64,000 bases of DNA from Candidatus Dormibacteria bacterium. GTDB taxonomy: Bacteria > Chloroflexota > Dormibacteria > Aeolococcales > Bog-877. The position numbers and the translations under genes were made by a program. The stretch is from positions 4,134 to 68,133 of the forward strand of contig JBOHUG010000039.1 in the NCBI GenBank assembly GCA_050734135.1, read 5' to 3'. The first letter of the stretch is position 1; each line of letters opens with the position of its first letter. The notes beneath the pieces are model-generated. The model saw only the letters and a program-made list of their open reading frames with translations. It did no database searches and was not told where the DNA came from. Below, piece by piece: positions 1 to 64,000 of this stretch.

Positions 1-250
1 GCCTTCTTGTACGGGCCGAATCTCAACCATCTACCGACGTTGCTGCAGGTACACCAGTCCAGTCCACTGACCACGCTCACGGTACCCGCGGTGCCGACCG
101 CGTTGCCGGAGACGATCATCGTGATCCTTGCCTGGTGGGTCGCCCTGGTGCTACTGGCGATGGCCTCGATGGGGCGCCGCGACGTGCTCAGCTGAACCAC
201 TCGCCCACGACCCCGGTCATCACTCGGGGCGGCCCACAGGTGCGGCTACT

Positions 251-862
251 TTGAGTACTCGAACAACCGAACTCTGCGAGCACGACCGAGGATCGTTGGA
301 GCGCTACCTCGACCGGCTGTACACCGAACGCAGCCGGCGCAACCTGACCCGGGTACCTCGCGAAATGGCGTGGAGCCGTCACGTCGAGGAATCCCTCGAC
401 CTCATCCGGTTGCGGGACTGGACTCCGGGCGAGCGAGTCTTGGACCTTGGAAGTGGTGGGGGAATTCCGGGGATACCGCTGGCGATTGTGCAACCGCTAC
501 TGGCAGTTGGGCTGATCGAGCGGGACCAAGCCAAAGCGGAATTCCTGCGGGGATGTCTGGCGGCACTCGATCTGGCAAGAGTCCAGGTGCTGGCCCTGGA
601 CGCCCTGGAGCTGTCCCGCCGCCCGGACTTTTTCCCGGCCGATGTGGTGGTGTCACGGGCAGCGCTGCCCGTCCGACCCCTGCTCAAAGTGGCAGCTCGC
701 CTTCTGCGCCAGGGCGGCGAGGGACTGGTACATGTCGGGCCCGCGGTCGTGGTCGACCAAGGATTGCAGCTGGCCGCCAGCCGCGCTGGCCTGGGCCAGC
801 TGCGACTGCTTAGGTCCGGCCGCAGTCTTCTGCTGCGATTCCAGCGGCCGGCTAGCGCCTAG
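251..862 (+). CDS. rsmG: 16S rRNA (guanine527-N7)-methyltransferase RsmG (GidB)
   Basis: ORF 128..862 carries the SAM-binding GERVLDLGSGGGIPGIPLAI motif typical of RsmG. The N-terminal ~40 aa of the track ORF look like non-coding read-through. TTG at 251, preceded by an AGGTG-like SD, is proposed as the start, though this is uncertain. Confidence 0.8.
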   Translation: MSTRTTELCEHDRGSLERYLDRLYTERSRRNLTRVPREMAWSRHVEESLDLIRLRDWTPGERVLDLGSGGGIPGIPLAIVQPLLAVGLIERDQAKAEFLRGCLAALDLARVQVLALDALELSRRPDFFPADVVVSRAALPVRPLLKVAARLLRQGGEGLVHVGPAVVVDQGLQLAASRAGLGQLRLLRSGRSLLLRFQRPASA

Positions 863-866
863 CTGC

Positions 867-2054
867 CTAGTCGCTCTCGACGAGCCTGCCCGCTCTCCAG
901 ACCTGGAGCGGGCGCAAGTTGGGGTTCCAGCCGAAGCCGCCCTCGTGGTCAGCATCCCAGAGCACTAGATCGGCCCGCTGCCCGGCGGCTACCCGACCCC
1001 GATCGGAGAGCCCCAGCGAAAGCGACCCGCCCAGCGTTGCCGCGCTCAGCGCCTGTTCGACGCTGAGTCCCAGCTCGGTGACCGCCAACCACACAATCAG
1101 GCTCATCGAGGTGGTTCCCGACGTCCCCGGATTGTGATCGCTGCCCAGAGCCACCGGAACTCCCGCGGCGAGCAGTTGGCGGGCTGGGGGACTCTGGCCC
1201 ATGGCCAGAGCGGTCACCGGACAGAGCGTCGCCACCGTGCACGACCCGGCGAGAACGGCGATCTCCTCTGGGCCGATCTTCAGCAGGTGGTCGGCCGATA
1301 CCGCTCCCAGCTGCACCGCCAGTCTCGTCCCACCGGTGAGTGCCAGCTCATCGGCGTGGAGGCGGAGTTTGAGGCCGGCCTCCCGGGCGGCCCCCAGGAG
1401 CTGGGCCGACTCCGCCGCCGTGAAGGCATCCTGGTCGCAGAAAACATCAGCAAAATCGGCGCCCGCCGCCGCTGCGTCCCGGCTCCAGCTCGCCGCCTCA
1501 CTGACGTATTCCTGGCGCCGGTCTCGGTACTCATCAGGCAGCGCATGCGCACCGAGAAACGTCACCACCAGCTCGGGCAGGCTGGCGTCGCAGGCCAGCT
1601 TGTGCAGGAGCCGCAGCGCCAGCAGTTCGCCTTCCCGCTCCAGCCAGTATCCGGTTTTGGCCTCTACCGTGGTGGTCCCGCCCACGAGCCAATGCCGCAA
1701 CCGCACCCGCAGTCGTTCTTCCAGGGTGTCCCAGGCCTCGGCTCGAGTGGCTCGGACGGTGGCGGAGATTCCGCCGCCTCGGGCTGCGATCTCCGTGTAG
1801 CCAGCTCCCTCCGATCGCTCGCTGATCTCAGACAACCGGGGATGCGCGTAGACCGGATGGGTGTGAGCATCGATCAGCCCGGCGGTCAGGAGTGCCCCCT
1901 GGCAGTCGAAGACCTCGGCGTCGGATGCGGCACTCGAAGTTCCACTCTGTCCCACCGCCACGATCCGATCGGCGCCGATCACCACATCGACGTTCTCCAG
2001 CACCGGCTGGTTGGCGGTGTAAAGCCGGCCGATTCGGGCCAGCCGAGTTGTCAC
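867..2054 (-). CDS. hutI: imidazolonepropionase HutI
   Basis: Amidohydrolase fold with DAHTHP...HADE...GSDHNPG motifs matching the HutI family. The upstream part of the 550-aa track ORF overlaps hutF. GTG at 2054 overlaps the hutF TGA stop (GTGA), giving a 395-aa product. Confidence 0.88.
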   Translation of the reverse strand: MTTRLARIGRLYTANQPVLENVDVVIGADRIVAVGQSGTSSAASDAEVFDCQGALLTAGLIDAHTHPVYAHPRLSEISERSEGAGYTEIAARGGGISATVRATRAEAWDTLEERLRVRLRHWLVGGTTTVEAKTGYWLEREGELLALRLLHKLACDASLPELVVTFLGAHALPDEYRDRRQEYVSEAASWSRDAAAAGADFADVFCDQDAFTAAESAQLLGAAREAGLKLRLHADELALTGGTRLAVQLGAVSADHLLKIGPEEIAVLAGSCTVATLCPVTALAMGQSPPARQLLAAGVPVALGSDHNPGTSGTTSMSLIVWLAVTELGLSVEQALSAATLGGSLSLGLSDRGRVAAGQRADLVLWDADHEGGFGWNPNLRPLQVWRAGRLVESD

Positions 2055-3424
2055 GAGGCCATTTCGGCCAGGGCGCTCTGCCAGGCGGGCTCGAGACTCT
2101 CCAGCACGGTCTCCAGCTTCTCCGCTACGCTCCCGAGCCGCAGGTGACGGCCCTCCCGGACCACCTCCATCCCCCCAACAACCACCGACCGCACGTCGGC
2201 GGCACCGGCCCCGAAGACGACCCGCGGTCCGAGGTCGGCAAGACCGGCTCCCGCGAGACGCGGGCTCTGCAGATCCAGGGTCGTGAAGTCGGCGAGACGG
2301 CCGGGCTGGAGTTCCCCGGTGTCCCACCCCAACGCCGCCATTCCCTGAATCGTGGCGGCTCGGAGCAGAGCGTCCGAACCGAGCCAGCCCCGGTGTCCAG
2401 TAACCAGCCTTCGATCCAACTCGATCGCTCGCGCCTCCTCGAAGAGATCCACCGCCGCGTTGCTGTCGCTTCCCAGGCAGACCGGGCTGCCGGCCGCCAG
2501 AAGCCGGTCGGCGGGACAAACGCCGTCGCCGAGGTCTCGCTCAGTGGTGGGGCAGACACAGATCCGCGTCCCCGTCTCGCCCAGCCGGAGGACGTCGCTT
2601 TCGGTGAGGTGGATCGCATGGACCGCCGTTGTTTGCGGGCCCAGAACACCGCAGGAGTCCAGTAGCTCGGTGGGGGTTTGGCCGGTTGCGGCCAGGCAGG
2701 CCGCATTCTCCGCAGGCTGCTCGGAGAGGTGAAGGTGAAGCGGAGCCTGCCGCTGGCGGGCCCACTCGGCCACCACCCGCATCGCTGACTCGCCCACCGC
2801 CCGGACGCTGTGGATGGCTGCCCCCCGACGCAGGAGGGCCCTCTCCGGCAAACGCTCCGCCCGCTGAACCCAGGCGGCTGCCTCCCGGTCGGTGAAACGA
2901 AGCGCGGCGCCTGCGAGCGGTGTCGGGCCGAAGCCGCCGCGGAGGTAGCAGGTGTCGAGGAGGGTGAGGCGGATCCCCGCCTCAGCGCCGGCGGCGACCA
3001 GCGCCTCCTCCATCTCCGGTGTCTGATACGGCTGGCCACCTGGCTGGTGATGGAGGTAGTGAAACTCCCCAACGGCGGTGATCCCGGCGAGCGTCATCTC
3101 CCCCATCGTCGCCCGAGCGAGTTCGAAGTACTGCTCCGGCTTCAGGAACGACGCCAGGGCGTACATTCGCCGACGCCAGCCCCAGAAGTCCTGCCCCCCC
3201 AAATCCGGTGCTTGGCAGCGGCCCCGCAGGGCTCGGTGGAAGGCGTGAGAGTGGACGTTGGCCAGCCCCGGGAGGGTCAGTCCGGAAAGCACCTTGGCTC
3301 CCGCCGGGACCGGGACATCGCCGAGCGACTCCACTCGCCTGAGTCGACCGGCGTCCTCCTCCATGAGGACCCTGGGTAGGAACTGGCCTCCCGTCCAGGC
3401 CAGCTCTGCCAGCCAAAGCGTCAT
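2051..3424 (-). CDS. hutF: formimidoylglutamate deiminase HutF
   Basis: 457 aa with N-terminal NVHSHAFHRALRG metal-binding motif and cytosine/guanine-deaminase-like amidohydrolase fold. Position between hutU and hutI fits HutF. Confidence 0.82.
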   Translation of the reverse strand: MTLWLAELAWTGGQFLPRVLMEEDAGRLRRVESLGDVPVPAGAKVLSGLTLPGLANVHSHAFHRALRGRCQAPDLGGQDFWGWRRRMYALASFLKPEQYFELARATMGEMTLAGITAVGEFHYLHHQPGGQPYQTPEMEEALVAAGAEAGIRLTLLDTCYLRGGFGPTPLAGAALRFTDREAAAWVQRAERLPERALLRRGAAIHSVRAVGESAMRVVAEWARQRQAPLHLHLSEQPAENAACLAATGQTPTELLDSCGVLGPQTTAVHAIHLTESDVLRLGETGTRICVCPTTERDLGDGVCPADRLLAAGSPVCLGSDSNAAVDLFEEARAIELDRRLVTGHRGWLGSDALLRAATIQGMAALGWDTGELQPGRLADFTTLDLQSPRLAGAGLADLGPRVVFGAGAADVRSVVVGGMEVVREGRHLRLGSVAEKLETVLESLEPAWQSALAEMAS

Positions 3425-5079
3425 CAGTCCTCCCGCATCGGGATCCGGACGCCGCGCTCTTCAGCGGTGCTGAGCGCGATCTGGTAGCCAGCGTCGGCGT
3501 GGCGGATGACTCCGGTGCCAGGATCGTTGAGGAGACAGCGGGCCAGCTTCTCAGCTGCCAGCTTCGAGCCGTCGGCGAGCGCCACCAGACCGGAGTGGAT
3601 CGAGCGGCCGATCCCGACGCCGCCACCGTGGTGCACCGAGACCCAGGTCGCGCCACTCGCGGTGTTGAGGAGAGCGTTGAGGATGGGCCAGTCGGCGATG
3701 GCGTCACTACCATCCTGCATCGACTCGGTCTCCCGGTAGGGGGAGGCGACTGAGCCGGAGTCGAGGTGGTCTCGACCGATCACGATGGGCGCCTTCAGCT
3801 GGCCCTTTCGGACCATTTCGTTGAACCGCAGCCCGAGCCGGTCCCGCTCCCCGTAGCCGAGCCAGCAGATCCGAGCCGGCAGCCCCTGAAAGGCAACCCG
3901 CTCCGACGCCATCCGAATCCAACGCGCCAGCGCCTCGTTCTCGGGGAACTCCTCCAGGGCAGCGCGATCGGTGGCGCCAATGTCCGCGGGGTCCCCGCTC
4001 AGAGCGGCCCATCGGAAGGGCCCCTTCCCTTCGCTGAAGAGGGGTCGGATGTAGGCGGGGACAAAGCCCGGGTAGTCGAAGGCTCGCTCGCAGCCCCCGA
4101 GCTCCGCCTCCGCCCGAAGACTGTTGCCGTAGTCGAAGACCTCGGCACCCCGGTCCTGCAGCGCCACCAACGCCGAGACGTGCCTGGCCATCGATTCCCG
4201 GCTGCGCAGGATGTATTCGCCGGCGTCCTCCAGACGCAGGTCGGCCGCCTCCGGCAGGGTGAGCCCGGCCGGGAGGTACATCAGCGGGTCGTGGGCGGGA
4301 GTCTGGTCGGTCGCGATGTCGACCCGGAAGTCGCGTCTCAGGATCTCAGGAACCAGCTCCGCGGCATTGCCGAGCACCGCGATCGAGACCGCTTCCTTTG
4401 AGGTCCTCGCCGCCTCCGCCTGCTCGAGCGCCGAGTCCAGGTCGGGCGCCCAGCGATCCAGGTACCGGTGGTCCAGGCGGCGCTGGATCCGGTCCGGGTC
4501 GATCTCAATGCAGATCGCCACCCCGCCGTTCATGGTCACGGCCAGCGGTTGGGCGCCCCCCATGCCGCCCAGCCCGGCGGTCAGGGAGACGGTGCCGGCC
4601 AGCGAACCGCCGAAGCGCTTGGAGGCGATGGCGGCGAAGGTCTCGAAGGTGCCTTGCAGTATCCCCTGAGTGCCGATGTAAATCCAGGAGCCGGCCGTCA
4701 TCTGACCGTACATCGTCAGCCCCTCCAGCTCGAGTCGCCGAAACTCCTCCTGGGTCGCCCACTGCGGGACGAGCAGGGCGTTGGCGATGAGTACCCGGGG
4801 GGCCCATTCGTGGGTGCGGAAGATTCCCACCGGCTTGCCAGACTGGACCAGGAGGGTCTCGTCGCCCTCCAGAGCACGGAGGCTGCGGACGATCGCGTCG
4901 TAGGCGTCCCAGGATCGGGCGGCCCGACCGGAACCCCCGTAGACCACCAGTTGGTCGGGATTCTCCGCGACCTCCGGGTCGAGATTGTTCATCAACATCC
5001 GCAGCGCCGCCTCCTGAGGCCAGCCCTTGCAGCTGAGCTCGGAGCCGCGCGGTGCCCTTACCGGCCGGGGACCGCTCAC
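3424..5079 (-). CDS. hutU: urocanate hydratase HutU
   Basis: 551 aa, full-length match to the urocanase family (NAD-binding [19 protein letters not shown] motifs). Confidence 0.95.
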
Positions 5080-6668
5080 GGGAGTTCTCCCACCACCGCT
5101 TCGGCCTGGCGCAGGACCTGACCCGAACGCACCGCCGCCGCCACCGATTCCAGCTCCGGCGAGAGGAAGCGGTCCGGACCCACCCCGCCGCCCAGCTTAC
5201 GCACCAACTCCGCCACTCTGCCGTCCGCCGCCGAGGGTTCGAGCGGGGACCGCAGCTCGAGGGCCCTCGAGGAGGCCAGCAGTTCCACCGCCAGCACCCG
5301 GGAGAGATTGGTCACCACCTGGCGCAGCTTGCGGGCCGCGCCCCAACCCATCGAGACATGGTCCTCCTGCATCCCCGAGGTGGGGATCGAGTCCACGCTC
5401 GCAGGAGCGGCCAGCCGCCGGTTCTCCGCCACGATGGCGGCCGCGGTGTACTGACCGATCATCAAGCCCGAGTTGACCCCGGCTTCGGGGGCTAGGAAGG
5501 GTGGCAGCCCCGAAGATCGCGCCGGGTCGAGCATCCGGTCGACTCGCCGTTCGGCGATCGAGCCCACCTCGGCGGCGGCGATGCTGAGGTAATCGCAGGC
5601 GAAGGCCAGCGGCTCGCCATGAAAGTTCCCGGTCGACTCCAGCCGGCCGTCGGGGAGCACTACCGGGTTGTCCACCGCGGACCTCAGCTCGCGGTCAGCA
5701 ACCTGGCGCGCGAACTCCACTGTGTCCCGGGCGGCCCCGACCACCTGGGGTGCGCAGCGGATCGAATACGGATCCTGAACCAGATGCGGTGAGCTGCGGT
5801 GCGAGGCCAGGACACCGGATTGCTGCAGAAGCAGACGCAGATTGGCCGCGCTCTGGATCTGCCCGGGATGAGGCCTGATCTGATTTAGGTCTGCGGCGAA
5901 GGGACGATCGGTTCCGAGCAGCGCCTCGGTGGAGAGGGCGGCCGCGATATCGGCGGTGGGGAGGAGCACCGCCAGGTCAGCCAGGGCCAGCACCAGCATC
6001 CCCAGCATCCCGTCGGTTCCGTTGATCAGGCTGAGCCCGTCCTTGACCTCCAGCCGGAGCGGTCTTAGACCGAACTCGCTGAGCGCCCGGCTGCCGCTCA
6101 CCGTGCGGCCGTCCGGGAGCTGGGCGTGACCCTCTCCGAGCAGCACTAGCGACATGTGTGCCAGCGGCGCCAGGTCGCCGCTGGCCCCGAGCGAGCCGTG
6201 CTCGGGGACTACCGGAGCGATTCCGGCGTTTAGCAAGTCGACCAGTCCCATGGCGACGGCGGGGCGGCTCCCGGAGAAGCCCATGCAGAGGGTCCGGGCT
6301 CGAAGCAGCATCATGGCCCGTACCACCTCGCGCTCGACCGGCTCACCCATCCCGGCCGCATGCGACCGGATCAGGGCGTGCTGAAGGTCAGACCGGCGGT
6401 CCACCGCGATGCGGGTTGTGGCCAAGAGACCGAAGCCGGTAGACACTCCGTACACCGGGTCGGGGCTGTTCCCCGCCTGGTCAACCAGGGCTCGGGCCTG
6501 CTCCATGGCATGGACGGCGTCTTCGGAGATCTCCACCGGCGCTCCTTGGCGAGCGACTGCCGCCACCTCCGCCCTGGCGATTCCCGTCGTACCGAGCAAA
6601 ACGGGCGCGGACTCCCGGGCGGTCAACGTCGGACCGTCGGTAGTTCGGCTGGCAAAGGAGCCGTCCAA
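5076..6668 (-). CDS. hutH: histidine ammonia-lyase HutH
   Basis: 530 aa with the ASGDL triad that forms the MIO cofactor and an aromatic amino-acid lyase fold. ATGA overlap with hutU. Confidence 0.93.
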
Positions 6669-6746
6669 ATCATGGGTGTGACAGATTGTGCGGGGTCGGC
6701 CAGCCGGACCGCGATGGCGTCCGGGACCGGTGCCGGGCCACCTCTT

Positions 6747-7826
6747 TCAGCCGCCCGCTCCGAGGTAAGAGTTCGCGAACTCGAGGAAGCCATCGTTTTC
6801 GAAGGAGGTACCGATGGTGACGCGGACCCCGTCGCCGGGGAAGCACCGCACGCTGATCCCCGCTGTCCGGCATTCCTCGGCGAATCCTTGGGACCGCGCT
6901 CCCAAGGGCAGCCAGAGAAAGTTGGCGCCTGACACCGGGACGGTGAATCCCGCCGCCACCAGATTGGTCCGCACCCGTTCCCGCTCGGCAACCGTTGCTC
7001 GCACTTGCCCGGCAAGTAGTTCCTCCTGGTCCAAGGCCGCCACGGCGGCGGCTTGGGCCACTGTGGTGAGGGTGAATGGCAGGGCCACCTGGGCCACGGT
7101 TTCGACCACCTCGGGGTCGGCAACGCACCAGCCGATGCGCATGCCGGCGAGTGCATACGCCTTGGAAAACGTGCGCATCACCACGATGTTGGGCTGGCTT
7201 CGTGCCAGCGCGATCCCCTGGCCCCCCAGCTCCGGATCCGCGTACTCGCTGTACGCCTCGTCCAGGATCAGCAGGCACTCGTCCGGCACCGCCTTAGCGA
7301 AGTTTCCCAGGGCGTCCGCGGCGACGACGGTGCCGCTGGGATTGTTGGGGTTCGCCAGCAGTACTACCCGGGTGCGGGCGTGGATGGCCGCTGCCAATGC
7401 AGTCAGGTCCAAACGCTCATCCCGCAGCGGTACTCGCACCGAGCGAGCTCCCAGCGACTGCACCAGGATGGGATAGGCCTCGTAGGAACGCCAGCCGAAG
7501 ACCACCTCGCTGTCGTGGCCGGCGTAAGCGGTTAGCAGATCTCGCAACAGCTCCAGTGATCCCCCGGCGACCGCCACCGTGTCCGGTGGAACGGAGTGTT
7601 TTTCGGCCAATCGGCGCGCCAGTTCCCGGCCGTCGCCGGGATACCGATTGGCGCCGACGGCGGCCGCTGCCATGGCCGTCACCATGCTCTCTGGCAGCGG
7701 GTAAGGGGACTCGTTGCTTGAGAGCTTGTGCCCCGGGGCGCCGTCCGCTCGGACCGCCGAGGACCCCGCCGCGTAGCGCGGCATGTGGTCGAGGTAGGCG
7801 CGCGCTCGCGGCGGTCGGCGGGTCAC
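6747..7826 (-). CDS. histidinol-phosphate/aromatic aminotransferase family (class II PLP aminotransferase, HisC-like)
   Basis: 359 aa with the LSSNESPYPLP N-terminal motif and aminotransferase class I/II fold. ATGA overlap with the upstream FAD oxidase. Confidence 0.78.
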   Translation of the reverse strand: MTRRPPRARAYLDHMPRYAAGSSAVRADGAPGHKLSSNESPYPLPESMVTAMAAAAVGANRYPGDGRELARRLAEKHSVPPDTVAVAGGSLELLRDLLTAYAGHDSEVVFGWRSYEAYPILVQSLGARSVRVPLRDERLDLTALAAAIHARTRVVLLANPNNPSGTVVAADALGNFAKAVPDECLLILDEAYSEYADPELGGQGIALARSQPNIVVMRTFSKAYALAGMRIGWCVADPEVVETVAQVALPFTLTTVAQAAAVAALDQEELLAGQVRATVAERERVRTNLVAAGFTVPVSGANFLWLPLGARSQGFAEECRTAGISVRCFPGDGVRVTIGTSFENDGFLEFANSYLGAGG

Positions 7827-9229
7827 GGCTCTGCCATCACTTTCGGCTCCCCGAGCACCTTGCCGGGATTGAGGATTCCGCTCGGGTCGAGGGCGGTTTT
7901 GAGGCGATGCATGAGCTCCACTCCCGGTCCATGCTCCTTGGTTAAAAACTCCATCTTTCCAAGGCCAATCCCGTGCTCCCCGGTGCAGGTGCCCGCCAGC
8001 GCCAGGGCCCGGGTTACCAGCCGCTGGTGCACCTCGGTAGCCTTCCGCATCTCCTCGGCGTCATCAGGAAACACCACGAAAGACAGGTGGAAGTTACCAT
8101 CCCCCACGTGGCCGACAATCGGGGCCAGTACGCCACTGCGCTCGATGTCGGCCTTGGTCTCGTCGATGCAGGAGGCCAACGCCGAGATCGGTACGCAGAC
8201 GTCGGTCGACCAGGTACTGGCCCCCGGGCGCAGGGCCTTGGCTGCATAGAGCGCGTGATGGCGCGCCTGCCAGAGGCGTTTGCGGTCGGCGGGTGCTGCT
8301 GTCCATGCCAGTTCCCCGCCATGGGCCGTGACAATCGCGGTCGCCTCCGCGACCTGCTCCTTGACGGCGGCCGGCCCGCCGTGGAATTCCAAAAACAGAG
8401 TCGGGCAGACCGGATGGTGGAGTTCGCTGAAGCGGTTGACCGCATCGACCATGACCTCGTCTAGCAGCTCGATGCGCGCCAACGGGATGCCACACTGAAT
8501 CATCTCGATCACCGCGCCCACGGTCTCGTGGAGGTCGCGAAGGCTGCAGACCGCCGACGCCACCTCCTCAGGGAGTCCCCAGACCCTGAGGGTCGCCGAG
8601 GCGATCACGCCAAGCGTTCCTTCCGACCCGACGAACAATCGGGTCAGGTCGTAACCGGCGGCCGACTTGCGAGCCCGCCCACCGGTGGGCACCACCTCCC
8701 CGTTGGCGAGGACGACGGTCAGCCCCAGAGTGTTTTCCTTCATGGTCCCGTAGCGAACCGCGTTGGTCCCGCTGGCCCGGGTCGCGACCATGCCACCCAG
8801 GGTGGGATCCGAGCCTGGATCGACGGGAAAAAACAGTCCCTCGCTGCCGAGACGCTCATTCAGCTGGCTCAAGGCCACACCCGCCTCGACGGTGACGTCG
8901 AGGTCGTCGGTGCCGACCCGGAGAATCCGGTTCATCCGGGACAGGTCGAGCGAGATCCCACCCCGGACAGGCACCACCCCACCCTCCAGTCCGGTACCGG
9001 CCCCGAAGGGAACCACCGGGATCCCGTGCGCGTTGCAGACTTGGAGCACGAAGACGATATCCTCGACCCGACGGCACGACACCACCGCGTCGGGGAGCCT
9101 TGCCTGATGGTGGGACTCGTCCCGACTGTGCTGTTCCAAGACCGAACGCTCTGTGCTGAGCTGTTCCCCTAGGCGAGTTTGAAGGACCGAGGAAACGAGA
9201 GCCAGCTTTGACTCCCCGCCCTGCTCCAT
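7823..9229 (-). CDS. FAD-linked oxidase (GlcD / D-lactate dehydrogenase family)
   Basis: 468 aa with FAD_binding_4 motifs (PFGAGTGLEGG, VGSEGTLGVI) and a C-terminal FAD-oxidase domain. Confidence 0.8.
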   Translation of the reverse strand: MEQGGESKLALVSSVLQTRLGEQLSTERSVLEQHSRDESHHQARLPDAVVSCRRVEDIVFVLQVCNAHGIPVVPFGAGTGLEGGVVPVRGGISLDLSRMNRILRVGTDDLDVTVEAGVALSQLNERLGSEGLFFPVDPGSDPTLGGMVATRASGTNAVRYGTMKENTLGLTVVLANGEVVPTGGRARKSAAGYDLTRLFVGSEGTLGVIASATLRVWGLPEEVASAVCSLRDLHETVGAVIEMIQCGIPLARIELLDEVMVDAVNRFSELHHPVCPTLFLEFHGGPAAVKEQVAEATAIVTAHGGELAWTAAPADRKRLWQARHHALYAAKALRPGASTWSTDVCVPISALASCIDETKADIERSGVLAPIVGHVGDGNFHLSFVVFPDDAEEMRKATEVHQRLVTRALALAGTCTGEHGIGLGKMEFLTKEHGPGVELMHRLKTALDPSGILNPGKVLGEPKVMAEP

Positions 9230-9233
9230 ACCG

Positions 9234-10730
9234 TCAGCGCCCGCGCAACTCGCGCAGCGCCGCCTCGGCCGCTCCTCGTTCGTCCCAGGGTTCCGCTCCG
9301 GAGGCCGAGAGGATGCTTCGCTCGTGGCCCTTGCCGGCCAGCAGGACGGTGTCTCCGGCCAGCGCTCCTCCGATGGCGAGGCGGACCGCCCGGGTGCGGT
9401 CAGGGTCGCGGTGGAGGTTGGACTCGGGATCGGCCCCGGCCGCGACCGCGCCGCTCCAGATCTCGTCGATGATCGCCTCGGGATCCTCCCCGCGGGGGTC
9501 CTCGGAGGTGATCACCACCTGGTCGGCCAGCTGGGCCGCGATCCGGCCCATCTCCGCCCGCTTGGCTAGGTCGCGCTCCCCGGCACTCCCGAAGACGACC
9601 CACAGCCGGCCTGCGGTGGCCCCTCGCAGCTCATGCAGCGCTAGCGTCAGGGCGGCTGGGGTGTGGGCGTAGTCGACCACCACCGAGAACGGCTGGCCCA
9701 GGTCGACGACCTCCATCCTTCCGGGAACGGCCGGGAGCTCGGCCAGGCCCGCCACCAGCGCCAGGAGGGGCTGGTCTAGAAGCAACCCGGCAGCCAGGGC
9801 CGCCAGCGCGTTCGCGACGTTCCAGCGTCCCGAGGTCGCCAGTTGCACCGGGGCGGCGCCAGCCGGAGTCAGCGCCTGGAACCTGATCCCGCAGACTTCG
9901 GGCACCACCTGGTCGGCGCGGAGATCCGCCCTCCCGTCTCCCGTCGCGCTGTAGGTGAGGACCCGGCCGGGGGCTCGGCACCGAAGCAGGGGATACGCTC
10001 GGGAGTCATCCTGGTTGAGCACCGCGAATCCGCCCGCCGAGGCCGCTCGATCCAAGAGCGAGGCCTTGGCTTCGAAGTAACTCTCCCAGCTGCCATGGAA
10101 GTCCAGGTGCTCGTGGGTGATGCTGGTGTAGACCGCGCCGGCGAACCGAATCTCGTTTAGCCGGCCCAGAGCCAGTCCGTGCGAGGTTGACTCCAGCGCG
10201 ATCGCCCGACACCCCTCGTCCACCATCCGACGCAGCCAGCCCTGGAGCTCCAGCGATTCCAAGGTGGTCTGCCGGCTCCGGTTGGCCTCGATCTCAGGAC
10301 CGATCCGGAAGTCGACGGTGCTGAGGCTACCCACCTTCCCCATGGCGGCGGAGAGAGCCGCTTGAATCATGGTCGTGGTGGTGGTCTTGCCGTCGGTCCC
10401 GGTGATCCCAACCACCGGGACCGAGTTCGCCGGGTGGTCAAAGTAGGTGGCCGCGAGCACGGCCAGCGCCGACCGGCAGTTCTTCACTAACACCAGGCGC
10501 TGGGGGTCAACCGTGGGCAGCGCATGTTCGACCATCGCCACCAGCGCGCCGCGGGCCACGGCACCGGCCACGAATTCATGGCCATCGTGGTGTTGGCCGG
10601 GGATGGCTACGAAGACCATCCCCGGGCAGACTTGCCGTGAGTCGTAACTGATCCCCGTCACCTCGACGTCCCCTGCGGCCCCGGAGACCGGGGGCACCCC
10701 GATTGCGGATGCGAGTTGGGACCAGCGCAT
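9234..10730 (-). CDS. murE: UDP-N-acetylmuramoyl-L-alanyl-D-glutamate--2,6-diaminopimelate ligase (MurE-like Mur ligase)
   Basis: 498 aa with Mur ligase P-loop GITGTDGKTTTT, DYAHTP and the DAP-specificity-like TSEDPRGEDP motif. Sits outside any dcw cluster. Confidence 0.75.
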   Translation of the reverse strand: MRWSQLASAIGVPPVSGAAGDVEVTGISYDSRQVCPGMVFVAIPGQHHDGHEFVAGAVARGALVAMVEHALPTVDPQRLVLVKNCRSALAVLAATYFDHPANSVPVVGITGTDGKTTTTTMIQAALSAAMGKVGSLSTVDFRIGPEIEANRSRQTTLESLELQGWLRRMVDEGCRAIALESTSHGLALGRLNEIRFAGAVYTSITHEHLDFHGSWESYFEAKASLLDRAASAGGFAVLNQDDSRAYPLLRCRAPGRVLTYSATGDGRADLRADQVVPEVCGIRFQALTPAGAAPVQLATSGRWNVANALAALAAGLLLDQPLLALVAGLAELPAVPGRMEVVDLGQPFSVVVDYAHTPAALTLALHELRGATAGRLWVVFGSAGERDLAKRAEMGRIAAQLADQVVITSEDPRGEDPEAIIDEIWSGAVAAGADPESNLHRDPDRTRAVRLAIGGALAGDTVLLAGKGHERSILSASGAEPWDERGAAEAALRELRGR

Positions 10731-10775
10731 ACCCCAAGCCTATCCGCCGTCCCCCGCCGGCACCGCGAGGCCACA

Positions 10776-11780
10776 ATGAGCGACGTGGAGGTCATGGAAC
10801 TCCGGGCTCCCGCCGAGGGGGGTCAACCGGCGCTGGGTCCCGCGGTGCGAATGGATCCCAGCCCCGGACCCGGCGAGGTCAGACTGCGGGTGGAGGCCTG
10901 TGCCGTCTGCCGGACCGATCTGCAAATCAGCTCGGGCGACCTTCCCGCCAGGACACTTCCGATCGTGCCCGGGCATCAGATCGTGGGACGAGTGGAAGAG
11001 CTTGGGGCAGGCGTCTCCGGGGAGCTGCTGGGGAGGCGGCTCGGGGTCGGGTGGCTGGCTTCCACCTGCGGCAACTGCCAGCACTGCCTGGGGAGCCAGG
11101 AGAACCTCTGCCGGGATGCGAAATTCACCGGTTGGGACCAGGACGGTGGGTTCGCCACCCAGGTCATCGTGCGGGCGGACTTCGCCCAGTGTCTGCCGGA
11201 GTCCCCTCTGGCCTCGGCACTGGCTCCCCTGCTGTGCGGTGGGGTGATCGGCTACCGGGCGTTCCGTCTCGCCGAGATCGGCACTGGAGAACGGCTGGGA
11301 CTCTTCGGCTTCGGGGCCTCGGCACTCCTGGTCCTCCAGCTGGCCCTGGCCGAGAGCTGCGAGGTATTCGTGTTGACTCGGGATCCGGCATCGCGCCGGC
11401 GGGCGCGAGAGCAAGGAGCCGCCTGGGTTGGCTCTCCAGGCGTGGAGCTGCCGGTGCCTCTCCAGGCGGCGATCACGTTCGCGCCCGTGGGAGCGGTGGT
11501 GGTCGACGCGCTCCGAACCCTGGACAGGGGAGGTACCTGCGTGGTGAATGCGATCCACCTGGATCGCATCCCCGAATTCTCCTACGACCATCTCTACTGG
11601 GAGCGCCGACTTCTCAGCGTCGCCAACTTCACCCGTCGAGATGCCACGGAATTCCTCCAGCTCGCCCAGAGCCTCCCGATCCGAACGCTGGTCGACGAGT
11701 TCCCGTTGAAAGAGGCGAACAAGGCGCTTGACGCCCTGCGCGCGGCTCGCCTGGCGGGCGCCGCGGTGCTGATTCCCTAG
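10776..11780 (+). CDS. zinc-dependent alcohol dehydrogenase (MDR family)
   Basis: Catalytic Zn ligands (CAVCRTD) and structural Zn CxxCxxC motif (CGNCQHCLGSQENLC). Start taken at MSDVEV because the upstream part of the ORF overlaps the divergent murE. Confidence 0.85.
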   Translation: MSDVEVMELRAPAEGGQPALGPAVRMDPSPGPGEVRLRVEACAVCRTDLQISSGDLPARTLPIVPGHQIVGRVEELGAGVSGELLGRRLGVGWLASTCGNCQHCLGSQENLCRDAKFTGWDQDGGFATQVIVRADFAQCLPESPLASALAPLLCGGVIGYRAFRLAEIGTGERLGLFGFGASALLVLQLALAESCEVFVLTRDPASRRRAREQGAAWVGSPGVELPVPLQAAITFAPVGAVVVDALRTLDRGGTCVVNAIHLDRIPEFSYDHLYWERRLLSVANFTRRDATEFLQLAQSLPIRTLVDEFPLKEANKALDALRAARLAGAAVLIP

Positions 11781-11781
11781 A

Positions 11782-13203
11782 TCACGAAGGCTGAATTGAG
11801 AACTCCGCTCGGAGCCGGGTGACGGCCTCCCGGGCGGCCACGGTGAGCTCCAGAGCCAATCGTCGATCCAGATCGAGTGAGGCGGTTGTCTCGAGCGACT
11901 GCAGGCGCACCTCAAGCAGCTGCAACTGGTCCGCGATCTCGCCGGGAGTCGCCAGGGCCCGGAGGCGGGCCGCGGCTGCGGGGGCGGTTTCGCCCAGCCG
12001 TTTCGCCCGCTGGTAGTCTCCGAACGCCCGGCGGTCGCGGTCGGCGGCGAGCAGCAGTCGTACCGCTGCTTGCCCGGACTCTGAGATCTCTGCTGCCGGC
12101 GCGTGCAGCCGGCAGAGCCCGTCCAGAGCCGCCGCGAGTGCGCCCGTGATCGCAGCCGCCGCCGCGCCACCCGCTGCGTCCCGCGGGGAGAGCATCCGGG
12201 CGACCGTCTCGAGCAGCGACCAGGAGGCGACCGGCCCTGGCTGCAGACCTCCGAGATCCGTCAGGGAGAGCAGAGCCGAAACTGAGGTGATACGGCCGAT
12301 TCCGCCCGGTACCGGCGTCACCCGGGCGGCGCCCGCCGCAGCGGCCGGGGTGACGTCGCCCCGGAGCTGCCCGTCGACCATCGAGGTGCCCACGTCGAGG
12401 ACTGTGGTACCGGGCAGGATCGCATTCGCGGGCATGACCCCGGCGATTCCGATGGCTGAGATCAATATGTCATAGGGGGGTAGTGGATCGACTCCAGCGA
12501 TGTCGCTCTGGATCACCGAGACCTGAGCTCCGGTGGCCAGGAGCCGCTGGGCGATCGGGCGACCGCCGGTCGGACCGTGGCCGACGACCAGAATTCTCGC
12601 TGCGGAGCAATCGATCCCAAGATGAACCAGGGTCGCGAGGCAGGCTTCGGCGACGGGGGTTCCGCGACGACGCCCGTCGGCTGCCGCTGCCAGGGCCGCC
12701 GGGGTGACGGCCTCGACGTCCTTGCTGGCAGGCAGGTGGGCGGCCACCACGCCACCGGGGAGTGATTTGACCGGCTGCACCACCACCACGCCGTTCACGG
12801 TGGGGTCCACCACCAGGGCATCGAGAGCGGTCGGGGTTGTCTCAGCTTGGTCCCGCGGCACGGTCCGGTGCACGACTTCCACGCCCCCGGCGACCGCTTC
12901 CCGTTCCAGGGACCGGGCGAACGAGCCCCCGGCGATGTTGCCCTCCTCGACCACTACTCCCAGTCGGTAGGGGCGCTGGCGCGCCTTCACGCGGCCCGCC
13001 AACCGCCCGCGCAGCTCCTCCAGGAGGGGAGAGAGGTTTACCACCTCGGCCGGGACCAGGTCCGTCACCGACCTATCTCGCGCGTCCTGAGCACTGGAGC
13101 GCCGGGGGAATCCGAGTGTCTCGTGGTCATCACCTCTCCACGACAGCCGATGGGCGGCGACGCCGCGCAGCCGCCCGGTGACGCCAACTAACTGCTGTAC
13201 CAC
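11782..13203 (-). CDS. FolD-like methylene-THF dehydrogenase/cyclohydrolase fused to a C-terminal formimino-THF cyclodeaminase/methenyl-THF cyclohydrolase (FTCD_C/FchA-like) domain
   Basis: N-terminal half aligns with FolD (NAD(P)-binding RILVVGHGPTGGRP, VTPVPGGIGRIT). The C-terminal ~180 aa match the cyclodeaminase fold (LSPRDAAGGAAAAAITGALAAAL). The true start may lie downstream of the first M. Confidence 0.7.
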   Translation of the reverse strand: MVQQLVGVTGRLRGVAAHRLSWRGDDHETLGFPRRSSAQDARDRSVTDLVPAEVVNLSPLLEELRGRLAGRVKARQRPYRLGVVVEEGNIAGGSFARSLEREAVAGGVEVVHRTVPRDQAETTPTALDALVVDPTVNGVVVVQPVKSLPGGVVAAHLPASKDVEAVTPAALAAAADGRRRGTPVAEACLATLVHLGIDCSAARILVVGHGPTGGRPIAQRLLATGAQVSVIQSDIAGVDPLPPYDILISAIGIAGVMPANAILPGTTVLDVGTSMVDGQLRGDVTPAAAAGAARVTPVPGGIGRITSVSALLSLTDLGGLQPGPVASWSLLETVARMLSPRDAAGGAAAAAITGALAAALDGLCRLHAPAAEISESGQAAVRLLLAADRDRRAFGDYQRAKRLGETAPAAAARLRALATPGEIADQLQLLEVRLQSLETTASLDLDRRLALELTVAAREAVTRLRAEFSIQPS

Positions 13204-13522
13204 CAGCCTGGTCGTACGGGCTCGACCGTATCAGGCGGAGTCAGCGCCTCGCTGCCAGTCCCCGGGCCGGGCCGGCCGGGAGGAGCTTTCCCGTTGCCCC
13301 CCGGCCCCGGGGAGTCGAACTGCAGGGGATCGTGTGGAAGTGCCAGAGGGAAGTGCGGAGCGCCGATCGGGCTCTCAGCACCTTCCCAGCCAAGGCGCGG
13401 CTGTTCCTCACCAACCGTCTGTCACACTACCCCCGCCGCCGGCGGCGGGATGGAGACGCACCGCACCCCGCGGCGATCCCGCTCGAGCCGCCCCGCGACA
13501 GGTGGATTTCAGGAGGTCCCCC

Positions 13523-14887
13523 TTGGTCGAGGTTCTAACCCTGGAGACCCCGGAACTCGGGGATCGCACCTATCTCGTCCACGATGGCGATCAGGGAATC
13601 GTCGTCGATCCCCAGCGAGATACCGACCGCGTGCTGGCGCTGGCCGACTCGGCCGGGGTCAAGATCAGTTGCGTGGCGGAGACCCACATCCACAACGACT
13701 ACGTGTCGGGGGGGTGGGCGCTGTCCCAGTCGGTAGGTGCCCGGTACCTGGTGGCCGCTGCCGACGATGTCTCATTTCAACGCCAATCGGTGAGCGAAGG
13801 GGATCGGATCGTTGTCGGCGGGCTCACCTTGAGGACACTGGCGACCCCCGGGCACACCCAGAGTCATCTCTCCTTTCTGCTCTCATCTGGAGGCGGACTC
13901 CGGGCCCTCTTCAGCGGAGGGTCGCTGCTCTATGGCGCCGTGGGCCGCACTGACCTGGTGGCGCCGGAACTCACAGAGCCGCTGGCCCGCGCCCAGCGCC
14001 GCTCAGCGCTCCGCCAGGTCGCCTTGCCGGCGGGCCTCGACCTCTACCCCACCCACGGATTTGGGAGCTTCTGTGCCAGCGGCACAAGCTCGGTGGCCGA
14101 CCCCGGTCACACGATTGGGACCCAGCGCACGACCAACCCTGCCGTGACCGGCGACGAGGAGGGCTTCGTCCGGGCGCTGTTGGCAGGGTACTCCCTCTAC
14201 CCGCGCTACTACGCTCACATGGGTGCTCTGAATCTGGAGGGGGCGGCTGCTCCCGAACTGGGGCTACCTCCGGAAATAGAGATCGCTGAAGTTGCCCGGC
14301 GGATCCGGAACGGGGAGTGGGTGGTCGATCTCCGGACTCGAACCGAGTTCGGGCCGTCCCACATCGTCGGCACGGTGAACTTCCCCACCGGCGAACTGCT
14401 GGCGACCTACGTGGGTTGGGTTGTCCCCTGGGGCGCTCCCCTGACTCTAGTCGGCAGTAGCGCGGAGGCGGTGAGCCGGGCTCGGCGTGATTTGGCTCGC
14501 ATCGGGATCGACTGGCTCGCCGGCTGGTCGAGTGCGCCCCTGGCGGAGCTGCAGGAGAGCCTGGGAAAGTCGTCGTACCGGGTGACCGACTTCCGGGGCC
14601 TGGCCGAGGCGGTGCGCTCCCAGGACGTCCAGATCCTCGATGCGCGTCGACCCGACGAGTGGCACGAGCGGCACATCAAGAACGCGATCAACATCCACCT
14701 ACCCGATCTGCCGACCCGGGTAGACGAGCTGCCCGAGCGACCCATCTGGGTGCACTGCGGCGCCGGCTACCGCGCCGCCGTAGCAGCCAGCCTGCTCGAT
14801 CGGGCGGGCCGCGAAGTGGTGCTGGTGGACGATGACATCGCTCGGCTCGGCGAGGTCGGTCTGGAATTGGTGAGTGGTTCGGAATAG
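13523..14887 (+). CDS. MBL-fold metallo-hydrolase (persulfide dioxygenase-like) fused to two rhodanese domains
   Basis: MBL motif ETHIHNDYVSGG...TPGHT is followed by two rhodanese domains. The first lacks the catalytic Cys. The second has active-site HCGAGYRA. TTG at 13523 sits 6 nt after a perfect AGGAGG. The upstream part of the track ORF overlaps the divergent gene. Confidence 0.75.
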   Translation: MVEVLTLETPELGDRTYLVHDGDQGIVVDPQRDTDRVLALADSAGVKISCVAETHIHNDYVSGGWALSQSVGARYLVAAADDVSFQRQSVSEGDRIVVGGLTLRTLATPGHTQSHLSFLLSSGGGLRALFSGGSLLYGAVGRTDLVAPELTEPLARAQRRSALRQVALPAGLDLYPTHGFGSFCASGTSSVADPGHTIGTQRTTNPAVTGDEEGFVRALLAGYSLYPRYYAHMGALNLEGAAAPELGLPPEIEIAEVARRIRNGEWVVDLRTRTEFGPSHIVGTVNFPTGELLATYVGWVVPWGAPLTLVGSSAEAVSRARRDLARIGIDWLAGWSSAPLAELQESLGKSSYRVTDFRGLAEAVRSQDVQILDARRPDEWHERHIKNAINIHLPDLPTRVDELPERPIWVHCGAGYRAAVAASLLDRAGREVVLVDDDIARLGEVGLELVSGSE

Positions 14888-14925
14888 CGTCCGGATCGGA
14901 CCCAATTCCGACCTATCATGACCTG

Positions 14926-15267
14926 ATGCCTGCCGACTGCCTGTTCTGCCGGATCGTGGCTGGGGAGTTGCCTTCCGACGAGGTTCACCGGGAACCGGGC
15001 ATTCTCGCCTTCAAGGACATCCACCCCGTCGCCGAGACCCATGTCCTGGTGATCCCCGAAAAGCACATCGAGGATTTGCGCCAACTGCGGGCGGAGGACG
15101 CCGGGCTCTGGCTCCGCCTAACCCAGGTGGCCAACGAGGTGGCGTCTGATCTGGGGCACGAGGAGGGCTACCGCTTCTATGTCAGTGTCGGCGCTGCCGG
15201 CGGGCAGACCGTGCCCCATCTTCATATCCACGTGATGGCTGGGAGCATGCGCCGCCTTCCATCCTGA
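14926..15267 (+). CDS. HIT-family hydrolase (histidine triad nucleotide-binding protein)
   Basis: 113 aa with HIT motif HLHIHVMAG and N-terminal CLFCRIV. Confidence 0.9.
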   Translation: MPADCLFCRIVAGELPSDEVHREPGILAFKDIHPVAETHVLVIPEKHIEDLRQLRAEDAGLWLRLTQVANEVASDLGHEEGYRFYVSVGAAGGQTVPHLHIHVMAGSMRRLPS

Positions 15268-15278
15268 TTCGTGTGCGG

Positions 15279-15315
15279 CCGCCTCGGGTATTGTTGGTAG
15301 GCGGGTCGGATTTTT
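15279..15315 (+). terminator. weak hairpin + T5 run between the HIT gene and the E1-like gene
   Basis: CCGCCT-14 nt-AGGCGG followed 6 nt later by TTTTT (15311-15315). T-runs are rare in this GC-rich sequence. Confidence 0.35.
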
Positions 15316-15348
15316 GGGCCCCGGTGTGGGCGCTGGAGTGCACTTCAG

Positions 15349-16542
15349 ATGGCGTTGAGTTCGCGGGAAATGGTCGACCAGGCCCGTCGGGTGGTTGCGG
15401 AGGTAGCGCCCCAGGAGCTGCGGGTGCGATTGGCCAGTGACGGACAGCGTCAGCTGCTCGACGTGCGCGAGCCGGAGGAGGTCGCCCAGGGGGTGATCCC
15501 AGAGGCCGTAGTAATTCCCCGAGGATTTCTTGAGCTGCGCGTGGAATCGGCGATTCCCGATCGGGCCACTCCGATCGCGGTGTACTGCGCCTCCGGAGTG
15601 CGGTCGCTCCTGGCGGCTAGGACACTGCACGCGATGGGGTATTCGGACGTGGTCTCCCTCCAGGGCGGCTACAACGCCTGGAAGGACCAGGGCCTTCCGG
15701 TCACCGTGCCGCACGCCTTCACTTCCGAGCAGCGCGAGCGGTACAGCCGGCACTTCCTCCTCAGCGAGGTGGGCGAAGCTGGTCAGGCCAAGCTGCTCGA
15801 CGCCAAGGTGCTCCTCCTGGGAGCCGGCGGCCTCGGCGCGCCCGTCGCCTATTACCTGGCTGCGGCAGGAGTGGGCACCATCGGACTGGTGGACTTCGAC
15901 CGGGTGGAGCTGAGCAATCTGCAGCGACAGATCGTCCACACCATGGACCGGCTGGGCATGCTCAAGACCGAGTCGGCGGCGATTGCCCTCAGGGCGCTGA
16001 ACCCGGACGTCAAGGTGATTGAGCACAACCTCCGCCTCGACAGCTCCAACGCGGCTGAGCTCTTCGCCCATTACGACATCATCGTGAACGGAAGCGACAA
16101 CTTCCCAACCCGTTACCTTGCCAACGACGTCGCGATTTTCTTGCGCAAGCCGCTGGTCGATGGCGGGATCTTCCGCTTCGAGGGTCAGGTCACGAGCATG
16201 CTCCCCTTCGAGTCGGCCTGCTACCGCTGCCGCTACCCGGCCCCCCCACCGCCTGAGGAGGCGCCCAGTTGCTCCGAGGCGGGCGTGCTCGGAGTTCTGC
16301 CGGGACTGGTCGGACTGGTCCAGGCCACCGAGGTGGTGAAGATGATCCTGGGCATCGGCGAGACATTGAGTGGGCGGCTGCTGCACGTCGATGCTCTGAC
16401 TATGGAGTTCAACACCTTCCGGCTGCGCCGGGACCCGGAGTGCCCGGTCTGCGGCGAGCATCCCTCGATCACCGAACCGATCGACTACGAAGGGTTCTGC
16501 CTCAACCCCAGCTTGACGGTATCGGCGGCAGCGGTAGCCTGA
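15349..16542 (+). CDS. E1-like ThiF/MoeB adenylyltransferase with N-terminal rhodanese domain (MoeZ-like, reversed domain order)
   Basis: N-terminal rhodanese with active-site YCASGVRS. Central ThiF fold with Gly-rich nucleotide loop LLLGAGGLGAPVAYYLAAAG. C-terminal CxxC...CxxC Zn motif (CYRC...CPVC). Confidence 0.85.
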   Translation: MALSSREMVDQARRVVAEVAPQELRVRLASDGQRQLLDVREPEEVAQGVIPEAVVIPRGFLELRVESAIPDRATPIAVYCASGVRSLLAARTLHAMGYSDVVSLQGGYNAWKDQGLPVTVPHAFTSEQRERYSRHFLLSEVGEAGQAKLLDAKVLLLGAGGLGAPVAYYLAAAGVGTIGLVDFDRVELSNLQRQIVHTMDRLGMLKTESAAIALRALNPDVKVIEHNLRLDSSNAAELFAHYDIIVNGSDNFPTRYLANDVAIFLRKPLVDGGIFRFEGQVTSMLPFESACYRCRYPAPPPPEEAPSCSEAGVLGVLPGLVGLVQATEVVKMILGIGETLSGRLLHVDALTMEFNTFRLRRDPECPVCGEHPSITEPIDYEGFCLNPSLTVSAAAVA

Positions 16543-16594
16543 ACCCCGGCCGGCCCGGGATGATTCGCCTCTGACTGGCGTCGAAAACCGGCGC

Positions 16595-16621
16595 TTGGAC
16601 TGGGTCAGGGTTGGGTAACAT
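16595..16621 (+). promoter_or_regulatory. sigma-70-like promoter candidate upstream of the 71-aa gene (leaderless)
   Basis: TTGGAC-15 nt-TAACAT. GTG start lies 6 nt downstream of the -10. No SD. Confidence 0.35.
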
Positions 16622-16627
16622 GAACCT

Positions 16628-16843
16628 GTGAAGCAGGCCACGATCTCGCTCGACGACCTCATTACGGCGGTCGAGACCGCGCGGGACAAGGTGATGGCTG
16701 ACGAGGTCCGCTCCCTGGTCAAGTTCGGCATCCCCAAGGCAATGGCCCAGCAGATGGTCGCAGCCCGGTTCCAGCAGAAGGTCGGAGGAGAAGAGGGCGA
16801 GGGAGGGGAGACTGAGACCCCGGCCTGGCCCGACATGAGCTGA
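16628..16843 (+). CDS. small hypothetical protein (71 aa) with internal KVGGE motif and acidic C-terminal tail
   Basis: Strong GC3 codon bias supports coding. GTG start has no SD. A promoter-like TTGGAC-15nt-TAACAT lies immediately upstream, consistent with a leaderless transcript. No recognised family. Confidence 0.5.
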   Translation: MKQATISLDDLITAVETARDKVMADEVRSLVKFGIPKAMAQQMVAARFQQKVGGEEGEGGETETPAWPDMS

Positions 16844-16861
16844 CCCGGGTGCTCCGGCGCC

Positions 16862-16880
16862 CCCGCTAGCTCCCGCTAGC
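16862..16880 (+). repeat. tandem direct repeat CCCGCTAGC x2, each containing palindrome GCTAGC
   Basis: Read directly in the 50-nt spacer between the 71-aa gene and the HExxH gene. Confidence 0.6.
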
Positions 16881-16893
16881 GGACAGGGGCACC

Positions 16894-17976
16894 GTGGAGG
16901 AATTGGCCCCCCTCAGCCCCTATCGCTCAGACCGGCAGTACGCTCGGCTGGAGACTTACCGGCGCTTGGGTTTGCCCGACGCCACCTGGGCGGCCGAGCA
17001 GTTCAGTCTGCGAATCCATGTCTCCCAGGACGGCCCGCCAGGCGGGGAGAAGCGGGCGCGCGAGGTCTGGGAGACGGTGGACCGACTCCCGCTCCAGGTC
17101 AAGGACGTCCTGCGAGGGGTGGTCGACGAGGTGCGGCTGGACCCCGAAGATAGGTTTCCCGTCGATACGCTGGGGACCTGGCGGGATGGAACCATGCGGC
17201 TCAACCGGGATTGGTCGCTGATCCCGGCGCTGCGCAGTGGGGGCTGGCACCGGGATCTTGGCTACGATTTGGTGCGAGCCACCTTGATCCACGAGTCCGG
17301 CCATGCCCTGGTCGAGGACCCGAGAGGCGGGGTCCGGCTCCGCGACACAGTCGCTCTGATCGCCGCGTCCGGCTGGTTACCGCACCCCCTTACCGACCCG
17401 GTGCCGTATGGAACTGTCGGCCGCCAGGTTTCCAATCTCACTGACTACTACCTGACTCGGCTACAGCAGCTCGATCCGAGTTGGGATAGCGAACTCTCCC
17501 TCGGTAGTCCGTCGCTGCCGCCGCCATCGCAGTTGGACCGTGATGTGATGCTGGAGGTGAGCACCTTCAACCGGCTGCGCACCAGGGACCGTGGTTCCCT
17601 GGGTCTGCAGGGACCGGACCAGCTGATCCGACACCTGCGCCGGGAGGAGCCGAACCGGATGAAAAGGGAACTGGCGGCTAGGGGCCTGGTGCTGGAGGAT
17701 GTAGACGCGACGTTGCGACGGCGCCGGGGCATCTCCCTGTATGCGGAAGTCGCCATCTCCGAGACGCCGGCGGAGATCTTCCGCTGCATCCACGCTCCCT
17801 TCACCAGGGCGGAGCACGGCCGCCCCGCCTTAGATGAGGGCGAGCGCGTGCTCTTGGAACCGTGGCGCACCGCGGACCGGGCGGTTGGGGCGCGCCGACT
17901 GGCGCTGGCCCCCGAGCGACCCTGGGAGGCGCTCCAGTTGGTCCGTCGGGGCGTCGGCCGGGAGCTCGGGAGGTGA
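16894..17976 (+). CDS. hypothetical HExxH-motif protein (putative zinc metallopeptidase-like)
   Basis: 360 aa, GC3-biased. Single LIHESGHALVED motif resembles zincin/SprT-type active sites. No other family recognised. Confidence 0.6.
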   Translation: MEELAPLSPYRSDRQYARLETYRRLGLPDATWAAEQFSLRIHVSQDGPPGGEKRAREVWETVDRLPLQVKDVLRGVVDEVRLDPEDRFPVDTLGTWRDGTMRLNRDWSLIPALRSGGWHRDLGYDLVRATLIHESGHALVEDPRGGVRLRDTVALIAASGWLPHPLTDPVPYGTVGRQVSNLTDYYLTRLQQLDPSWDSELSLGSPSLPPPSQLDRDVMLEVSTFNRLRTRDRGSLGLQGPDQLIRHLRREEPNRMKRELAARGLVLEDVDATLRRRRGISLYAEVAISETPAEIFRCIHAPFTRAEHGRPALDEGERVLLEPWRTADRAVGARRLALAPERPWEALQLVRRGVGRELGR

Positions 17977-18269
17977 CGGGGCTGGAGGAACGATTCCTGT
18001 TGCGGGAGATAAGCAGCGGACGGTCTGCCGAGGCGTGGGGCTTCCCAGTCCAACTCGCCGGTGACGCCGAGCTCTGCCAGCTGATCAGGGGGTATCTGAA
18101 CGATCCGATCGCGGAACTGGGTCCTTCGCTGGACCCGGAAACAGGGGAGCGCGGTACCAGAGTTCTGACCCTGGAGCCCGGCGATCCCGGCTGGCTCCAG
18201 GGCTGCCTGCGGCGATCCGCCCAGGAGCTCAAACTCCGCCTCAGCGAGCCCCCTCTCAGTGGCCGCTGA
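17972..18269 (+). CDS. small hypothetical protein (98 aa), translationally coupled to the HExxH protein
   Basis: GTG start overlaps the upstream TGA (GTGA). A GGAGG SD lies inside the upstream gene's 3' end. GC3-biased. Confidence 0.5.
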
Positions 18270-18348
18270 ATTGCCCCCCGCAAGGGGTTGTCCAGCCGTC
18301 GGCCAGCCACTATGTTTCTTGTCTCGGTAGCTAACACGGGGGCGCCAA

Positions 18349-18960
18349 GTGACCGGTTGGGGACGGTCGCGTCGGATCGCACTTATGGTGGGGTCGGGTT
18401 TGGTGGTGGTCTGGGCTGCCGCCTGCGCTAGTGCCCCCGCCAGGATTCCGGCTGCGTCACCGACGCCCACCGCGGCTCCCACCACGATCGCGCCCGGGGT
18501 GGCTGTGAATCCCTCGGAATTGATTCTGCCGCCTTATACCGTCTCGACCACGAATCCGCTGCCGGCGGGCGTCTCGGCCAAACGGGTGGTACGCGATGTC
18601 GTGGTGGATGACCTCATAGAGAATGCCGCTATCCAGAAACGCGATCCGACTCTGCTCACATACTCGGACTCGGGCAATCTCCTGCAGTCTGAACGACAGG
18701 AAATTGTAACCAACAAATCTGGGGGCATCACGGTCCTGAGCATCCGGGACTCCATCACCAACATTGAAGTGGGAAGCAAGGCCGATCCAAACAACTCGTC
18801 TGTTCAATCTGCAGCAATCGTGCAAGGCACAGAAGTACGCGAGCAGCGCATTCGCTCCGGCGTCCGTACTCGTAGTTCACACCAATTCCAAGTTCTCCTA
18901 TGGTTGGTGTGGTCGCAAGCTAACTTGCGGTATTTGCTGTGCGATACGGCCGACGCGTAA
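18349..18960 (+). CDS. putative lipoprotein, hypothetical
   Basis: Signal peptide with lipobox-like VVWAAAC. C-terminal ~40 aa fall in a low-GC patch and look aberrant. Confidence 0.45.
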   Translation: MTGWGRSRRIALMVGSGLVVVWAAACASAPARIPAASPTPTAAPTTIAPGVAVNPSELILPPYTVSTTNPLPAGVSAKRVVRDVVVDDLIENAAIQKRDPTLLTYSDSGNLLQSERQEIVTNKSGGITVLSIRDSITNIEVGSKADPNNSSVQSAAIVQGTEVREQRIRSGVRTRSSHQFQVLLWLVWSQANLRYLLCDTADA

Positions 18961-19886
18961 TTCTGCGCGTCCTCGTTGCGACGATTAGTCTTCCACTCGC
19001 CATATGTAGCGCTCATGCCGACTTTCCGGACACCCGCCCGACTGTCGGGTGCCAGGCATCTGCTGGTGAATTGACGTTCGGCGGGCAGTGCGTCGGCATC
19101 CAGGGGCCGTCGGCGCCCACACAACCTGCGCAGGGTCACAGCTGGATCGTGACGCCACCGACCGTCCAGGCGTCGTGTGCTCCGTACATCGCCACAGAGT
19201 GGGCCGCCGCTGCGGGGGTTGACAGCGGGAAAATCGGCGGCGCCGTGTGGACTGTGGACGGCCAGCGCATTCCTGTCATCTACTCAACGCCTTTGACCGA
19301 CTGGGGCTGGCGGTACGCGGTGACGTGCGGAACTCCGGGAGTCACCAGATTTGTTGGGTTGGTCTCTGAGCCGCGAACTCCGAGTCCTTGTTCAGCCCAA
19401 ACTGCCACGCAAGACTGTGTGCCCGGTCTCGATCCAAGCTCCTTCTTGGCTGCCGTAAAAGGTGAAGTTCCGCGGGAGAGCATCGAGGCCTCCCCTCGAA
19501 AGCTTGGCGTCGTCGGGGTTTCAGTCGGGGTCCAAGTGGTGCCCGCGCCAGAGCCCCAGTACGCGACGATCAACGTTGCGGTACCTGATGCTGGTGACGG
19601 AGATCCGGGAGAAACCCTTCATGTGGTGTGGGTCGTCGAGGCCGCACCGGAGTCCGTGTCGTGGACTTGGCCAGATGGGTCACGGTCCCAAATTAGCAAG
19701 TGGATCCCGCAGACTTACGAAGAGGGTGGTTTCGTGGGCGCAAGTCTCGTGTACGGCGTGACCGCAACCGGATTCTGGTCGGACGGGTTGACCGTCCATG
19801 ACCTTCCGACAGTTTCGGTGGGCACCATCCCAATCACGGCGCAGCTGGCATATTCCGTTGAGCAGGTCCAGCCCGGGTTGGGGTAG
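18939..19886 (+). CDS. secreted hypothetical protein
   Basis: N-terminal signal peptide (LVATISLPLAICSAHA). Cys-rich N-terminal region. No family recognised. Confidence 0.5.
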   Translation: MRYGRRVILRVLVATISLPLAICSAHADFPDTRPTVGCQASAGELTFGGQCVGIQGPSAPTQPAQGHSWIVTPPTVQASCAPYIATEWAAAAGVDSGKIGGAVWTVDGQRIPVIYSTPLTDWGWRYAVTCGTPGVTRFVGLVSEPRTPSPCSAQTATQDCVPGLDPSSFLAAVKGEVPRESIEASPRKLGVVGVSVGVQVVPAPEPQYATINVAVPDAGDGDPGETLHVVWVVEAAPESVSWTWPDGSRSQISKWIPQTYEEGGFVGASLVYGVTATGFWSDGLTVHDLPTVSVGTIPITAQLAYSVEQVQPGLG

Positions 19887-19935
19887 CCGGGGCGCTCCTT
19901 CGGGCGTTCGATAGACTGGGCGCCCGAGTCGGAGC

Positions 19936-20012
<77 letters not shown>

Positions 20013-20109
20013 CGCCGATAGACTTTCGGGGAACCGTCCCGGGCCGGCGGACCTACGGTCGGGACCCGCTGGGCGCCGACCATCGCCCAAATGCGATCCT
20101 TAGCCTCCA

Positions 20110-20931
20110 ATGCGTAACCCGGGCAGCAGAGAGCTCCGCCGCCGCCAGGCTCGACTGGAGAACCAGCAGCGATCCGCCGTCCGCGAGCAGACGCCGGCGC
20201 CGCGGCGCGCTGACATGATGCGCCGTGGTGGCCTACTCGAAGGGCTCGCACCCCGAGTTGTCACCCGGCTGACCCTGGCGGTCACGGTCGTCAGCCTGGT
20301 CATGATCGCGGCCGCCGTGTTAGGGCTGTTGGTGGAGATCGGCCAGCAGGATCTGCTCTTGGGGGTGGTGGTACTGCTGGTGGCCCTGGTCATCACGGGG
20401 ATTGTCGGGTCGGTAGTGGCCCCCGCCATGCGGGCCGCCCGCCGGGACCGCCGCCAGCCTGCGCGCAACATCCAAGGGCCGCTGATGGGCGCCAGTTTGG
20501 TCTCGCCGACCCCGGGGCTGGCCACGGTGGCAATCACCGTTGGCAAGAATGTGGAGCAGTTCAGGGTCCGCCCCGAACTCTTTGAGAAGCTTCGAGTGGG
20601 TGGGGCGACTGTGGTGGGGCTGACGGTGACTCCCAGCCTGAACTACGTCCAGGTGCTGAACATCATTCGCCGTGATCGGTTGGCCACCATGACCACCCCA
20701 CCCGTCTCCCGGGCGATCAGGATCTCGGTCTGGCTGCCCCTCTTCTCGGTCGGGGCGATCTCAGTAGCCCTGGCCCTGGGGTGCCTAATAGGCGCCCTGC
20801 TGCCGCTGGCGCACAGCGCCATCCATCCGCTCGTGACCGTGCTGCTAGCGATCCTTCTGGCGGGTGGTGTGGCGCTCTTCACCCGCTGGTACGGTGGTCG
20901 TCTTATCAAGGAGCTCGGACTCGAGCAGTAG
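20110..20931 (+). CDS. hypothetical integral membrane protein
   Basis: Multiple hydrophobic TM segments. Start uncertain (a later MMRRGG is possible). Confidence 0.55.
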   Translation: MRNPGSRELRRRQARLENQQRSAVREQTPAPRRADMMRRGGLLEGLAPRVVTRLTLAVTVVSLVMIAAAVLGLLVEIGQQDLLLGVVVLLVALVITGIVGSVVAPAMRAARRDRRQPARNIQGPLMGASLVSPTPGLATVAITVGKNVEQFRVRPELFEKLRVGGATVVGLTVTPSLNYVQVLNIIRRDRLATMTTPPVSRAIRISVWLPLFSVGAISVALALGCLIGALLPLAHSAIHPLVTVLLAILLAGGVALFTRWYGGRLIKELGLEQ

Positions 20932-21044
20932 CTGGCCAAAGCAGCCAGGGGCGATCGGCTGACGAGCCCGAATGCTAGACTTCGACTTCCCTGCACCCGG
21001 TCCCCAGCCGGCTGCATACCCATAGGACCTGGGAGGCGCGTGAC

Positions 21045-21545
21045 TTGAACCGCGATTACGAACTTTTCTACATCGTCCGCCCTGATGTCGACGAGGATCA
21101 GGTGCGCACCACCATGGACGAGGTGGCCTCGATGGTCGCCGGCCACGGTGGCGAGATGACCAAGTCATCTCTGTGGGGTCGGCGCCGGCTCGCTTATCCG
21201 ATCGCCGGCTTCAATGATGGGTACTACGCTCTCAAGGAGCTGACCCTGCCGGCGGACAAAGTCCGGGAACTGGAGCGGCAGCTCCGACTGGACGAACGAG
21301 TGATTCGCCACCTAATCAGCCTCAAGCAGGTGTACTACCTTCCAGGCGACGAGGATCGCCGCGGTCGGGTACGAACCCGGACCAAGGATCGCGGTGAAGT
21401 CCCCGAGGACACCGCCCCCGAAGGCGAAGAGTTGACGGACGACGTTCTGGAAGCCGAGGTAGCGGCAGATGATGGTTTCCCGGATCCAGCCGTCGAGGCG
21501 CTGGTTGTGGCCGACTCTGCAGATGACGATGACGGGGAGGAGTAG
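21045..21545 (+). CDS. rpsF: 30S ribosomal protein S6 (with acidic C-terminal extension)
   Basis: N-terminal YELFYIVRPD matches bS6. TTG start. Long D/E-rich tail. Confidence 0.9.
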   Translation: MNRDYELFYIVRPDVDEDQVRTTMDEVASMVAGHGGEMTKSSLWGRRRLAYPIAGFNDGYYALKELTLPADKVRELERQLRLDERVIRHLISLKQVYYLPGDEDRRGRVRTRTKDRGEVPEDTAPEGEELTDDVLEAEVAADDGFPDPAVEALVVADSADDDDGEE

Positions 21546-21547
21546 CG

Positions 21548-22027
21548 ATGGCAGGTTCTCTTAACCGGGTAATGCTGATCGGTCGGTGCACGGCTGACCC
21601 TGAGATGAGATATCTCCCCAGCGGTGTGCCGGTGACCCAACTGCGGATTGCGACGAACCGGTATGGCAGTTCTCAAGACGGAGAGCGCCGGGAGTTCACC
21701 GACTATCACGACGTGGTGGTGTGGAACATCGGGCAGCGCAAGCTGGCCGAGCTGGCGGGGCAGTTCCTGCGCAAGGGCAGCCTGGTCTACATCGAAGGTC
21801 GGCTACAGACGCGCTCCTGGGATGGCCAGGACGGTCAGAAGCGGTACCGCACTGAGGTCAACTGCAACGACATTCAATTTCTCGACTCGAAGGGATCGAC
21901 CTCAGAGGGAAGCGATGGTGGCCCGCGGGTCCAAGCCTTCCCGGCACCCGCAGGCGGCGAGGAGTCGGCGCCCACTCCTGCCGAACTGCCCGACGGGGAC
22001 ATCGACCCCGACGACATTCCCTTCTAG
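21548..22027 (+). CDS. ssb: single-stranded DNA-binding protein
   Basis: OB-fold SSB N-terminus (NRVMLIGRCTADPEMRY...), Gly-rich linker and acidic C-terminal DDIPF tip. Confidence 0.9.
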   Translation: MAGSLNRVMLIGRCTADPEMRYLPSGVPVTQLRIATNRYGSSQDGERREFTDYHDVVVWNIGQRKLAELAGQFLRKGSLVYIEGRLQTRSWDGQDGQKRYRTEVNCNDIQFLDSKGSTSEGSDGGPRVQAFPAPAGGEESAPTPAELPDGDIDPDDIPF

Positions 22028-22069
22028 GTGTGATGTGACCAATCCCAACGGAGGCTGAGGAAGCAGAAC

Positions 22070-22303
22070 GTGTCGGAGTACGCGCGGCGCCGTCCACGCA
22101 AGGTTTGCAACTTCTGCCTGGAGCGGATCGTGGAGGTGGACCACAAGGAGGTCTCCCGGCTGCGCCGCTACATCAGCGAGCGGGGCAAGATCCTGCCCCG
22201 GCGCGTGACGGGCACCTGCTCGCTTCATCAGCGTCGGCTCACAGTTGCGCTCAAGCGCGCCCGGCACATGGCGCTGCTGCCCTTCGCCACTGATCAGCAC
22301 TGA
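22070..22303 (+). CDS. rpsR: 30S ribosomal protein S18
   Basis: 77 aa with the conserved bS18 motif [38 protein letters not shown]. Confidence 0.9.
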
Positions 22304-22365
22304 GAGCATAAAGCTCCCGGCGGAATTAGTCGGTCGGACACCAAATTCAAGCTGGGGGCGCTAAA

Positions 22366-23229
22366 GTGCCGAGGGATCGGCAGGCGAACAGGAGGCTAGC
22401 AGCGGTGGCGCTTTCCAGCAGTCCGGCGAACAGGAGACGGCGCTCTTCGTCTGCGCCGTCCGGCCCGAGCCCCAAGGTCACTCTGTCGGTTGACGTCGGC
22501 GGCACGGGTATCAAAGCCGAGCTGCTTGATGCCTCCGGGAAGCCCCTCAAGGAGTCGGTGCGCTTCCGGACCGAATACCCCCTGGCCCCGACCGGCATGC
22601 TCCAGGTGTTCAAGAAGTTGGCCGCCGGCAGCCCCGGGTATGATCGAGTCTCGATCGGCTTTCCGGGGGTGGTTCGCGACGGGGTCATCTTCAGCGCTCC
22701 CCACTTCATCCGCGAAGGTGGGGAGGGCACCTCCATCTCGCCTGCACTGGAGCGGGCGTGGAGCCACTTCGACCTCGCCGCCAACACAGCACGCGCCTTG
22801 GGCAAACCGACTCGAATTGGCAACGACGCCGAGGTCCAGGGGATGGCCGTGATCAAAGGCCAGGGGCTGGAGGTGGTCGTGACCCTCGGGACCGCGTTTG
22901 GTAGCGCGATCTTCCAGGATGGAAAGCTGGCGGTCCACTTGGAACTGGCCCACCATCCCTGCCACAGCAACAAAACCTACAGCGAATACGTCGGAGAGGC
23001 AGCCCGTCAGAAGATCGGAGAAAAGCGATGGAATCGCCGGGTGCTGCGCGCCGTCGAGTTGGTGCGGCAGCTGCTCTTCTTCGATCACCTCTACGTGGGT
23101 GGCGGGAACTCCGACCACGTGAAAATACCCCTCGGTGACGACACCACCTTGGTCGACAACTCGGCTGGACTCTTAGGTGGCATTCGGCTCTGGGAGCCAC
23201 TCCGCAGCCGGCGGACTGAAGCCCGATAG
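22366..23229 (+). CDS. ROK-family kinase (polyphosphate glucokinase-like)
   Basis: ROK ATP-binding N-terminus LSVDVGGTGIKAEL and sugar-kinase fold. N-terminal ~45-aa Arg/Ser-rich extension, so the start is uncertain. Confidence 0.7.
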   Translation: MPRDRQANRRLAAVALSSSPANRRRRSSSAPSGPSPKVTLSVDVGGTGIKAELLDASGKPLKESVRFRTEYPLAPTGMLQVFKKLAAGSPGYDRVSIGFPGVVRDGVIFSAPHFIREGGEGTSISPALERAWSHFDLAANTARALGKPTRIGNDAEVQGMAVIKGQGLEVVVTLGTAFGSAIFQDGKLAVHLELAHHPCHSNKTYSEYVGEAARQKIGEKRWNRRVLRAVELVRQLLFFDHLYVGGGNSDHVKIPLGDDTTLVDNSAGLLGGIRLWEPLRSRRTEAR

Positions 23230-23308
23230 ACTGAGGTTGGCCAGGGAGGAGACGCTGACCGTCAGCCGCCCCCGCAGCCTATTCGCTCCCGCCTGAGAGG
23301 AAGTTCGC

Positions 23309-24907
23309 ATGTCTTCGCCGTTAGCTCCGGGACCGAACCGGATTCTGGTGGCTGATCCCATTGCCGAGGACGGGATCAGGCGGCTGCAGGCGGCTGGTGA
23401 AGTCGAGGTTGCCCTGAAGCTCACCGAAGGGCAACTGGTGGAGCGAGTGGTCCCGTATCAGGCGCTTGTGGTGCGCAGCGAGACCAAGGTGACCGCCCAG
23501 GTGATCGCGGCCGGGGTAAACCTCCGCGTCATCGGACGAGCGGGAGTTGGGGTAGACAACATCGATGTCGAGGCGGCGAGCACCCACGGTGTCCTGGTCG
23601 TCAATGCGCCAACCGGTAACACCGTCGCCGCGGCGGAGCACACCCTGGCCCTGATGTTGGCGCTGGTTCGCAACGTGGCCCGGGGCGACGCCTCCCTGCG
23701 CAGCGGCGGTTGGGAGCGATCCAAGCTGGTCGGCAGCGAACTCCGCGATAAGACGTTGGGAATAGTGGGACTTGGCAAAATTGGAGCCGAGGTGACCCGG
23801 ATGGCCCAGGGATTCCAGATGCGGGTCGTAGCCTTCGATCCCCTGGTGTCGCGCGAACGCGCTGCCCAGCTCGGGGTCGAGCTCCTCTCCCTCGACGACC
23901 TTCTGGCGCAGGCCGACATCCTGACCGTCCACACGCCTCTCAGCGAAGCGACCCGGGGCTTGATTGGCTCGGCCGAGCTCGCTCGGATGCCCCGCGGTGC
24001 ACGGGTTCTCAACGTCGGCAGAGGGGGCATCGTGGACGAGCCGGCTCTCGCCGCCGCGGTCCATCAGGGTCACCTCGCCGGGGCGGCGGTGGATGTCTTC
24101 ACCAGGGAGCCGCCCGCACCTGACAGCCCCCTGCTCCAGGAGCCGGGAATCCTGGTGACACCCCACTTGGGAGCCTCGACGGTGGAGGCCCAGCTCTCAG
24201 TCGCTACTGACGTGGCTGAGCAGATCGCCGATGTCCTCTCAGGCAGGCCGGCGAGGTGGGCGGTGAACGCTCCGGCGATCGCGCCGGAGGAGGCGGGTCT
24301 GATCATTCCGTACCAGGTCCTCGCCGCCAAGCTGGGGAGTCTCTACGCTCAGTTGGGCGGAGGCCGGATCCGCGGGGTGGAGCTCGACTTCCGGGGCGAG
24401 TTGGCCGCAGTTCAGCCGAGCTCCATCACCGCCGAGGCGCTGGGCGGCATCCTGCGGGCATTCACGCAGGACCGAGTCACAGCCGTGAATGCCCGCGCTG
24501 TCGCGGGTCAGCACGGAATCGAGGTCTCCGAGAAGCGCGGGTCCGGGCCCACCACCTGGGCCAGCTCACTGGTACTTCGGGTGGATGGGGATGGACCCAC
24601 CGAGCTGGAGGGAACCACCGCCAGCGGAGAGTCCCGGATTGTCCGCGTCGACGGACTACCGATCGATCTCGACCCGGACGGTCTCTTCATTTTCTTCGGT
24701 CACCGCGACCGTCCCGGGCTGATCGGAGCGATCGGACAATTGCTCGGCCAGGCCAATGTGAACATCGCGGAAATGCGAGTGGGCCGGGATGCGCCCCGCG
24801 GTCGAGCGGTGACCGCGGTCAAGATCGACGATCGGGTATCACCCGAACTCGCCGACCGGCTGCGGGCGATCGACGGGGTCACCGAACTCCACCTGGTCGA
24901 GCTCTAG
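23309..24907 (+). CDS. serA: D-3-phosphoglycerate dehydrogenase
   Basis: 532 aa with 2-hydroxyacid dehydrogenase NAD-binding GIVGLGKIG and C-terminal ASB/ACT domains. Confidence 0.9.
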   Translation: MSSPLAPGPNRILVADPIAEDGIRRLQAAGEVEVALKLTEGQLVERVVPYQALVVRSETKVTAQVIAAGVNLRVIGRAGVGVDNIDVEAASTHGVLVVNAPTGNTVAAAEHTLALMLALVRNVARGDASLRSGGWERSKLVGSELRDKTLGIVGLGKIGAEVTRMAQGFQMRVVAFDPLVSRERAAQLGVELLSLDDLLAQADILTVHTPLSEATRGLIGSAELARMPRGARVLNVGRGGIVDEPALAAAVHQGHLAGAAVDVFTREPPAPDSPLLQEPGILVTPHLGASTVEAQLSVATDVAEQIADVLSGRPARWAVNAPAIAPEEAGLIIPYQVLAAKLGSLYAQLGGGRIRGVELDFRGELAAVQPSSITAEALGGILRAFTQDRVTAVNARAVAGQHGIEVSEKRGSGPTTWASSLVLRVDGDGPTELEGTTASGESRIVRVDGLPIDLDPDGLFIFFGHRDRPGLIGAIGQLLGQANVNIAEMRVGRDAPRGRAVTAVKIDDRVSPELADRLRAIDGVTELHLVEL

Positions 24908-24913
24908 CTTCAG

Positions 24914-26158
24914 ATGGCCCAGGTGTCCCCGTTTCGGGGAATCCACTATGACCCGGCTGTCGTCTCCCTGGAGTCGGTCCTGGCCCCGCCCTACGACGTG
25001 ATCAGCCCCCAGCTTCAGCACGAGCTGTACGGCCGCGCCATGCAGAACGTGGTCCGGGTCGAGCTGGGTCGGGACTTCGTGGACGATTTGCCCGGGAAGC
25101 GAGACCGCTACAGCCGAGCCCGAGACCACCTCCAGGCCTGGCTCAGGGAGGGGGTACTGGTGCAGGACGAGCGGCTCTCCCTATACGTTCATAGACACTC
25201 CTTCCGGCCTCCCGGCGGAGGCGGCCCTCGGGATCGACTGGGTTGCTTCGTCGGGCTCGAGCCGGTGCCGTACGAGCGTGGCGAGGTGCTGCGGCACGAA
25301 TTGACCTTGACCGCGCCCCGGGCGGATCGGCTTCGCCTGCTCCAAGCCGCCAGAGCCCAGACCTCCCCGGTCTTCCTGCTCTACCAGGATGGGACGGAGG
25401 TCACGCGAGAACTCGAACGGGTGACCGCTTCCGCGCGGCCGTTCGCTGAGGCGGTGGTCGAAGGAGAGTTCGGGTCCGAACGCCACCAGCTGTGGCAGGT
25501 GACGGACGCAACTCCGGTGGCAACGATCACCGCCGGCCTGAGCCAGGCCCGCCTCTTCATCGCCGACGGTCATCATCGCTACGAGACCGCCGTCACCCTG
25601 GGGATGTCACGGGTCCTGGCACTCGTATCGGCCCTGGATGACCCCGGTAACGTGATCCTGCCCACCCATCGACTCGTCCCCAAGACGCCCAGGGATGTGG
25701 ACCAAATCGCCGAATACCTGGTGTCGCAGGGATGGCAGGCCGAACCGGTCCCCGACGTGTCCGAAGCTCTGGCCAAGCTAGCCATCCTGAAAGAGGACGC
25801 TCATGCCCTGGCGGTAGTTGGCGCCTCCGGCAAGATGGTGGTGAGTCGGTCGCGGGCCGCCGAAACGAACGTTGAGCCTCGGCAGGCACTTGATGTGAGA
25901 GTGCTGGAAACAGAGATCCTGGAGCCAATCCTGGGGATCGCGCCGGAAGACGCCGCCACCGGCCGGGTGCTCTACCTGCGCGACCCCAAAGAGGCGGTGC
26001 GGCTGGCGCTGGCCCAGCGCGGGGTCGCATTTCTGGTCAATCCCACCACGGTGGCGGAGATGGTCGAGGTCGCTCTGGCTGGCGAGGCGATGCCGCAGAA
26101 ATCGACCTACTTCTTCCCCAAGGTCCCAGCTGGCCTTGTGATCATGAGCCTCGAGTGA
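24914..26158 (+). CDS. DUF1015-family protein
   Basis: 414 aa with characteristic IADGHHRY motif. Conserved neighbour of serA. Confidence 0.8.
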   Translation: MAQVSPFRGIHYDPAVVSLESVLAPPYDVISPQLQHELYGRAMQNVVRVELGRDFVDDLPGKRDRYSRARDHLQAWLREGVLVQDERLSLYVHRHSFRPPGGGGPRDRLGCFVGLEPVPYERGEVLRHELTLTAPRADRLRLLQAARAQTSPVFLLYQDGTEVTRELERVTASARPFAEAVVEGEFGSERHQLWQVTDATPVATITAGLSQARLFIADGHHRYETAVTLGMSRVLALVSALDDPGNVILPTHRLVPKTPRDVDQIAEYLVSQGWQAEPVPDVSEALAKLAILKEDAHALAVVGASGKMVVSRSRAAETNVEPRQALDVRVLETEILEPILGIAPEDAATGRVLYLRDPKEAVRLALAQRGVAFLVNPTTVAEMVEVALAGEAMPQKSTYFFPKVPAGLVIMSLE

Positions 26159-26182
26159 GATCGGAAGGCCGGATCGGCTACG

Positions 26183-26206
26183 GGAGGCGTCACCGAGCGA
26201 CGCTCC
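26183..26206 (+). terminator. imperfect hairpin downstream of the DUF1015 gene
   Basis: GGAG(G)CGTC-ACCGAGC-GACGCTCC followed by GGTTTG. Weak U-tract. Confidence 0.3.
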
Positions 26207-26247
26207 GGTTTGAAGTTGGCCCCAATTCGGGTAGGGTTTAGAACGCG

Positions 26248-26580
26248 GTGCCCACATACGCCTATCGCTGCCAGTCCGGTCATCAGTTCGAAACCGTCCA
26301 GGGAATCACTGAGCCAGCCCTGGCTTCATGCACCGTCTGCGGCTCACCAGTCCGGCGGATGGTCTTCCCGGTCGGGATCGTGTTCAAAGGCCAGGGGTTT
26401 TATAAGAACGACTCCAGATCCTCGTCCTCAAGTTCGATAACGCCTGCGACCGCTGACAGCAAGAAAGATGCGTCCCCCGCGCCGGCCAAAGCTGAAACCA
26501 GCGCCGGAGACGCGAAGCCAGACAAACCGAAGAAGGATTCAGCGTCGGGACACGCCGCCCCTGCGGGCCAAGGCGCCTGA
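26248..26580 (+). CDS. FmdB-family zinc-ribbon protein with Ser/Ala/Lys-rich tail
   Basis: N-terminal YAYRCQSGHQFE...CTVCGSP CxxC..CxxC ribbon. Low-complexity tail. Confidence 0.7.
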   Translation: MPTYAYRCQSGHQFETVQGITEPALASCTVCGSPVRRMVFPVGIVFKGQGFYKNDSRSSSSSSITPATADSKKDASPAPAKAETSAGDAKPDKPKKDSASGHAAPAGQGA

Positions 26581-26595
26581 CGCCGGGAGAAGACC

Positions 26596-26919
26596 ATGGC
26601 TGAGCCCGTTCAGGTGAGCGATGCGACCTTCGACAGTGAGGTGATCAAGTCAGATACTCCGGTCCTGGTGGATTTCTGGGCCGACTGGTGCAACCCGTGC
26701 AAGATGCTGGCACCGATCGTGGAGGACCTTGCCACGGAGTACGGCGCCCGGGTTAAGGTAGCCAAGCTCGACGTGGACGCCAATCCCAATATTGCCGGCC
26801 AGTTCGGGGTGATGAGCATCCCCACTCTCATCCTCTTCAAGGGCGGCGAGGCGGTGCAGCGGGTCGTCGGCTACCAGCCGAAGTCTGCCCTCAAAGCCAA
26901 GCTCGACGCCCTGGTCTGA
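26596..26919 (+). CDS. trxA: thioredoxin
   Basis: 107 aa. Active site WCNPCK and thioredoxin fold. Confidence 0.9.
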
Positions 26920-26929
26920 GACGGGGACC

Positions 26930-26959
26930 GGGCGCCTGAAACGATACGATCAGGCGCCC
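26930..26959 (+). promoter_or_regulatory. perfect 10-bp inverted repeat directly abutting the argS start codon
   Basis: GGGCGCCTGA-(10 nt)-TCAGGCGCCC ending at 26959. The argS ATG is at 26960. No U-tract. No SD for argS. Confidence 0.45.
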
Positions 26960-28837
26960 ATGCCAGACCTCCAGGAGTCCTTCGCGCGCGCCCTGAGGTC
27001 AGCCGCCGGGGCGATGGGGGTAGGGGAGGTCCCAGATCCGGCGGTTGAGCCGTCGGCAGTCCCCGAGGTCGGGGACTATTCGTCGGCCTTGGCGTTGCGC
27101 CTGGCGGGGGTCCTGAAGCGGCCCCCTCGCGAGATCGCCGCGGAACTGGCCCGCCACCTGGCCGACCAGCCCCTCGCCCACTGCCTGGAGATCACGATCA
27201 GTGGCGCTGGGTACCTCAACCTGCGGGTTGACTTCGCTTCGCTCGCACCCGAGGTTATCTTCAGCGCGCTCGGGATGGGAGAGGTGATCATCCCTGACCC
27301 CGATGCCGGCCCCAGGGTGATCGTCGAACACACCGCCACCAACCCGAACAAGGCAGCGCATGTCGGCCACCTCCGCAACGCCTGTATCGGCGACACCGTA
27401 GCCCGCCTGCTTCGGGCCCGGGGCCACTTGGTCGAGGTTCAGAACTACATCGACGACACCGGGGTCCAGGTGGCCGACGTCCTGGTGGGAATCCGTCACC
27501 TGGGACTCACTCCCGAGATCGGCGAGCCGTTCGACCGATTCTGCTCACGAGCTTATGTCGAAGTCTGCAGCCGCTACGAATCCGAGCCGGATCTTGTCAA
27601 GCTCAGGGTCGAGACGCTGCACCAGATTGAGGGTCGTGAGGGCGAGGTGGCGGCAGCGGCGAAAGAGCTGGCGGGCAAGATTGTCGACGCTCACCTCGAG
27701 ACGATGGCGCGGATCGGGGTCAGCTACGACCTACTCACCTGGGAGTCGGACATCCTCGAACTGGGGTTCCTGGAGCACGCGCTCGACTGGATGCAGGAGT
27801 CGGGGGTGATCCGCCGGCCTACCGAAGGTGCGTTCCAGGGCTGTTGGGTGCTGCCCCTCGAAGCGGGGACAGGTGAGGACGAACTGGCGGTCGGCGAGGC
27901 GAAGGTCCTGGTCAAGAGCGACGGCATCGCTACCTACACCGGCAAGGACATCGCCTATCACCTCTGGAAGTTCGGGGTGCTGGGACTGGACTTCGACTAC
28001 CGACTCTGGTCCCCCCAGGGTCCGGCCAGCACCACCTCCGATCCGAAGCTCGCGCAATTGCCACCAGAGCGCTTCGGGCACGCGGCCCGAGTCGTCAACG
28101 TGATCGACCAACGCCAGACGGCACCCCAGTTGGCGGTTCGGGAGGCGCTCCGCCGCCTCGGCTTCGAGTCCCAGGCGGAAGCCCTTCACCATCTCGCCTA
28201 CGAAGTGGTGGCGCTCTCGCCTTCGGCAGCCGCCGCCCTGGGGGTGGACACCAGTGCCGGCAAGGCGATGTACCCGCTCAGCGGCCGGCTGGGAATCGAC
28301 GTGGGGGCCGATGACCTGCTGGACGAGGCGGAGCGCCAGGTTCGATCCAAGGCTCGCGATCAGACCGTGGCGGCCCGCCTGGCCGCCAGCGCCGTCCGCT
28401 ACTACCTGCTTCGCTTCGGCCTCAACTCGATCATCAACTTTGACTTCGGGGAGGCGCTGCGTACCAGCGGGGACACCGGGGTCTACCTCCAGTACGCTCA
28501 CGCCCGCGCCTGCGGAATTCTGGCAAAGGTGGAGACGGTGACCTTTCCCGACCGAGTACCCGACCTGAGCCCGTCCGAGCAGGCCCTGGTGAAGCTCCTG
28601 GAGCGACTACCCAGGACGGTGGCGGAGTCGGCCGACAACCTCAGCCCTTCTACTCTGGCGGGCTACGCCTTCTCCTTGGCTACTGCCTTCAACGACTTCT
28701 ACGAACATTCGGACCGGCTTTACCAGTTGAAGGATGACGCACTAAGGGGGCTCCGCCGGGGCTTGGTTGACGCCACCCGGGCGACTCTGGCCCGGTCCTT
28801 GGAGCTGCTGGGGCTGACCCCGCTCGCGCGCATCTGA
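26960..28837 (+). CDS. argS: arginine--tRNA ligase
   Basis: 625 aa. Class I HIGH-type motif NPNKAAHVGHLRN and C-terminal DALR anticodon-binding domain. Confidence 0.85.
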   Translation: MPDLQESFARALRSAAGAMGVGEVPDPAVEPSAVPEVGDYSSALALRLAGVLKRPPREIAAELARHLADQPLAHCLEITISGAGYLNLRVDFASLAPEVIFSALGMGEVIIPDPDAGPRVIVEHTATNPNKAAHVGHLRNACIGDTVARLLRARGHLVEVQNYIDDTGVQVADVLVGIRHLGLTPEIGEPFDRFCSRAYVEVCSRYESEPDLVKLRVETLHQIEGREGEVAAAAKELAGKIVDAHLETMARIGVSYDLLTWESDILELGFLEHALDWMQESGVIRRPTEGAFQGCWVLPLEAGTGEDELAVGEAKVLVKSDGIATYTGKDIAYHLWKFGVLGLDFDYRLWSPQGPASTTSDPKLAQLPPERFGHAARVVNVIDQRQTAPQLAVREALRRLGFESQAEALHHLAYEVVALSPSAAAALGVDTSAGKAMYPLSGRLGIDVGADDLLDEAERQVRSKARDQTVAARLAASAVRYYLLRFGLNSIINFDFGEALRTSGDTGVYLQYAHARACGILAKVETVTFPDRVPDLSPSEQALVKLLERLPRTVAESADNLSPSTLAGYAFSLATAFNDFYEHSDRLYQLKDDALRGLRRGLVDATRATLARSLELLGLTPLARI

Positions 28838-28884
28838 GGTTCCGCCGAAAAGTTCGAGCTGACCGATGTGCATACTGGGCGACC

Positions 28885-29529
28885 TTGTCCGAGCTTCCCC
28901 TCTTTCCGCTGCGCGCCGTGCTGTATCCCCACATGTCGCTGCCCTTGCATGTCTTTGAATTGCGCTACCAGAGACTGCTGCGGGACTGCCTTGAGTCTGG
29001 TGGCCGCTTCGGGGTGGTCGGGATTCGCTCCGGCGACGAAGTCGGCGGTCGGGCGGTCCCGGAGGAGGTTGGCACCGAGGCGGTCATCACCGACCTTCGC
29101 CTTCTCCCCGGGGGCCGCTCCCACGTGCTGGTGACCGGCGCCCGCCGCTTCCGGATCAAAGAGCTGGTTCCGGGAATGCCCTACCCCAGAGCTGAGGTCG
29201 ATTTGCTCCACGAGCCGGACCCGGATCCGGCCGCCTTCATCCTGGCCAGTGAGGCACGTGCGGCCCTGACCCGCTACACCGCCGGGCTGGCCCGAATCTC
29301 GGGCGGAGCTGCCAGCTCGAACGCGCTGCCCACCGATCCGCTGCTGCTCTCCTGGGTGATTGCCTCCACTTTGATGATCGAGTTGCCCCACCGGCAACAG
29401 CTGTTGGAGGTGCCCGGGTTCAGTCAGAGGCTCCGTCTCGAGATCCAGTTGCTGCAGCGAGAGGTGACCCTCCTAAACCTACAGCTGGCGAATCGGCTCC
29501 AGACCGTCCCGACCTACGGCCGCAATTGA
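28885..29529 (+). CDS. LON N-terminal (substrate-binding) domain protein
   Basis: 214 aa with LPLFPLRAVLYPHMSLPLHVFE start typical of the Lon N-domain. No ATPase or protease domain. Confidence 0.7.
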   Translation: MSELPLFPLRAVLYPHMSLPLHVFELRYQRLLRDCLESGGRFGVVGIRSGDEVGGRAVPEEVGTEAVITDLRLLPGGRSHVLVTGARRFRIKELVPGMPYPRAEVDLLHEPDPDPAAFILASEARAALTRYTAGLARISGGAASSNALPTDPLLLSWVIASTLMIELPHRQQLLEVPGFSQRLRLEIQLLQREVTLLNLQLANRLQTVPTYGRN

Positions 29530-29653
29530 TTGGCTCCAGGGCTCCCCGCTCGGGTCCGAACTCGGGTCACCGGCCAGTCGGGCCTCCGATGCGCGCCAGC
29601 CGGTGGCAATCAAGGAATCCGATCCGGCCGCCCCGGCAGATCCTGGGCAGGTT

Positions 29654-31297
29654 CTACTGAATGATCGCCAGGTAACCGGGGGCGCCCGCCTCGCTGCCGG
29701 TCAACTCCGAGGGTGAGATTTGGGCCGCCCGGCTCAGGTGCAGGATGTAGACGGCTCCGGTGAAGCCGGCGACATGGCCAACCGAGACGCTGCTCACCAA
29801 ACTTCCGGCGGCCGGTTGCGCGACGGCTGCACCGGGAGCGACTCCCTGCATCTCCAGGTAAATGGTCTGAGCACCGTCGTATCCAGAGGTGACCTTGGGC
29901 TCGCCCGAGCCGTCCGCGAAGTGGAAGACCACCCAGAACTGGCTGCCGTGGACGCCATACTCGACGTTCTGAACCTGATAGCCACTGCCAGTACTGCCCA
30001 GGGTCTGGGTACCGGTCAGGGCTGCTGTTGTGGCGGTCGCCGAGGGCGTGGCGGTCGCCGACGGGCTCGCTTTGGCAGAAATCGCCGGGGTGGCCTGGGG
30101 CGGTGGGTGGTGCGCTCCGGCCGACTTGCTCCCGTGGGTGATGTTCCACACGATCAGGACCGCGGCCAAGGCTGCCACCGCGATCAATCCCGTGCGCGTC
30201 CAACTGCGCGCCTCCGGCCCCTGCTTTCCGGACTTGGCTGGCATGGGCCGGCGGAAGCCGCCTCCGGAGCCTCGACGGGGAGGCTCGCCATCAAGCTTGG
30301 TCCACTTCCGGTCCGGCTGCAAACCCGGTATGGCGGCTATGTCCGGCCGAGCTGGAGGATCGGTGGCGGGGAAGGGCGCGGCGGGCGGCAACGGCGCCTG
30401 GCGCCCCACCGGAAGTCCGGCCAGCCCGGTCAACTCTGGAGACCAGGTGTTCCCGGCTGGAGTCGCTGGGGGGATGTCGCCCCAAGGCATCTTGAGCTCG
30501 GTTGCGGGTTCCCACCCGGGGACCACCATCGAACTGGGCCGGATCACGTCCGCTGCCGGCCCCCCGGACGAGGTGATTGGAGACTCGGTGAAATCGGATG
30601 TAGTCTCCAGCTCACCGGCTGCCTCGGTGGCGCCTGGCGTGCTCACCTCAGGATTTGAGTCCGCCTCGTCTCTGGGCGACTCGGTCTCCGGCGGCGGGGC
30701 ACTCAAACCGTCGTCAGCGACCGGGGCGAAGAAGGGCGACGAATCCTCTTCAACCGACCCCGGAGCATCCCTCGCGGGGTCGGCCGTGGACTCTTCAGAA
30801 GAATCGGCAAGCCACAGTTCTTCCGGTACCGCAGCCAGGGCATCGGCAGCGGACAGGTCTGCCTCTTCGGCCTCGAAAGCGCTGCCATGTTCAAGCTCGG
30901 GACTGAGATCCTCCGGCTCCTCGGTCGGGGCCTCCTCTGCCGTCTCGACCAGATCCGGGTCTTCCAAAATCGCGGCGCTGATACCCAAGGCGCCAAACGG
31001 GTCCGGGGCCACGAACGCCGGGTCGCGGCTCTCAGAGTCGGAGGGCGCCGGAGACGGCACCAAGGTATGGCCCGGCACCGAGACCAGAACTCGCGAGCGC
31101 TCGAGCAATGCGGTGGCGGTGCCGCTGCCGAGTTGCACCGGCGCGAGCAGGGAAATCCGCTCCGTCTCCTCCCGCAAGTAGCGCATCCCGGTCTTGCAAC
31201 GCTCGCAGGTGATGAGGTGAGCGTCCAACTCCAACTGGCGTTCGCGGGAGAGCTCCCCGTCAAGCGCGCAGCTAAGGGTGAGGAGGCTGCACTTCAT
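29654..31297 (-). CDS. zinc-dependent anti-sigma factor (ZAS-like) with long Pro/Ala-rich extension
   Basis: N-terminal HLxxCxxC (HLITCERCK) ZAS motif. 547 aa with Pro-rich linker and Thr/Ala-rich C-terminal region. ATGA overlap with the upstream ECF sigma gene. Confidence 0.7.
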   Translation of the reverse strand: MKCSLLTLSCALDGELSRERQLELDAHLITCERCKTGMRYLREETERISLLAPVQLGSGTATALLERSRVLVSVPGHTLVPSPAPSDSESRDPAFVAPDPFGALGISAAILEDPDLVETAEEAPTEEPEDLSPELEHGSAFEAEEADLSAADALAAVPEELWLADSSEESTADPARDAPGSVEEDSSPFFAPVADDGLSAPPPETESPRDEADSNPEVSTPGATEAAGELETTSDFTESPITSSGGPAADVIRPSSMVVPGWEPATELKMPWGDIPPATPAGNTWSPELTGLAGLPVGRQAPLPPAAPFPATDPPARPDIAAIPGLQPDRKWTKLDGEPPRRGSGGGFRRPMPAKSGKQGPEARSWTRTGLIAVAALAAVLIVWNITHGSKSAGAHHPPPQATPAISAKASPSATATPSATATTAALTGTQTLGSTGSGYQVQNVEYGVHGSQFWVVFHFADGSGEPKVTSGYDGAQTIYLEMQGVAPGAAVAQPAAGSLVSSVSVGHVAGFTGAVYILHLSRAAQISPSELTGSEAGAPGYLAIIQ

Positions 31298-31881
31298 ATA
31301 GAAATATCGCGATAAATACTGCCGAACTCACGTCGGGCCGAGGCGACCAATCGGGAGGCTGCTTCCGGTGAGCACTCCACCGCCACTCCGATTTCGCGGT
31401 ACGAGAGCTTGGCCAAGTCTCGCAGCAACAAGGCTGCTCGGCGGCCGAATTCGGTTGCCAATAGTGCCCGCTTGGCGGTGTTGATGCGGGCCGCGTCGGC
31501 GCCTTCCGGGCCGAGGCTGATCAGCGCTGGACGCTTGGCGAAAAGTCGAGCCACGCCGCGACGTTGGGGTGGATAGTGTTGGTTCTGGCGGGCGGCGCGG
31601 GTCACCGAGCGATACAGGATGGCCCGTCCGTCGCGTTGCAGCGCTGCCGCCGGAAAATGCCGAGCGTGAAAGAGGCCCGCCGTCACGTACTCCACAGCGT
31701 CCTCCGGCGTGCCGGTGAGGTGCAGCGCATACGTGATCAGGGCATCGAGATGCTGGCGACCGAGGTCTTCCAGCGTGCTCGCGGCGATCTGCGGTCTTTC
31801 TAGGACGGTATTCATGACGTTGCGTGTGGTGACACGCGAGCTGAGGCAAGCATAACCGGAGGAACGTCCGTGCGCAAGCAC
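31294..31881 (-). CDS. ECF-type RNA polymerase sigma factor
   Basis: Sigma-70 region 2 and region 4 (LSYREIGVAVECSPEAASRLVASARREF) features. Start may be the internal MNTVLE (~31815). Confidence 0.75.
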   Translation of the reverse strand: MLAHGRSSGYACLSSRVTTRNVMNTVLERPQIAASTLEDLGRQHLDALITYALHLTGTPEDAVEYVTAGLFHARHFPAAALQRDGRAILYRSVTRAARQNQHYPPQRRGVARLFAKRPALISLGPEGADAARINTAKRALLATEFGRRAALLLRDLAKLSYREIGVAVECSPEAASRLVASARREFGSIYRDISI

Positions 31882-31962
31882 TTCGGCAGCGAGCCTGGGC
31901 TCGCCATTCCCGCCGAGGTGGTGCCCATCGTTGGAGCGGCAGTCCCAGCGGCGCCAGTCGCA

Positions 31963-32706
31963 CTAGGAGGTGTCACGCTCGCTCGCTGGCTGGAATTGCC
32001 TCAGGCTACCACCACTCCAGCTGGGCGGCTCGAGGCCCACCTCTGAGTAGGCCCCGGAGGGCACTCCGATATCGGCCAACCAGAGTTCACCCACTGGCGC
32101 GCTCGGCGCCAGGCATCCGAGCTTGGCGACCGCGAGCATGACCGTCGCGTCGGCACGCACACAGTCCCCACGGGCAATCCCGGTTGTGGCGTCCAGGCCG
32201 CTCGGCACGTCGATGGCCAGAACGAGTGCTGCGCTGGCGTTGATGTGCCGGACCACGCGGGCCACCAAGCCCCGCGCTGCGCCGACGCTACCGGTACCCA
32301 GCAAGCCATCGACGACCAATCCGGCGGGCCCCAGCGCCCAGTCCAGCGTCGCGTCGGCGTCATGGCCAACGGGCCGAAGCTCCACCCCGGCAGCCTGCGC
32401 TGCCTGAACCTGCCGGGCGTAGCTGGTTCCCGACTCCGCTACCTCGCCAAGGGTGACGCTCCGCACCTGACGACCCCAGGCGGCCAGGTGGCGCGCACAC
32501 CCGAGCGCATCACCGCCGTTGTTGCCTTTGCCGGCCAGAACAGCGATTGGTCCAGCAGCCGCGCGCTTCCCCAGTATGTCCAATGCCAGTCGAGCACATT
32601 GCCAGCTGGCGATCGCCATCAGCGCATCCTGGGAGATCCCCAGTCGCCCGGCGGCTGCGTCCAGGGCCCGGGCCTGGTCCGAGGAGGCGGCCTCCCCGTT
32701 GCTCAA
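31963..32706 (-). CDS. NAD(P)H-hydrate epimerase (YjeF N-terminal domain)
   Basis: 247 aa with AVLAGKGNNGGDALGCARHL motif. Confidence 0.75.
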   Translation of the reverse strand: MSNGEAASSDQARALDAAAGRLGISQDALMAIASWQCARLALDILGKRAAAGPIAVLAGKGNNGGDALGCARHLAAWGRQVRSVTLGEVAESGTSYARQVQAAQAAGVELRPVGHDADATLDWALGPAGLVVDGLLGTGSVGAARGLVARVVRHINASAALVLAIDVPSGLDATTGIARGDCVRADATVMLAVAKLGCLAPSAPVGELWLADIGVPSGAYSEVGLEPPSWSGGSLRQFQPASERDTS

Positions 32707-33539
32707 GACGCGAACGAACGTCGGTCCGTTTCTGACGCAGGTCCCAACTCGTTGGCGGCCCCCCAGGCGACCCGGACCCGGTCCCCGGGTTGGAGGTTCA
32801 AGAGCGCGCTGGCACTGATCCCTTTGCCGGCGATCTCCAGATGTTCGGCGCTGTTCCAGAGCATCGCGAAGCCGCCCTCGATCTCCCCATAGGTTCGCAC
32901 CAAGCTGGAGATCACCCGGCCGTCACTGAGGGAGACGCTGGCTGGCAGCGGCGCATACCAGGGGGTTCGGGCCACGGTCAGGATGACATTGCCAAAGCGA
33001 TCAACAACCAGCACACGAGCGGTGGTACCGGCACTGTCGCCCTGGGGCAGAAACTCGCTCACCAACTGAGGGCTGGGGATCTTGGCTCCTAGATCCTCGA
33101 AGCGGGCGGAGCCGAGCGCCAGCCGCGCTGCCAGCGGTCCGATTACGTCGCGTCCGTGGAACGTCGAACTGATCCGTCGTGGGTCCAACCCGCTGGTGTC
33201 CACCCGCACCGCGGTCCGGTCCTGGCCCCGGCTCCACAGGAAGTGCAGCAACCCGTTGTCGGGCGCCACCACCAGCTGGCGATCAACCCTCGCCGCGACC
33301 AAGGGACGATCGGTACCCACCCCGGGATCAACCACCACACAATGAACGGTTCCCGGGGGGAATGCTGGCGCCGAGGCTGCCAGCCAGTACGCTCCCGCGC
33401 CGATGTCGTGCGGGGGCACTCCGTGGGTGATGGTCACCACCCTCAGGCGGGGGTCCACCCGCGCGATCGCACCCTGGAGGGCCCCAGCGTATCCGTCCGC
33501 CGTGCCAAAGTCGGTTAGCAGAGTGAGGATCGCGGACAT
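32703..33539 (-). CDS. SAM hydroxide adenosyltransferase / SAM hydrolase family (DUF62)
   Basis: 278 aa. N-terminal LLTDFGTADGY signature of the fluorinase/SAM-hydrolase fold. Confidence 0.75.
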   Translation of the reverse strand: MSAILTLLTDFGTADGYAGALQGAIARVDPRLRVVTITHGVPPHDIGAGAYWLAASAPAFPPGTVHCVVVDPGVGTDRPLVAARVDRQLVVAPDNGLLHFLWSRGQDRTAVRVDTSGLDPRRISSTFHGRDVIGPLAARLALGSARFEDLGAKIPSPQLVSEFLPQGDSAGTTARVLVVDRFGNVILTVARTPWYAPLPASVSLSDGRVISSLVRTYGEIEGGFAMLWNSAEHLEIAGKGISASALLNLQPGDRVRVAWGAANELGPASETDRRSFAS

Positions 33540-33644
33540 GGTTCCTGGTCATTGTCACCCATGTCGGCGGTCCGACCCGCGCGTGGCCGATCGGTGCGGC
33601 TGAGGCGGAGAGAGCTCCCGGGACCTCATCCCGACCGGGACACC

Positions 33645-34349
33645 CTAGCTACTGATCGAGATCGAGATGTAGGCACGAGCACCAGAAGGCGGGACGCTCA
33701 GAGTGATCTGGTAAGTCCCCGGGACAAGCTTCCTGGGTTCCAGCGCTCCGATCGAGCCGGCAGCGCCGTTGCCGTTTGCCGAGATCGGACCGCGACCACT
33801 CCAAATGACGTCATAGACGGCGCTGGGGGCTCCCCCTGGAGAGCTCGAGGGTTTGGGTTCGGATTCGATCGAGAGGCCAGCGGCGACCGGTCCGGCGACG
33901 CGGGCGCTCAGCGGGCAAGTCGAACCGGTCACCGAGACCACGAACGTGCGGCGCTGGCCCGGGGTCAGGTTCGCCCGCGTCGGTGACGAGACTAGGTGAA
34001 CGACAGCGCCGTGGCAAGTCATCGGAGCCGCGGCGGCGGCATGACCGCCGTTTACTCCGGGCGGAAGCACCGCAAGGTATTGGCGCTCGGTGGTGTTCGG
34101 TGTGTGATTGGCGGTGGCGAGCGGGATCACCACCGCAGCGGCAATGGCCGCCACCGCCACCCCGGCCAGGGCTCCCCGCGTCCTGGAAAGCGAGGGCCAG
34201 GAGCGGAGCCTGGCCCGCCACCGGCTGCGCGGGGTGGCCAGGAGCTGCTGTTTCAGAAGCCGTCGGGTTTCCGGGTGCAGCCGCATCTCCGCGGTGGCGC
34301 GGTGGAGCTGCGCCGCGAGCTCCTCAATTAGTCGGTCGTCGGGATCCAT
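33645..34349 (-). CDS. putative membrane-anchored anti-sigma factor
   Basis: Single TM (AGVAVAAIAAAVVIPLA) after a short cytoplasmic N-terminus. Overlaps the 3' end of the upstream ECF sigma gene by 22 nt. No family recognised. Confidence 0.5.
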   Translation of the reverse strand: MDPDDRLIEELAAQLHRATAEMRLHPETRRLLKQQLLATPRSRWRARLRSWPSLSRTRGALAGVAVAAIAAAVVIPLATANHTPNTTERQYLAVLPPGVNGGHAAAAAPMTCHGAVVHLVSSPTRANLTPGQRRTFVVSVTGSTCPLSARVAGPVAAGLSIESEPKPSSSPGGAPSAVYDVIWSGRGPISANGNGAAGSIGALEPRKLVPGTYQITLSVPPSGARAYISISISS

Positions 34350-34861
34350 ATCAGGCGCAGCGCCTCCAAGGAGCGACTGAGGCGGGACTTGACCGTGCCT
34401 TCGGCCACCCCGAGGGCCCGGGCCGTCTCCTCCACAGACAGGTCGAGATACACCCGCATAACGATCACCTCCCGCTGGTCCGCCGGAAGTTGGTCCAACG
34501 CCTGTTTCAGGTCCGCCGACGAGACCAGTTCGGAGAAGGGGTCGTGCAGAGTCGGGTCAGCTGGAATGGTGTCGGTTGGGATGGGTATCCGCCGCCTCAG
34601 GTGGGAGCGGGCAGTGTTCGCCACGATCGTCATCAGCCAGGCGCGCTCGGCTCCCGGGTCACGCAGGCTGAAACGAGCCCGCCAGGCGCTCACGAAGGCG
34701 TCTTGAACGCAATCCTCCGCGAGGCCCCGGTCGCGGAGGAAGAGGTAGGCGGTGCGCAAGGCGAGGTCCCCATAGAGGCCGACCCAGCGTTCGGCCAGAG
34801 CTTCTGCTTCAGGATCAGGACGCCTCGACGACACCCAATGGTTCCTCCACGGGCTTGACAA
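34328..34861 (-). CDS. ECF-type RNA polymerase sigma factor
   Basis: 177 aa with sigma-70 region 2 (DCVQDAFVSAW) and region 4 (LSVEETARALGVAEGTVKSRLSR). Confidence 0.85.
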   Translation of the reverse strand: MSSPWRNHWVSSRRPDPEAEALAERWVGLYGDLALRTAYLFLRDRGLAEDCVQDAFVSAWRARFSLRDPGAERAWLMTIVANTARSHLRRRIPIPTDTIPADPTLHDPFSELVSSADLKQALDQLPADQREVIVMRVYLDLSVEETARALGVAEGTVKSRLSRSLEALRLIWIPTTD

Positions 34862-34867
34862 CCTTGC

Positions 34868-35593
34868 TTATGCGGGTCTCGACCTAACCCGCCGGCTCCC
34901 TGATGAGTCGAATTCGGCTGCCTGGGGGAGGACCAAGGCACTCAGCTGAGTCCGGAGCAGCTCTCGATCCCAGCAGTGCCGACCCCGCAGGTGCACGTAC
35001 GGCCAGCAGGCGGCGTTGAAGAGAAGGTCGGCCGCCTGGTCTGGGTTGCCACCCGGTGGAGCGAGGCTGCCGTCCTCAATCCCATCTCGAAAGATTCTTG
35101 AGAACGGCTCGTTGAAGTTGAGTCCACTTGCGCTGGCCCGGTGGAAGACTTGATCAGAGGCCATCAGTAATGGCAGGTGTGCCTCCGCCACGTCGAAGAG
35201 CGCGAGAATCGCAATCCCTAGTCGTTCCCTGGCGTTGCCCGGGGCGGTGAGCGCCGGCCACAGGGCGTTTCGGTAGTCCGCTTCCAGATCCAGCAGCAGT
35301 GACTTGATAAGCGCCTCCCGGGTCGCACCCAGACGCCAGGCGGTGACACGTGAGAGTCCCGCCTCCTCAGCGACCGCGTCCATCGTGAGTCCGTCCCAGC
35401 CGATCTTGGCCAGGACCGCCACCGACGCGCGCAGCAGGCGGCGGTCCCGGACCTGCTCCGGCTCTTCCCGCTTTGCCTCCTCCCGCTTCGTGGCGTCTCC
35501 AGCAGTTGCCATCGGCCCATGATAGACCGCTGCAACCCCGCGCCACATTTCATGTAATACTAGCGCTTCACGCGCCGCACAACACGCTTTCAT
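34868..35593 (-). CDS. TetR/AcrR-family transcriptional regulator
   Basis: HTH (LTMDAVAEEAGLSRVTAWRLGATREAL). The likely start is the internal MATAGD (~35512). Confidence 0.7.
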   Translation of the reverse strand: MKACCAAREALVLHEMWRGVAAVYHGPMATAGDATKREEAKREEPEQVRDRRLLRASVAVLAKIGWDGLTMDAVAEEAGLSRVTAWRLGATREALIKSLLLDLEADYRNALWPALTAPGNARERLGIAILALFDVAEAHLPLLMASDQVFHRASASGLNFNEPFSRIFRDGIEDGSLAPPGGNPDQAADLLFNAACWPYVHLRGRHCWDRELLRTQLSALVLPQAAEFDSSGSRRVRSRPA

Positions 35594-36230
35594 GAGGAGA
35601 TGGAGGTTGAATATGAATCGATACCATCAGCGACTCTGTCGATCCCCGAGATGGGCGGACTTTGTCACCGGAGAGCTGCTGCCCGAGATCCTGCAGGGCG
35701 TCGAGCTCGGGCCGCGGGCCCTGGAGCTGGGACCCGGTTACGGGGCCAGCACCAGAGGACTGCTCGGTCGAGTCTCGGAGCTCGTGGCTCTCGAGAGCGA
35801 CCCGGAGTTGGTGCGGCGCCTGCAGCGCGAATTGGGGGCGTCGGTGACTGTCGTTCTGGGGGACGCCACCCAGATGCCGTTTGCCAGCTCCTCGTTCTCG
35901 GCGGTGGTGTGTTTCACGATGTTGCACCACCTGCGCTCCCGGCGAGCGCAGGACCGACTCTTCGGCGAAGTCGCGCGGGTGCTGGAGCCGGGCGGACTGT
36001 TCGTGGCTCGCGATAGCAGCGGCGGCTGGCGATTTCGGCTGATTCACCTGGGGGATGTCTTCACGCCAGTCGACTCCCGGGACCTGGATCAGCGCCTAGT
36101 CCGAGCTGGGCTGGAGTCGGTGGAGATCACGGCGACCCCGTGGTCAGTTGAGATCCGGGCACGCCGTCCCGAGCCGTCCGACCGGGTGCTCCAAGGGTCC
36201 TCGAATGCGATGGCAGGAGGCGAATCGTGA
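35592..36230 (+). CDS. class I SAM-dependent methyltransferase
   Basis: Motif I ALELGPGYG and post-I/II motifs. Divergent from the TetR gene. Confidence 0.7.
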   Translation: MRRWRLNMNRYHQRLCRSPRWADFVTGELLPEILQGVELGPRALELGPGYGASTRGLLGRVSELVALESDPELVRRLQRELGASVTVVLGDATQMPFASSSFSAVVCFTMLHHLRSRRAQDRLFGEVARVLEPGGLFVARDSSGGWRFRLIHLGDVFTPVDSRDLDQRLVRAGLESVEITATPWSVEIRARRPEPSDRVLQGSSNAMAGGES

Positions 36231-36952
36231 GCGACTCCCGCCTACGAGAGTCAATCGCCGCCATGGTTCAGTTGGTGACCGGCGCCGAGGAATGCGCGAT
36301 GCTGGCCACCCGCGCAGAGGACCAGGAACGCGCGAGCGGTCCGGAGGCATGGTCGATCTCGGCCCTGGTCGCGCACAATTCCGAATTCAGGTCCCAGCAG
36401 GTCACCAGGCTCGGAGCGGTCATTGATCGCTCCACCCCGCCCAACTTCTCCGAAATAGACCACACCTCGCTGGAGGTCTATGCGAGGTTCTCGGCTCTGA
36501 CCGCCGACCAGGTGCTCGCCGGATGCCGCTCCACAACGACCGAGCTGGTGCAGCTTCTTTGGCAACTCACCGACGAGGACCTGACTGACCCGGCGCGGAA
36601 TCCCTGGCTGCGGGGTCGGCCGCTTTGGCTGCAAGTTGTGGCGCGCGGCTTCTGGCACCCCAGCGGTCATCTAGGTGAGTACTGGCTCAGCCGGGGACTC
36701 CCAGAGAAGGCCGTCCGGCTGCATGCCGCCGGTGTCGCCCTGGCGGAGGCAGTTCAGCTGCCCGGTGCGGCGCTGGGGATGGCCCGGTATTCATTGGCTT
36801 GCGCCAAGTCGAGGACGGGGCACTGCGAGGAGGCGCTCGCGGAGATCGTCCAAGCGATCAACGGCAACCCCGACCTTGCCCAGAATGCCGCTCGGGACCC
36901 GGACCTGGAGCCGGTTAGGGCGCTGCCCGGCTGGCCGTGCTCGGCCAATTAG
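36227..36952 (+). CDS. DinB-superfamily protein (mycothiol maleylpyruvate isomerase N-terminal-like)
   Basis: 241 aa with helical DinB_2-like N-terminus. ATGA-type overlap with the upstream methyltransferase. Confidence 0.6.
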   Translation: MSDSRLRESIAAMVQLVTGAEECAMLATRAEDQERASGPEAWSISALVAHNSEFRSQQVTRLGAVIDRSTPPNFSEIDHTSLEVYARFSALTADQVLAGCRSTTTELVQLLWQLTDEDLTDPARNPWLRGRPLWLQVVARGFWHPSGHLGEYWLSRGLPEKAVRLHAAGVALAEAVQLPGAALGMARYSLACAKSRTGHCEEALAEIVQAINGNPDLAQNAARDPDLEPVRALPGWPCSAN

Positions 36953-36962
36953 ATTCGCTTCG

Positions 36963-37952
36963 ATGACCACTGACCTGATCCTGGTCGCCCTGGCGCTGGG
37001 ATTCTGCGCCAGCATCGGCGCTCACTACACCGGAGCCTGCATGGGGATGCCACACGCCCTGGGTCTGGTGAGCTCGCGCCGTGCCCTTTGGATGATGGCG
37101 CCGCTCGCCTTCCTCGGCGCGGCTCTAGCCACCCACTCGGTGGAGGAGCGAGTGGGGTCGGGCTTGCTGGTGCACCGCTTGACGACTACCGGTGAGATCC
37201 TGGTGGTGGGTCTGGCATTCGGGCTCACCATCGGGTACAACCGGCTCAGGATCCCCACCTCCACCATTCAGCTACTGGTTTTTTCCTTGGTGGGAGTCGC
37301 ACTCGGCTCGCATTCCGGTGTCCGCTGGCCAGCGATCGGCAGCCTGGTCTTGCTCTGGGTCCTGGCTCCCCTGGTCGCGGTCGGGCTCGGGTTTCTCTCG
37401 ACCCACCTCCTGGACTGGCTGCGCGATCTCAGCTCACTTTCGTTCAGCGCTCGCGCTCCCCAACTCTGGCGCCTCGGCGGTTCGGCACTGGTCCTGATTG
37501 GCTTGGCGGCCTCCTTTGCCATGGGAGCCAACGACGTCGCCAATGCGACCGGCGCTCTGGTCGGAGCTCGGTTGCTGGCGGCGACCCCGGCCGGGGTGCT
37601 CGGCGGGTTGGGTCTGGCGGCCGGAGTGCTGATCTGGGGCAAGCCACTACTGGGACGGGTGGCCTTCGCCATCGTCCGCGTCGATCAGACGATGGCGGCG
37701 GCCGCCCAGTTGGTGCAGGCGGCCGTGGTGCTCGCTGCGGTGAGTGTCGGCTACTTCACCTCACTCAATCAGGCGCTGGTCGGGGCGATGGCCGGTGCTG
37801 GCCTCGCCCGGGACCGGGAGACGGTCCAGCGGACGGTGCTGCTCGGAATTCTGCGCGGGTGGCTCGCCGGTCCCGCTTCGGGTCTGCTCCTGGGCTTCGG
37901 ATTCAGCTCCGCGCTGCTGGCCGTCTTCGGCGGTCGGCTCCTAGGCACCTAG
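36963..37952 (+). CDS. pit: inorganic phosphate transporter, PiT family
   Basis: Multi-TM protein with duplicated GANDVANA motif. Start MTTDLILVALA. Confidence 0.75.
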   Translation: MTTDLILVALALGFCASIGAHYTGACMGMPHALGLVSSRRALWMMAPLAFLGAALATHSVEERVGSGLLVHRLTTTGEILVVGLAFGLTIGYNRLRIPTSTIQLLVFSLVGVALGSHSGVRWPAIGSLVLLWVLAPLVAVGLGFLSTHLLDWLRDLSSLSFSARAPQLWRLGGSALVLIGLAASFAMGANDVANATGALVGARLLAATPAGVLGGLGLAAGVLIWGKPLLGRVAFAIVRVDQTMAAAAQLVQAAVVLAAVSVGYFTSLNQALVGAMAGAGLARDRETVQRTVLLGILRGWLAGPASGLLLGFGFSSALLAVFGGRLLGT

Positions 37953-37961
37953 AAAAAGTGA

Positions 37962-37992
37962 GGGCGGGGTTAACCTGGTGGTCACCCCGCCC
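37962..37992. terminator. GC-rich hairpin between convergent pit and groEL (putative bidirectional terminator)
   Basis: GGGCGGGGT-13 nt-ACCCCGCCC. No U-tract, as is typical in high-GC genomes. Confidence 0.5.
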
Positions 37993-38025
37993 CGCGCCAA
38001 TCCAGCCCTGCGGCTAGTCAGATAC

Positions 38026-39633
38026 TCAGTAGTCGGGCATCGCGGGAGCCGGTGCTCCCTTCTTCTCGGGGATGTCCGTGATCAGAGATTCGGTGGTCAG
38101 CAGCAACCCGGCGATCGAGGCCGCATTCTGCACCGCCGAGCGGGTCACTTTGGTGGGGTCGATGATCCCCGCCTTGACCATGTCCACGAACTTACCGGTT
38201 GCCGCGTCGTAGCCCTGCCCTACGGGAAGGCTACGGACTCGCTCCACAATCACCGAGCCCTCGGCGCCGGCATTGTTCGCGATCTGGCGTGCAGGCTCCT
38301 CGAGCGACCGCCGCACGATGGTCACCCCGATCTGCTCGTCGCCCTGCAGCTTGACCTTATCCAAGGCGGTCTGGGCCAGTAGCAACACAGTGCCACCTCC
38401 GGGAACGATCCCCTCCTCGACCGCGGCGCGGGTGGCCGACACGGCGTCTTCCATCCGGTGCTTGCGCTCTTTGAGCTCGGTTTCGGTGGCCGCACCTACC
38501 TTGATCACCGCCACCCCGCCGGCCAGCTTGGCCAAGCGCTCCTGGAGCTTCTCCTTGTCCCAGTCGCTGGTGGACTTATCGATCTCAGCCTTGATCTGCT
38601 CGATCCGGCCCTTGATCGCCTCGCTCTTGCCGGCACCCTCGACTAGGGTGGTGTCGTCCTTGGTCACCTTTACCCGGCGGGCGTGGCCCAGCTGGTCCAG
38701 TTGCACCGAGTCCAACTTCAGACCCAGCTCCTCGCTGATCACAGTGCCCCCGGTGAGCACCGAGATGTCCTGGAGCATCGCCTTGCGGCGGTCGCCGAAG
38801 CCCGGGGCCTTGACGGCAACCGCGGTGAAGATTCCGCGGATCTTGTTGACGATCAGGGTGGCCAGCGCTTCGCCATCCACGTCCTCGGCGATGATCAGAA
38901 GTGGCTTGCCGCTTTGGTGGATCTTCTCCACCACCGGCAGTAGATCGGCGATCGCCGAGATCTTCCGATCGGTGATCAGGATGTAGGGGTCCTCCAAGAC
39001 CGCCTCCATGGCCTGAGCGTTGGTGACCAGGTAGGCGCTGATGTAGCCCTTGTCGAACTGCATCCCCTCGACCAGGTCCAGTTCGGTCTCGATCCCCTTC
39101 GACTCCTCGACGGTGATCACGCCATCCTTGCCGACCTTCTCCATCGCGTCGGCCACCGTCTCGCCGATCGCCGGGTCAGCGGCGGAGATGGAAGCCACCT
39201 GGGCGATCTTCTCGCGCTCGCTGATCGGCACGGAGTGCTTTTTGATCTCCTCGACCACCGCGTCGACGGCCTTCTGGATGCCGGCCTTGACCTGCACCGG
39301 ATTGGCTCCGTGAGCCACGTGGCGCAGCCCCTCGTTGATCATCGCGGAGGCCAAGACCGTAGCGGTCGTGGTGCCGTCCCCGGCGATGTCATTAGTCTTG
39401 CTCGCCACCTCCTTGACCAGCTGCGCGCCCATGTTCTCGAAGGGGTCTTCGAGTTCGATCTCCTTGGCGATCGTCACGCCGTCGTTGGTGATCGTGGGGC
39501 TGCCGAATTTCTTGTCCAGAACCACGTTGCGGCCCTTGGGCCCGATCGTGATTCGGACCGCGTCCGCGACCTTGTCGACTCCGCGCTTTAGGGCCGACTG
39601 GGCCTCTGTGTCGAATAGCAGTTGTTTGGGCAT
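38026..39633 (-). CDS. groEL: chaperonin GroEL (60 kDa)
   Basis: 535 aa, full-length Cpn60 ([12 protein letters not shown] etc.). No groES adjacent, so a GroEL2-type standalone copy. Confidence 0.95.
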
Positions 39634-39726
39634 TCGTCTCTCCTGTTGTCCCCATCCAGACAGCTGAGGTTGCGCCGCTCATGTTAGCACTCAGGCCCCC
39701 CGAGTGCTAGCAGCCCCCTGGGCCAA

Positions 39727-40602
39727 GTGCCAGGGTTCAAGACGCCCTCGCTCCCTCGCCGCGATCATGGGTGGATGGCAGGTGAGAGCAGTTCGGCCGG
39801 GAGACTCTTCCAGCCCGCCTCGGAACCGGTTGCGGTCGATCAGGTGCGGAGTTTCCTGCTGGCGCAGGGGTGGGCGGGTCTAGCCGCCGGGGAGCACCTA
39901 CGGCGGCTGGAGGCGGCCGGGGAGGCACCTAATCGCGTGCTCTGGTGGGTTCCCGGGCGAGCTGGCGAAGTTCGGGCAGCAGCGCTGCTGCACGAGGGGC
40001 TCCTCGGGATTCTGATTTCCTCCGGGGAGGAGGGATCGGCGGCGCTCGAGCTGCTCCGGGTCAACCGGGCGTCCATCGACCGAATCTCAGTGATGGATGG
40101 GCCGGTGCCGTACTCCGGGTTGGACGAGTTTACCCAGTACCGGCGTGAGCTCGCGGTCGCTACCAGGCTGCGATTCCCGACCGGCGACCTGCCCCCCACC
40201 CGGCTGGCCCGCAGTAGCGACGGAGAACAGCTCTTTCGGGTCTATCAGCACGTCAGCTGGATGAGCAAGGAGAGTCCTCAGGCTTGGCGGGAGCGAATTC
40301 AGGTGCAGCGGAGCTGGGTGGCGGAGCTGGAAGGCCAGGTGGTGGCGGCGGCCCGCTGGACGATGTCGTTCGGGCAGTGGGTGGAGGTCGGCGGGGTGGC
40401 GACCCATCCCGACTTCCGGCACCGGCAGGCTGGGTCGGCGGTCACCAGGGCGGCGGCGGCGGCGGCACTCGCCGAGGGACGTCAGGTGGTCCTTCGCTAC
40501 GGCGACCCCGCGCTGGCCAGCCTCTACCACCCACTCGGTTTCGAGCATGTCGGGCGGGAGATGGTGTTCTATCGGAAGAGCCGAGCCGAGCCAGACGTAT
40601 GA
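39727..40602 (+). CDS. GNAT-family N-acetyltransferase (putative)
   Basis: C-terminal acetyl-CoA-binding-like VEVGGVATHPDFRHRQAGSAVTRAAAAAAL. Confidence 0.55.
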   Translation: MPGFKTPSLPRRDHGWMAGESSSAGRLFQPASEPVAVDQVRSFLLAQGWAGLAAGEHLRRLEAAGEAPNRVLWWVPGRAGEVRAAALLHEGLLGILISSGEEGSAALELLRVNRASIDRISVMDGPVPYSGLDEFTQYRRELAVATRLRFPTGDLPPTRLARSSDGEQLFRVYQHVSWMSKESPQAWRERIQVQRSWVAELEGQVVAAARWTMSFGQWVEVGGVATHPDFRHRQAGSAVTRAAAAAALAEGRQVVLRYGDPALASLYHPLGFEHVGREMVFYRKSRAEPDV

Positions 40603-40610
40603 TCGCCAGA

Positions 40611-41788
40611 TGCCGGACCTAAAGTCGGTGCTGGCCTGGTCAGCGGTCGCGGCCGGGGTGGCCATCGCGGCGGAACGGCGGCTCTCCAAGTCTCTGGCAG
40701 ACCCGGAGGCGCCCGTGCTCGACTGGGAACTGGTACGGCGGACCGCCTACTCGCGTTGTGGCGGCGACGGCATGGCTGACGTGGAGGCGGCCGGCCGGGA
40801 CTATGACCCGCTGGTGGCCGAACTGGTCCCGATGCTGGCGGAGGCCTGCAACACCAGCCCCCAGGCGGCGACGTTCGGCCGGGTTCGCGTGGTCGGTCGG
40901 CACGGCTTCATCGACCAGAACCTGGCCATGATGCGGCGGATGCTGCGCCCTATTGAGGAGCGCCAGGGCGGCTGGGGAGCCATGCGTCCAAGCCCATTGA
41001 TGAGGGTTCCCAGCAGTCTCTACGTGGGCACCCTGCTTGGCTTCATGGCCCGGAGGGTGCTCGGCCAGTACGACCCGGTGCTTTCGGTGCCCTTTTCGGA
41101 CGGTAACCCGAGTGACCAGGATGAGGAATTGCCGGCTCCGGCGCTGATGATCGTGGAGCCCAACGTCCGCCACTTTTCCGAATCCTCGGAGCTGCCGCTC
41201 AATTCGCTTCGGCGGTGGCTGATGCTGCACGAGCTAACCCACGCCTGGCAGTTCGAGCTCCATCCCTGGCTCCGGGAATACCTAGGCTCGATGGTGGGTG
41301 AGCTGAGCCGGGCCCCTGGAGCCGGCAAGGGGCGGGGCCTGGAGGATCTGCTGCAAACGGCCCGCAGCATCCGGCCCCAGTTGATGCTGGTCGGAAAGGT
41401 GCAGGCGGTGATGACGGTCCTAGAGGGCCACGGAAACTACGTGATGCGTGAGGCCGGTCGGCGCCACTTCCCGGACTTCGACACCCTAGACGACGCCTTC
41501 CGTCGCCGCCACGATCCGCCGCAGGCGGCCGAGCGGCTCCTTCTCTGGATCTCGGGAGTCGCCTTCAAGCTGCAGCAGTATCAGCAGGGCGAGCGCTTCC
41601 TGAGGGAGGTCCGGAAGGCGGCTGGCCAGGCTGGCCTCGACCGCATTTGGTCCGGGCCGGAAAGTCTCCCTGGATGGACCGAGGTTCGCCACCCCGAGCA
41701 GTGGTTGCGCCGCACCGGCTTCATTCCCGTCGGCTCTGAGTCCGGGTCCGCGCCGGGACCAACCCAGCCGCAACCCGCCCCCGCCTAG
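40611..41788 (+). CDS. zinc-dependent metalloprotease (actinobacterial HExxH family)
   Basis: LMLHELTHAWQFE HExxH motif. Start at MPDLKSV. The upstream part of the track ORF overlaps the GNAT gene. Confidence 0.7.
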
Positions 41789-41940
41789 CTCGCGTCTACG
41801 GTCCGGGGCCCGGTTCGCCGCTGCCAGGGAGCAATTCCCGACCGGCGCGGCTACACTTCGCAAGTGAAACGTCCGGTGCGGGCTCTCGGCGGCGCGTACT
41901 GCTCGCTGGTCCGGCCGGCCGCACCAGTGGAGCATGTCCC

Positions 41941-43545
41941 ATGAAGTCTCCCCACCGTCGGTCCAGATCATCCTCGCCGGCCGCCGCGCTTAGGGCTGAG
42001 CTAGAGCGAGTGCGTCGGACCCTGCGCGACCTGGCCGACTCGGGACTGCAGAATCTCCAGCCGGTCCTGGTCCCAGTCCCGTTTCAGGGGCCGGCACAGT
42101 TCGGCTACGGCACGCCGCCGTCGGCCAGCAGCGTGCACCTGGCGTTCGGACGCAAGAAAGACAGCAAGGACGACGAGGATGGCGACGACTCGCTGTCGGA
42201 AGATAGCTCGGGGGCCGATTCCGATCCGGATCCGGAACAGCTACCACCCATCCCGTCGGCGCTGGGAGCCGCTGGCCTGAACCCCGAACCCGACGAGGAG
42301 GCCGCGACCGAAGACGAGGTCGGCGCCTGGCGACCGCTCGACTCGAGAGGGGAGGAGGACACCACCCGGGAATCGCCTGCCCCAGCTGCGGGCGAGCCCG
42401 TTGAGTCCGATCTACCTGCCTGGAGCACCCGCAGCTTCCAAGTTCCGGAATCCCCAAGTTCAGCCGATACCGGGCTCGGGCAGGAGCCCGCTCCGTGGGG
42501 CTCGGCGGGAACCGATGACGAGCCGGCAACGTTCACTCCGGCGGTGGTGGACCCCAAGGATGACCACCCCGACAATCTGGCCTGGCTCCAGTCTGGCTCC
42601 TCAGGGGAGACCGCTCCCTGGGCGGTCCAATCTGAACCTCCGGCCGAGGAGGTTCAGACGGCGGCAGTTTCCGATCCCGAACCGGTAGCGGAGCTGGACG
42701 AGATCGAGGAAATCGACGAGGTCGACGAAATCGAACCGGAAACCCCCCAGGAGGAAGAAGCGCTGGGCACAGGATCCGAAGGTCTGGACAGCTTCTCCGA
42801 GGTTCTCACCGGAGCCGATGAACCGTGGACGAGCCCGACCACTGTGCTTGAGGAGGCGGTCATCTATCAGCCGGCCCAGGAGGTCTCGGTGGAGCCGAGC
42901 CCGGCCCAGGTGTCGGCGCTCCAGACCCGCTCTTTCCCGCTGCCCGAGGGCGAGGTGGTATTCCGCAATCTGAGGGCTGGGTTTACCGATCCGGCCCGCC
43001 TCCTGCGCCACCTGGCTGGGGAAGGTCACACCGGGGTGCTCCACGTGCAGGGGGTCGACGGCAGCAACAGCTACGTGGTCCTGGTGGACGGGTACGTGGT
43101 GGCGGTAGCCAGCGACCGCCAGGGGAATATCACCACCACCAATCGGATCTCCTTCCCCAACTTCCCCAACAGCCAGGACACCATTAACGTGATCACCTAT
43201 TCGCGCCAGATTGCGCGCGGACTGGGGTTGGTACTGCATGCCCCGCTCCGGTTCGCCGGGCTGGGGGCGATGTTCGTCAACTTGGAGGGCCTGCGCAGCT
43301 ACCTCAGCAAGTACTCGAGCAGCGGCGGCCTGATCGTGCATGCCCAGGACGGCATCGGGGTCGCCCTCTTCGAAGACGGCAAGCTCGTCGGTGCCTACGC
43401 CAACGGCAATGCCCCGACCTCAGACCTGGGGCAGCTACGAGACCTCGTCAAGGACCTGGAGGCCGAGATCGACGTTCGCTTTGGCGGTCCCCAGGACTTG
43501 GAACCGACGCCGCTGGACACCCTGCTGTCCGGCCATCCCTTGTGA
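41941..43545 (+). CDS. hypothetical protein with acidic low-complexity centre and C-terminal globular domain
   Basis: Basic N-terminus, D/E/P-rich ~250-aa centre and C-terminal ~200 aa predicted to be folded. No family confidently recognised. Confidence 0.55.
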   Translation: MKSPHRRSRSSSPAAALRAELERVRRTLRDLADSGLQNLQPVLVPVPFQGPAQFGYGTPPSASSVHLAFGRKKDSKDDEDGDDSLSEDSSGADSDPDPEQLPPIPSALGAAGLNPEPDEEAATEDEVGAWRPLDSRGEEDTTRESPAPAAGEPVESDLPAWSTRSFQVPESPSSADTGLGQEPAPWGSAGTDDEPATFTPAVVDPKDDHPDNLAWLQSGSSGETAPWAVQSEPPAEEVQTAAVSDPEPVAELDEIEEIDEVDEIEPETPQEEEALGTGSEGLDSFSEVLTGADEPWTSPTTVLEEAVIYQPAQEVSVEPSPAQVSALQTRSFPLPEGEVVFRNLRAGFTDPARLLRHLAGEGHTGVLHVQGVDGSNSYVVLVDGYVVAVASDRQGNITTTNRISFPNFPNSQDTINVITYSRQIARGLGLVLHAPLRFAGLGAMFVNLEGLRSYLSKYSSSGGLIVHAQDGIGVALFEDGKLVGAYANGNAPTSDLGQLRDLVKDLEAEIDVRFGGPQDLEPTPLDTLLSGHPL

Positions 43546-44345
43546 CCGGAGGCTCGGGCCAAGCCGAGGGGGACAATCTCACCGACAGCCAGCGCCAGTT
43601 CTCTCAGGTAGCGGAAGCCTACCGCCAGAGCCCGACCCACGCCGACCCCGTCTCACTGGCCCGCTTTCTGACCCTGGCTGAGCTGCGGCCCAACCACCGG
43701 GTCCTGGACGTGGCGACCGGCACCGGGAACGTCGCCCTGGCGGCGGCACCCCGGGTGTCCGAGGTGGTCGGGTTGGACATCACCGCCCAGATGCTGGCAC
43801 ACGCCAAGGCGCTCGCGGCTGAGCGGGAGATCCGCAACGTCACCTTCCTGCGCGGCGACGCCGAGCAGCTTCCGTTCCCAGGTGGCAGCTTCGACCGGGT
43901 CCTGGTCCGCTCCGCGCCACATCACTTCAAGCAGCTGATCCCAGCTCTCAGTGAGGCCTACCGAGTGCTGCGGCCAGGAGGAGTGTTCGCGGTCAGCGAC
44001 TGTTCGCCGCCGCCCGTGGTCCGCGACTGGCTGGAGGTTGTGGAGATCGGCCGAGACCCATCCCACGTCCGGAGCCGGGCACTTGAGGAGTGGCGGGCAC
44101 TGCTCAGTTCCCTGGGTTTCACCGTCGAGCATGCCGAGCGCATCGAACAGGAGAAGGACATCCTGGCGTGGTTCGCTCTGGCAAAGCTGCCAGACAAGCG
44201 CCAGCGCCGGCTCCTCGACTACTACGAGTCAGCCCCGCAGGCGGTACGCGGACAGCTGCTGGCCCAGTGGCGCGAAGGCCGGCTGTACCACCGCTACTGG
44301 CACGCCCTGATCCGGGCCAGGCGGCCGATCCAGCCGCTCAGCTGA
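43542..44345 (+). CDS. class I SAM-dependent methyltransferase (UbiE/COQ5-like)
   Basis: VLDVATGTGNVAL motif I and type-11 MTase fold. ATGA-type overlap with the upstream gene. Confidence 0.8.
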   Translation: MTGGSGQAEGDNLTDSQRQFSQVAEAYRQSPTHADPVSLARFLTLAELRPNHRVLDVATGTGNVALAAAPRVSEVVGLDITAQMLAHAKALAAEREIRNVTFLRGDAEQLPFPGGSFDRVLVRSAPHHFKQLIPALSEAYRVLRPGGVFAVSDCSPPPVVRDWLEVVEIGRDPSHVRSRALEEWRALLSSLGFTVEHAERIEQEKDILAWFALAKLPDKRQRRLLDYYESAPQAVRGQLLAQWREGRLYHRYWHALIRARRPIQPLS

Positions 44346-44371
44346 TCCAAGGGGTGGGGTAGGCTTGACTC

Positions 44372-44746
44372 GTGGCTGATCCGGTCGATCTGAGCGGAGT
44401 ACACCGTGAGCTCGACTCGATCAAACGAGCAGTCTGCCACTGCCAGCTACGGGGCGAGTGCCTCGGCTGCAAGGGCATTGAGATGGTCCGGCAGCAGATG
44501 GAGGCTGTGGTGGCAGCAGCCTCGCAGCCGGTGCTGCTTCAGGTGGCGAACGAAGCGGCCGCCAAGGACATGCTGAACCAGTTCTCCCAGATGCAGGAGC
44601 GGCTGATGGACGATCCCCAGATGCAGCAGGCCGCCGAGGCGGTCCGGCAGCGGCTGATGGACGACCCCGAGGCCCGTCGGATGATTGAGGACTTGATGCA
44701 GCGCCTGGGACAGGGTGAGGAGCCGGGGAAGGGTCAGCCTGAGTGA
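44372..44746 (+). CDS. hypothetical protein with CHC..C..C motif and RLMDDP helical repeats
   Basis: 124 aa, GC3-biased. Overlaps the CitE start. Confidence 0.45.
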   Translation: MADPVDLSGVHRELDSIKRAVCHCQLRGECLGCKGIEMVRQQMEAVVAAASQPVLLQVANEAAAKDMLNQFSQMQERLMDDPQMQQAAEAVRQRLMDDPEARRMIEDLMQRLGQGEEPGKGQPE

Positions 44747-45642
44747 AGCGCTCGCGGGGCTCGGTCCTGGTGCTGCCCGGGAGCAGCCGGCGGATGGCCG
44801 AGAAGGCGACCACATTGGCCGCGGCCGAGGTGGTCCTCGACTTGGAGGACGCCGTCCCCAGCGATCCCGGCGAGAAAGAGCGGGCTCGGGCGCTAGTGGT
44901 GGAGAACCTAAAGGAACTCGATTTCGGCGGCAGGTCGGTCGCGGTGCGGATCAACTGTGTCGGCAGCCCTCATGCGCTCCGCGACGTGCTGGCGCTGGTG
45001 CCTCGGGTGGCCGACCGGATCTCCTGTCTGGTGGTGCCCAAGGTCACCTCGGAAACCGAGGTAGCGTTCCTCGACCACCTGCTGACCGGTCTCGAGTCGG
45101 AGGGAGTGACTTCCAACCGGATGGGGCTGGAGCTCCAGATCGAAAACCCCGCTGGTCTCGAATCGGTGGAGAGGATCGCCGCCGCCGCTTCCCGGACTGA
45201 GGCAATGATCTTCGGTCCGGGAGACTTCGCGGCCGCTATGGGAATGCCCCAGCTGACGATCGGACAGGACACCGCTGCCTACCCCGGTGATATTTGGCAC
45301 TACGCTCTATTTCGGATCGCGGTCGCGGCCAAGGCCAACGGGCTGCAGGCAATCGACGGCCCGTGCTCCGACATCGCCGACCTGGAGCTGCTGGAACGCT
45401 CCTCCCTGAAGGCGGCCCAGCTGGGCTACGACGGCAAGTGGGTGATCCACCCCTCCCAGCTGGAGACGGTGAACCGCGCCTTCAGCCCCGACCCCGAGCA
45501 GATCCGTCGGGCCGAACAGATCCTCGCCGCTCTTGAGGATCACGGCGGTGCCTCCAGGGTCGGCGAGGAGATGGTGGACGAAGCACATGGTCGGATGGCC
45601 CGCGAGGTGCTGCTGCGGGCCCACCGGCAGGTGCCTGATTGA
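44743..45642 (+). CDS. HpcH/HpaI aldolase / citrate lyase beta subunit-like (CitE family)
   Basis: VLDLEDAV...ERARA motif characteristic of CitE / malyl-CoA lyase-like enzymes. Confidence 0.75.
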   Translation: MKRSRGSVLVLPGSSRRMAEKATTLAAAEVVLDLEDAVPSDPGEKERARALVVENLKELDFGGRSVAVRINCVGSPHALRDVLALVPRVADRISCLVVPKVTSETEVAFLDHLLTGLESEGVTSNRMGLELQIENPAGLESVERIAAAASRTEAMIFGPGDFAAAMGMPQLTIGQDTAAYPGDIWHYALFRIAVAAKANGLQAIDGPCSDIADLELLERSSLKAAQLGYDGKWVIHPSQLETVNRAFSPDPEQIRRAEQILAALEDHGGASRVGEEMVDEAHGRMAREVLLRAHRQVPD

Positions 45643-45685
45643 GCTGCCCTTGAGCACGTCGGGCTCCGACCGCGGGCCGGCCAAG

Positions 45686-46807
45686 ATGGCTACCCGGGTG
45701 GTTCACGCCGGCAACGGCCCCGAAGGCGAGAGCCAGGCGCTGGTCCCTCCCTTGTCGATGTCGGTGGTGTTCCAGCACGGCAACTCGCGCGGCTACTCCT
45801 ATGGACGGGACCACAACGAGAACTGGGAGCGCCTCGAGGGAGCGCTCACAGAACTCGAGGACGGCTGCGGCGCGGTTGCCTTCGGATCGGGGATGGCCGC
45901 GATCTCCGCCCTGGTCGAGAGCTGCGGCATCGGCCGCAAGGTCGTGGTGGCGCAGGACGCCTACATCGGGACCCGGGAGTTGCTCCGCCACCTGGCCGAG
46001 GTGGGGCAGTGCCGGACCGAGTGGGTGGACGCCACCGACCTGGAATCGGTTCGGCGCGCCTGTCAGGGAGCGGCCCTGCTGATGATCGAGTCATTGGGCA
46101 ATCCGCTGCTCACGGTGACCGACATCCAGAGCTGTGCCGCCGTGGCTCGCGAGGCGGGCGCGATCACGGTGGTAGACAACACTTTCACCACTCCACTTTT
46201 GGTGCGCCCGCTGCGCTTAGGTGCCGATGCGGTTGTGCACTCGGTATCCAAATACCTCGGCGGGCACAGTGACCTGATGCTAGGGATGACCATCACAAAC
46301 AGCAGCGATTTACTGCCAAAACTGCGATATCAGCGAACCAACTCCGGAGCCATCCCCGGTCAGCTTGAGACCTGGTTGGCGCTCCGAGGCCTGCGTACCC
46401 TCGATGTGCGTCTGCGGCGCCAGATTGCCACCGCCGCGGCTCTGGCGGTGCGCTTGCAGAAGACACCGGGAGTTCTGCGAGTGCACTACCCGGGGCTGGT
46501 TGAGCATCCGCAGCATGAGCTGGCGACCCGTCAGATGTCCGGCGGGTTTGGCGGCATGCTCTCAGTTGAGCTGGACTGTGATGCGGAGACCGCGGAGCAG
46601 GTTTGTACGGCCACCAAAGTCTGGACCAATTCGACCAGTCTGGGGTCGGTCGAGTCACTGCTGGAGCGCCGGGCCCGCTGGGCCGGTGATGAGTACCTGC
46701 CAGCGGCCCTAATCCGGCTCTCAGTTGGGGTTGAGGACGAGGAGGATTTGTTCCAGGATCTAATCCAGGCACTGGCAGTCGCCGGACTCGCATGGTCGGC
46801 GAACTAG
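45686..46807 (+). CDS. cystathionine gamma-synthase / PLP-dependent trans-sulfuration enzyme (MetB/MetC/MetZ family)
   Basis: Cys/Met-metabolism PLP fold with the lysine motif VHSVSKYLGGHSD. Start at MATRVVHAG. Confidence 0.8.
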   Translation: MATRVVHAGNGPEGESQALVPPLSMSVVFQHGNSRGYSYGRDHNENWERLEGALTELEDGCGAVAFGSGMAAISALVESCGIGRKVVVAQDAYIGTRELLRHLAEVGQCRTEWVDATDLESVRRACQGAALLMIESLGNPLLTVTDIQSCAAVAREAGAITVVDNTFTTPLLVRPLRLGADAVVHSVSKYLGGHSDLMLGMTITNSSDLLPKLRYQRTNSGAIPGQLETWLALRGLRTLDVRLRRQIATAAALAVRLQKTPGVLRVHYPGLVEHPQHELATRQMSGGFGGMLSVELDCDAETAEQVCTATKVWTNSTSLGSVESLLERRARWAGDEYLPAALIRLSVGVEDEEDLFQDLIQALAVAGLAWSAN

Positions 46808-46824
46808 CCTGAGGTAGCGCCGAG

Positions 46825-49104
46825 TTGTTCTGGCGTCTGGGCGGCTTCGCGTATCGCTTTCGCAAATTCATCCTCCCCGGGGCTGTTGCCCTGACCGTGG
46901 TCATGGTGGGACTCTCCGGGCCGTTCGGAGGTCAATTCACCTCCGGAGGCTTCGCGGTGCCCGGTTCGCAGAGCCAGAACGCCAGCAACCTGCTCTCCCG
47001 CTACTTTGGCAATGCCACAACCCAGCTTCTGCTGACATTCCACAGCCCTCGAGCGAACGCCAGCTCGCCCGCGGTGCAGGCCAAGGTCAACGCATCCTTC
47101 CGCCGGCTGGCTCGCCGGCCGGTCACCGGGAGCGTGCTCGACTACACCAGCACGCGCGAGAAGATCTTCATCGGCGACCACGGGCACGACACATTTGCCG
47201 TGATCAACCTCAAATTGAGCGAGTCCGCTGCCACCGGCGAGTTAACCCACCTGACGTCTTTTCTTGATCGGCCCTCCGGGCTGAAGATGTTCATCAGCGG
47301 CTCGGCTCCGATTGACGCGCTCTACAACACCGCCTTGGAGAAGCAGCTCCAGCACGCCGAATTGATCGCGCTGCCACTCTCGTTGATCCTGCTCTTCCTG
47401 GTCTTTGGGTCGGTGATGGCGGCGTTGCTTCCGCTGATGATCGCCGGACTTGCCGTTCCCACCTCGCTGGCGGTCATCCGGATCCTGGCGGCCCACTTTG
47501 GGATGTCGATCTTTGTGACCAATGTGGCGACCATCATTGGCCTGGGGCTGGCCATCGACTACTCGTTATTTTTCGTCAAGCGCTTTCGCGAGGAGATCCC
47601 CACCCACGATTCGGCTGAAGCGGTCCGAATTGCCACCGCCAGTGCCGGCAAGGCGGTGGCGGTCTCCGGGACGGCAGTCGCGATCGGACTGTTTTCGCTG
47701 ATGCTCTTCCCGGCTTCCGCCCTGGGCAGCATGGGCGTGGGCGGTGTTCTGGTGGTGGCCCTCACCCTCCTCTTCGCCCTCACCGCGTTGCCGGCGCTGC
47801 TGGGGCAGCTGGGACCGCGGGTCAATGCCCTCACCCTGCGCCCCAGCCTGCGGGGATCACACCTCCGCCCAGCCAGGACCTCCACCTTCTGGGGCTGGGT
47901 GGCGCGGGCAGTGATGCGTCGGCCGGTCCTGATCGCCGTGCCCACGGTGGCACTCCTGCTCCTGGTGGGTACACCTTTTCTCCACCTCCGACTCTCCACC
48001 GGGAGCGACGTAGCCAATATCCCACCCGGCGAGGCGCGGACCGGCTACGCGCTACTCAACGACGACTTTCCCCAGGCGGGAGGGGTAGACGATCTCAACC
48101 TGGTACTGAAATACAACTCCAATCTCGCAGACCGGATGACGTTGGGGGAGCAGTACCAGCTGGCCAGCTTTCTCCGCCGGCTTCGCGCCATCCCCGGAGT
48201 GCAGGGGGTAACCGGTGCCCTGACCCCGCCCCCCGGGCTCGCCCGGGCGACCTATCTGCGGCAGCTCGCCCGTCCGCCTTCCCAACGCAAAGCGATCCTC
48301 AACTCATACATTGCCGGCAACCTGGCAGGACCGGTCGCCCAGTTCGAGGTATCCAACAATTACTCACCTGACTCCAATCAGGCTGCCACCTTGGTCCACC
48401 GCCTGCGGGGACTTTCAGGACCAGCCGGCACGGCGGCGCTGATCACCGGAGGCGCGGCCTTGTCGGTGGACTTCCTGCAGGCGTTCGGCGCGACCATTCC
48501 CTGGGCCGTGCTCTTGGTGGTGGTGGTGACGATGGTGGTGCTCTTCCTCACATTTGGCTCGGTTCTGCTGCCCCTCAAGGCGGTGCTGATGAGTTTGATC
48601 TCGATCTCGGCCGCATTCGGGGCGATGGTCTGGGTCTTTCAGGACGGACATCTCGCCAACGTCCTCAACTTCACGCCGGCCGGCAACATCACTGCCACCA
48701 CTCCGGTTCTGATGTTCGCGATCCTCTTCGGCCTCTCCATGGACTACGAGGTGTTTCTGCTGTCCCGAATCCGGGAGCGCTACTGCCAAGTCGGCGATAA
48801 CCGCGATGCCGTCGCCCACGGCCTAACCGTCACGGGCGGGGTGATCACCTCGGCAGCTCTGATCATGATCACCGTCTTCAGTTCGTTCGCAGCCGGCGAC
48901 GTGCTTGAGATTCAGACCCTGGGGGTGGGCATGGCAGTAGCGGTCGCAGTAGACGCCACCTTGGTTAGGGGGATCATGGTCCCCGCCTTGATGCGACTGC
49001 TGGGCCGGGCCAATTGGTGGGCGCCCTCAGCTTTGCAGGCCTGGATCGCCAAGCTGGGACTGTACGAGCGGGAGCGCATTCCTGAGGCGCCAGTCCCGGC
49101 CTGA
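46825..49104 (+). CDS. MMPL-family RND-type membrane transporter
   Basis: 759 aa, two 6-TM bundles with MMPL-domain features. Confidence 0.85.
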   Translation: MFWRLGGFAYRFRKFILPGAVALTVVMVGLSGPFGGQFTSGGFAVPGSQSQNASNLLSRYFGNATTQLLLTFHSPRANASSPAVQAKVNASFRRLARRPVTGSVLDYTSTREKIFIGDHGHDTFAVINLKLSESAATGELTHLTSFLDRPSGLKMFISGSAPIDALYNTALEKQLQHAELIALPLSLILLFLVFGSVMAALLPLMIAGLAVPTSLAVIRILAAHFGMSIFVTNVATIIGLGLAIDYSLFFVKRFREEIPTHDSAEAVRIATASAGKAVAVSGTAVAIGLFSLMLFPASALGSMGVGGVLVVALTLLFALTALPALLGQLGPRVNALTLRPSLRGSHLRPARTSTFWGWVARAVMRRPVLIAVPTVALLLLVGTPFLHLRLSTGSDVANIPPGEARTGYALLNDDFPQAGGVDDLNLVLKYNSNLADRMTLGEQYQLASFLRRLRAIPGVQGVTGALTPPPGLARATYLRQLARPPSQRKAILNSYIAGNLAGPVAQFEVSNNYSPDSNQAATLVHRLRGLSGPAGTAALITGGAALSVDFLQAFGATIPWAVLLVVVVTMVVLFLTFGSVLLPLKAVLMSLISISAAFGAMVWVFQDGHLANVLNFTPAGNITATTPVLMFAILFGLSMDYEVFLLSRIRERYCQVGDNRDAVAHGLTVTGGVITSAALIMITVFSSFAAGDVLEIQTLGVGMAVAVAVDATLVRGIMVPALMRLLGRANWWAPSALQAWIAKLGLYERERIPEAPVPA

Positions 49105-49142
49105 TTCGAAGCGGCACCGACCACCCACCCCCACTGGGAGCT

Positions 49143-49496
49143 GTGGGCGCGGATAATCCCCCCATGATCTCGGCATCGCCGGAGACGACAGAACGGCGCT
49201 CCATCCTGCGCCGCCTCGACGACCTGCTGGAAGCGTTGGAGCAGTTAAACCTGCACGAGAGCTCTCATCTCACCGAACGGCTCCGGCAGTCTCTGGGGGC
49301 TCACGGGATCCCCTTCGACGATGGTGCCGAGATCAGGGTGATCATCGAGCGGGTCTGGCGCAAGCAGGAGGGTCACATGGCGACGGCCCGCCAGGATCGG
49401 CGCAAGACTCCCTCCCGCCGGAGCTCGGCGCATCGCCCGCCGGGCCACGACGTGATCGAAAGCATCATCAGGCAGTCGCATCAGGGCCCTGACTGA
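49143..49496 (+). CDS. hypothetical protein
   Basis: GC3-biased ORF, no family recognised. Confidence 0.35.
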   Translation: MGADNPPMISASPETTERRSILRRLDDLLEALEQLNLHESSHLTERLRQSLGAHGIPFDDGAEIRVIIERVWRKQEGHMATARQDRRKTPSRRSSAHRPPGHDVIESIIRQSHQGPD

Positions 49497-49558
49497 GCCA
49501 CGGCGGCGGCCCGGGCGACGCGGAGCGGCTGACTGCTGACGTCCCCAGTCTGGCAACC

Positions 49559-49843
49559 GTGGAGGCGCGTCTGGAAGAACTATTGCTGGAGCGGTCGCGC
49601 CGGTATTGGCACTGTGTCTCGTGGGGTCTGGCTGCGTTGGGGCTGCTCGTGCCGACATTGCTGGGGGCGGTCGCTGTCGCCGGAAGCCAAGAGCCGGAGG
49701 CCGCCATCATCGTCGTGGTTGGCTGCGCGGCCGCCTTGCTGGCGTTGTGTCGCGCCTGGCTCTTGCTGTTCCGGCTTCTACCGCTCAACCGAGAGCGGGC
49801 ACGGCTGCGCTTGGACCAGCAAAGGCTTAGCCCACCTGGCTGA
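49559..49843 (+). CDS. hypothetical small membrane protein
   Basis: Two hydrophobic segments. Weak call. Confidence 0.3.
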   Translation: MEARLEELLLERSRRYWHCVSWGLAALGLLVPTLLGAVAVAGSQEPEAAIIVVVGCAAALLALCRAWLLLFRLLPLNRERARLRLDQQRLSPPG

Positions 49844-49963
49844 GGGCTGGCGAGGTTGGCGACTCCCCCGCCGCAGCCAGAGCGGTTTCGCTGATCAGTG
49901 GCGATGTCCCGAGCAGTCCGGCTCCCAACCCGGGGGAGCGTGGCGTTCACTTAAAATCGAGCC

Positions 49964-50635
49964 ATGATTAATTCTGCAGTCGCTCCACTCTTTCCGCACC
50001 GATTGGCGGCGATCATCCGCTGGCACGACCACGACCAGGCCGCGGAAGCGGCCCTGGTGGCTGCTCGGGCCGGGGTCGGATCGGTAGAGGTCACCGCCGG
50101 AACTCCGGGAGCATTCGAACTGATCGCGAAGCTGCGATCGCGCTCAGACCTCGGCCAAAGTTGCGCGTTCGGTGCCGGCACCGTCGTCGATGTCGAGACT
50201 GCCTCCCGGGCGGTCGACGCGGGGGCACAGTATCTAGTGACGCCCTACCTGGTTCCTGCCGTCGCGGAGATCGCGAGCAATGCCGGGTTGCCGCTGGTGA
50301 TGGGGGCTTTGACTCCGACCGAAATCGTTCGAGCTGAGGAACTCGGCGCGCAGCTCGTCAAGGTGTTCCCGGCATCCCCGGTTGGCGGACCCGCCTACAT
50401 CCGGGCCCTGCGCGGCCCGATGCCTCACACCCCGATCTGGGTCAGCGGCGGGGTGCGGATCGATGACTCCGCAGAGTACCTGCGAGCGGGTGCTGACGTG
50501 GTGGGACTCACCAACGACCTGTTCCGCCCCGAGCTCTTGCTGGCGGAGGACTGGGCCGGTCTGAGCAGCCTCTGCGAGCGAGCGCTGGCCGCTGTCGGCG
50601 CGGCGACCCCTTCGCGACCGACCGCCGCCGTGTGA
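49964..50635 (+). CDS. eda: KHG/KDPG aldolase
   Basis: 223 aa with Schiff-base lysine context LVKVFPAS and an aldolase TIM-barrel fold. Confidence 0.8.
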   Translation: MINSAVAPLFPHRLAAIIRWHDHDQAAEAALVAARAGVGSVEVTAGTPGAFELIAKLRSRSDLGQSCAFGAGTVVDVETASRAVDAGAQYLVTPYLVPAVAEIASNAGLPLVMGALTPTEIVRAEELGAQLVKVFPASPVGGPAYIRALRGPMPHTPIWVSGGVRIDDSAEYLRAGADVVGLTNDLFRPELLLAEDWAGLSSLCERALAAVGAATPSRPTAAV

Positions 50636-51846
50636 CAAGCCCGCTCCGGGTGGTGATCGTCGGCCTGGGAGCCATGGGCTCGGCAGCTGCATTCCATCTG
50701 GCCCGGCGCGGGAATCAAGTTATCGGCTTGGAAGCGTTCGGTCCCGGCCACGACCGCGGATCCTCCCACGGCGAATCGAGGATCATTCGGCAGGCATACT
50801 TCGAGGGTCCCGGGTATGTCCCGCTGGTGCTTCGCGCCTACCAGCTCTGGCGGGAGCTGGAGGTCCTCTCAAACCAGCACCTGCTCGAGGTCACGGCTGG
50901 GGTCATGATCGGATCCCCCTCGAGCGATCTCGTGGCGGGTTCGCTGGGGAGCGCCGAGAAGTGGGAGATTCCCCATCTCCTCCTGACGGCCGCCGAGGTG
51001 CACCGGAAGTTCCCAGCCCTTCATCCCCTCCCCCAACAGGTGGGGTTGGTGGAACCGGAAGCGGGAGTCGTGGCACCGGAATTGGCGGTGCTGGCGCATC
51101 TTCGCCAAGCCGCCGACCGAGGCGCGGAGCTCCACTTTGGCGAGCGGGTACTTGAGTGGGAAGCCTCGGGGTCGGGAGTGACCGTTCGCACCAGTTCCCG
51201 CGGCTACCAGGGGGATCGGCTGCTGCTGACGGCCGGTGCCTGGAGCGCAGACCTTTGGGAACTCCCGGCGCTGGAACTGCAGGTCGAGCGCCAGGTCATG
51301 GGCTGGTTCGAACCCGCGGATATCGGCCCTTTCACCGCGCCGCTCCTGCCGATCTACATGCTCGAGAGCGATCAGGGAGCCCAGTACTACGGACTTCCCA
51401 GCCGGGACGGCCGGACCGCCAAGGCAGCCCGCCACTACGGCGGCGAGAACGCCACCGCCGAAGCCGTCCGGCGGGAGATCACCGACTCTGATATCGAAGC
51501 CGTCCGGCATGGGCTGGGCGATACCGTGCCGCTGCTCGCCCAGGCTCCCCTGGCTCGGGCCGCCACCTGCATGTACACGAACAGTCCCGACAAGCACTTT
51601 GTCATCGGGAGCCATCCCAACTCGCCGCTGGTCTCTCTGGCGGGCGGGTTCTCGGGCCACGGCTTCAAGTTCTCGCCGGTGATTGGTGAGGTGCTGGCTG
51701 ACCTGGCCGAGTCTGGCGAAAGCGCTCTTCCTGTTGGGGAGTTCGATCCCAACCGGTTCCTGGCTCACCAGAGAGGGGGAAAGGGAACCTCCGGATCCGG
51801 ACGGATCCCGACGCCGAGCGCCGACATCACCTCGCCGATCAGGTAG
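50632..51846 (+). CDS. monomeric sarcosine oxidase / N-methyl-L-tryptophan oxidase family FAD oxidoreductase
   Basis: GxGxxG VVIVGLGAMGSAAA and MSOX/MTOX signature GSSHGESRIIRQAY. Has a ~25-aa C-terminal extension that overlaps convergent folC. Confidence 0.8.
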   Translation: MTSPLRVVIVGLGAMGSAAAFHLARRGNQVIGLEAFGPGHDRGSSHGESRIIRQAYFEGPGYVPLVLRAYQLWRELEVLSNQHLLEVTAGVMIGSPSSDLVAGSLGSAEKWEIPHLLLTAAEVHRKFPALHPLPQQVGLVEPEAGVVAPELAVLAHLRQAADRGAELHFGERVLEWEASGSGVTVRTSSRGYQGDRLLLTAGAWSADLWELPALELQVERQVMGWFEPADIGPFTAPLLPIYMLESDQGAQYYGLPSRDGRTAKAARHYGGENATAEAVRREITDSDIEAVRHGLGDTVPLLAQAPLARAATCMYTNSPDKHFVIGSHPNSPLVSLAGGFSGHGFKFSPVIGEVLADLAESGESALPVGEFDPNRFLAHQRGGKGTSGSGRIPTPSADITSPIR

Positions 51847-53108
51847 ATCGAGCCGAGCGCGACCACCAGGCCTTCCCGGCCAGCTAGCGAACGGGCCCGA
51901 CCCAGAGCTTGAGCAACCGGCTCTGATACCTCCGACGGGTCGGTCCAGACTGCAACCAGTTCGGACGTCGAGGCGGCTCGGGCGGAGTTGACCCTGGTGA
52001 ACACCGCTGATCGGAAACCCACTCCAGCTAGCAGTCCGAGCATCCCCCGATAGTCGTGGTCTTCCATGGCGCCGAAGAGCAGAACGCCGGGTCGTCCAGC
52101 CAGTCGTCGGCGAATCTCCGGCAGCGCGGCGTCGATCGCGGCCGGATTGTGGGCCGCGTCGATCAGTACTGGAGGATCCGAGCTCAGGGTCTCCAGCCGA
52201 CCGGGCCAGTTGCCCTCGGCGAGCCCGGTGCGTACGGCCCCTTCCAGCACGGGGAACCCCAACTCGGTCAAGCAGTCCGCAATGGCGACCGCCAGCGCCG
52301 CGTTCTCGATTTGGAAGGCGCCGGCCAGGTTGAGTTGGAGCCCCCGGTGGACACGGGTCGGAGTGCTGACCGTGAACTGAGACCTCTCATCTGCCGGGGC
52401 ACCTAGCGTGATCTCCCGGCCGAGCTGCCAGATTCGAGCGTCGGCAGCGGAAGCCGCCGACTCCACCGCCGGCCGCGCCGCGCCGCGCGCTCCCGAGACG
52501 ACGAGGTTGCCAGCCTTGATGATCGCCGCCTTCTCAGCCGCGATCTCCGGCACCGTGTCCCCGAGCTGCGCCTGATGATCCAGGCCGACCGAGGTCACAA
52601 CCGCGATCCCGCCGTCCCAGACGTTGGTGGCGTCCAGCCGGCCCCCCAGCCCCACCTCGCAGACCACGAGCTCGACCCGCCAGCGGCGGGCGGCCAGGAA
52701 GCCCATCGCGGTGAGCAGTTCGTGGTGGGTGGGCCGACCGTCCCCGACAGCCATTCGGTCTGCGCTGTCGCTCACCAGGTCGGCGATCTCCACGAATGTG
52801 GTCTCGTCGATAGGCTCCCCGTTCAGGCGGATCCTCTCGCGATAGCTGGTGAGGTGCGGTTTGGTCAGCAGCGCGACCCGGATCCCGGCCTGCTTTGCGA
52901 TCTCGGCGACGAGTGCGCATACCGACCCCTTGCCGTTGGTACCGGCGACCAGCACCCCCGGCAAGCCGAGCTCCGGGTTCCCCAGCAGCCCCAGCAGCTG
53001 ACTGGTCGAGCCAAGCCCGAGCCGCATCCCCGGCGAGCTCGCTCCGACCAGACGGATGAGGGCGGCCCGATAAGCGCTCGACTCGCCGTTCGAGGCCCTG
53101 GAGCTCAC
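51765..53108 (-). CDS. folC: bifunctional folylpolyglutamate synthase / dihydrofolate synthase
   Basis: Mur-ligase-family P-loop VAGTNGKGS and FolC fold. 447 aa. Confidence 0.85.
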   Translation of the reverse strand: MSSRASNGESSAYRAALIRLVGASSPGMRLGLGSTSQLLGLLGNPELGLPGVLVAGTNGKGSVCALVAEIAKQAGIRVALLTKPHLTSYRERIRLNGEPIDETTFVEIADLVSDSADRMAVGDGRPTHHELLTAMGFLAARRWRVELVVCEVGLGGRLDATNVWDGGIAVVTSVGLDHQAQLGDTVPEIAAEKAAIIKAGNLVVSGARGAARPAVESAASAADARIWQLGREITLGAPADERSQFTVSTPTRVHRGLQLNLAGAFQIENAALAVAIADCLTELGFPVLEGAVRTGLAEGNWPGRLETLSSDPPVLIDAAHNPAAIDAALPEIRRRLAGRPGVLLFGAMEDHDYRGMLGLLAGVGFRSAVFTRVNSARAASTSELVAVWTDPSEVSEPVAQALGRARSLAGREGLVVALGSIYLIGEVMSALGVGIRPDPEVPFPPLW

Positions 53109-53244
53109 GAGCCCTCACCATTGGCCCAGGCTGTCGCCGGAGCTGGAGCTGCAGACCCCCCGCGGCAGCCCGGCCGCGGTCCGCCAACCCCCCTCGTCAC
53201 GTCCGCGAAGTTGCCGGAAACCGCACTCATGGCATTCTGCACGG

Positions 53245-54264
53245 GTGAAAGTCCCACGGTGGGGTGCCTTGCTCCTGGCTGCACTCGCGCTGGTCGTGCT
53301 GGCCGGCTGTGCTGGCGTCCCTCCCCATCCGGTCGTCTCGCTTTCGGCCAGCCCAACTTCCACCCTACCGGGGCTGCTGGGGCTAGGCGGAGAGACCAGC
53401 AGTCCGCTGCTGGTTGCCGGTCCGTACACGGTGGGCGGGAACCTGAGCTCGGGTTCACGGCGCTTGCGCGCCGCTCCCGTGCCGAACACCGCCGCCGCCG
53501 CGGTCACCGCTCTGGCGCAGGATCTCGGAGTACCTGGTCCTCCTATCAGGACCGCTAGCGGACTCGGCTACAACCTGGGCTCGACCAGCGGCTATCAGCT
53601 GACCACGGACCCCACCCTCTCCACCTTCAACTTTCATCCCAACACCCCGACCGATGAGGTCGGGGCCACCCCCACTCTCGCTGGCGCCGACCAGTTTGCG
53701 GAGAACTTTCTCAGCGCTGCCCACGTACCGGCTGGCGGCGGGCTGATCCCCCTTCCCCAGCTCACCTTCACCGCGGCCTCCGACCGAACCGTCTACTTTC
53801 AGTGGTCGTTGGAAGGGCTCCCGGTGGTCAACATTCTTGGCCAGCCACAAGAGATCTACGTGAATGTCGCCACCGACCAGCATCAGGTGACGCAATTGGT
53901 TGGGATCACCGGCGCAGTCCCCTATGGAGTGATCGGCAGCCCGGTCAGTTACCCGACGATGCCGCCGTTTCGGGTGGTGCAGTACCTCAACTCCGGGGTC
54001 ATCAATCCCAGTGCCTATCTCCTGTCTCCCAGCGGGAAACCGTTCCCCACGCCCGCGCCGGCTCCCGCGAGCCAGGTCCGCCTCAGCACCGTTTCGCGGG
54101 CAATCGTCGACAGCTTCGGGACCGCCGTCCCGGTCTACGTGTTCGGGGTGGACGGCGACATCAACGCGACCCAGTTCGTGACCTGCGCCGTACCCCCAGC
54201 CGGCTGTGTACCCGTGCGATTCAGCACCGCGAATCCGTCGCCGAGCCCTTCGGCAAGCGGCTGA
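53245..54264 (+). CDS. putative lipoprotein, hypothetical
   Basis: Signal peptide with lipobox LAGC. No family recognised. Confidence 0.55.
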   Translation: MKVPRWGALLLAALALVVLAGCAGVPPHPVVSLSASPTSTLPGLLGLGGETSSPLLVAGPYTVGGNLSSGSRRLRAAPVPNTAAAAVTALAQDLGVPGPPIRTASGLGYNLGSTSGYQLTTDPTLSTFNFHPNTPTDEVGATPTLAGADQFAENFLSAAHVPAGGGLIPLPQLTFTAASDRTVYFQWSLEGLPVVNILGQPQEIYVNVATDQHQVTQLVGITGAVPYGVIGSPVSYPTMPPFRVVQYLNSGVINPSAYLLSPSGKPFPTPAPAPASQVRLSTVSRAIVDSFGTAVPVYVFGVDGDINATQFVTCAVPPAGCVPVRFSTANPSPSPSASG

Positions 54265-54285
54265 GGACACGATCCGTGAGCCGGA

Positions 54286-54837
54286 GTGGCTGACCCGTAT
54301 CTCGACGGAAGCTGCGTCTGGTGGCACCTCTCTGAAGGCTCTCCCGAGCTGCAGGGCGCCCTGGCCGACGGCTGGCTCCCCGCCTCCGGCCGTGCCCTGG
54401 ATGTTGGCTGCGGCCTCGGCAGCGAGGCTGGTTGGCTCGCCGGTCGAGGCTATTCCGTCGTCGGTATCGACCTTTCCGAGACAGCTTGCGTGCAGGCGCA
54501 ACATCGGTTTCCCGGGGCTCTTTTTTTCCCCGCCGACATGCGCCGGTTGCCGTTTCTCGACCAGACATTTGAAGTCGCGCTCGACCGGGGATGCTTCCAT
54601 TATCTTGCCGCCACTGATCGTTTCCGGTACGAGCGTGAACTGAGTCGGGTGCTAAAGCCGGGCGGCCGGCTCCTCCTGCGGGCGAGCCTGCGCTCCGCTG
54701 GTCTACGCAACGACATCTCCGAAGGGGTCATTCGCTCCACCTTCTCTGGGTGGACGATTCGAAGCCTAGATGAGCGTCAGGTGCCGAGCGACACGAGAAT
54801 GCTCGATGTCCTGGTCGTCCGTCTCGAGAGACGCTGA
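54286..54837 (+). CDS. class I SAM-dependent methyltransferase
   Basis: Motif I LDVGCGLGSEAGWLA. Small single-domain MTase. Confidence 0.7.
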   Translation: MADPYLDGSCVWWHLSEGSPELQGALADGWLPASGRALDVGCGLGSEAGWLAGRGYSVVGIDLSETACVQAQHRFPGALFFPADMRRLPFLDQTFEVALDRGCFHYLAATDRFRYERELSRVLKPGGRLLLRASLRSAGLRNDISEGVIRSTFSGWTIRSLDERQVPSDTRMLDVLVVRLERR

Positions 54838-54846
54838 GCGGAAGAA

Positions 54847-56268
54847 TCAGCCGACCGGTACCAGCTCCTTGAGCGCCGCCACCAGGTGAGTCACGGAGTC
54901 GCGAGCGTCGCCGAACAACATCAGCGTTTTCGGGTTGTAGTAGAGCTCGTTCTCAATGCCAGCAAACCCAGGGTTCATGCTCCGTTTCAGCACCACCACA
55001 TTGGTCGCCTGATCGACGTTGAGGATGGGCATTCCGTAGATGGGGCTCGAGGAATTGGTGCGCGCGGCAGGATTGGTGACATCGTTGGCACCGATCACCA
55101 CGGCCACATCGGTGCGGGCGAACTCGGGATTGATGTCGTCCATCTCGTAGAGCTGGGTATAGGGCACGTCCGCCTCGGCGAGCAGTACGTTCATGTGGCC
55201 AGGCATCCGGCCCGCCACCGGGTGAATCGCGTATTTCACCTGTACTCCACGCTTCTCCAGCTGAGTCGCCAACTCTCGGACGTCGTGTTGGGCCTTGGCG
55301 ACCGCCATCCCGTAGCCGGGCACGAAGATCACCTGGCGGGCGTATCCGAGCAGGATTGCCACGTCCTCCGCAGTGACACTGTGGACCGATTGGTCGACGG
55401 AGGCGGCGCTGTCGGCGCCGCCGCTCACCTGGCTGCCAAAAGCACTGAACAGGACATTGGCCAGGGACCGGTTCATGGCCCGGCTCATGAGCTGGGTGAG
55501 GATTGTGCCCGAAGCCCCGACCAGGGCGCCGGCGACGATCAGGACCTCGTTGTCGAGCACGAATCCGCTGATAGCGGCGGCCAGCCCGGTGAAGGAGTTG
55601 AGCAAGGAGATGATCACCGGCATGTCGGCGCCCCCGATCGGAAGGACGAAGGCTACTCCGAAGCACAGAGCAAGAACCTCGAAGAGCAAGAAGAGCCAAG
55701 GAGAGGCGTCGAAGGCGATCAACACCACCCCCAAGGCAACGATGAGCGCCAGCAGAAGTCCGTTGGCGACCCGCTGGTTGGGGAAGGTGATCGGGCTCCC
55801 GCGCATGACGCCTTGCAACTTGCAGAACGCGATCAGGCTGCCCGAGAAGCTGATCGACCCGATCAGGCAGCCCAGCATGATCGGGACCGAGTTGCCGGGA
55901 GCGATGGTGGAGGTGCCAGCCGACAGGTGCGCGGTTCGACGGACGAACTCATCGGCGCCGATCAGGGCCGCCGCGCCGCCGCCCATGCCGTTGAAGAGCG
56001 CCACCATTTGAGGCATAGCCGTCATCCGGACGGCCCGGGCCGCCACGGCGCCGATACCGGCCCCGACCACCAGGGCGGGCAGGACAGCAACCCAGGGCAG
56101 TGCCCCCAACCCGATGAAGGTCACCACCAACGCCACCAGCATGCCCACGGCCGCTAGCCGGTTGCCGTTGCGGGCGGTCGCGGGGGAGCCCAGGAGCCGA
56201 ATCCCGAATACAAAAAGCACCACCGTCACCAGGTACCCGAGAGCGACCAACTGCGGGTAGTGGATCAC
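54847..56268 (-). CDS. pntB: NAD(P) transhydrogenase subunit beta
   Basis: 473 aa with N-terminal TM domain and C-terminal NADP(H)-binding dIII domain. Confidence 0.9.
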   Translation of the reverse strand: MIHYPQLVALGYLVTVVLFVFGIRLLGSPATARNGNRLAAVGMLVALVVTFIGLGALPWVAVLPALVVGAGIGAVAARAVRMTAMPQMVALFNGMGGGAAALIGADEFVRRTAHLSAGTSTIAPGNSVPIMLGCLIGSISFSGSLIAFCKLQGVMRGSPITFPNQRVANGLLLALIVALGVVLIAFDASPWLFLLFEVLALCFGVAFVLPIGGADMPVIISLLNSFTGLAAAISGFVLDNEVLIVAGALVGASGTILTQLMSRAMNRSLANVLFSAFGSQVSGGADSAASVDQSVHSVTAEDVAILLGYARQVIFVPGYGMAVAKAQHDVRELATQLEKRGVQVKYAIHPVAGRMPGHMNVLLAEADVPYTQLYEMDDINPEFARTDVAVVIGANDVTNPAARTNSSSPIYGMPILNVDQATNVVVLKRSMNPGFAGIENELYYNPKTLMLFGDARDSVTHLVAALKELVPVG

Positions 56269-56582
56269 TTGGGGGTCGGCCGCTCGGGCTCCGGTCGCCG
56301 CTTGAACATCTGGAGCATCCGGTCGGTGACCACGAAACCTCCCACCACATTTATGGTCCCCAGCAGCACCGCCAGGAAGGCGATCACCGTGCCCAGGGTG
56401 CCGTGCGCGCCGGCCGCGATCGCCAGCGCGCCCACCAGCACGATTCCGTGAATGGCATTGGTGCCGGACATCAGCGGGGTGTGCAGCGTGGCTGGGACCT
56501 TCGAGATCAGGTCGAAGCCGATGAAGATCGCCAGAACGAAGATGAAGACCCCGATCAGGAGGGTGCCGCCAAAGACGTTCAC
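56265..56582 (-). CDS. pntAB: NAD(P) transhydrogenase subunit alpha part 2 (membrane)
   Basis: 105-aa hydrophobic protein. Overlaps pntB and pntAA by 4 nt each. Confidence 0.85.
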   Translation of the reverse strand: MNVFGGTLLIGVFIFVLAIFIGFDLISKVPATLHTPLMSGTNAIHGIVLVGALAIAAGAHGTLGTVIAFLAVLLGTINVVGGFVVTDRMLQMFKRRPEPERPTPK

Positions 56583-57712
56583 ACGCGAGCCCCCGCCATG
56601 ATCTGGCCGTCGTGGGCGACGCAGGTGGTCGAGACCACCTCGTCCTCGAAGTTCAGCTGGATCTTGCCGTCCTTGATCAAGGAGAGGGTGAAGCGGGTCA
56701 GGTTGCGGGAGTAGAGCTGGCTGGCGTGGTAGGCCATCCGAGAGGGAAGGTCCAGCGGTCCCAGGATCCAGACTCCGGCCTTCTTAAGTTCCTGGCCGGG
56801 CTCCGTCAGTTCACAATTGCCCCCTGCCTCGGCGGCCAGGTCGACGATGACCGAACCCGGACGCATCTTGGCCACGGCCGCCCTGGTGACCAGAATCGGC
56901 GCCTTCCGGCCGGGAACCAGCGCGGTTGTGATCACCACGTCGGCCTCGGCCACCTCCCGGGCGAGTGCCGCCTGCTCGCGTTTCTGAGTCGACGCCGAAA
57001 CCTCGGCGGCGTAGCCGCCCTGACCCTCAACCGCCTCCACCGTCTCTCCCACGTCGACGAACTGCGCTCCGAGACTCTCCACCTGTTCTTTGACCTGGGG
57101 GCGGACATCGAAGGCCCGTACGACCCCGCCCAGCCGCCTCGCGGTGGCGATCGCCTGCAGTCCGGCCACCCCGGCTCCCAGCACCAGTACCCGGGCCGGG
57201 GTGACGGTGCCGGCGGCGGTCATCAGGAGGGGGAAGAAGCGGGGGAGCCGAACGGCGGCCAGCAGCACCGCGTGGTAACCCGAGACGGTGCTCATGGAGG
57301 AGAGGACGTCCATGTCCTGGGCCCGGCTGATTCGCGGCAAGCGATCCAGGCTGAAGGCGGTCACCCCGCGCCTGGCAAGCTGTTCGATCAGCTCCGGCTG
57401 GGTGAGCGGCTGCAGCATTCCCACCAGCACCGAGCCCTTGGGTAGGAGGGCGATCTCATCGGAGCTCTGCCCTTTGGCGAGAGGGGGCCGAACCTTGAGC
57501 AGGAGGTCCGAGCTGGTCAGGACTTGGCGGTGGGTGGTCAGGATGGTCGCCCCCACCTCCCGGTAGGTGGGATCCGGGAAGAAGGCCAGCTCTCCGGAGC
57601 CCTTCTCAACCACCACCTCGGCTCCGGCCGCGATCAGTCGCGCGGCGGACTCCGGCACCAGCGCGACCCGGTGCTCTTCCGATACCAGTTCCTTGGCGAC
57701 CCCGATCCGCAT
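56579..57712 (-). CDS. pntAA: NAD(P) transhydrogenase subunit alpha part 1 (dI, NAD(H)-binding)
   Basis: Alanine dehydrogenase/PNT fold with GxGxxG LVLGAGVAGLQA. Confidence 0.9.
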   Translation of the reverse strand: MRIGVAKELVSEEHRVALVPESAARLIAAGAEVVVEKGSGELAFFPDPTYREVGATILTTHRQVLTSSDLLLKVRPPLAKGQSSDEIALLPKGSVLVGMLQPLTQPELIEQLARRGVTAFSLDRLPRISRAQDMDVLSSMSTVSGYHAVLLAAVRLPRFFPLLMTAAGTVTPARVLVLGAGVAGLQAIATARRLGGVVRAFDVRPQVKEQVESLGAQFVDVGETVEAVEGQGGYAAEVSASTQKREQAALAREVAEADVVITTALVPGRKAPILVTRAAVAKMRPGSVIVDLAAEAGGNCELTEPGQELKKAGVWILGPLDLPSRMAYHASQLYSRNLTRFTLSLIKDGKIQLNFEDEVVSTTCVAHDGQIMAGARV

Positions 57713-57817
57713 CGGGCGACTTTATCGGGTCCCGCCCCTGCAATAGCGAGAATCCCGTTGGGCCCCGGGGTCCGTCATCCTACCCGGGTGCCCGGGATCG
57801 AACCTTATCTGCGACGA

Positions 57818-59287
57818 ATGCTTCACGACTGGCAGCCGATCGTGGTCGCCAACCGCGCCCCGATCGAGAGTCAGCTGGGCTCAGGCGGCAAAGAGCGGAT
57901 CACCCGCGGCGGCGGCGGGCTGGTCACGGCGATGTCAGCCTTGGCCCAGGCCAGCGACGCCCCGTGGGTGGCGGTCGCTCGCGGGGAGTCCGATGATCGC
58001 TTGGCCAGCCGCGCTGATGAGGAGGGGATGGTCCACGTCTCCTCCGACGATGGCAACAAGTTCCGGATCGCCTACATCCACCCGGCCCCGGAGGCGTACG
58101 ACCTCTACTACAACGAGATCAGCAACCCGTTGCTGTGGTTCATCCAGCACTATCTCTGGGACCTTGGGAGGGAGCCGATCTTGGACTCCCGCACCGAGCG
58201 GGCCTGGCGGGACGGCTACGTCAAGGTCAATACCGAGTTCGCCGAGCGGGTAGTCGCGATCGCCAAAAAGACGACTGACCGACCGCTGATCCTGAGTCAG
58301 GACTACCACCTCTACCTTCTGCCGGGACTGGTGCGCCAAAGGCTCCCGCAGGCCCATCTGCAGCATTTCATCCATATTCCCTGGCCTACCCCGCAGTACT
58401 GGAAGGTGCTCCCTCGGCATATGCGGGACGGAATCCTGACCGGGCTGCTGGGGAGCGACGTGGTTGGGCTCCAGACTTCCCTCGACGTGCGCAACTTCCT
58501 GCTCACCTGCGAGGAGAACCTGGGACTGGCCGTGGACCACCGCCAGTCAACAGTCTTCTTCGAGGGTCGCAGCGTCTGGATCCGGGCCTACCCGATCTCC
58601 ATCGACGTACGGACAATGGCCGACCTCACCAATCGTGAGGAGGTCCTGCATCAGGAGGAGCTGATCGCCACCTGGCGCCCGGAGTTCCTGATCCTCCGGG
58701 TGGACCGCACCGATCTCAGCAAGAACATCGTGCGCGGATTCCTGGCCTATGAGAGGCTCCTTGAAAGTCACCCCGAACTGCGGGGCCGCGTCGTGTTCTG
58801 GGCCCTGCTCCAGCGCAGCCGCCAGAGCGTGGACGCCTACCGGTCCTACCTGGGGGCCCTGGTGAGCGCCGCCGCCCACGTCAACCGCCGCTTCCAGACG
58901 GGAACCTGGATGCCGATCCGGCTGGAGGTGGAGGAGAACCTCTTCAAAGCGGTCGCCGCCTACAAGTCGTACGACGCCCTCCTGGTCAACCCCATCTACG
59001 ACGGGATGAACCTGGTGGCCAAGGAGGGGGTGCTCTGCAACACCAAGGACGGCGTGCTGGTCCTCAGTGAGAACGCCGGAAGCTACGAGGAGCTGGGCAC
59101 CGAGGCGCTCACCATCAATCCTTTCGACATTGACCAAACCGCCGAGGCGCTCCACTCGGCGCTGACCATGCCCAAGCGGGATCGTTCAACCAGAGCCCGC
59201 CACATGCGCCAGACCGTCCGCAAGCACGACATCGTGCGCTGGATCACAGCCCAACTCCAGGACCTCAACGAGTTGGCGGCGCGCTGA
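57818..59287 (+). CDS. otsA: alpha,alpha-trehalose-phosphate synthase
   Basis: GT20 family. N-terminal IVVANRAPIE and conserved DYHLYLLP and NPFD motifs. Start at the ATG at 57818. An upstream in-frame GTG at 57788 is also possible. Confidence 0.9.
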   Translation: MLHDWQPIVVANRAPIESQLGSGGKERITRGGGGLVTAMSALAQASDAPWVAVARGESDDRLASRADEEGMVHVSSDDGNKFRIAYIHPAPEAYDLYYNEISNPLLWFIQHYLWDLGREPILDSRTERAWRDGYVKVNTEFAERVVAIAKKTTDRPLILSQDYHLYLLPGLVRQRLPQAHLQHFIHIPWPTPQYWKVLPRHMRDGILTGLLGSDVVGLQTSLDVRNFLLTCEENLGLAVDHRQSTVFFEGRSVWIRAYPISIDVRTMADLTNREEVLHQEELIATWRPEFLILRVDRTDLSKNIVRGFLAYERLLESHPELRGRVVFWALLQRSRQSVDAYRSYLGALVSAAAHVNRRFQTGTWMPIRLEVEENLFKAVAAYKSYDALLVNPIYDGMNLVAKEGVLCNTKDGVLVLSENAGSYEELGTEALTINPFDIDQTAEALHSALTMPKRDRSTRARHMRQTVRKHDIVRWITAQLQDLNELAAR

Positions 59288-59303
59288 CCTGAGCCGGAGT
59301 CCG

Positions 59304-60125
59304 TCAGGCGGCATTGGCCAACTCTTCCAGCACTTTCGTCAGCAGCTTCGCCCACTCTTCCGGACCGTCGAGGCAAAGATCCGCCTCCTCGCGAACCTGA
59401 TCTGGCGTCTCCGGGCTCAACACCCCGAGAGCCAAGGCAAGCTCCAGGTCGGCTGAGCGCCGGTGCAGTTGGACCATCGCCGGGAGATCCCCCAGGTCGT
59501 CGCCGGCGAAAACGCAGCCTCGAGGCGAGATCCGGTCGAGCAGCTGGACCAGGGCCGTGCCCTTATCCCCGGCGTGACGATCGCGTAGCTCCAGCACCCG
59601 TCGACCCCGGAGGAGTTCGAGCTCCTCCCGATGGGAGACCAAAGAGAGAATCCGGCGGAGCTCCAAGCCCACCGCGTGCCGCTCCGGAGCGTTGCGGTAG
59701 TGCACCGCCACCCCCAAGGTCTTGGTCTCCACCTCGACGCCGGCGCGGTCGCGGAGCGACTCCCGCAATTCGGCGGCGATGCGCTGGAGGCGAGGCGAAG
59801 GATTGGAGGGCGGTAGCGGACGGGGAAGACTTCCCGCCTCCTGCCACGGTTCCAGGCCGTAGCTCCCCAGCAGCAGGACGCCCGGTAGCGGGCACTGGAC
59901 GAAGAGGTTGGCCAGATCGCGGCCGCTGATGACGGCGACGGGAGTGCGGTGAGCCAGCGCCGTGAGGGCGGCTGCCGCCTCGGGGAGTGGCCTGGCCCGG
60001 CGGGGATTCCGGACCACCGGGGCCACGGTGCCGTCGAAGTCGGTGGCCACCAGCAGACTTCCGGAGCGGGCCAGGCGCACGAGAGGGGCCGCCAAGCCGT
60101 TGAAGGAGTGTGGGGGAAAGCCGGG
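59304..60125 (-). CDS. otsB: trehalose-phosphate phosphatase
   Basis: HAD motif I LLVATDFDGT and trehalose-phosphatase fold. Start uncertain. The first M at 60254 would overlap the divergent downstream gene. Confidence 0.7.
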   Translation of the reverse strand, partial: PGFPPHSFNGLAAPLVRLARSGSLLVATDFDGTVAPVVRNPRRARPLPEAAAALTALAHRTPVAVISGRDLANLFVQCPLPGVLLLGSYGLEPWQEAGSLPRPLPPSNPSPRLQRIAAELRESLRDRAGVEVETKTLGVAVHYRNAPERHAVGLELRRILSLVSHREELELLRGRRVLELRDRHAGDKGTALVQLLDRISPRGCVFAGDDLGDLPAMVQLHRRSADLELALALGVLSPETPDQVREEADLCLDGPEEWAKLLTKVLEELANAA

Positions 60126-60183
60126 CACGACTTGATCATATGCGGCACGGAAGCGGGACCCTCGATCCGCTACGCTGCAGGGA

Positions 60184-60575
60184 TGGTCAGCCCTGAAGTG
60201 CCGGAGCAGACTGTTGTGGAGTTGGTCCAGGGCCTTTCCAACGACGTCAGGCAACTGGTGACGGACGAGGTCGCCCTGGCCAAGGCTGAGCTGAAGGCCG
60301 CGATGTGGCGGGGGCTCCGGGTCGCCCTGGGGGCGGTCGTGGCAGTGCTGGGGGCGAGTCTATTCGTATTCTTCGCGCTTCTGACCCTGGTGGAGTGGCA
60401 ACCGAATCACACCCTGGTCGCCGGGCTGGTCGGCCTGGCGGGACTGGTTCTAATACTGGGCGGAGCAGCGGTGATCTGGGCCAACCGTCGGCTTTGGCCC
60501 TTTAGGGAGACCAAGGCCAGTCTTGAAGAGGATCTCGAGTGGGCACGTCGACTGAGCAAGCGCGTCAAGCCGTAA
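60184..60575 (+). CDS. putative actinobacterial holin-X-like small membrane protein (DUF1469-like)
   Basis: Two TM helices after an amphipathic N-terminus. Assignment by resemblance only. Confidence 0.45.
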
Positions 60576-61015
60576 TCGCCACCCGCGGTCGGGTGGAGTC
60601 CGGTGCCGACAAACTCGAGGCACGGCTGCGCTATGACCTCGATCCCCGCGTCCGGCTGCGCCGGGACGGACCCAAGCTGGCGGCAGGACTGGCCGTAGTG
60701 ATCGTGGTGAGCGCCGTCTACCTGACCCGATCCCGACGGCGCCGGCGAAGCGAAGACCCGAGCGAGGTCGATTGGATCGCCCAGATGCCCAGGGAGTGGC
60801 GCGGGCGGTTGCAGGAACTGCTGGCGGAGGCTGCCGCGGACCATCCGTTACCCCAGGACCTGCGTCGGGCCAGTAAGTCGCGCCGCCGATCGGTCGGGAC
60901 GGGTCTGGCGCTTCGAGTGGCCAAGATGGCGGCCCCGGTAATCATCTCGGCGGCGGCGGAGCGAATTGGCCGAAGGCAGGGGGGATCCGCCTCTTCGGGC
61001 GGGCCGGGAGGCTAG
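60539..61015 (+). CDS. hypothetical protein (DUF3618-like), overlaps upstream gene
   Basis: 158 aa with one TM segment and a basic patch. GC3-biased. Confidence 0.4.
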   Translation: MGTSTEQARQAVIATRGRVESGADKLEARLRYDLDPRVRLRRDGPKLAAGLAVVIVVSAVYLTRSRRRRRSEDPSEVDWIAQMPREWRGRLQELLAEAAADHPLPQDLRRASKSRRRSVGTGLALRVAKMAAPVIISAAAERIGRRQGGSASSGGPGG

Positions 61016-61485
61016 GCGCCGGGCTCTGCGGTCTCCCAGATCGCGGAGCGATGGCGATGCAGGATGGCACTCACGATCAGCAGTAGATAGCCACCCACCA
61101 GCAGTACGATCCACACGATCGACGCCGATTTCGTGTACTGACCGCTGTCTACGAAGGCGAGCACGGTTTCCCCGGCGATGCCGGCCGTTAGCGCCGCAAC
61201 CACCAGGCGGCGCCCGGTGCGGAGCCGGAGCAGCATCAGGGCGCCACCGAGCACCGCCACGGTGGCAGCGGTGACGTCGAGGACGAGTCCAATCAAGCGC
61301 AGGACGACGGGCCAGAAATAGACCACCCCATGGGAGAGCAGGGGCGACGTGGTTTGCACCGCGAGGTACAACTCGGAGCCGGTGAAGACCCCGGCGGCTG
61401 CTGCCAATCCGAGCGCCGAGAAGCCCAACGCCCTCGTCCCAAAGAGAAACCGAAACAGGGTGTTCGGTTTCATCGCTAAGCTCAT
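61012..61485 (-). CDS. hypothetical integral membrane protein
   Basis: Four hydrophobic segments. Confidence 0.5.
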   Translation of the reverse strand: MSLAMKPNTLFRFLFGTRALGFSALGLAAAAGVFTGSELYLAVQTTSPLLSHGVVYFWPVVLRLIGLVLDVTAATVAVLGGALMLLRLRTGRRLVVAALTAGIAGETVLAFVDSGQYTKSASIVWIVLLVGGYLLLIVSAILHRHRSAIWETAEPGA

Positions 61486-61716
61486 GTGGCCTCTGGTTGT
61501 CGCAAAATCTGCCGCGGTTCCAGCCTATCGACTGTGGGATGGGTAATACACGACTCGGCATCACTAGTCAAGGGATTGGGTGCCCCGGTGTTGACTCATT
61601 CTCGGGCTGGCGTGACTTCTCCCAGACTGAGACCTGGCTCCTGCTTTCGCTGGTGAGGGGCTCGCGTTTCCAGGTACTCCAGCGCTCGCGCAAAGTCATG
61701 CTGGCGGTTCGCGCCA

Positions 61717-62016
61717 TCAGATCCAGCTCGGATGGCCAGATGTAGCGAAACGGCGCCGAGAAGGTCTCCAGATGCCCTCCTGCCACCGGTAGTGGTGGGA
61801 AAATGCAATCTGCGTCGCGACGCCGTACTCTTCGAAACCCAGACGGGGCGGGGCTATGGCGAGGGCCTGGATCGACCCGCTAGGCGGGAGGCGTTGGAGC
61901 TCCGGAACGGACTCCCGGAGGACGAAGTAGCCGCCAGTCACGAGATGCGCAGCGACGTTTCGGAAGCAGTCGACCTGCTCGTCTTGAGTGGTCAAGTTCA
62001 TGATCGTGTTGCACAC
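61717..62016 (-). pseudogene. truncated SAM-dependent methyltransferase fragment
   Basis: 99-aa ORF retains only the C-terminal MTase portion (LVTGGYFVL). Lies in a lower-GC patch. Confidence 0.4.
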
Positions 62017-62568
62017 CAGGGAGGAGAGCCTGAAGGTTTCGCTAACTCTGGTGGTCGCGAAACTCCGATCTCAAACTCGCCCAGTTCAAACTGAGCCACT
62101 GCCGTTTGTTCAGTCCCACCGTTTCGACTCTGAAGGTGGGGCGAAGTGATCTGTCCGCGGTGCAAAGGCAGAACCGAGACACCGAGCGCAAAGGGAGGCT
62201 CGAATGGCGGCGGAGGCGGTCTCAGCGAGGTTAGATCGAGCGGGTACCAAAAGGGCGGTCCTCGCTCTGAGCCCCGGTGTGCAAAAGGATGGCATTCACC
62301 GTCTCAGCTACCGTCATTGCGGACGAGTCGCCCCACAGTCCCTGGCCGGGGAGCTACTTTCGCAAGACGGCGTCCAGATGTTGCCATGCCGCGGCAACGT
62401 GCTTTTCGCGAAGGGAATCCCGCTGGCGTGCAACCGCCAGGGGCGGTGTCAGTACCACGACGTGAAGCGGTCGCGTCTTGATTGCGCGCCAGTATTACCG
62501 CAGATGTGCTTGGCGAACCACCACGTCATCGAAGACGGGCACGACTCCGGCGGCAGCAAAACTGTCGA

Positions 62569-62820
62569 TCAGGAGGGCCGCATTCCGAGCCCGCAACAAG
62601 ATCTGCGACTGGCTTCTTTGTCGACGTTAGTGGTCGGGAGATGTCCGCTGGCGACGATCATGTCAGCCAAGACTTCATCGTCGACTTCGGCGGCAAGCGC
62701 AAACCGCTGCGCCATTGCGTGAGCAACGGTCGTCTTGCCACTGCCCGGGATGCCGATGATGAGAAAGGCGTACCGTGCAGGATGGCTATCGACGTCAACT
62801 CCGTCGTTCGTCTCTTCCAT
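62569..62820 (-). pseudogene. P-loop NTPase/kinase N-terminal fragment
   Basis: Walker A GIPGSGKTT is present but the ORF stops after 83 aa. Flanking frames are broken. Low-GC patch. Confidence 0.4.
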
Positions 62821-63114
62821 AGCCTATCGCCGACTTGCCTGGTGCGCGGAACTGCACAGGGAGATCACCGCGACGCGGTCACACTTCAAGTGCCCGCTGC
62901 GCGACCGTCGTACTGCGCGCAGCAACCTACGCCCGAATCTCCGACGGTTCTGGTATCCCGGGACTAACGGAGTCGCCCCAATCTGCCGTTGCCTTCCCCT
63001 CATGGAATGAGTGAGGACCTGCCGGTGCCACCTCCGACCGGCCTCGCGCTTGACGTCTCGGAGAGCTGTAGAGAAAGTTGAGTGGAGCTGGCGCAGCCGG
63101 CAGCGCGGGCTCAG

Positions 63115-64000
63115 CTATTCGTAGCGCAGAACTTCCAGGGGTCGGACCCGCACCGGGCGCCAAGCCACTAGGGCAGCGGTGCCGACAGCCACGGCGATTG
63201 CTCCCAGGACGATGGCTAGGGACAGAGGGGTCGGGATCCCCAGCGTGATCTTGAGCACTCCCCGGCCCAAAATGGCCAAGGCCAGAGCGATCGTCGCCAT
63301 CCCGAAGGTGGCACCGAGCCAGGCCACGGTCGCGGTCTCAGTCAGCACCTGGGCGTAGACGGAGTTGCTGCTCAGGCCTACCGCCTTCTGGATTCCGATC
63401 TCGCGGCGTCGTTCCAGGAGTGAGAGGGCAACGGAGTTGGCCACGATCACGATCCCGGCGATCAGAGCAAGGGAGGCGATGGCGGTGAGGAAGAGGACGG
63501 CGTTGTTGAGGAACTGGTCGATTATCAGGGTGAAATCTGCCAGGTTGATGACGATGGCGGAGGGGTCGGCTTTGCGCAATCGAGTGGCCGCCGCGGCCAC
63601 GCGGTCTGGCGCGATCTTCAGCTCCACCAACTGGTCGCCCGAGCCTCCCGCGATCGTGTCCGCAGTGGAGGTGAGGCCCAGGATGGGAACGACCGCAATG
63701 CTGAAGGAGACGCCCTTCCCCTTGGTCTCGATCGGGATGTAGAACCCGACCACCTTCAGGGTGACCGGCGCTGGATGGGCCGCGAAGGAGTCCGCGACAG
63801 TCACGGTGTCTCCCACCTTCAGGTTGTATGGAGAGCCCTGCAACGAGCTGCTCAGAAGGACCCCGTTGCTGTCGGCGTCGCTGGCCCGAAGCTGTCGTCC
63901 GTTCACAACATCGACCTTCGGCAGCACCCCGTGCTCAACCGGGAATCCCTGGATGCCGCTCAGCAAAGTGACCTCACTTCGGGCCCGGGAACGCAGGCTG
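63115..64000 (-). CDS. ABC transporter permease, FtsX-like (partial, continues beyond the window edge)
   Basis: C-terminal FtsX 4-TM domain. The reading frame stays open through position 64000. Confidence 0.7.
   Translation of the reverse strand, partial: SLRSRARSEVTLLSGIQGFPVEHGVLPKVDVVNGRQLRASDADSNGVLLSSSLQGSPYNLKVGDTVTVADSFAAHPAPVTLKVVGFYIPIETKGKGVSFSIAVVPILGLTSTADTIAGGSGDQLVELKIAPDRVAAAATRLRKADPSAIVINLADFTLIIDQFLNNAVLFLTAIASLALIAGIVIVANSVALSLLERRREIGIQKAVGLSSNSVYAQVLTETATVAWLGATFGMATIALALAILGRGVLKITLGIPTPLSLAIVLGAIAVAVGTAALVAWRPVRVRPLEVLRYE

Follow-up and report, generated by a model that had tools for sequence, protein, structure and literature searches.

We found that the gene studied here, which lies in a 64-kb window of Dormibacteria DNA (the whole stretch that was analysed), encodes an E1-like enzyme with a rhodanese domain in front of its ThiF/MoeB adenylation domain (Table 1). 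This rhodanese-first architecture is real, but it is already known, already modelled in a curated family (NF006444/PRK08762), and common. In addition, the domains and motifs of the protein make it very probable that it is a functional sulfur-carrier-protein adenylyltransferase/sulfurtransferase of the rhodanese-first MoeB-type family, which would serve one or more carriers encoded elsewhere in the genome.

Table 1. Positions in the window of the rhodanese-ThiF gene, its domains and motifs, and the two upstream genes
Feature	Position	Strand	Basis or remark
MBL-fold + rhodanese gene, 454 aa, upstream	13523..14887	+	Pfam Lactamase_B + Rhodanese; context only
HIT-family gene, 113 aa, upstream	14926..15267	+	Pfam HIT, E 1.7e-23; context, probably not a functional part
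Rhodanese-ThiF (N-type) adenylyltransferase/sulfurtransferase gene, complete, stop included	15349..16542	+	397 aa, ATG start
Rhodanese domain, residues 21-113	15409..15687	+	Pfam PF00581, E 2.9e-19
Rhodanese active-site loop C80-A-S-G-V-R85-S86, predicted persulfide-carrying Cys80	15586..15606	+	Homolog conservation
Short inter-domain linker, residues 114-131, entering the first adenylation-domain helix (R131-Y-S-R134-H)	15688..15741	+	Gap between Pfam boundaries
ThiF/MoeB adenylation domain, residues 132-367	15742..16449	+	Pfam PF00899, E 3.1e-79, profile 1-238/238
Gly-rich nucleotide-binding motif G158-A-G-G-L-G163	15820..15837	+	N-type conservation
First zinc motif C291-Y-R-C294	16219..16230	+	C291 and C294 invariant
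Crossover-loop Cys308 (A-P-S-C-S-E-A-G)	16270..16272	+	>=90% conserved in N-type proteins
Second zinc motif C365-P-V-C368	16441..16452	+	C365 invariant (N-type); C368 invariant (close homologs)
C-terminal tail, residues 369-397, conserved …PSITEPIDYEGFC384	16453..16539	+	Recurs in relatives

An earlier note on this DNA had described an E1-like enzyme in which rhodanese precedes ThiF, and the two Pfam matches, both far over their cutoffs, bear this out. The order is the opposite of that in MoeZ, MOCS3, and Uba4. A domain order of this kind could in principle be an artefact of assembly or annotation, produced by a frameshift or by the fusion of two genes. However, the protein is encoded by one uninterrupted ORF, with a GGAG sequence 11 nt 5′ of its ATG, and the same 397-aa gene was called on two independent assemblies (the NCBI MAG and the Logan assembly of SRR27067711). 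Furthermore, 63 homologs with identities of at least 65% align with the protein from Met1 and show no gaps at the domain junction, and collinear copies occur in complete genomes. Because the homologs align in this way and the identical gene is found on two assemblies, a frameshift or a domain-boundary error, which the earlier note had named as a way in which its reading could fail, is excluded. We regard the chance of an artefact as negligible.

The catalytic motifs of both domains are intact. The motif YCASGVRS, in which the active cysteine had been placed from the sequence, corresponds to residues 79-86. Among 20 rhodanese-first (N-type) proteins with 38-67% identity, C80 does not vary and R85 shows at least 90% conservation, and both residues are invariant among the 63 close homologs. 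In the Gly-rich motif, two of the glycines (G158 and G160) do not vary among the N-type proteins, and G161, L162, and G163 show at least 90% conservation; the motif is identical to that of Uba4 in the alignment. The identities to Uba4 extend over the ATP site and the crossover loop, where Cys308 is aligned with the 'SCGEAG' cysteine of C. thermophilum Uba4. Cys202 of the C. thermophilum enzyme forms the thioester (PMC7527816), and by this alignment Cys308 is its equivalent. Other conserved residues are found in the R131/R134 helix, at D182/D184, in the SNLQRQ segment, and at D250-N251. All the classes of residue that the known chemistry requires are present and conserved.

The earlier note had also stated that the protein ends with a CxxC...CxxC zinc motif. 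Both CxxC motifs are indeed present, but the protein does not end there, and a conserved tail of 29 residues follows. The tail element after the second CxxC is also found in rhodanese-last and rhodanese-less relatives. Thus, we consider it part of the adenylation-domain subtype. The possibility that the tail is a relic of a lost domain was ruled out, as it is common to all relatives. The corresponding residues of Uba4, at the start of its linker, are packed against the adenylation domain at the zinc site (PMC7527816).

The protein belongs to NF006444/PRK08762, a curated equivalog of 387 positions with the rhodanese-first order, labelled 'molybdopterin-synthase adenylyltransferase MoeB'. It scored 537.8 bits against a cutoff of 449, and residues 6-386 matched positions 4-385 of the 387-position profile in one stretch. 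The sequence features of the family (the rhodanese-to-ThiF order, the C-x4-R loop, the Gly-rich motif, and two CxxC motifs) were all found in the protein. With the same domain order, the same motifs, and a similar length (387 profile positions and 397 aa), nothing structural differs between the protein and the family model. In the Dormibacteria lineage, the gene adjoins neither a carrier gene nor a molybdenum cofactor (Moco) gene. An identical protein has already been deposited from the Candidatus Dormibacteria MAG GCA_973417115.1 under the name 'molybdopterin-synthase adenylyltransferase MoeB'. This product name is an annotation, and the function is predicted.

The results of database searches showed that the rhodanese-first order is widespread. 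All of the best 120 matches were collinear with both domains (65-100% identity; query coverage of 84-100%, mostly 97-100%, in a single local alignment). Most of them were labelled Dormibacteria or Dormibacterota, and they were named MoeB or 'adenylyltransferase/sulfurtransferase'. The exhaustive search against 1.84 billion representatives recovered 5,868 relatives at E <= 1e-30. When the best 150 clusters at 50% identity were inspected, 54 had the rhodanese first, 74 had the rhodanese last, and about 22 were without rhodanese. In species-representative genomes, there were at least 80 loci, nearly all of them collinear over query residues of about 1-384 with 49-65% identity. The matches listed came from Myxococcota, Thermodesulfobacteriota, Chloroflexota, Nitrospinota, Actinomycetota, Acidobacteriota, Gemmatimonadota, Rokubacteria, Verrucomicrobiota-labelled MAGs, and Xanthomonadales-type Gammaproteobacteria, so that collinear copies occur in at least 10 bacterial lineages. 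For instance, such copies were found in the complete genomes of Corallococcus exercitus (Myxococcota) and of Conexibacter and Salinilacustrithrix (both Actinomycetota). Named rhodanese-first members are also known from Planctomycetota, Burkholderia cenocepacia, and Teredinibacter. The earlier note had implied that the architecture is unusual, and this part of its reading does not hold: since the family is widespread and already has the curated model NF006444 for the same order, the order is not unusual, and within the lineage itself it is the commonly annotated form. As a discovery, the protein thus matters little, having a curated model of its own, a routine annotation, and relatives in many phyla.

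Several known systems resemble this protein. MoeZ/MoeZR of Mycobacterium and Streptomyces, MOCS3 of human, and Uba4 of fungi have the same two domains and the same adenylation subtype, including the crossover-loop cysteine and the …PTITELIDYEAFC tail, and presumably the same chemistry (PMC3227635, PMC7527816). However, their order is ThiF followed by rhodanese, whereas the rhodanese is N-terminal here. In addition, the regulatory C-terminal linker of Uba4 is cut down to a stub in the rhodanese-first protein. The match to the MoeZ model (NF005902) was broken into two non-collinear stretches and reached 370 bits, short of the cutoff of 647. Because the defining domain order and the model cutoff both failed, the protein is not a member of the MoeZ/MOCS3/Uba4 family. 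E. coli MoeB and ThiF (PDB 1JW9, 1ZUD/1ZFN) have a nearly identical adenylation fold (38-40% identity) and both CxxC zinc motifs, but they carry no rhodanese of their own, and their sulfur is supplied by separate proteins. The equivalog cutoffs of both enzymes also failed here (TIGR02355, the E. coli-type moeB model, 211.5 vs 376.55; TIGR02356, the ThiF model, 219.4 vs 275.25). UbaA of Haloferax, the SAMP-activating E1, has a similar adenylation domain but no rhodanese, and rhodanese-first E1s of other phyla are linked to carriers similar to SAMP1 of that system.

A neighbour-joining tree of ThiF domains was built from 170 taxa and 244 columns with 100 bootstraps, after 7 Dormibacterota homologs and 28 genome sequences had been added. 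The Dormibacterota enzymes formed a clade in 100 of the 100 bootstraps. Their sister group was rhodanese-first in 87 of the 100 and included Myxococcales, Thermodesulfobacteriota, Nitrospinaceae, a proteobacterial MAG, and the sequence P0121. In a first neighbour-joining tree, the query had been placed among rhodanese-last sequences; this was a sampling artefact that gave way to the rhodanese-first sister group under the broader sampling. A single clade of all rhodanese-first enzymes was not recovered in the neighbour-joining tree, where the largest clade of at least 90% purity held about 20 of the 73. As to a possible circular permutation of MoeZ, the rhodanese domain alone gave 114 bits to NF006444. 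It is only distantly similar to the rhodanese at the C-terminus of the MoeZ model (52 bits), and its score to an unrelated rhodanese family is about 50 bits.

The AlphaFold2 model made with 63 homologs was confident, with a pLDDT of 86.9 and a pTM of 0.71. The rhodanese domain reached a pLDDT of about 86-96 and the inter-domain linker about 87-89, and the only weak parts of the model were the crossover loop and the final 12 residues. The low pLDDT of the crossover loop is consistent with flexibility. In Foldseek comparisons, the adenylation domain matched E. coli ThiF/MoeB with TM scores of 0.94-0.96 and an rmsd of 1.3-1.9 Å. No PDB entry spanning both domains in the rhodanese-first order was found (TM relative to the query of at most 0.59), and we found no PDB structure that reveals the path by which a rhodanese tethered at the N-terminus gets to the adenylation site. 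The earlier note had suggested a different persulfide-delivery geometry or a different partner as possible consequences of the order. The rhodanese is tethered about 10-18 residues before the first adenylation-domain helix, in contrast to the long C-terminal linker of rhodanese-last enzymes. It might therefore be imagined that the N-terminal rhodanese reaches the carrier C-terminus by a route unlike that of Uba4 and MoeZ, for example by acting on the other subunit of the dimer, with no linker-gating of the kind seen in Uba4. The enzyme might also serve every sulfur carrier of Dormibacteria as their only E1, with sulfur drawn from the persulfide-dioxygenase-rhodanese gene or the sulfate-assimilation genes next to it. 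We put this forward as a speculation that is unlikely to be right.

No characterised rhodanese-first member was found in the searchable literature or the PDB. Thus, we infer the activity from homology: the catalytic steps are modelled on what has been described for MoeZR, MOCS3, and Uba4, and the dimer and the identity of the carrier are likewise predictions, whereas the domain order, the intact motifs, the family membership, and the distribution are direct results. The reaction cycle of Uba4 has been described (PMC7527816), and MoeZR sulfurates MoaD1, MoaD2, and CysO (PMC3227635). By analogy, the ThiF/MoeB domain, probably a zinc-stabilised homodimer, would most likely bind ATP and a small beta-grasp carrier of the MoaD/ThiS/CysO type ending in Gly-Gly, and would adenylate the carrier C-terminus with ATP. 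Cys80 of the rhodanese would take a persulfide from cysteine desulfurase, a low-molecular-weight persulfide, or thiosulfate. The Cys80 persulfide would then attack the acyl-adenylate, or a thioester on the crossover-loop Cys308, and reduction of the acyl-disulfide would free the carrier thiocarboxylate. The chemistry would be of the MoeZ/MOCS3/Uba4 type, except that the rhodanese is attached to the opposite end of the adenylation domain.

We looked for the carrier in the window and beyond. A six-frame scan of the 64-kb window for small ORFs with Gly-Gly at or close to their end gave nothing credible, and Pfam annotation of the window revealed no carrier, MoaE, ThiG, CysM, JAMM, or other Moco or thiamine genes. 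The other genes of the window are housekeeping genes, including those for thioredoxin, ArgRS, GroEL, transhydrogenase, trehalose synthesis, and MMPL. A 71-aa ORF a short way downstream of the gene, at 16628-16843 ('…KVGGEEGEGGE…') was considered as a cryptic Gly-Gly carrier and rejected: its ortholog at locus L005 reads '…KVAGEDGEVAE…', and it looks helical rather than beta-grasp. Carrier, MoaE, ThiG, CysM, and JAMM genes were likewise absent near the nine Dormibacterota-type loci examined. When a profile was made from 11 carriers that are linked to rhodanese-first genes, the best 120 matches to it were mostly from Solirubrobacterales and included no Dormibacterota carrier. Because the gene stands alone with no carrier nearby, the carriers of the enzyme are probably encoded elsewhere in the genome, as in the case of mycobacterial MoeZR. 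One or more carriers may be involved, for Moco, cysteine, thiamine, or tRNA thiolation. A stand-alone enzyme for distant carriers, like MoeZR, is the most economical reading by this comparison. In Dormibacteria, an uncultured soil phylum, the enzyme may be a general sulfur-carrier activator, and this is relevant to rebuilding the cofactor and cysteine metabolism of these bacteria.

In other phyla, some rhodanese-first genes have a carrier gene beside them, which supports a carrier-activating function for the family. Among the matches listed, a carrier of about 90 aa ending in …LPAMAGG (plus 0-5 residues) was encoded downstream on the same strand, at a median distance of 61 nt, in 26 of 84 loci by BLAST clustering and in 21 of 80 by phmmer. 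In the loci listed from other phyla, this MoaD-family/SAMP1-like carrier was often trailed by a cysteine synthase and then a JAMM peptidase. Class-V aminotransferases also recur near rhodanese-first genes. In the complete Conexibacter genome, the order is the E1 (NF006444, 565 bits), the carrier, the cysteine synthase, and a desampylase-like JAMM peptidase. The carrier belongs to the MoaD family and passes the SAMP1 model (64.4 bits vs a cutoff of 60), and the cysteine synthase gave 344.1 bits with the cysKM model (cutoff 344.15). An arrangement of the CysO-CysM-Mec+ type was catalogued by Iyer et al. 2006 in rows 4b/4c of their Table 1 (PMC1779556), and the Conexibacter genes have an arrangement of this type.

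These operons raise the question of whether the enzyme is the E1 of a CysO-CysM-Mec+ type cysteine pathway, thiocarboxylating a CysO-like carrier that donates sulfur to cysteine synthase. The carrier, cysteine-synthase, and JAMM genes lie directly 3′ of the E1 in 14 of 37 Actinomycetota loci, 6 of 9 Chloroflexota loci, and 1 of 2 Thermodesulfobacteriota loci among those listed, which, together with the verified Conexibacter order and its fit to classes 4b/4c, speaks for such a role. Furthermore, the Dormibacteria gene sits beside sulfate-assimilation or persulfide-handling genes. However, the partner genes, and with them this operon feature, are absent near the gene in the window and at all nine Dormibacterota-type loci examined, and the sister clade of the query is also without the linkage. 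Carrier linkage was absent as well among the loci listed from Myxococcota, Gammaproteobacteria, and Nitrospinota. For the Dormibacteria enzyme, we thus find a role as the E1 of this pathway conceivable but rather improbable.

A second question is whether the enzyme is a dedicated MoeB, which activates only MoaD for molybdopterin synthesis. The label of NF006444 favours this, and the cutoff of the PRK05690 MoeB subfamily was passed as well (283.6 vs 266). In Myxococcota, Gammaproteobacteria, and the nearest relatives of the query, moreover, the gene is a solitary one and cysteine-pathway genes are absent beside it. On the other hand, the E. coli-type moeB equivalog failed, no moaA/C/D/E, moeA, or mogA gene is present in the window, and no Moco gene recurs beside the rhodanese-first genes in the approximately 80 loci listed. 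The recurrent neighbours are instead a MoaD-family carrier, cysteine synthase, and JAMM peptidase, and the rhodanese-fused MoeZR serves more than one carrier (PMC3227635). We found no assayed member behind the 'MoeB' name of the family in the searchable literature, and the Actinomycetota and Chloroflexota neighbourhoods point to CysO-type cysteine pathways instead of a MoeB role. Exclusive service to MoaD is, in our opinion, possible but rather doubtful.

The SAMP1-like carriers bring in a third reading, in which the enzyme is mainly an E1 for ubiquitin-like conjugation (SAMPylation or TtuB-type) and not for sulfur transfer. The linked carriers in other phyla pass the SAMP1 cutoff, the adjacent peptidase resembles a desampylase, the crossover-loop Cys308 is conserved, and the adenylation domain gave 328.1 bits to the UbaA model (NF047750). 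However, this score fails the UbaA cutoff of 450, and the peptidases fail the desampylase cutoff of 130 (68-75 bits). The fused rhodanese with its intact catalytic motif argues for thiocarboxylate formation, and the cysteine synthase in the rhodanese-first operons speaks for a biosynthetic role. The window contains neither conjugation machinery nor a carrier gene. A mainly conjugating enzyme is therefore very improbable, and we keep to the reading of a sulfur-carrier adenylyltransferase/sulfurtransferase for distant carriers.

The local neighbourhood of this putative activator in Dormibacteria suggests a connection with sulfur metabolism. The MBL-fold + rhodanese gene upstream is a CstB/PRF-like persulfide-dioxygenase-rhodanese fusion, with PDB relatives 3tp9 (5e-56), 3r2u, BpPRF 5ve3, and ETHE1 4chl. 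The HIT gene adjoins the E1 gene at five of the loci compared (L001, L002, L005, L007, and L089) and is absent at three (L003, L008, and L090). At L091, an amidase gene on the opposite strand lies between the two genes, and loci of about 67% identity no longer show the linkage; the idea of HIT as an obligate partner is weakened by both observations.

At identities of at least 70% within Dormibacteria, the genes follow a common backbone: Mur ligase, ADH, a FolD-like gene, a variable slot, HIT, the rhodanese-ThiF gene, genes of about 72 aa and about 360 aa, and, further on, S6-SSB-S18. None of this backbone is left at about 67% identity. The variable slot holds the CstB/PRF-like gene in the window, genes for PAPS reductase and ATP-sulfurylase/APS-kinase at the 73%-identical L005 locus, and nothing at L091. 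Thus, the chromosomal backbone is conserved, whereas the neighbouring sulfur genes are inserts that vary from locus to locus and not parts of a fixed operon.

We found that the HIT-family gene and the rhodanese-first E1 gene are in synteny in Dormibacteria with at least 70% identity (loci L005, L007, L089 and L091), and that the slot 5′ of the HIT gene differs by locus. For instance, this slot holds an MBL-rhodanese gene in the window, a PAPS reductase together with an ATP-sulfurylase/APS-kinase in L005, and is empty in L091. It thus looks as if sulfur genes are swapped at a single chromosomal position upstream of the HIT gene. In addition, the rhodanese loop of the MBL-fold protein (HCGAGYR) looks active. 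The relatives of this protein are 3tp9 (5e-56), 3r2u, BpPRF 5ve3 and ETHE1, and it is kin to the CstB/PRF-type persulfide-dioxygenase-rhodanese fusions. Its metal motif is H-I-H-N-D-Y instead of the usual HxHxDH.

The ORFs downstream of the E1 gene had no Pfam or NCBIfam matches, and synteny with the same four related loci holds for the 71- and 360-aa genes at least. An HExxH motif (LIHESGHAL) makes the 360-aa protein a candidate zinc metallopeptidase, possibly an undescribed one. Meanwhile, the FolD-like protein is far longer than the usual FolD (about 285 aa), with additional ~150 aa at the C-terminal end. The NAD(P)-binding domain can be clearly recognised at 77 bits, but the catalytic domain scored 23.5, below the Pfam cutoff of 32.8. 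This protein is also kept in related loci, where its length is 422-429 aa.

Features in the window and at rhodanese-first E1 genes elsewhere
Feature	Location	Strand	Details
FolD-like protein	window 11782-13203	-	about 428-473 aa
MBL-fold protein, C-terminal rhodanese	window 13523-14887	+	454 aa
HIT-family gene	window 14926-15267	+	synteny with E1 gene
Series of conserved ORFs	window 16628-20931	+	71, 360, 98, 191, 315, 273 aa
GroEL gene	window 38026-39633	-	
Sir2-family deacylase, other phyla	L035 5095-5859 and 8 more		directly 5′ of E1; 9 loci, median gap 78 nt
Class-V aminotransferase, cysteine-desulfurase type, other phyla	L057 439-1716 and 7 more		near E1; 8 loci
Rrf2 regulator, other phyla	L051 4679-5206 and 6 more		near E1; 7 loci
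E1 with N-terminal extension	P0125, Teredinibacter waterburyi WP_188152452.1		634 aa
E1 with N-terminal extension	P0245		609 aa
E1 with N-terminal extension	P0223		538 aa
E1 with N-terminal extension	P0123		486 aa

Some rhodanese-first E1s have 100-255 more residues N-terminal to the rhodanese domain. Furthermore, many E1-linked MoaD-family carriers have 1-7 residues beyond Gly-Gly, with ends such as …AMAGGAA, …AMAGGAGETA and …AMAGGSAAATGS. These carriers lie downstream of or adjoining the E1 gene (loci L011, L041, L052, L061, L065, L073, L075, L076 and L079), and their extra residues fit a need for trimming by the adjoining JAMM peptidase before activation.

As for base composition, the AT skew is strongly negative (-0.17 to -0.20) at window 36001-40000, within which the GroEL gene lies, and a second, weaker dip (-0.14) was found at 46001-48000. 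Across most of the remaining window, it stays within about +/-0.09.

Follow-up and report, generated by a model that had tools for sequence, protein, structure and literature searches.

The open reading frame at positions 16628 to 16843 of the window, as we call the whole stretch of 64,000 nucleotides analysed here, encodes a small protein of 71 residues, VKQATISLDDLITAVETARDKVMADEVRSLVKFGIPKAMAQQMVAARFQQKVGGEEGEGGETETPAWPDMS, and is a genuine gene: its third codon positions are rich in G and C (0.86), its relatives are found in 327 genomes at species level, of which nearly all bear the label Dormibacterota, and its core is 80% identical among them. The reading that we favour, at a probability of about 0.6, is that of a real leaderless gene of the Dormibacterota whose product combines a helical hairpin, a linker and a docking peptide and does not serve as a protein modifier. 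Very strongly conserved, some 70 residues long and unannotated, the protein is shared by hundreds of species-level genomes within a phylum that is uncultured, and has no relatives elsewhere; it is a candidate lineage-specific housekeeping interaction module, and would also be a useful marker of the phylum.

The frame lies exactly where a prior, sequence-only reading of this DNA had placed it, running from GTG to TGA, and since an in-frame TAA occupies positions 16616-16618, the GTG at 16628 is its sole possible start. GC content by codon position is 0.67, 0.43 and 0.86. A longer antisense frame (15118-16836, 572 aa) was rejected as a gene, being a shadow of the small gene and its upstream neighbour in a genome of 67% GC. 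The features discussed below are collected in Table 1; the neighbouring genes, an E1-type adenylyltransferase and a protein with an HExxH motif, stand where they had been reported.

Table 1. Coordinates of the small gene, its parts and its surroundings, in positions of the window.
Feature	Position	Strand	Evidence or remark
Coding sequence of the 71-aa small protein	16628..16843	+	GTG start 16628, TGA stop 16841-16843
GGG followed by TAACAT, a -10-type TANNNT hexamer	16613..16621	+	TAACAT at 16616-16621, ending 6 nt before GTG
Weak -35-like TTGGAC, with a 15-nt spacer to the -10-like hexamer	16595..16600	+	Tentative
Two-helix hairpin, residues 8-53 (helix 8-32, G-I-P turn, helix 37-53)	16649..16786	+	AF2 prediction
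Almost invariant segment E16-V27	16673..16708	+	Alignment of 57 distinct homologues
G53-G54, the GG of the prior reading; probably helix-2 C-cap and start of linker	16784..16789	+	Alignment
Disordered acidic E/G/A-rich linker, residues 55-66, with a second GG (59-60)	16790..16825	+	pLDDT, alignment
C-terminal pentapeptide W67-P-D-M-S71	16826..16840	+	Pairwise identity 0.875, above that of the core
GC-rich 8-bp hairpin CCGCTAGC-tccc-GCTAGCGG, no U tract; putative terminator	16863..16882	+	Folding
Rhodanese-ThiF adenylyltransferase (MoeB), upstream neighbour	15349..16542	+	PF00581 and PF00899
HExxH protein of 360 aa, probably a zincin-like metallopeptidase, downstream neighbour	16894..17976	+	Invariant HExxH residues, AF2

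As judged from sequence, the small protein is cytoplasmic, confined to the candidate phylum Dormibacterota, and the representative of an orphan family. Its homologues form 66 protein clusters, and an exhaustive profile search through 1.84 billion proteins retrieved only 37, counted as representatives at 50% identity. No family in Pfam, NCBIfam, PADLOC or PHROGs matched it, and a profile search of the PDB gave a best E of 0.1. Foldseek with the predicted model gave best E values of 1.8 (PDB) and 0.37 (BFVD), to be read with the proviso that a two-helix hairpin holds little fold information, so that such structural searches leave a relation to some known helical family possible. The longest of the listed homologues, apparent fusions (P0067, P0068, P0094, P0097 and P0099), were judged to be read-throughs (antisense), frameshifts or chance matches. 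A phage origin of the gene was likewise dismissed, with no PHROGs match and housekeeping genes around it.

The AF2 model consists of two helices without strands, in keeping with the earlier expectation of a mostly helical protein rather than a beta-grasp one; block-mean pLDDT is 92-96 over residues 11-40 and drops below 50 at residues 53-64. Across 57 distinct homologues the core (residues 16-51) has a mean pairwise identity of 0.80 and a net charge of about +3. Within it stands a near-invariant stretch of helix 1, ETARDKVMADEV, of whose 12 positions nine are identical in all 57 sequences while T17, A24 and V27 vary in one to four; because charged surface residues are among its conserved positions, this segment would probably form a binding surface. 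Rop is a protein of about 60-70 residues, made of a pair of antiparallel helices that a tight turn connects and ending in a short disordered C-terminus, and the small protein resembles it (Rop/Rom) in size and in its predicted two-helix hairpin; no likeness of sequence to Rop was detected, nor did Rop appear among the matches of the Foldseek search of the PDB.

The hairpin is followed by a tail that, measured from residue 52, has a net charge of about -6 and whose linker, from that residue to the last five, spans 13-15 residues in 54/57 homologues. The first eight linker residues are poorly conserved (pairwise identity 0.49), and the second GG, found at residues 59-60 as previously placed, is replaced among homologues by GN, GS, SG, GT, GE, AP and others. 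The C-terminal peptide, ...VGGEEGEGGETETPAWPDMS, which closes with PAWPDMS, is of another kind: the pentapeptide WPDMS is kept in 45/57 distinct homologues from two context types, and its tryptophan in 57/57. All homologues run 15-22 residues past the GG position and end in W-x-[DE]-[MIV]-x, and among 14,337 ORFs of at least 50 aa in the fetched loci no other ends in W-x-[DE]-[MIVL]-x. By analogy, the small protein may share an architecture, namely a folded N-terminal part, an acidic linker and a short hydrophobic/acidic C-terminal tip, with the bacterial single-stranded DNA-binding protein SSB, whose tail reads ...DDDIPF, and with the stalk proteins P1/P2 of archaeal and eukaryotic ribosomes. 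The likeness ends there, no relation of sequence or fold being found with either and WPDMS being unlike the tip of SSB; the SSB encoded in the window terminates in DPDDIPF.

A mildly basic hairpin (residues 8-53), an acidic and probably disordered linker and then WPDMS would thus succeed one another in the predicted protein, and from this architecture we infer that it is no enzyme but serves in binding or as an adaptor. Its hairpin would dock on a conserved cellular partner, possibly once dimerised into a four-helix bundle, and the tethered C-terminal peptide could be either a short linear docking motif for a second partner or an intramolecular, autoinhibitory acidic tail. The opposite charges of core (about +3) and tail (about -6) would also suit a nucleic-acid binder, in which a basic hairpin with a helix-turn-helix-like turn, K-[FL]-G-[ILV]-P-K...A..M, is held in check by the tail as an autoinhibitory mimic of nucleic acid. 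Rop/Rom, an RNA-binding hairpin of 63 residues, is of the same size and fold class, and the sole sequence match in the PDB is to the HTH-like N-terminal domain of HIV-2 integrase (over vksLvKlGiPkamAqqmv). That match is, however, not significant (E = 0.1), no HTH family is hit in Pfam even at E = 10, two helices alone are predicted, and we noticed no conserved palindrome in the gene's own promoter, so that we hold a nucleic-acid binder to be unlikely.

The sequence-only reading had instead pointed to a Pup- or ubiquitin-like modifier, on the strength of a motif, VAARFQQKVGGE, that is indeed present, though at residues 44-55 and not 45-55 as numbered, and of the acidic tail of 17 residues behind it, which is likewise there (residues 55-71). 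There is a resemblance to Pup (PF05639), in small size (64 residues in Pup, 71 here), in acidic stretches, and in RFQQKVGGE, which recalls the YVQKGGQ end of Pup; yet the GG[QE] of Pup is its extreme C-terminus, whereas the GGE of the small protein is internal (residues 53-55 of 71) and unconserved. The GG at 53-54 occurs in 20/57 distinct homologues, that is, in 20 of 33 from the clade of the window and in none of 24 outside it; G54 alone is fairly well kept (45/57), and the substitutes for the pair include VG, AG, SG, TG, GT, GS, AS, VV, AA, EG and others. Neither GG site is constant among members that share 85-97% identity with the window protein, not even where the E1 gene is adjacent. As proteins of the window contain 0.83 GG per 100 residues, about 0.6 would be expected in 71 residues, and GG[EQ] is found in 13 of 36 window proteins; by this reckoning the GG of the small protein is no more than chance would give, as well as unconserved.

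Profile comparisons point the same way. A Pfam scan of the window protein at E <= 0.1 found no match, Pup and ThiS/MoaD (PF02597) included, 40 family members gave no match to Pup or to ThiS/MoaD at E <= 10, and the family profile, when compared by hhalign with Pup of M. tuberculosis, returned a probability of 1.5%, the aligned stretch lying elsewhere than the GG region. Pup, an intrinsically disordered protein, is encoded together with PafA, Dop, Mpa and the proteasome (PMC8223512), whereas the small protein is predicted to be a confident helical hairpin, disordered in its tail alone, from a locus without PafA, Dop or proteasome genes: none of these, nor an Mpa-type AAA unfoldase, was found by Pfam among the roughly 38 window ORFs scanned, and genes for a Pup ligase or deamidase, an unfoldase or a proteasome were absent from the called genes at eight homologue loci. 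Moreover, the ligase of Pup is PafA, which resembles glutamine synthetase, and not an E1 (PMC8223512), so that a Pup motif and an E1 neighbour could never have been parts of one mechanism. The sulfur carriers ThiS, MoaD and CysO are often encoded next to a MoeB/ThiF-type E1, as the small gene is in one clade, but the small protein has no predicted beta-grasp, no C-terminal GG and no PF02597 match, and its adjacency to an E1 gene is not conserved.

What could still be said for a modifier is that it might be made as a pro-form, its tail cut at a GG, perhaps by the HExxH peptidase, and its glycine then adenylated by the E1 for conjugation to targets. About 40 species-level genomes of the window clade preserve the order E1, small gene, HExxH gene, the best structural neighbour of the HExxH protein is Wss1, a zincin protease (E = 0.12), and the GG and G54 counts given above can be enlisted too. 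Against this, members that do have E1 and HExxH neighbours carry VV, AA, AS, GT or GS at 53-54, and outside the window clade no homologue has either the GG or those neighbours. The predicted hairpin is not a beta-grasp and bears no likeness to Pup, ThiS or MoaD, and processing at the GG would discard WPDMS, the best-conserved element of the tail, which itself argues against a modifier. The E1, which has a rhodanese domain, is a MoeB at equivalog level, genes intervene between it and the small gene in six loci, and no E2, JAB, PafA or Dop gene lies near the small gene. We therefore regard a processed modifier as barely credible, and on its sequence and predicted structure the small protein is not a Pup- or ubiquitin-like modifier; an internal GG beside an E1 gene is, in itself, no evidence for one.

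Both flanking genes are, as far as comparison of loci indicates, clade-specific neighbours and not conserved partners. The E1 scores 537.8 bits with the MoeB model NF006444 (cutoff 449) and 60 bits or less with the defence-type E1-E2 models of PADLOC. It lies within 4.2 kb upstream in 41 of 42 window-clade loci, the other (L015) having too little upstream sequence, and is absent from 48/48 loci outside that clade; at least six loci (L006, L034, L035, L040, L041 and L043) have genes inserted between it and the small gene. No credible MoaD/ThiS-like ORF ending in GG, as a cognate sulfur carrier would, was found in the window. The HExxH gene is directly downstream of the small gene in the window clade only. 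Of about 90 contexts of the small gene, 48 have neither the E1 nor the HExxH gene, and outside the clade its neighbours encode GcvP, a protein of the VTT type or a paralogue of EF-G. Two further candidates were discarded in this connection. A RiPP or microcin-C-type precursor, as a small peptide with an E1-like enzyme, a HIT protein and a peptidase might evoke, is at odds with an equivalog-level MoeB, with a small gene that is phylum-wide amid changing neighbours, and with a last residue that is Ser or Gly and not Asn; for a defence system of CBASS or Bil-like type, PADLOC offered weak Rossmann-region matches for the E1 and none for the small or HExxH proteins.

The HExxH protein matches no Pfam or NCBIfam family. 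Its homologues (45 clusters, 347-367 aa, at least 38% identity) are almost all labelled Dormibacteria or unnamed, and we infer that these clusters belong to the window clade. Residues H133, E134, G136, H137 and D142 are shared by all of 27 sequences, the AF2 model has a pLDDT of 88, and its top Foldseek matches, though weak (E at least 0.12, TM at most 0.5), are all zincins: Wss1, anthrax lethal factor, PPEP-3 and ERAP1. The small protein might accordingly be imagined as a clade-specific accessory of this putative peptidase, a co-transcribed inhibitor, chaperone or substrate. Almost every window-clade locus has the start of the HExxH gene about 260-375 nt behind that of the small gene (some 50-150 nt past the stop of the latter), an adjacency kept tight across some 40 species even though the HExxH proteins have diverged to 38-45% identity, and the intergenic hairpin does not make a convincing terminator. 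That hairpin has a z of -1.9, with 9 of 200 shuffled sequences folding equally well, which is not significant, and a terminator scan called none there, so an intrinsic terminator after the small gene was rejected; other loci also show downstream hairpins, as expected at such GC content. In about half of the genomes of the family, however, the small protein is just as well conserved although its surroundings contain no HExxH homologue, and with the HExxH clusters probably restricted to the window clade its core function cannot depend on the HExxH protein. An accessory role is hence improbable.

Outside the window clade the gene's surroundings direct attention to translation. An EF-G paralogue (NF009381, 830 bits; below the cutoff of the canonical TIGR00484) is encoded within 6.1 kb in 40/48 such loci, which are closely related, so that the counts amount to few independent events. 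It is divergently adjacent in type-C loci, and the association survives at least three rearrangements. In types A (the window clade) and C, rpsF-ssb-rpsR lies 3.4-7.5 kb downstream of the small gene. With its folded N-terminal domain, acidic linker and hydrophobic C-terminal tip matching the general plan of stalk proteins, the small protein could be a translation-associated factor, a partner of the EF-G paralogue or of the ribosome whose flexible acidic linker would hold out the C-terminal peptide, much as the P-stalk tails of archaea and eukaryotes, or the C-terminal domain of bL12, recruit translational GTPases. But no EF-G gene is found within 10 kb in about 42 window-clade loci, nor anywhere in the 64-kb window, and two further loci (L051 and L072) are also without the paralogue. 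A likeness by eye to the N-terminal domain of bL12 (...IxAV...KFG[VI]...) was abandoned when hhalign against E. coli bL12 gave a probability of 0.3%. We consider a dedicated translation factor doubtful to the point of being improbable. A more specific version, suggested by the gene neighbourhood outside the window clade together with the architecture, would make the protein the founding member of a phylum-specific family of tethered-peptide adaptors that serve the translation machinery, whose hairpin anchor presents WPDMS, on the acidic linker, to the EF-G paralogue, its ancestral divergent neighbour. If true, bacteria would here have a functional counterpart of the P-stalk tail; we rate this version as very unlikely.

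The leaderless part of our preferred reading, a hairpin with a tethered docking peptide made from its own promoter, draws on the region upstream of the start. As the sequence-only reading had proposed, TAACAT precedes the GTG by 6 nt, and no purine-rich Shine-Dalgarno (SD) sequence lies between hexamer and start. A TANNNT hexamer is found just upstream of the start in 84/84 distinct upstream regions from three unrelated contexts, with T1, A2 and T6 invariant and positions 3-5 free (12 different hexamers), and in 79 of these regions the three bases before it are GGG, TGG or CGG. The gap between hexamer and start is mostly 6-8 nt, which supports a leaderless mRNA; it is 10-11 nt in three type-C loci, whose mRNAs would then have a leader, though a very short one. 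SD-like 4-mers occur in 17/84 upstream regions, and most of these we take to be AGGA inside TAGGAT hexamers. The small gene is thus most likely transcribed as a leaderless mRNA, from a promoter hexamer of its own, an arrangement that is kept in whichever genomic context the gene stands. Promoters of the TAnnnT type, and leaderless mRNAs that begin with AUG or GUG, have been described before (PMC4007540).

Evidence for a -35 element is slighter. A block gcTTGRgc, at the position of the tentative TTGGAC, is common to many upstream regions of the window clade and absent in the other context types. A scan for consensus sigma-70 promoters called none at the small gene and did not call TTGGAC, the evidence for the TANNNT hexamer being comparative alone. 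This comparison is among the clearer sequence-based indications that the Dormibacterota, like Actinobacteria and Deinococcus, may produce leaderless mRNAs driven by TANNNT promoters, and the same arrangement, with a gap of 6 nt, also occurs at four other genes of the window.

The ORF that the sequence-only reading had placed at window positions 16628-16843 is there as described, running for 71 codons from a GTG at 16628 to a TGA at 16841-16843 and encoding VKQATISLDDLITAVETARDKVMADEVRSLVKFGIPKAMAQQMVAARFQQKVGGEEGEGGETETPAWPDMS, with this GTG as the sole possible start because an in-frame TAA occupies 16616-16618. Within a window of 66.6% GC, its GC by codon position (0.67/0.43/0.86) follows the same pattern as the flanking Pfam-matched genes; a 572-aa antisense ORF (15118-16836) was dismissed as a shadow ORF. 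Homologues form 66 protein clusters in a word-indexed search, every named one a 'Candidatus Dormibacteria' hypothetical protein, and relatives occur in 327 genomes when one genome per GTDB species is scanned, the 80 relative genomes fetched being nearly all Dormibacterota MAGs, with a few bins evidently mislabelled. An exhaustive HMMER search with the family profile recovered just 37 proteins among 1.84 billion representative proteins, and its longest inspected matches look like frameshifts, antisense read-throughs or chance matches. The protein has no match in Pfam, NCBIfam, PADLOC or PHROGs, nor do 40 aligned family members scanned at E <= 10. This distribution, and the missing matches outside it, mean that the gene is real and limited to one candidate phylum, where it is under strong purifying selection and its product is a strongly conserved, uncharacterised orphan. 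Two metagenomic predictions (P0069 and P0082) fuse the small protein with an HTH_11-type regulator, each order once, and are probably products of stop-codon read-through and assembly artefact.

It is also well supported that the gene has a -10 element to itself, spaced as for a leaderless mRNA, as had been proposed from TAACAT (16616-16621), which lies 6 nt ahead of the GTG with no purine-rich stretch in between. A TANNNT hexamer precedes the start codon in all 84 distinct upstream regions, in 12 different versions whose T1, A2 and T6 are invariant and whose positions 3-5 vary, a pattern that marks a -10 element and not a Shine-Dalgarno sequence. The gap to the start is 6 nt in 43 regions, 7 in 20, 8 in six, 9 in two, 10-11 in three and 4 in ten, the last attributed to the script picking a GTG that overlaps an ATG 3 nt downstream, for which the true gap would be 7. 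GGG, TGG or CGG directly precedes the hexamer in 79/84 regions, and the hexamer is kept across gene contexts despite wholly different upstream genes; a consensus sigma-70 scan called no promoter at the small gene. The pattern agrees with that described for Deinococcus and Actinobacteria (PMC4007540 and other published abstracts). TANNNT also stands exactly 6 nt before the first ATG/GTG of four other window genes (see table), so leaderless organisation seems ordinary for the organism, and these sequences suggest that the source genome makes recurrent use of such mRNAs.

The expectation of a mostly helical protein is borne out by AF2 with the family alignment, which predicts two helices, 8-32 and 37-53, joined by a G-I-P turn, with block-mean pLDDT 92-96 for residues 11-40 and below 50 for 53-64. 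A two-helix hairpin is too simple a fold to be diagnostic; Foldseek gave no E value below 1.8 (PDB) or 0.37 (BFVD). Among 57 distinct homologues, 9 of 12 positions of the helix-1 segment E16-T-A-R-D-K-V-M-A-D-E-V27 are invariant, as are K32, G34, P36, A40 and R47, and mean pairwise identity is 0.80 over residues 16-51, 0.49 at the linker start and 0.875 in the last five residues. The C-terminus always reads W-x-[DE]-[MIV]-x, with WPDMS itself in 45/57 homologues spanning clades about 55% identical overall; of 14,337 ORFs (50 aa or longer) in the Dormibacterota loci retrieved, none besides the family's own has this ending. An architecture of helical hairpin, acidic disordered linker and conserved C-terminal peptide is well supported, and resembles, without homology, that of SSB tails and ribosomal stalk proteins. 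Net charge is about +3 in the core and -6 in the tail, which would suit a nucleic-acid binder with an acidic tail; a PDB profile search points the same way with its sole, insignificant hit (E = 0.1), the helix-turn-helix-like HIV-2 integrase N-terminal domain, and we regard this reading as doubtful. We favour a non-enzymatic binding module, whose invariant, partly charged helix-1 face would touch a conserved partner and whose tethered WPDMS peptide might act as a docking motif or autoinhibitory element.

The same conservation bears on the proposal of a Pup/Ubl-like modifier. The motif is present, though its numbering was off by one, VAARFQQKVGGE spanning residues 44-55, and the GG pairs lie at 53-54 and, as reported, at 59-60. 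The activating glycine of a modifier would be expected to be invariant, whereas GG at 53-54 occurs in 20/33 distinct proteins of the window's clade and 0/24 outside it, with VG and AG already in proteins 94-97% identical to the window's and SG, TG, GT, GS, AS, VV, AA, EG, EA, EN, ES, ET, PG and GN elsewhere; the second GG is as variable. G54 on its own is kept in 45/57 homologues, which we put down to a role in capping the C-terminal end of the helix or as a glycine of the linker, 23% of which is Gly. Nor is GG remarkable here, since about 0.6 is expected per 71 aa at the window's rate of 0.83 per 100 residues, and GG[EQ] occurs in 13/36 window proteins. Cleavage would, moreover, remove the tail's best-conserved motif, WPDMS, which would not be expected of a pro-peptide. 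Pup is disordered, with GG[QE] at its extreme C-terminus, and is ligated by the glutamine-synthetase-like PafA (PMC8223512); the small protein has a predicted helical hairpin with a disordered tail, and an internal GG. Alignment of the family to Pup by hhalign gave 1.5% probability, the lack of Pfam matches extends to Pup and ThiS/MoaD, no PafA, Dop or proteasome gene was found among about 38 window ORFs scanned, and the window holds no credible MoaD/ThiS-like ORF ending in GG. That the protein is neither Pup nor Ubl is well supported, and its Pup-like motif is no real feature.

Features of the window and of homologous loci
Feature	Sequence	Position	Strand	Remark
Gap-6 gene	window	10730	-	TANNNT 6 nt before start
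MBL-fold protein, two rhodanese domains	window	13178-14887	+	
HIT protein	window	14926-15267	+	TANNNT 6 nt before start
MoeB with N-terminal rhodanese domain (E1)	window	15349-16542	+	
Small gene	window	16628-16843	+	
HExxH protein	window	16894-17976	+	360 aa, directly downstream of small gene
tRNA-Val(CAC)	window	19936-20012		end of weak-coding stretch
Stand-alone Lon substrate-binding-domain protein	window	28885-29529	+	no relation to small gene
Zincin_2 (PF10103) metallopeptidase-like protein	window	40547-41788	+	no relation to small gene
Gap-6 gene	window	44372	+	TANNNT 6 nt before start
Gap-6 gene	window	57712	-	TANNNT 6 nt before start
EF-G paralogue	locus L001	8674-10752	+	
EF-G paralogue	locus L002	3784-5808	-	
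HTH_11-type regulator	locus L002	6287-6676		3' of small gene, as in type-C loci
EF-G paralogue	locus L007	1-1953	-	

Neighbourhoods were compared by searching the window and 88 loci with reference neighbours in tblastn, and from the called genes of some loci, and fall into three contexts. Type A (window and about 41 loci) has, in order, HIT, the rhodanese-ThiF E1, the small gene and the HExxH protein, with rpsF-ssb-rpsR and PGDH further on; in type B/B' (about 43 loci) the small gene lies between GcvPA and a VTT-domain gene, with an EF-G paralogue 1.8-6 kb off; and in type C (three distinct loci) an EF-G paralogue is divergently adjacent, with an HTH_11 gene, an M24 peptidase gene and then rpsF-ssb-rpsR downstream. 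The EF-G paralogue, which scores above the cutoff of NF009381 and below that of canonical EF-G (TIGR00484), adjoins the small gene or lies close to it in most loci that do not belong to the window's clade. Lying within 6.1 kb in 40/48 non-type-A loci, it could link the small protein to itself or to translation, yet it is near the gene in none of the type-A loci and absent from the 64-kb window, and we consider such a link quite unlikely.

E1 and the HExxH protein accompany the small gene in type A only, where they are retained by members with VV, AA or AG at 53-54 and where six loci (L006, L034, L035, L040, L041, L043) have genes inserted between E1 and the small gene. E1 scores 538 bits against the MoeB equivalog NF006444 (cutoff 449) and matches defence-type E1-E2 models weakly. 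It closes a sulfur-related gene run (13178-16542) in a window with no visible MoaD/ThiS-type carrier gene. The HExxH protein has 45 homologue clusters at >=38% identity, nearly all Dormibacteria-labelled or unnamed, with H133-E-x-G-H137 and D142 invariant (motif HE[SCA]GHAL..ED), and an AF2 model of pLDDT 88. It belongs to no Pfam or NCBIfam family, and its nearest structures, the zincin peptidases Wss1, anthrax lethal factor, PPEP-3 and ERAP1, are non-significant (best E 0.12); the protein is likely to be a zincin-like peptidase not described before, possibly of a new family. It does not explain the small protein, which is equally conserved without a nearby peptidase; because the two genes lie so close together in type A, the small protein could be an accessory of this neighbour in that clade, a reading to which we give little probability. 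Beyond it, about 2 kb (17976-20110) carry weak coding signal, with overlapping ORFs of GC3 0.66-0.76 and GC falling to 0.53-0.55 around 18600-19050, and the L006 counterpart of this stretch contains several small unannotated ORFs.
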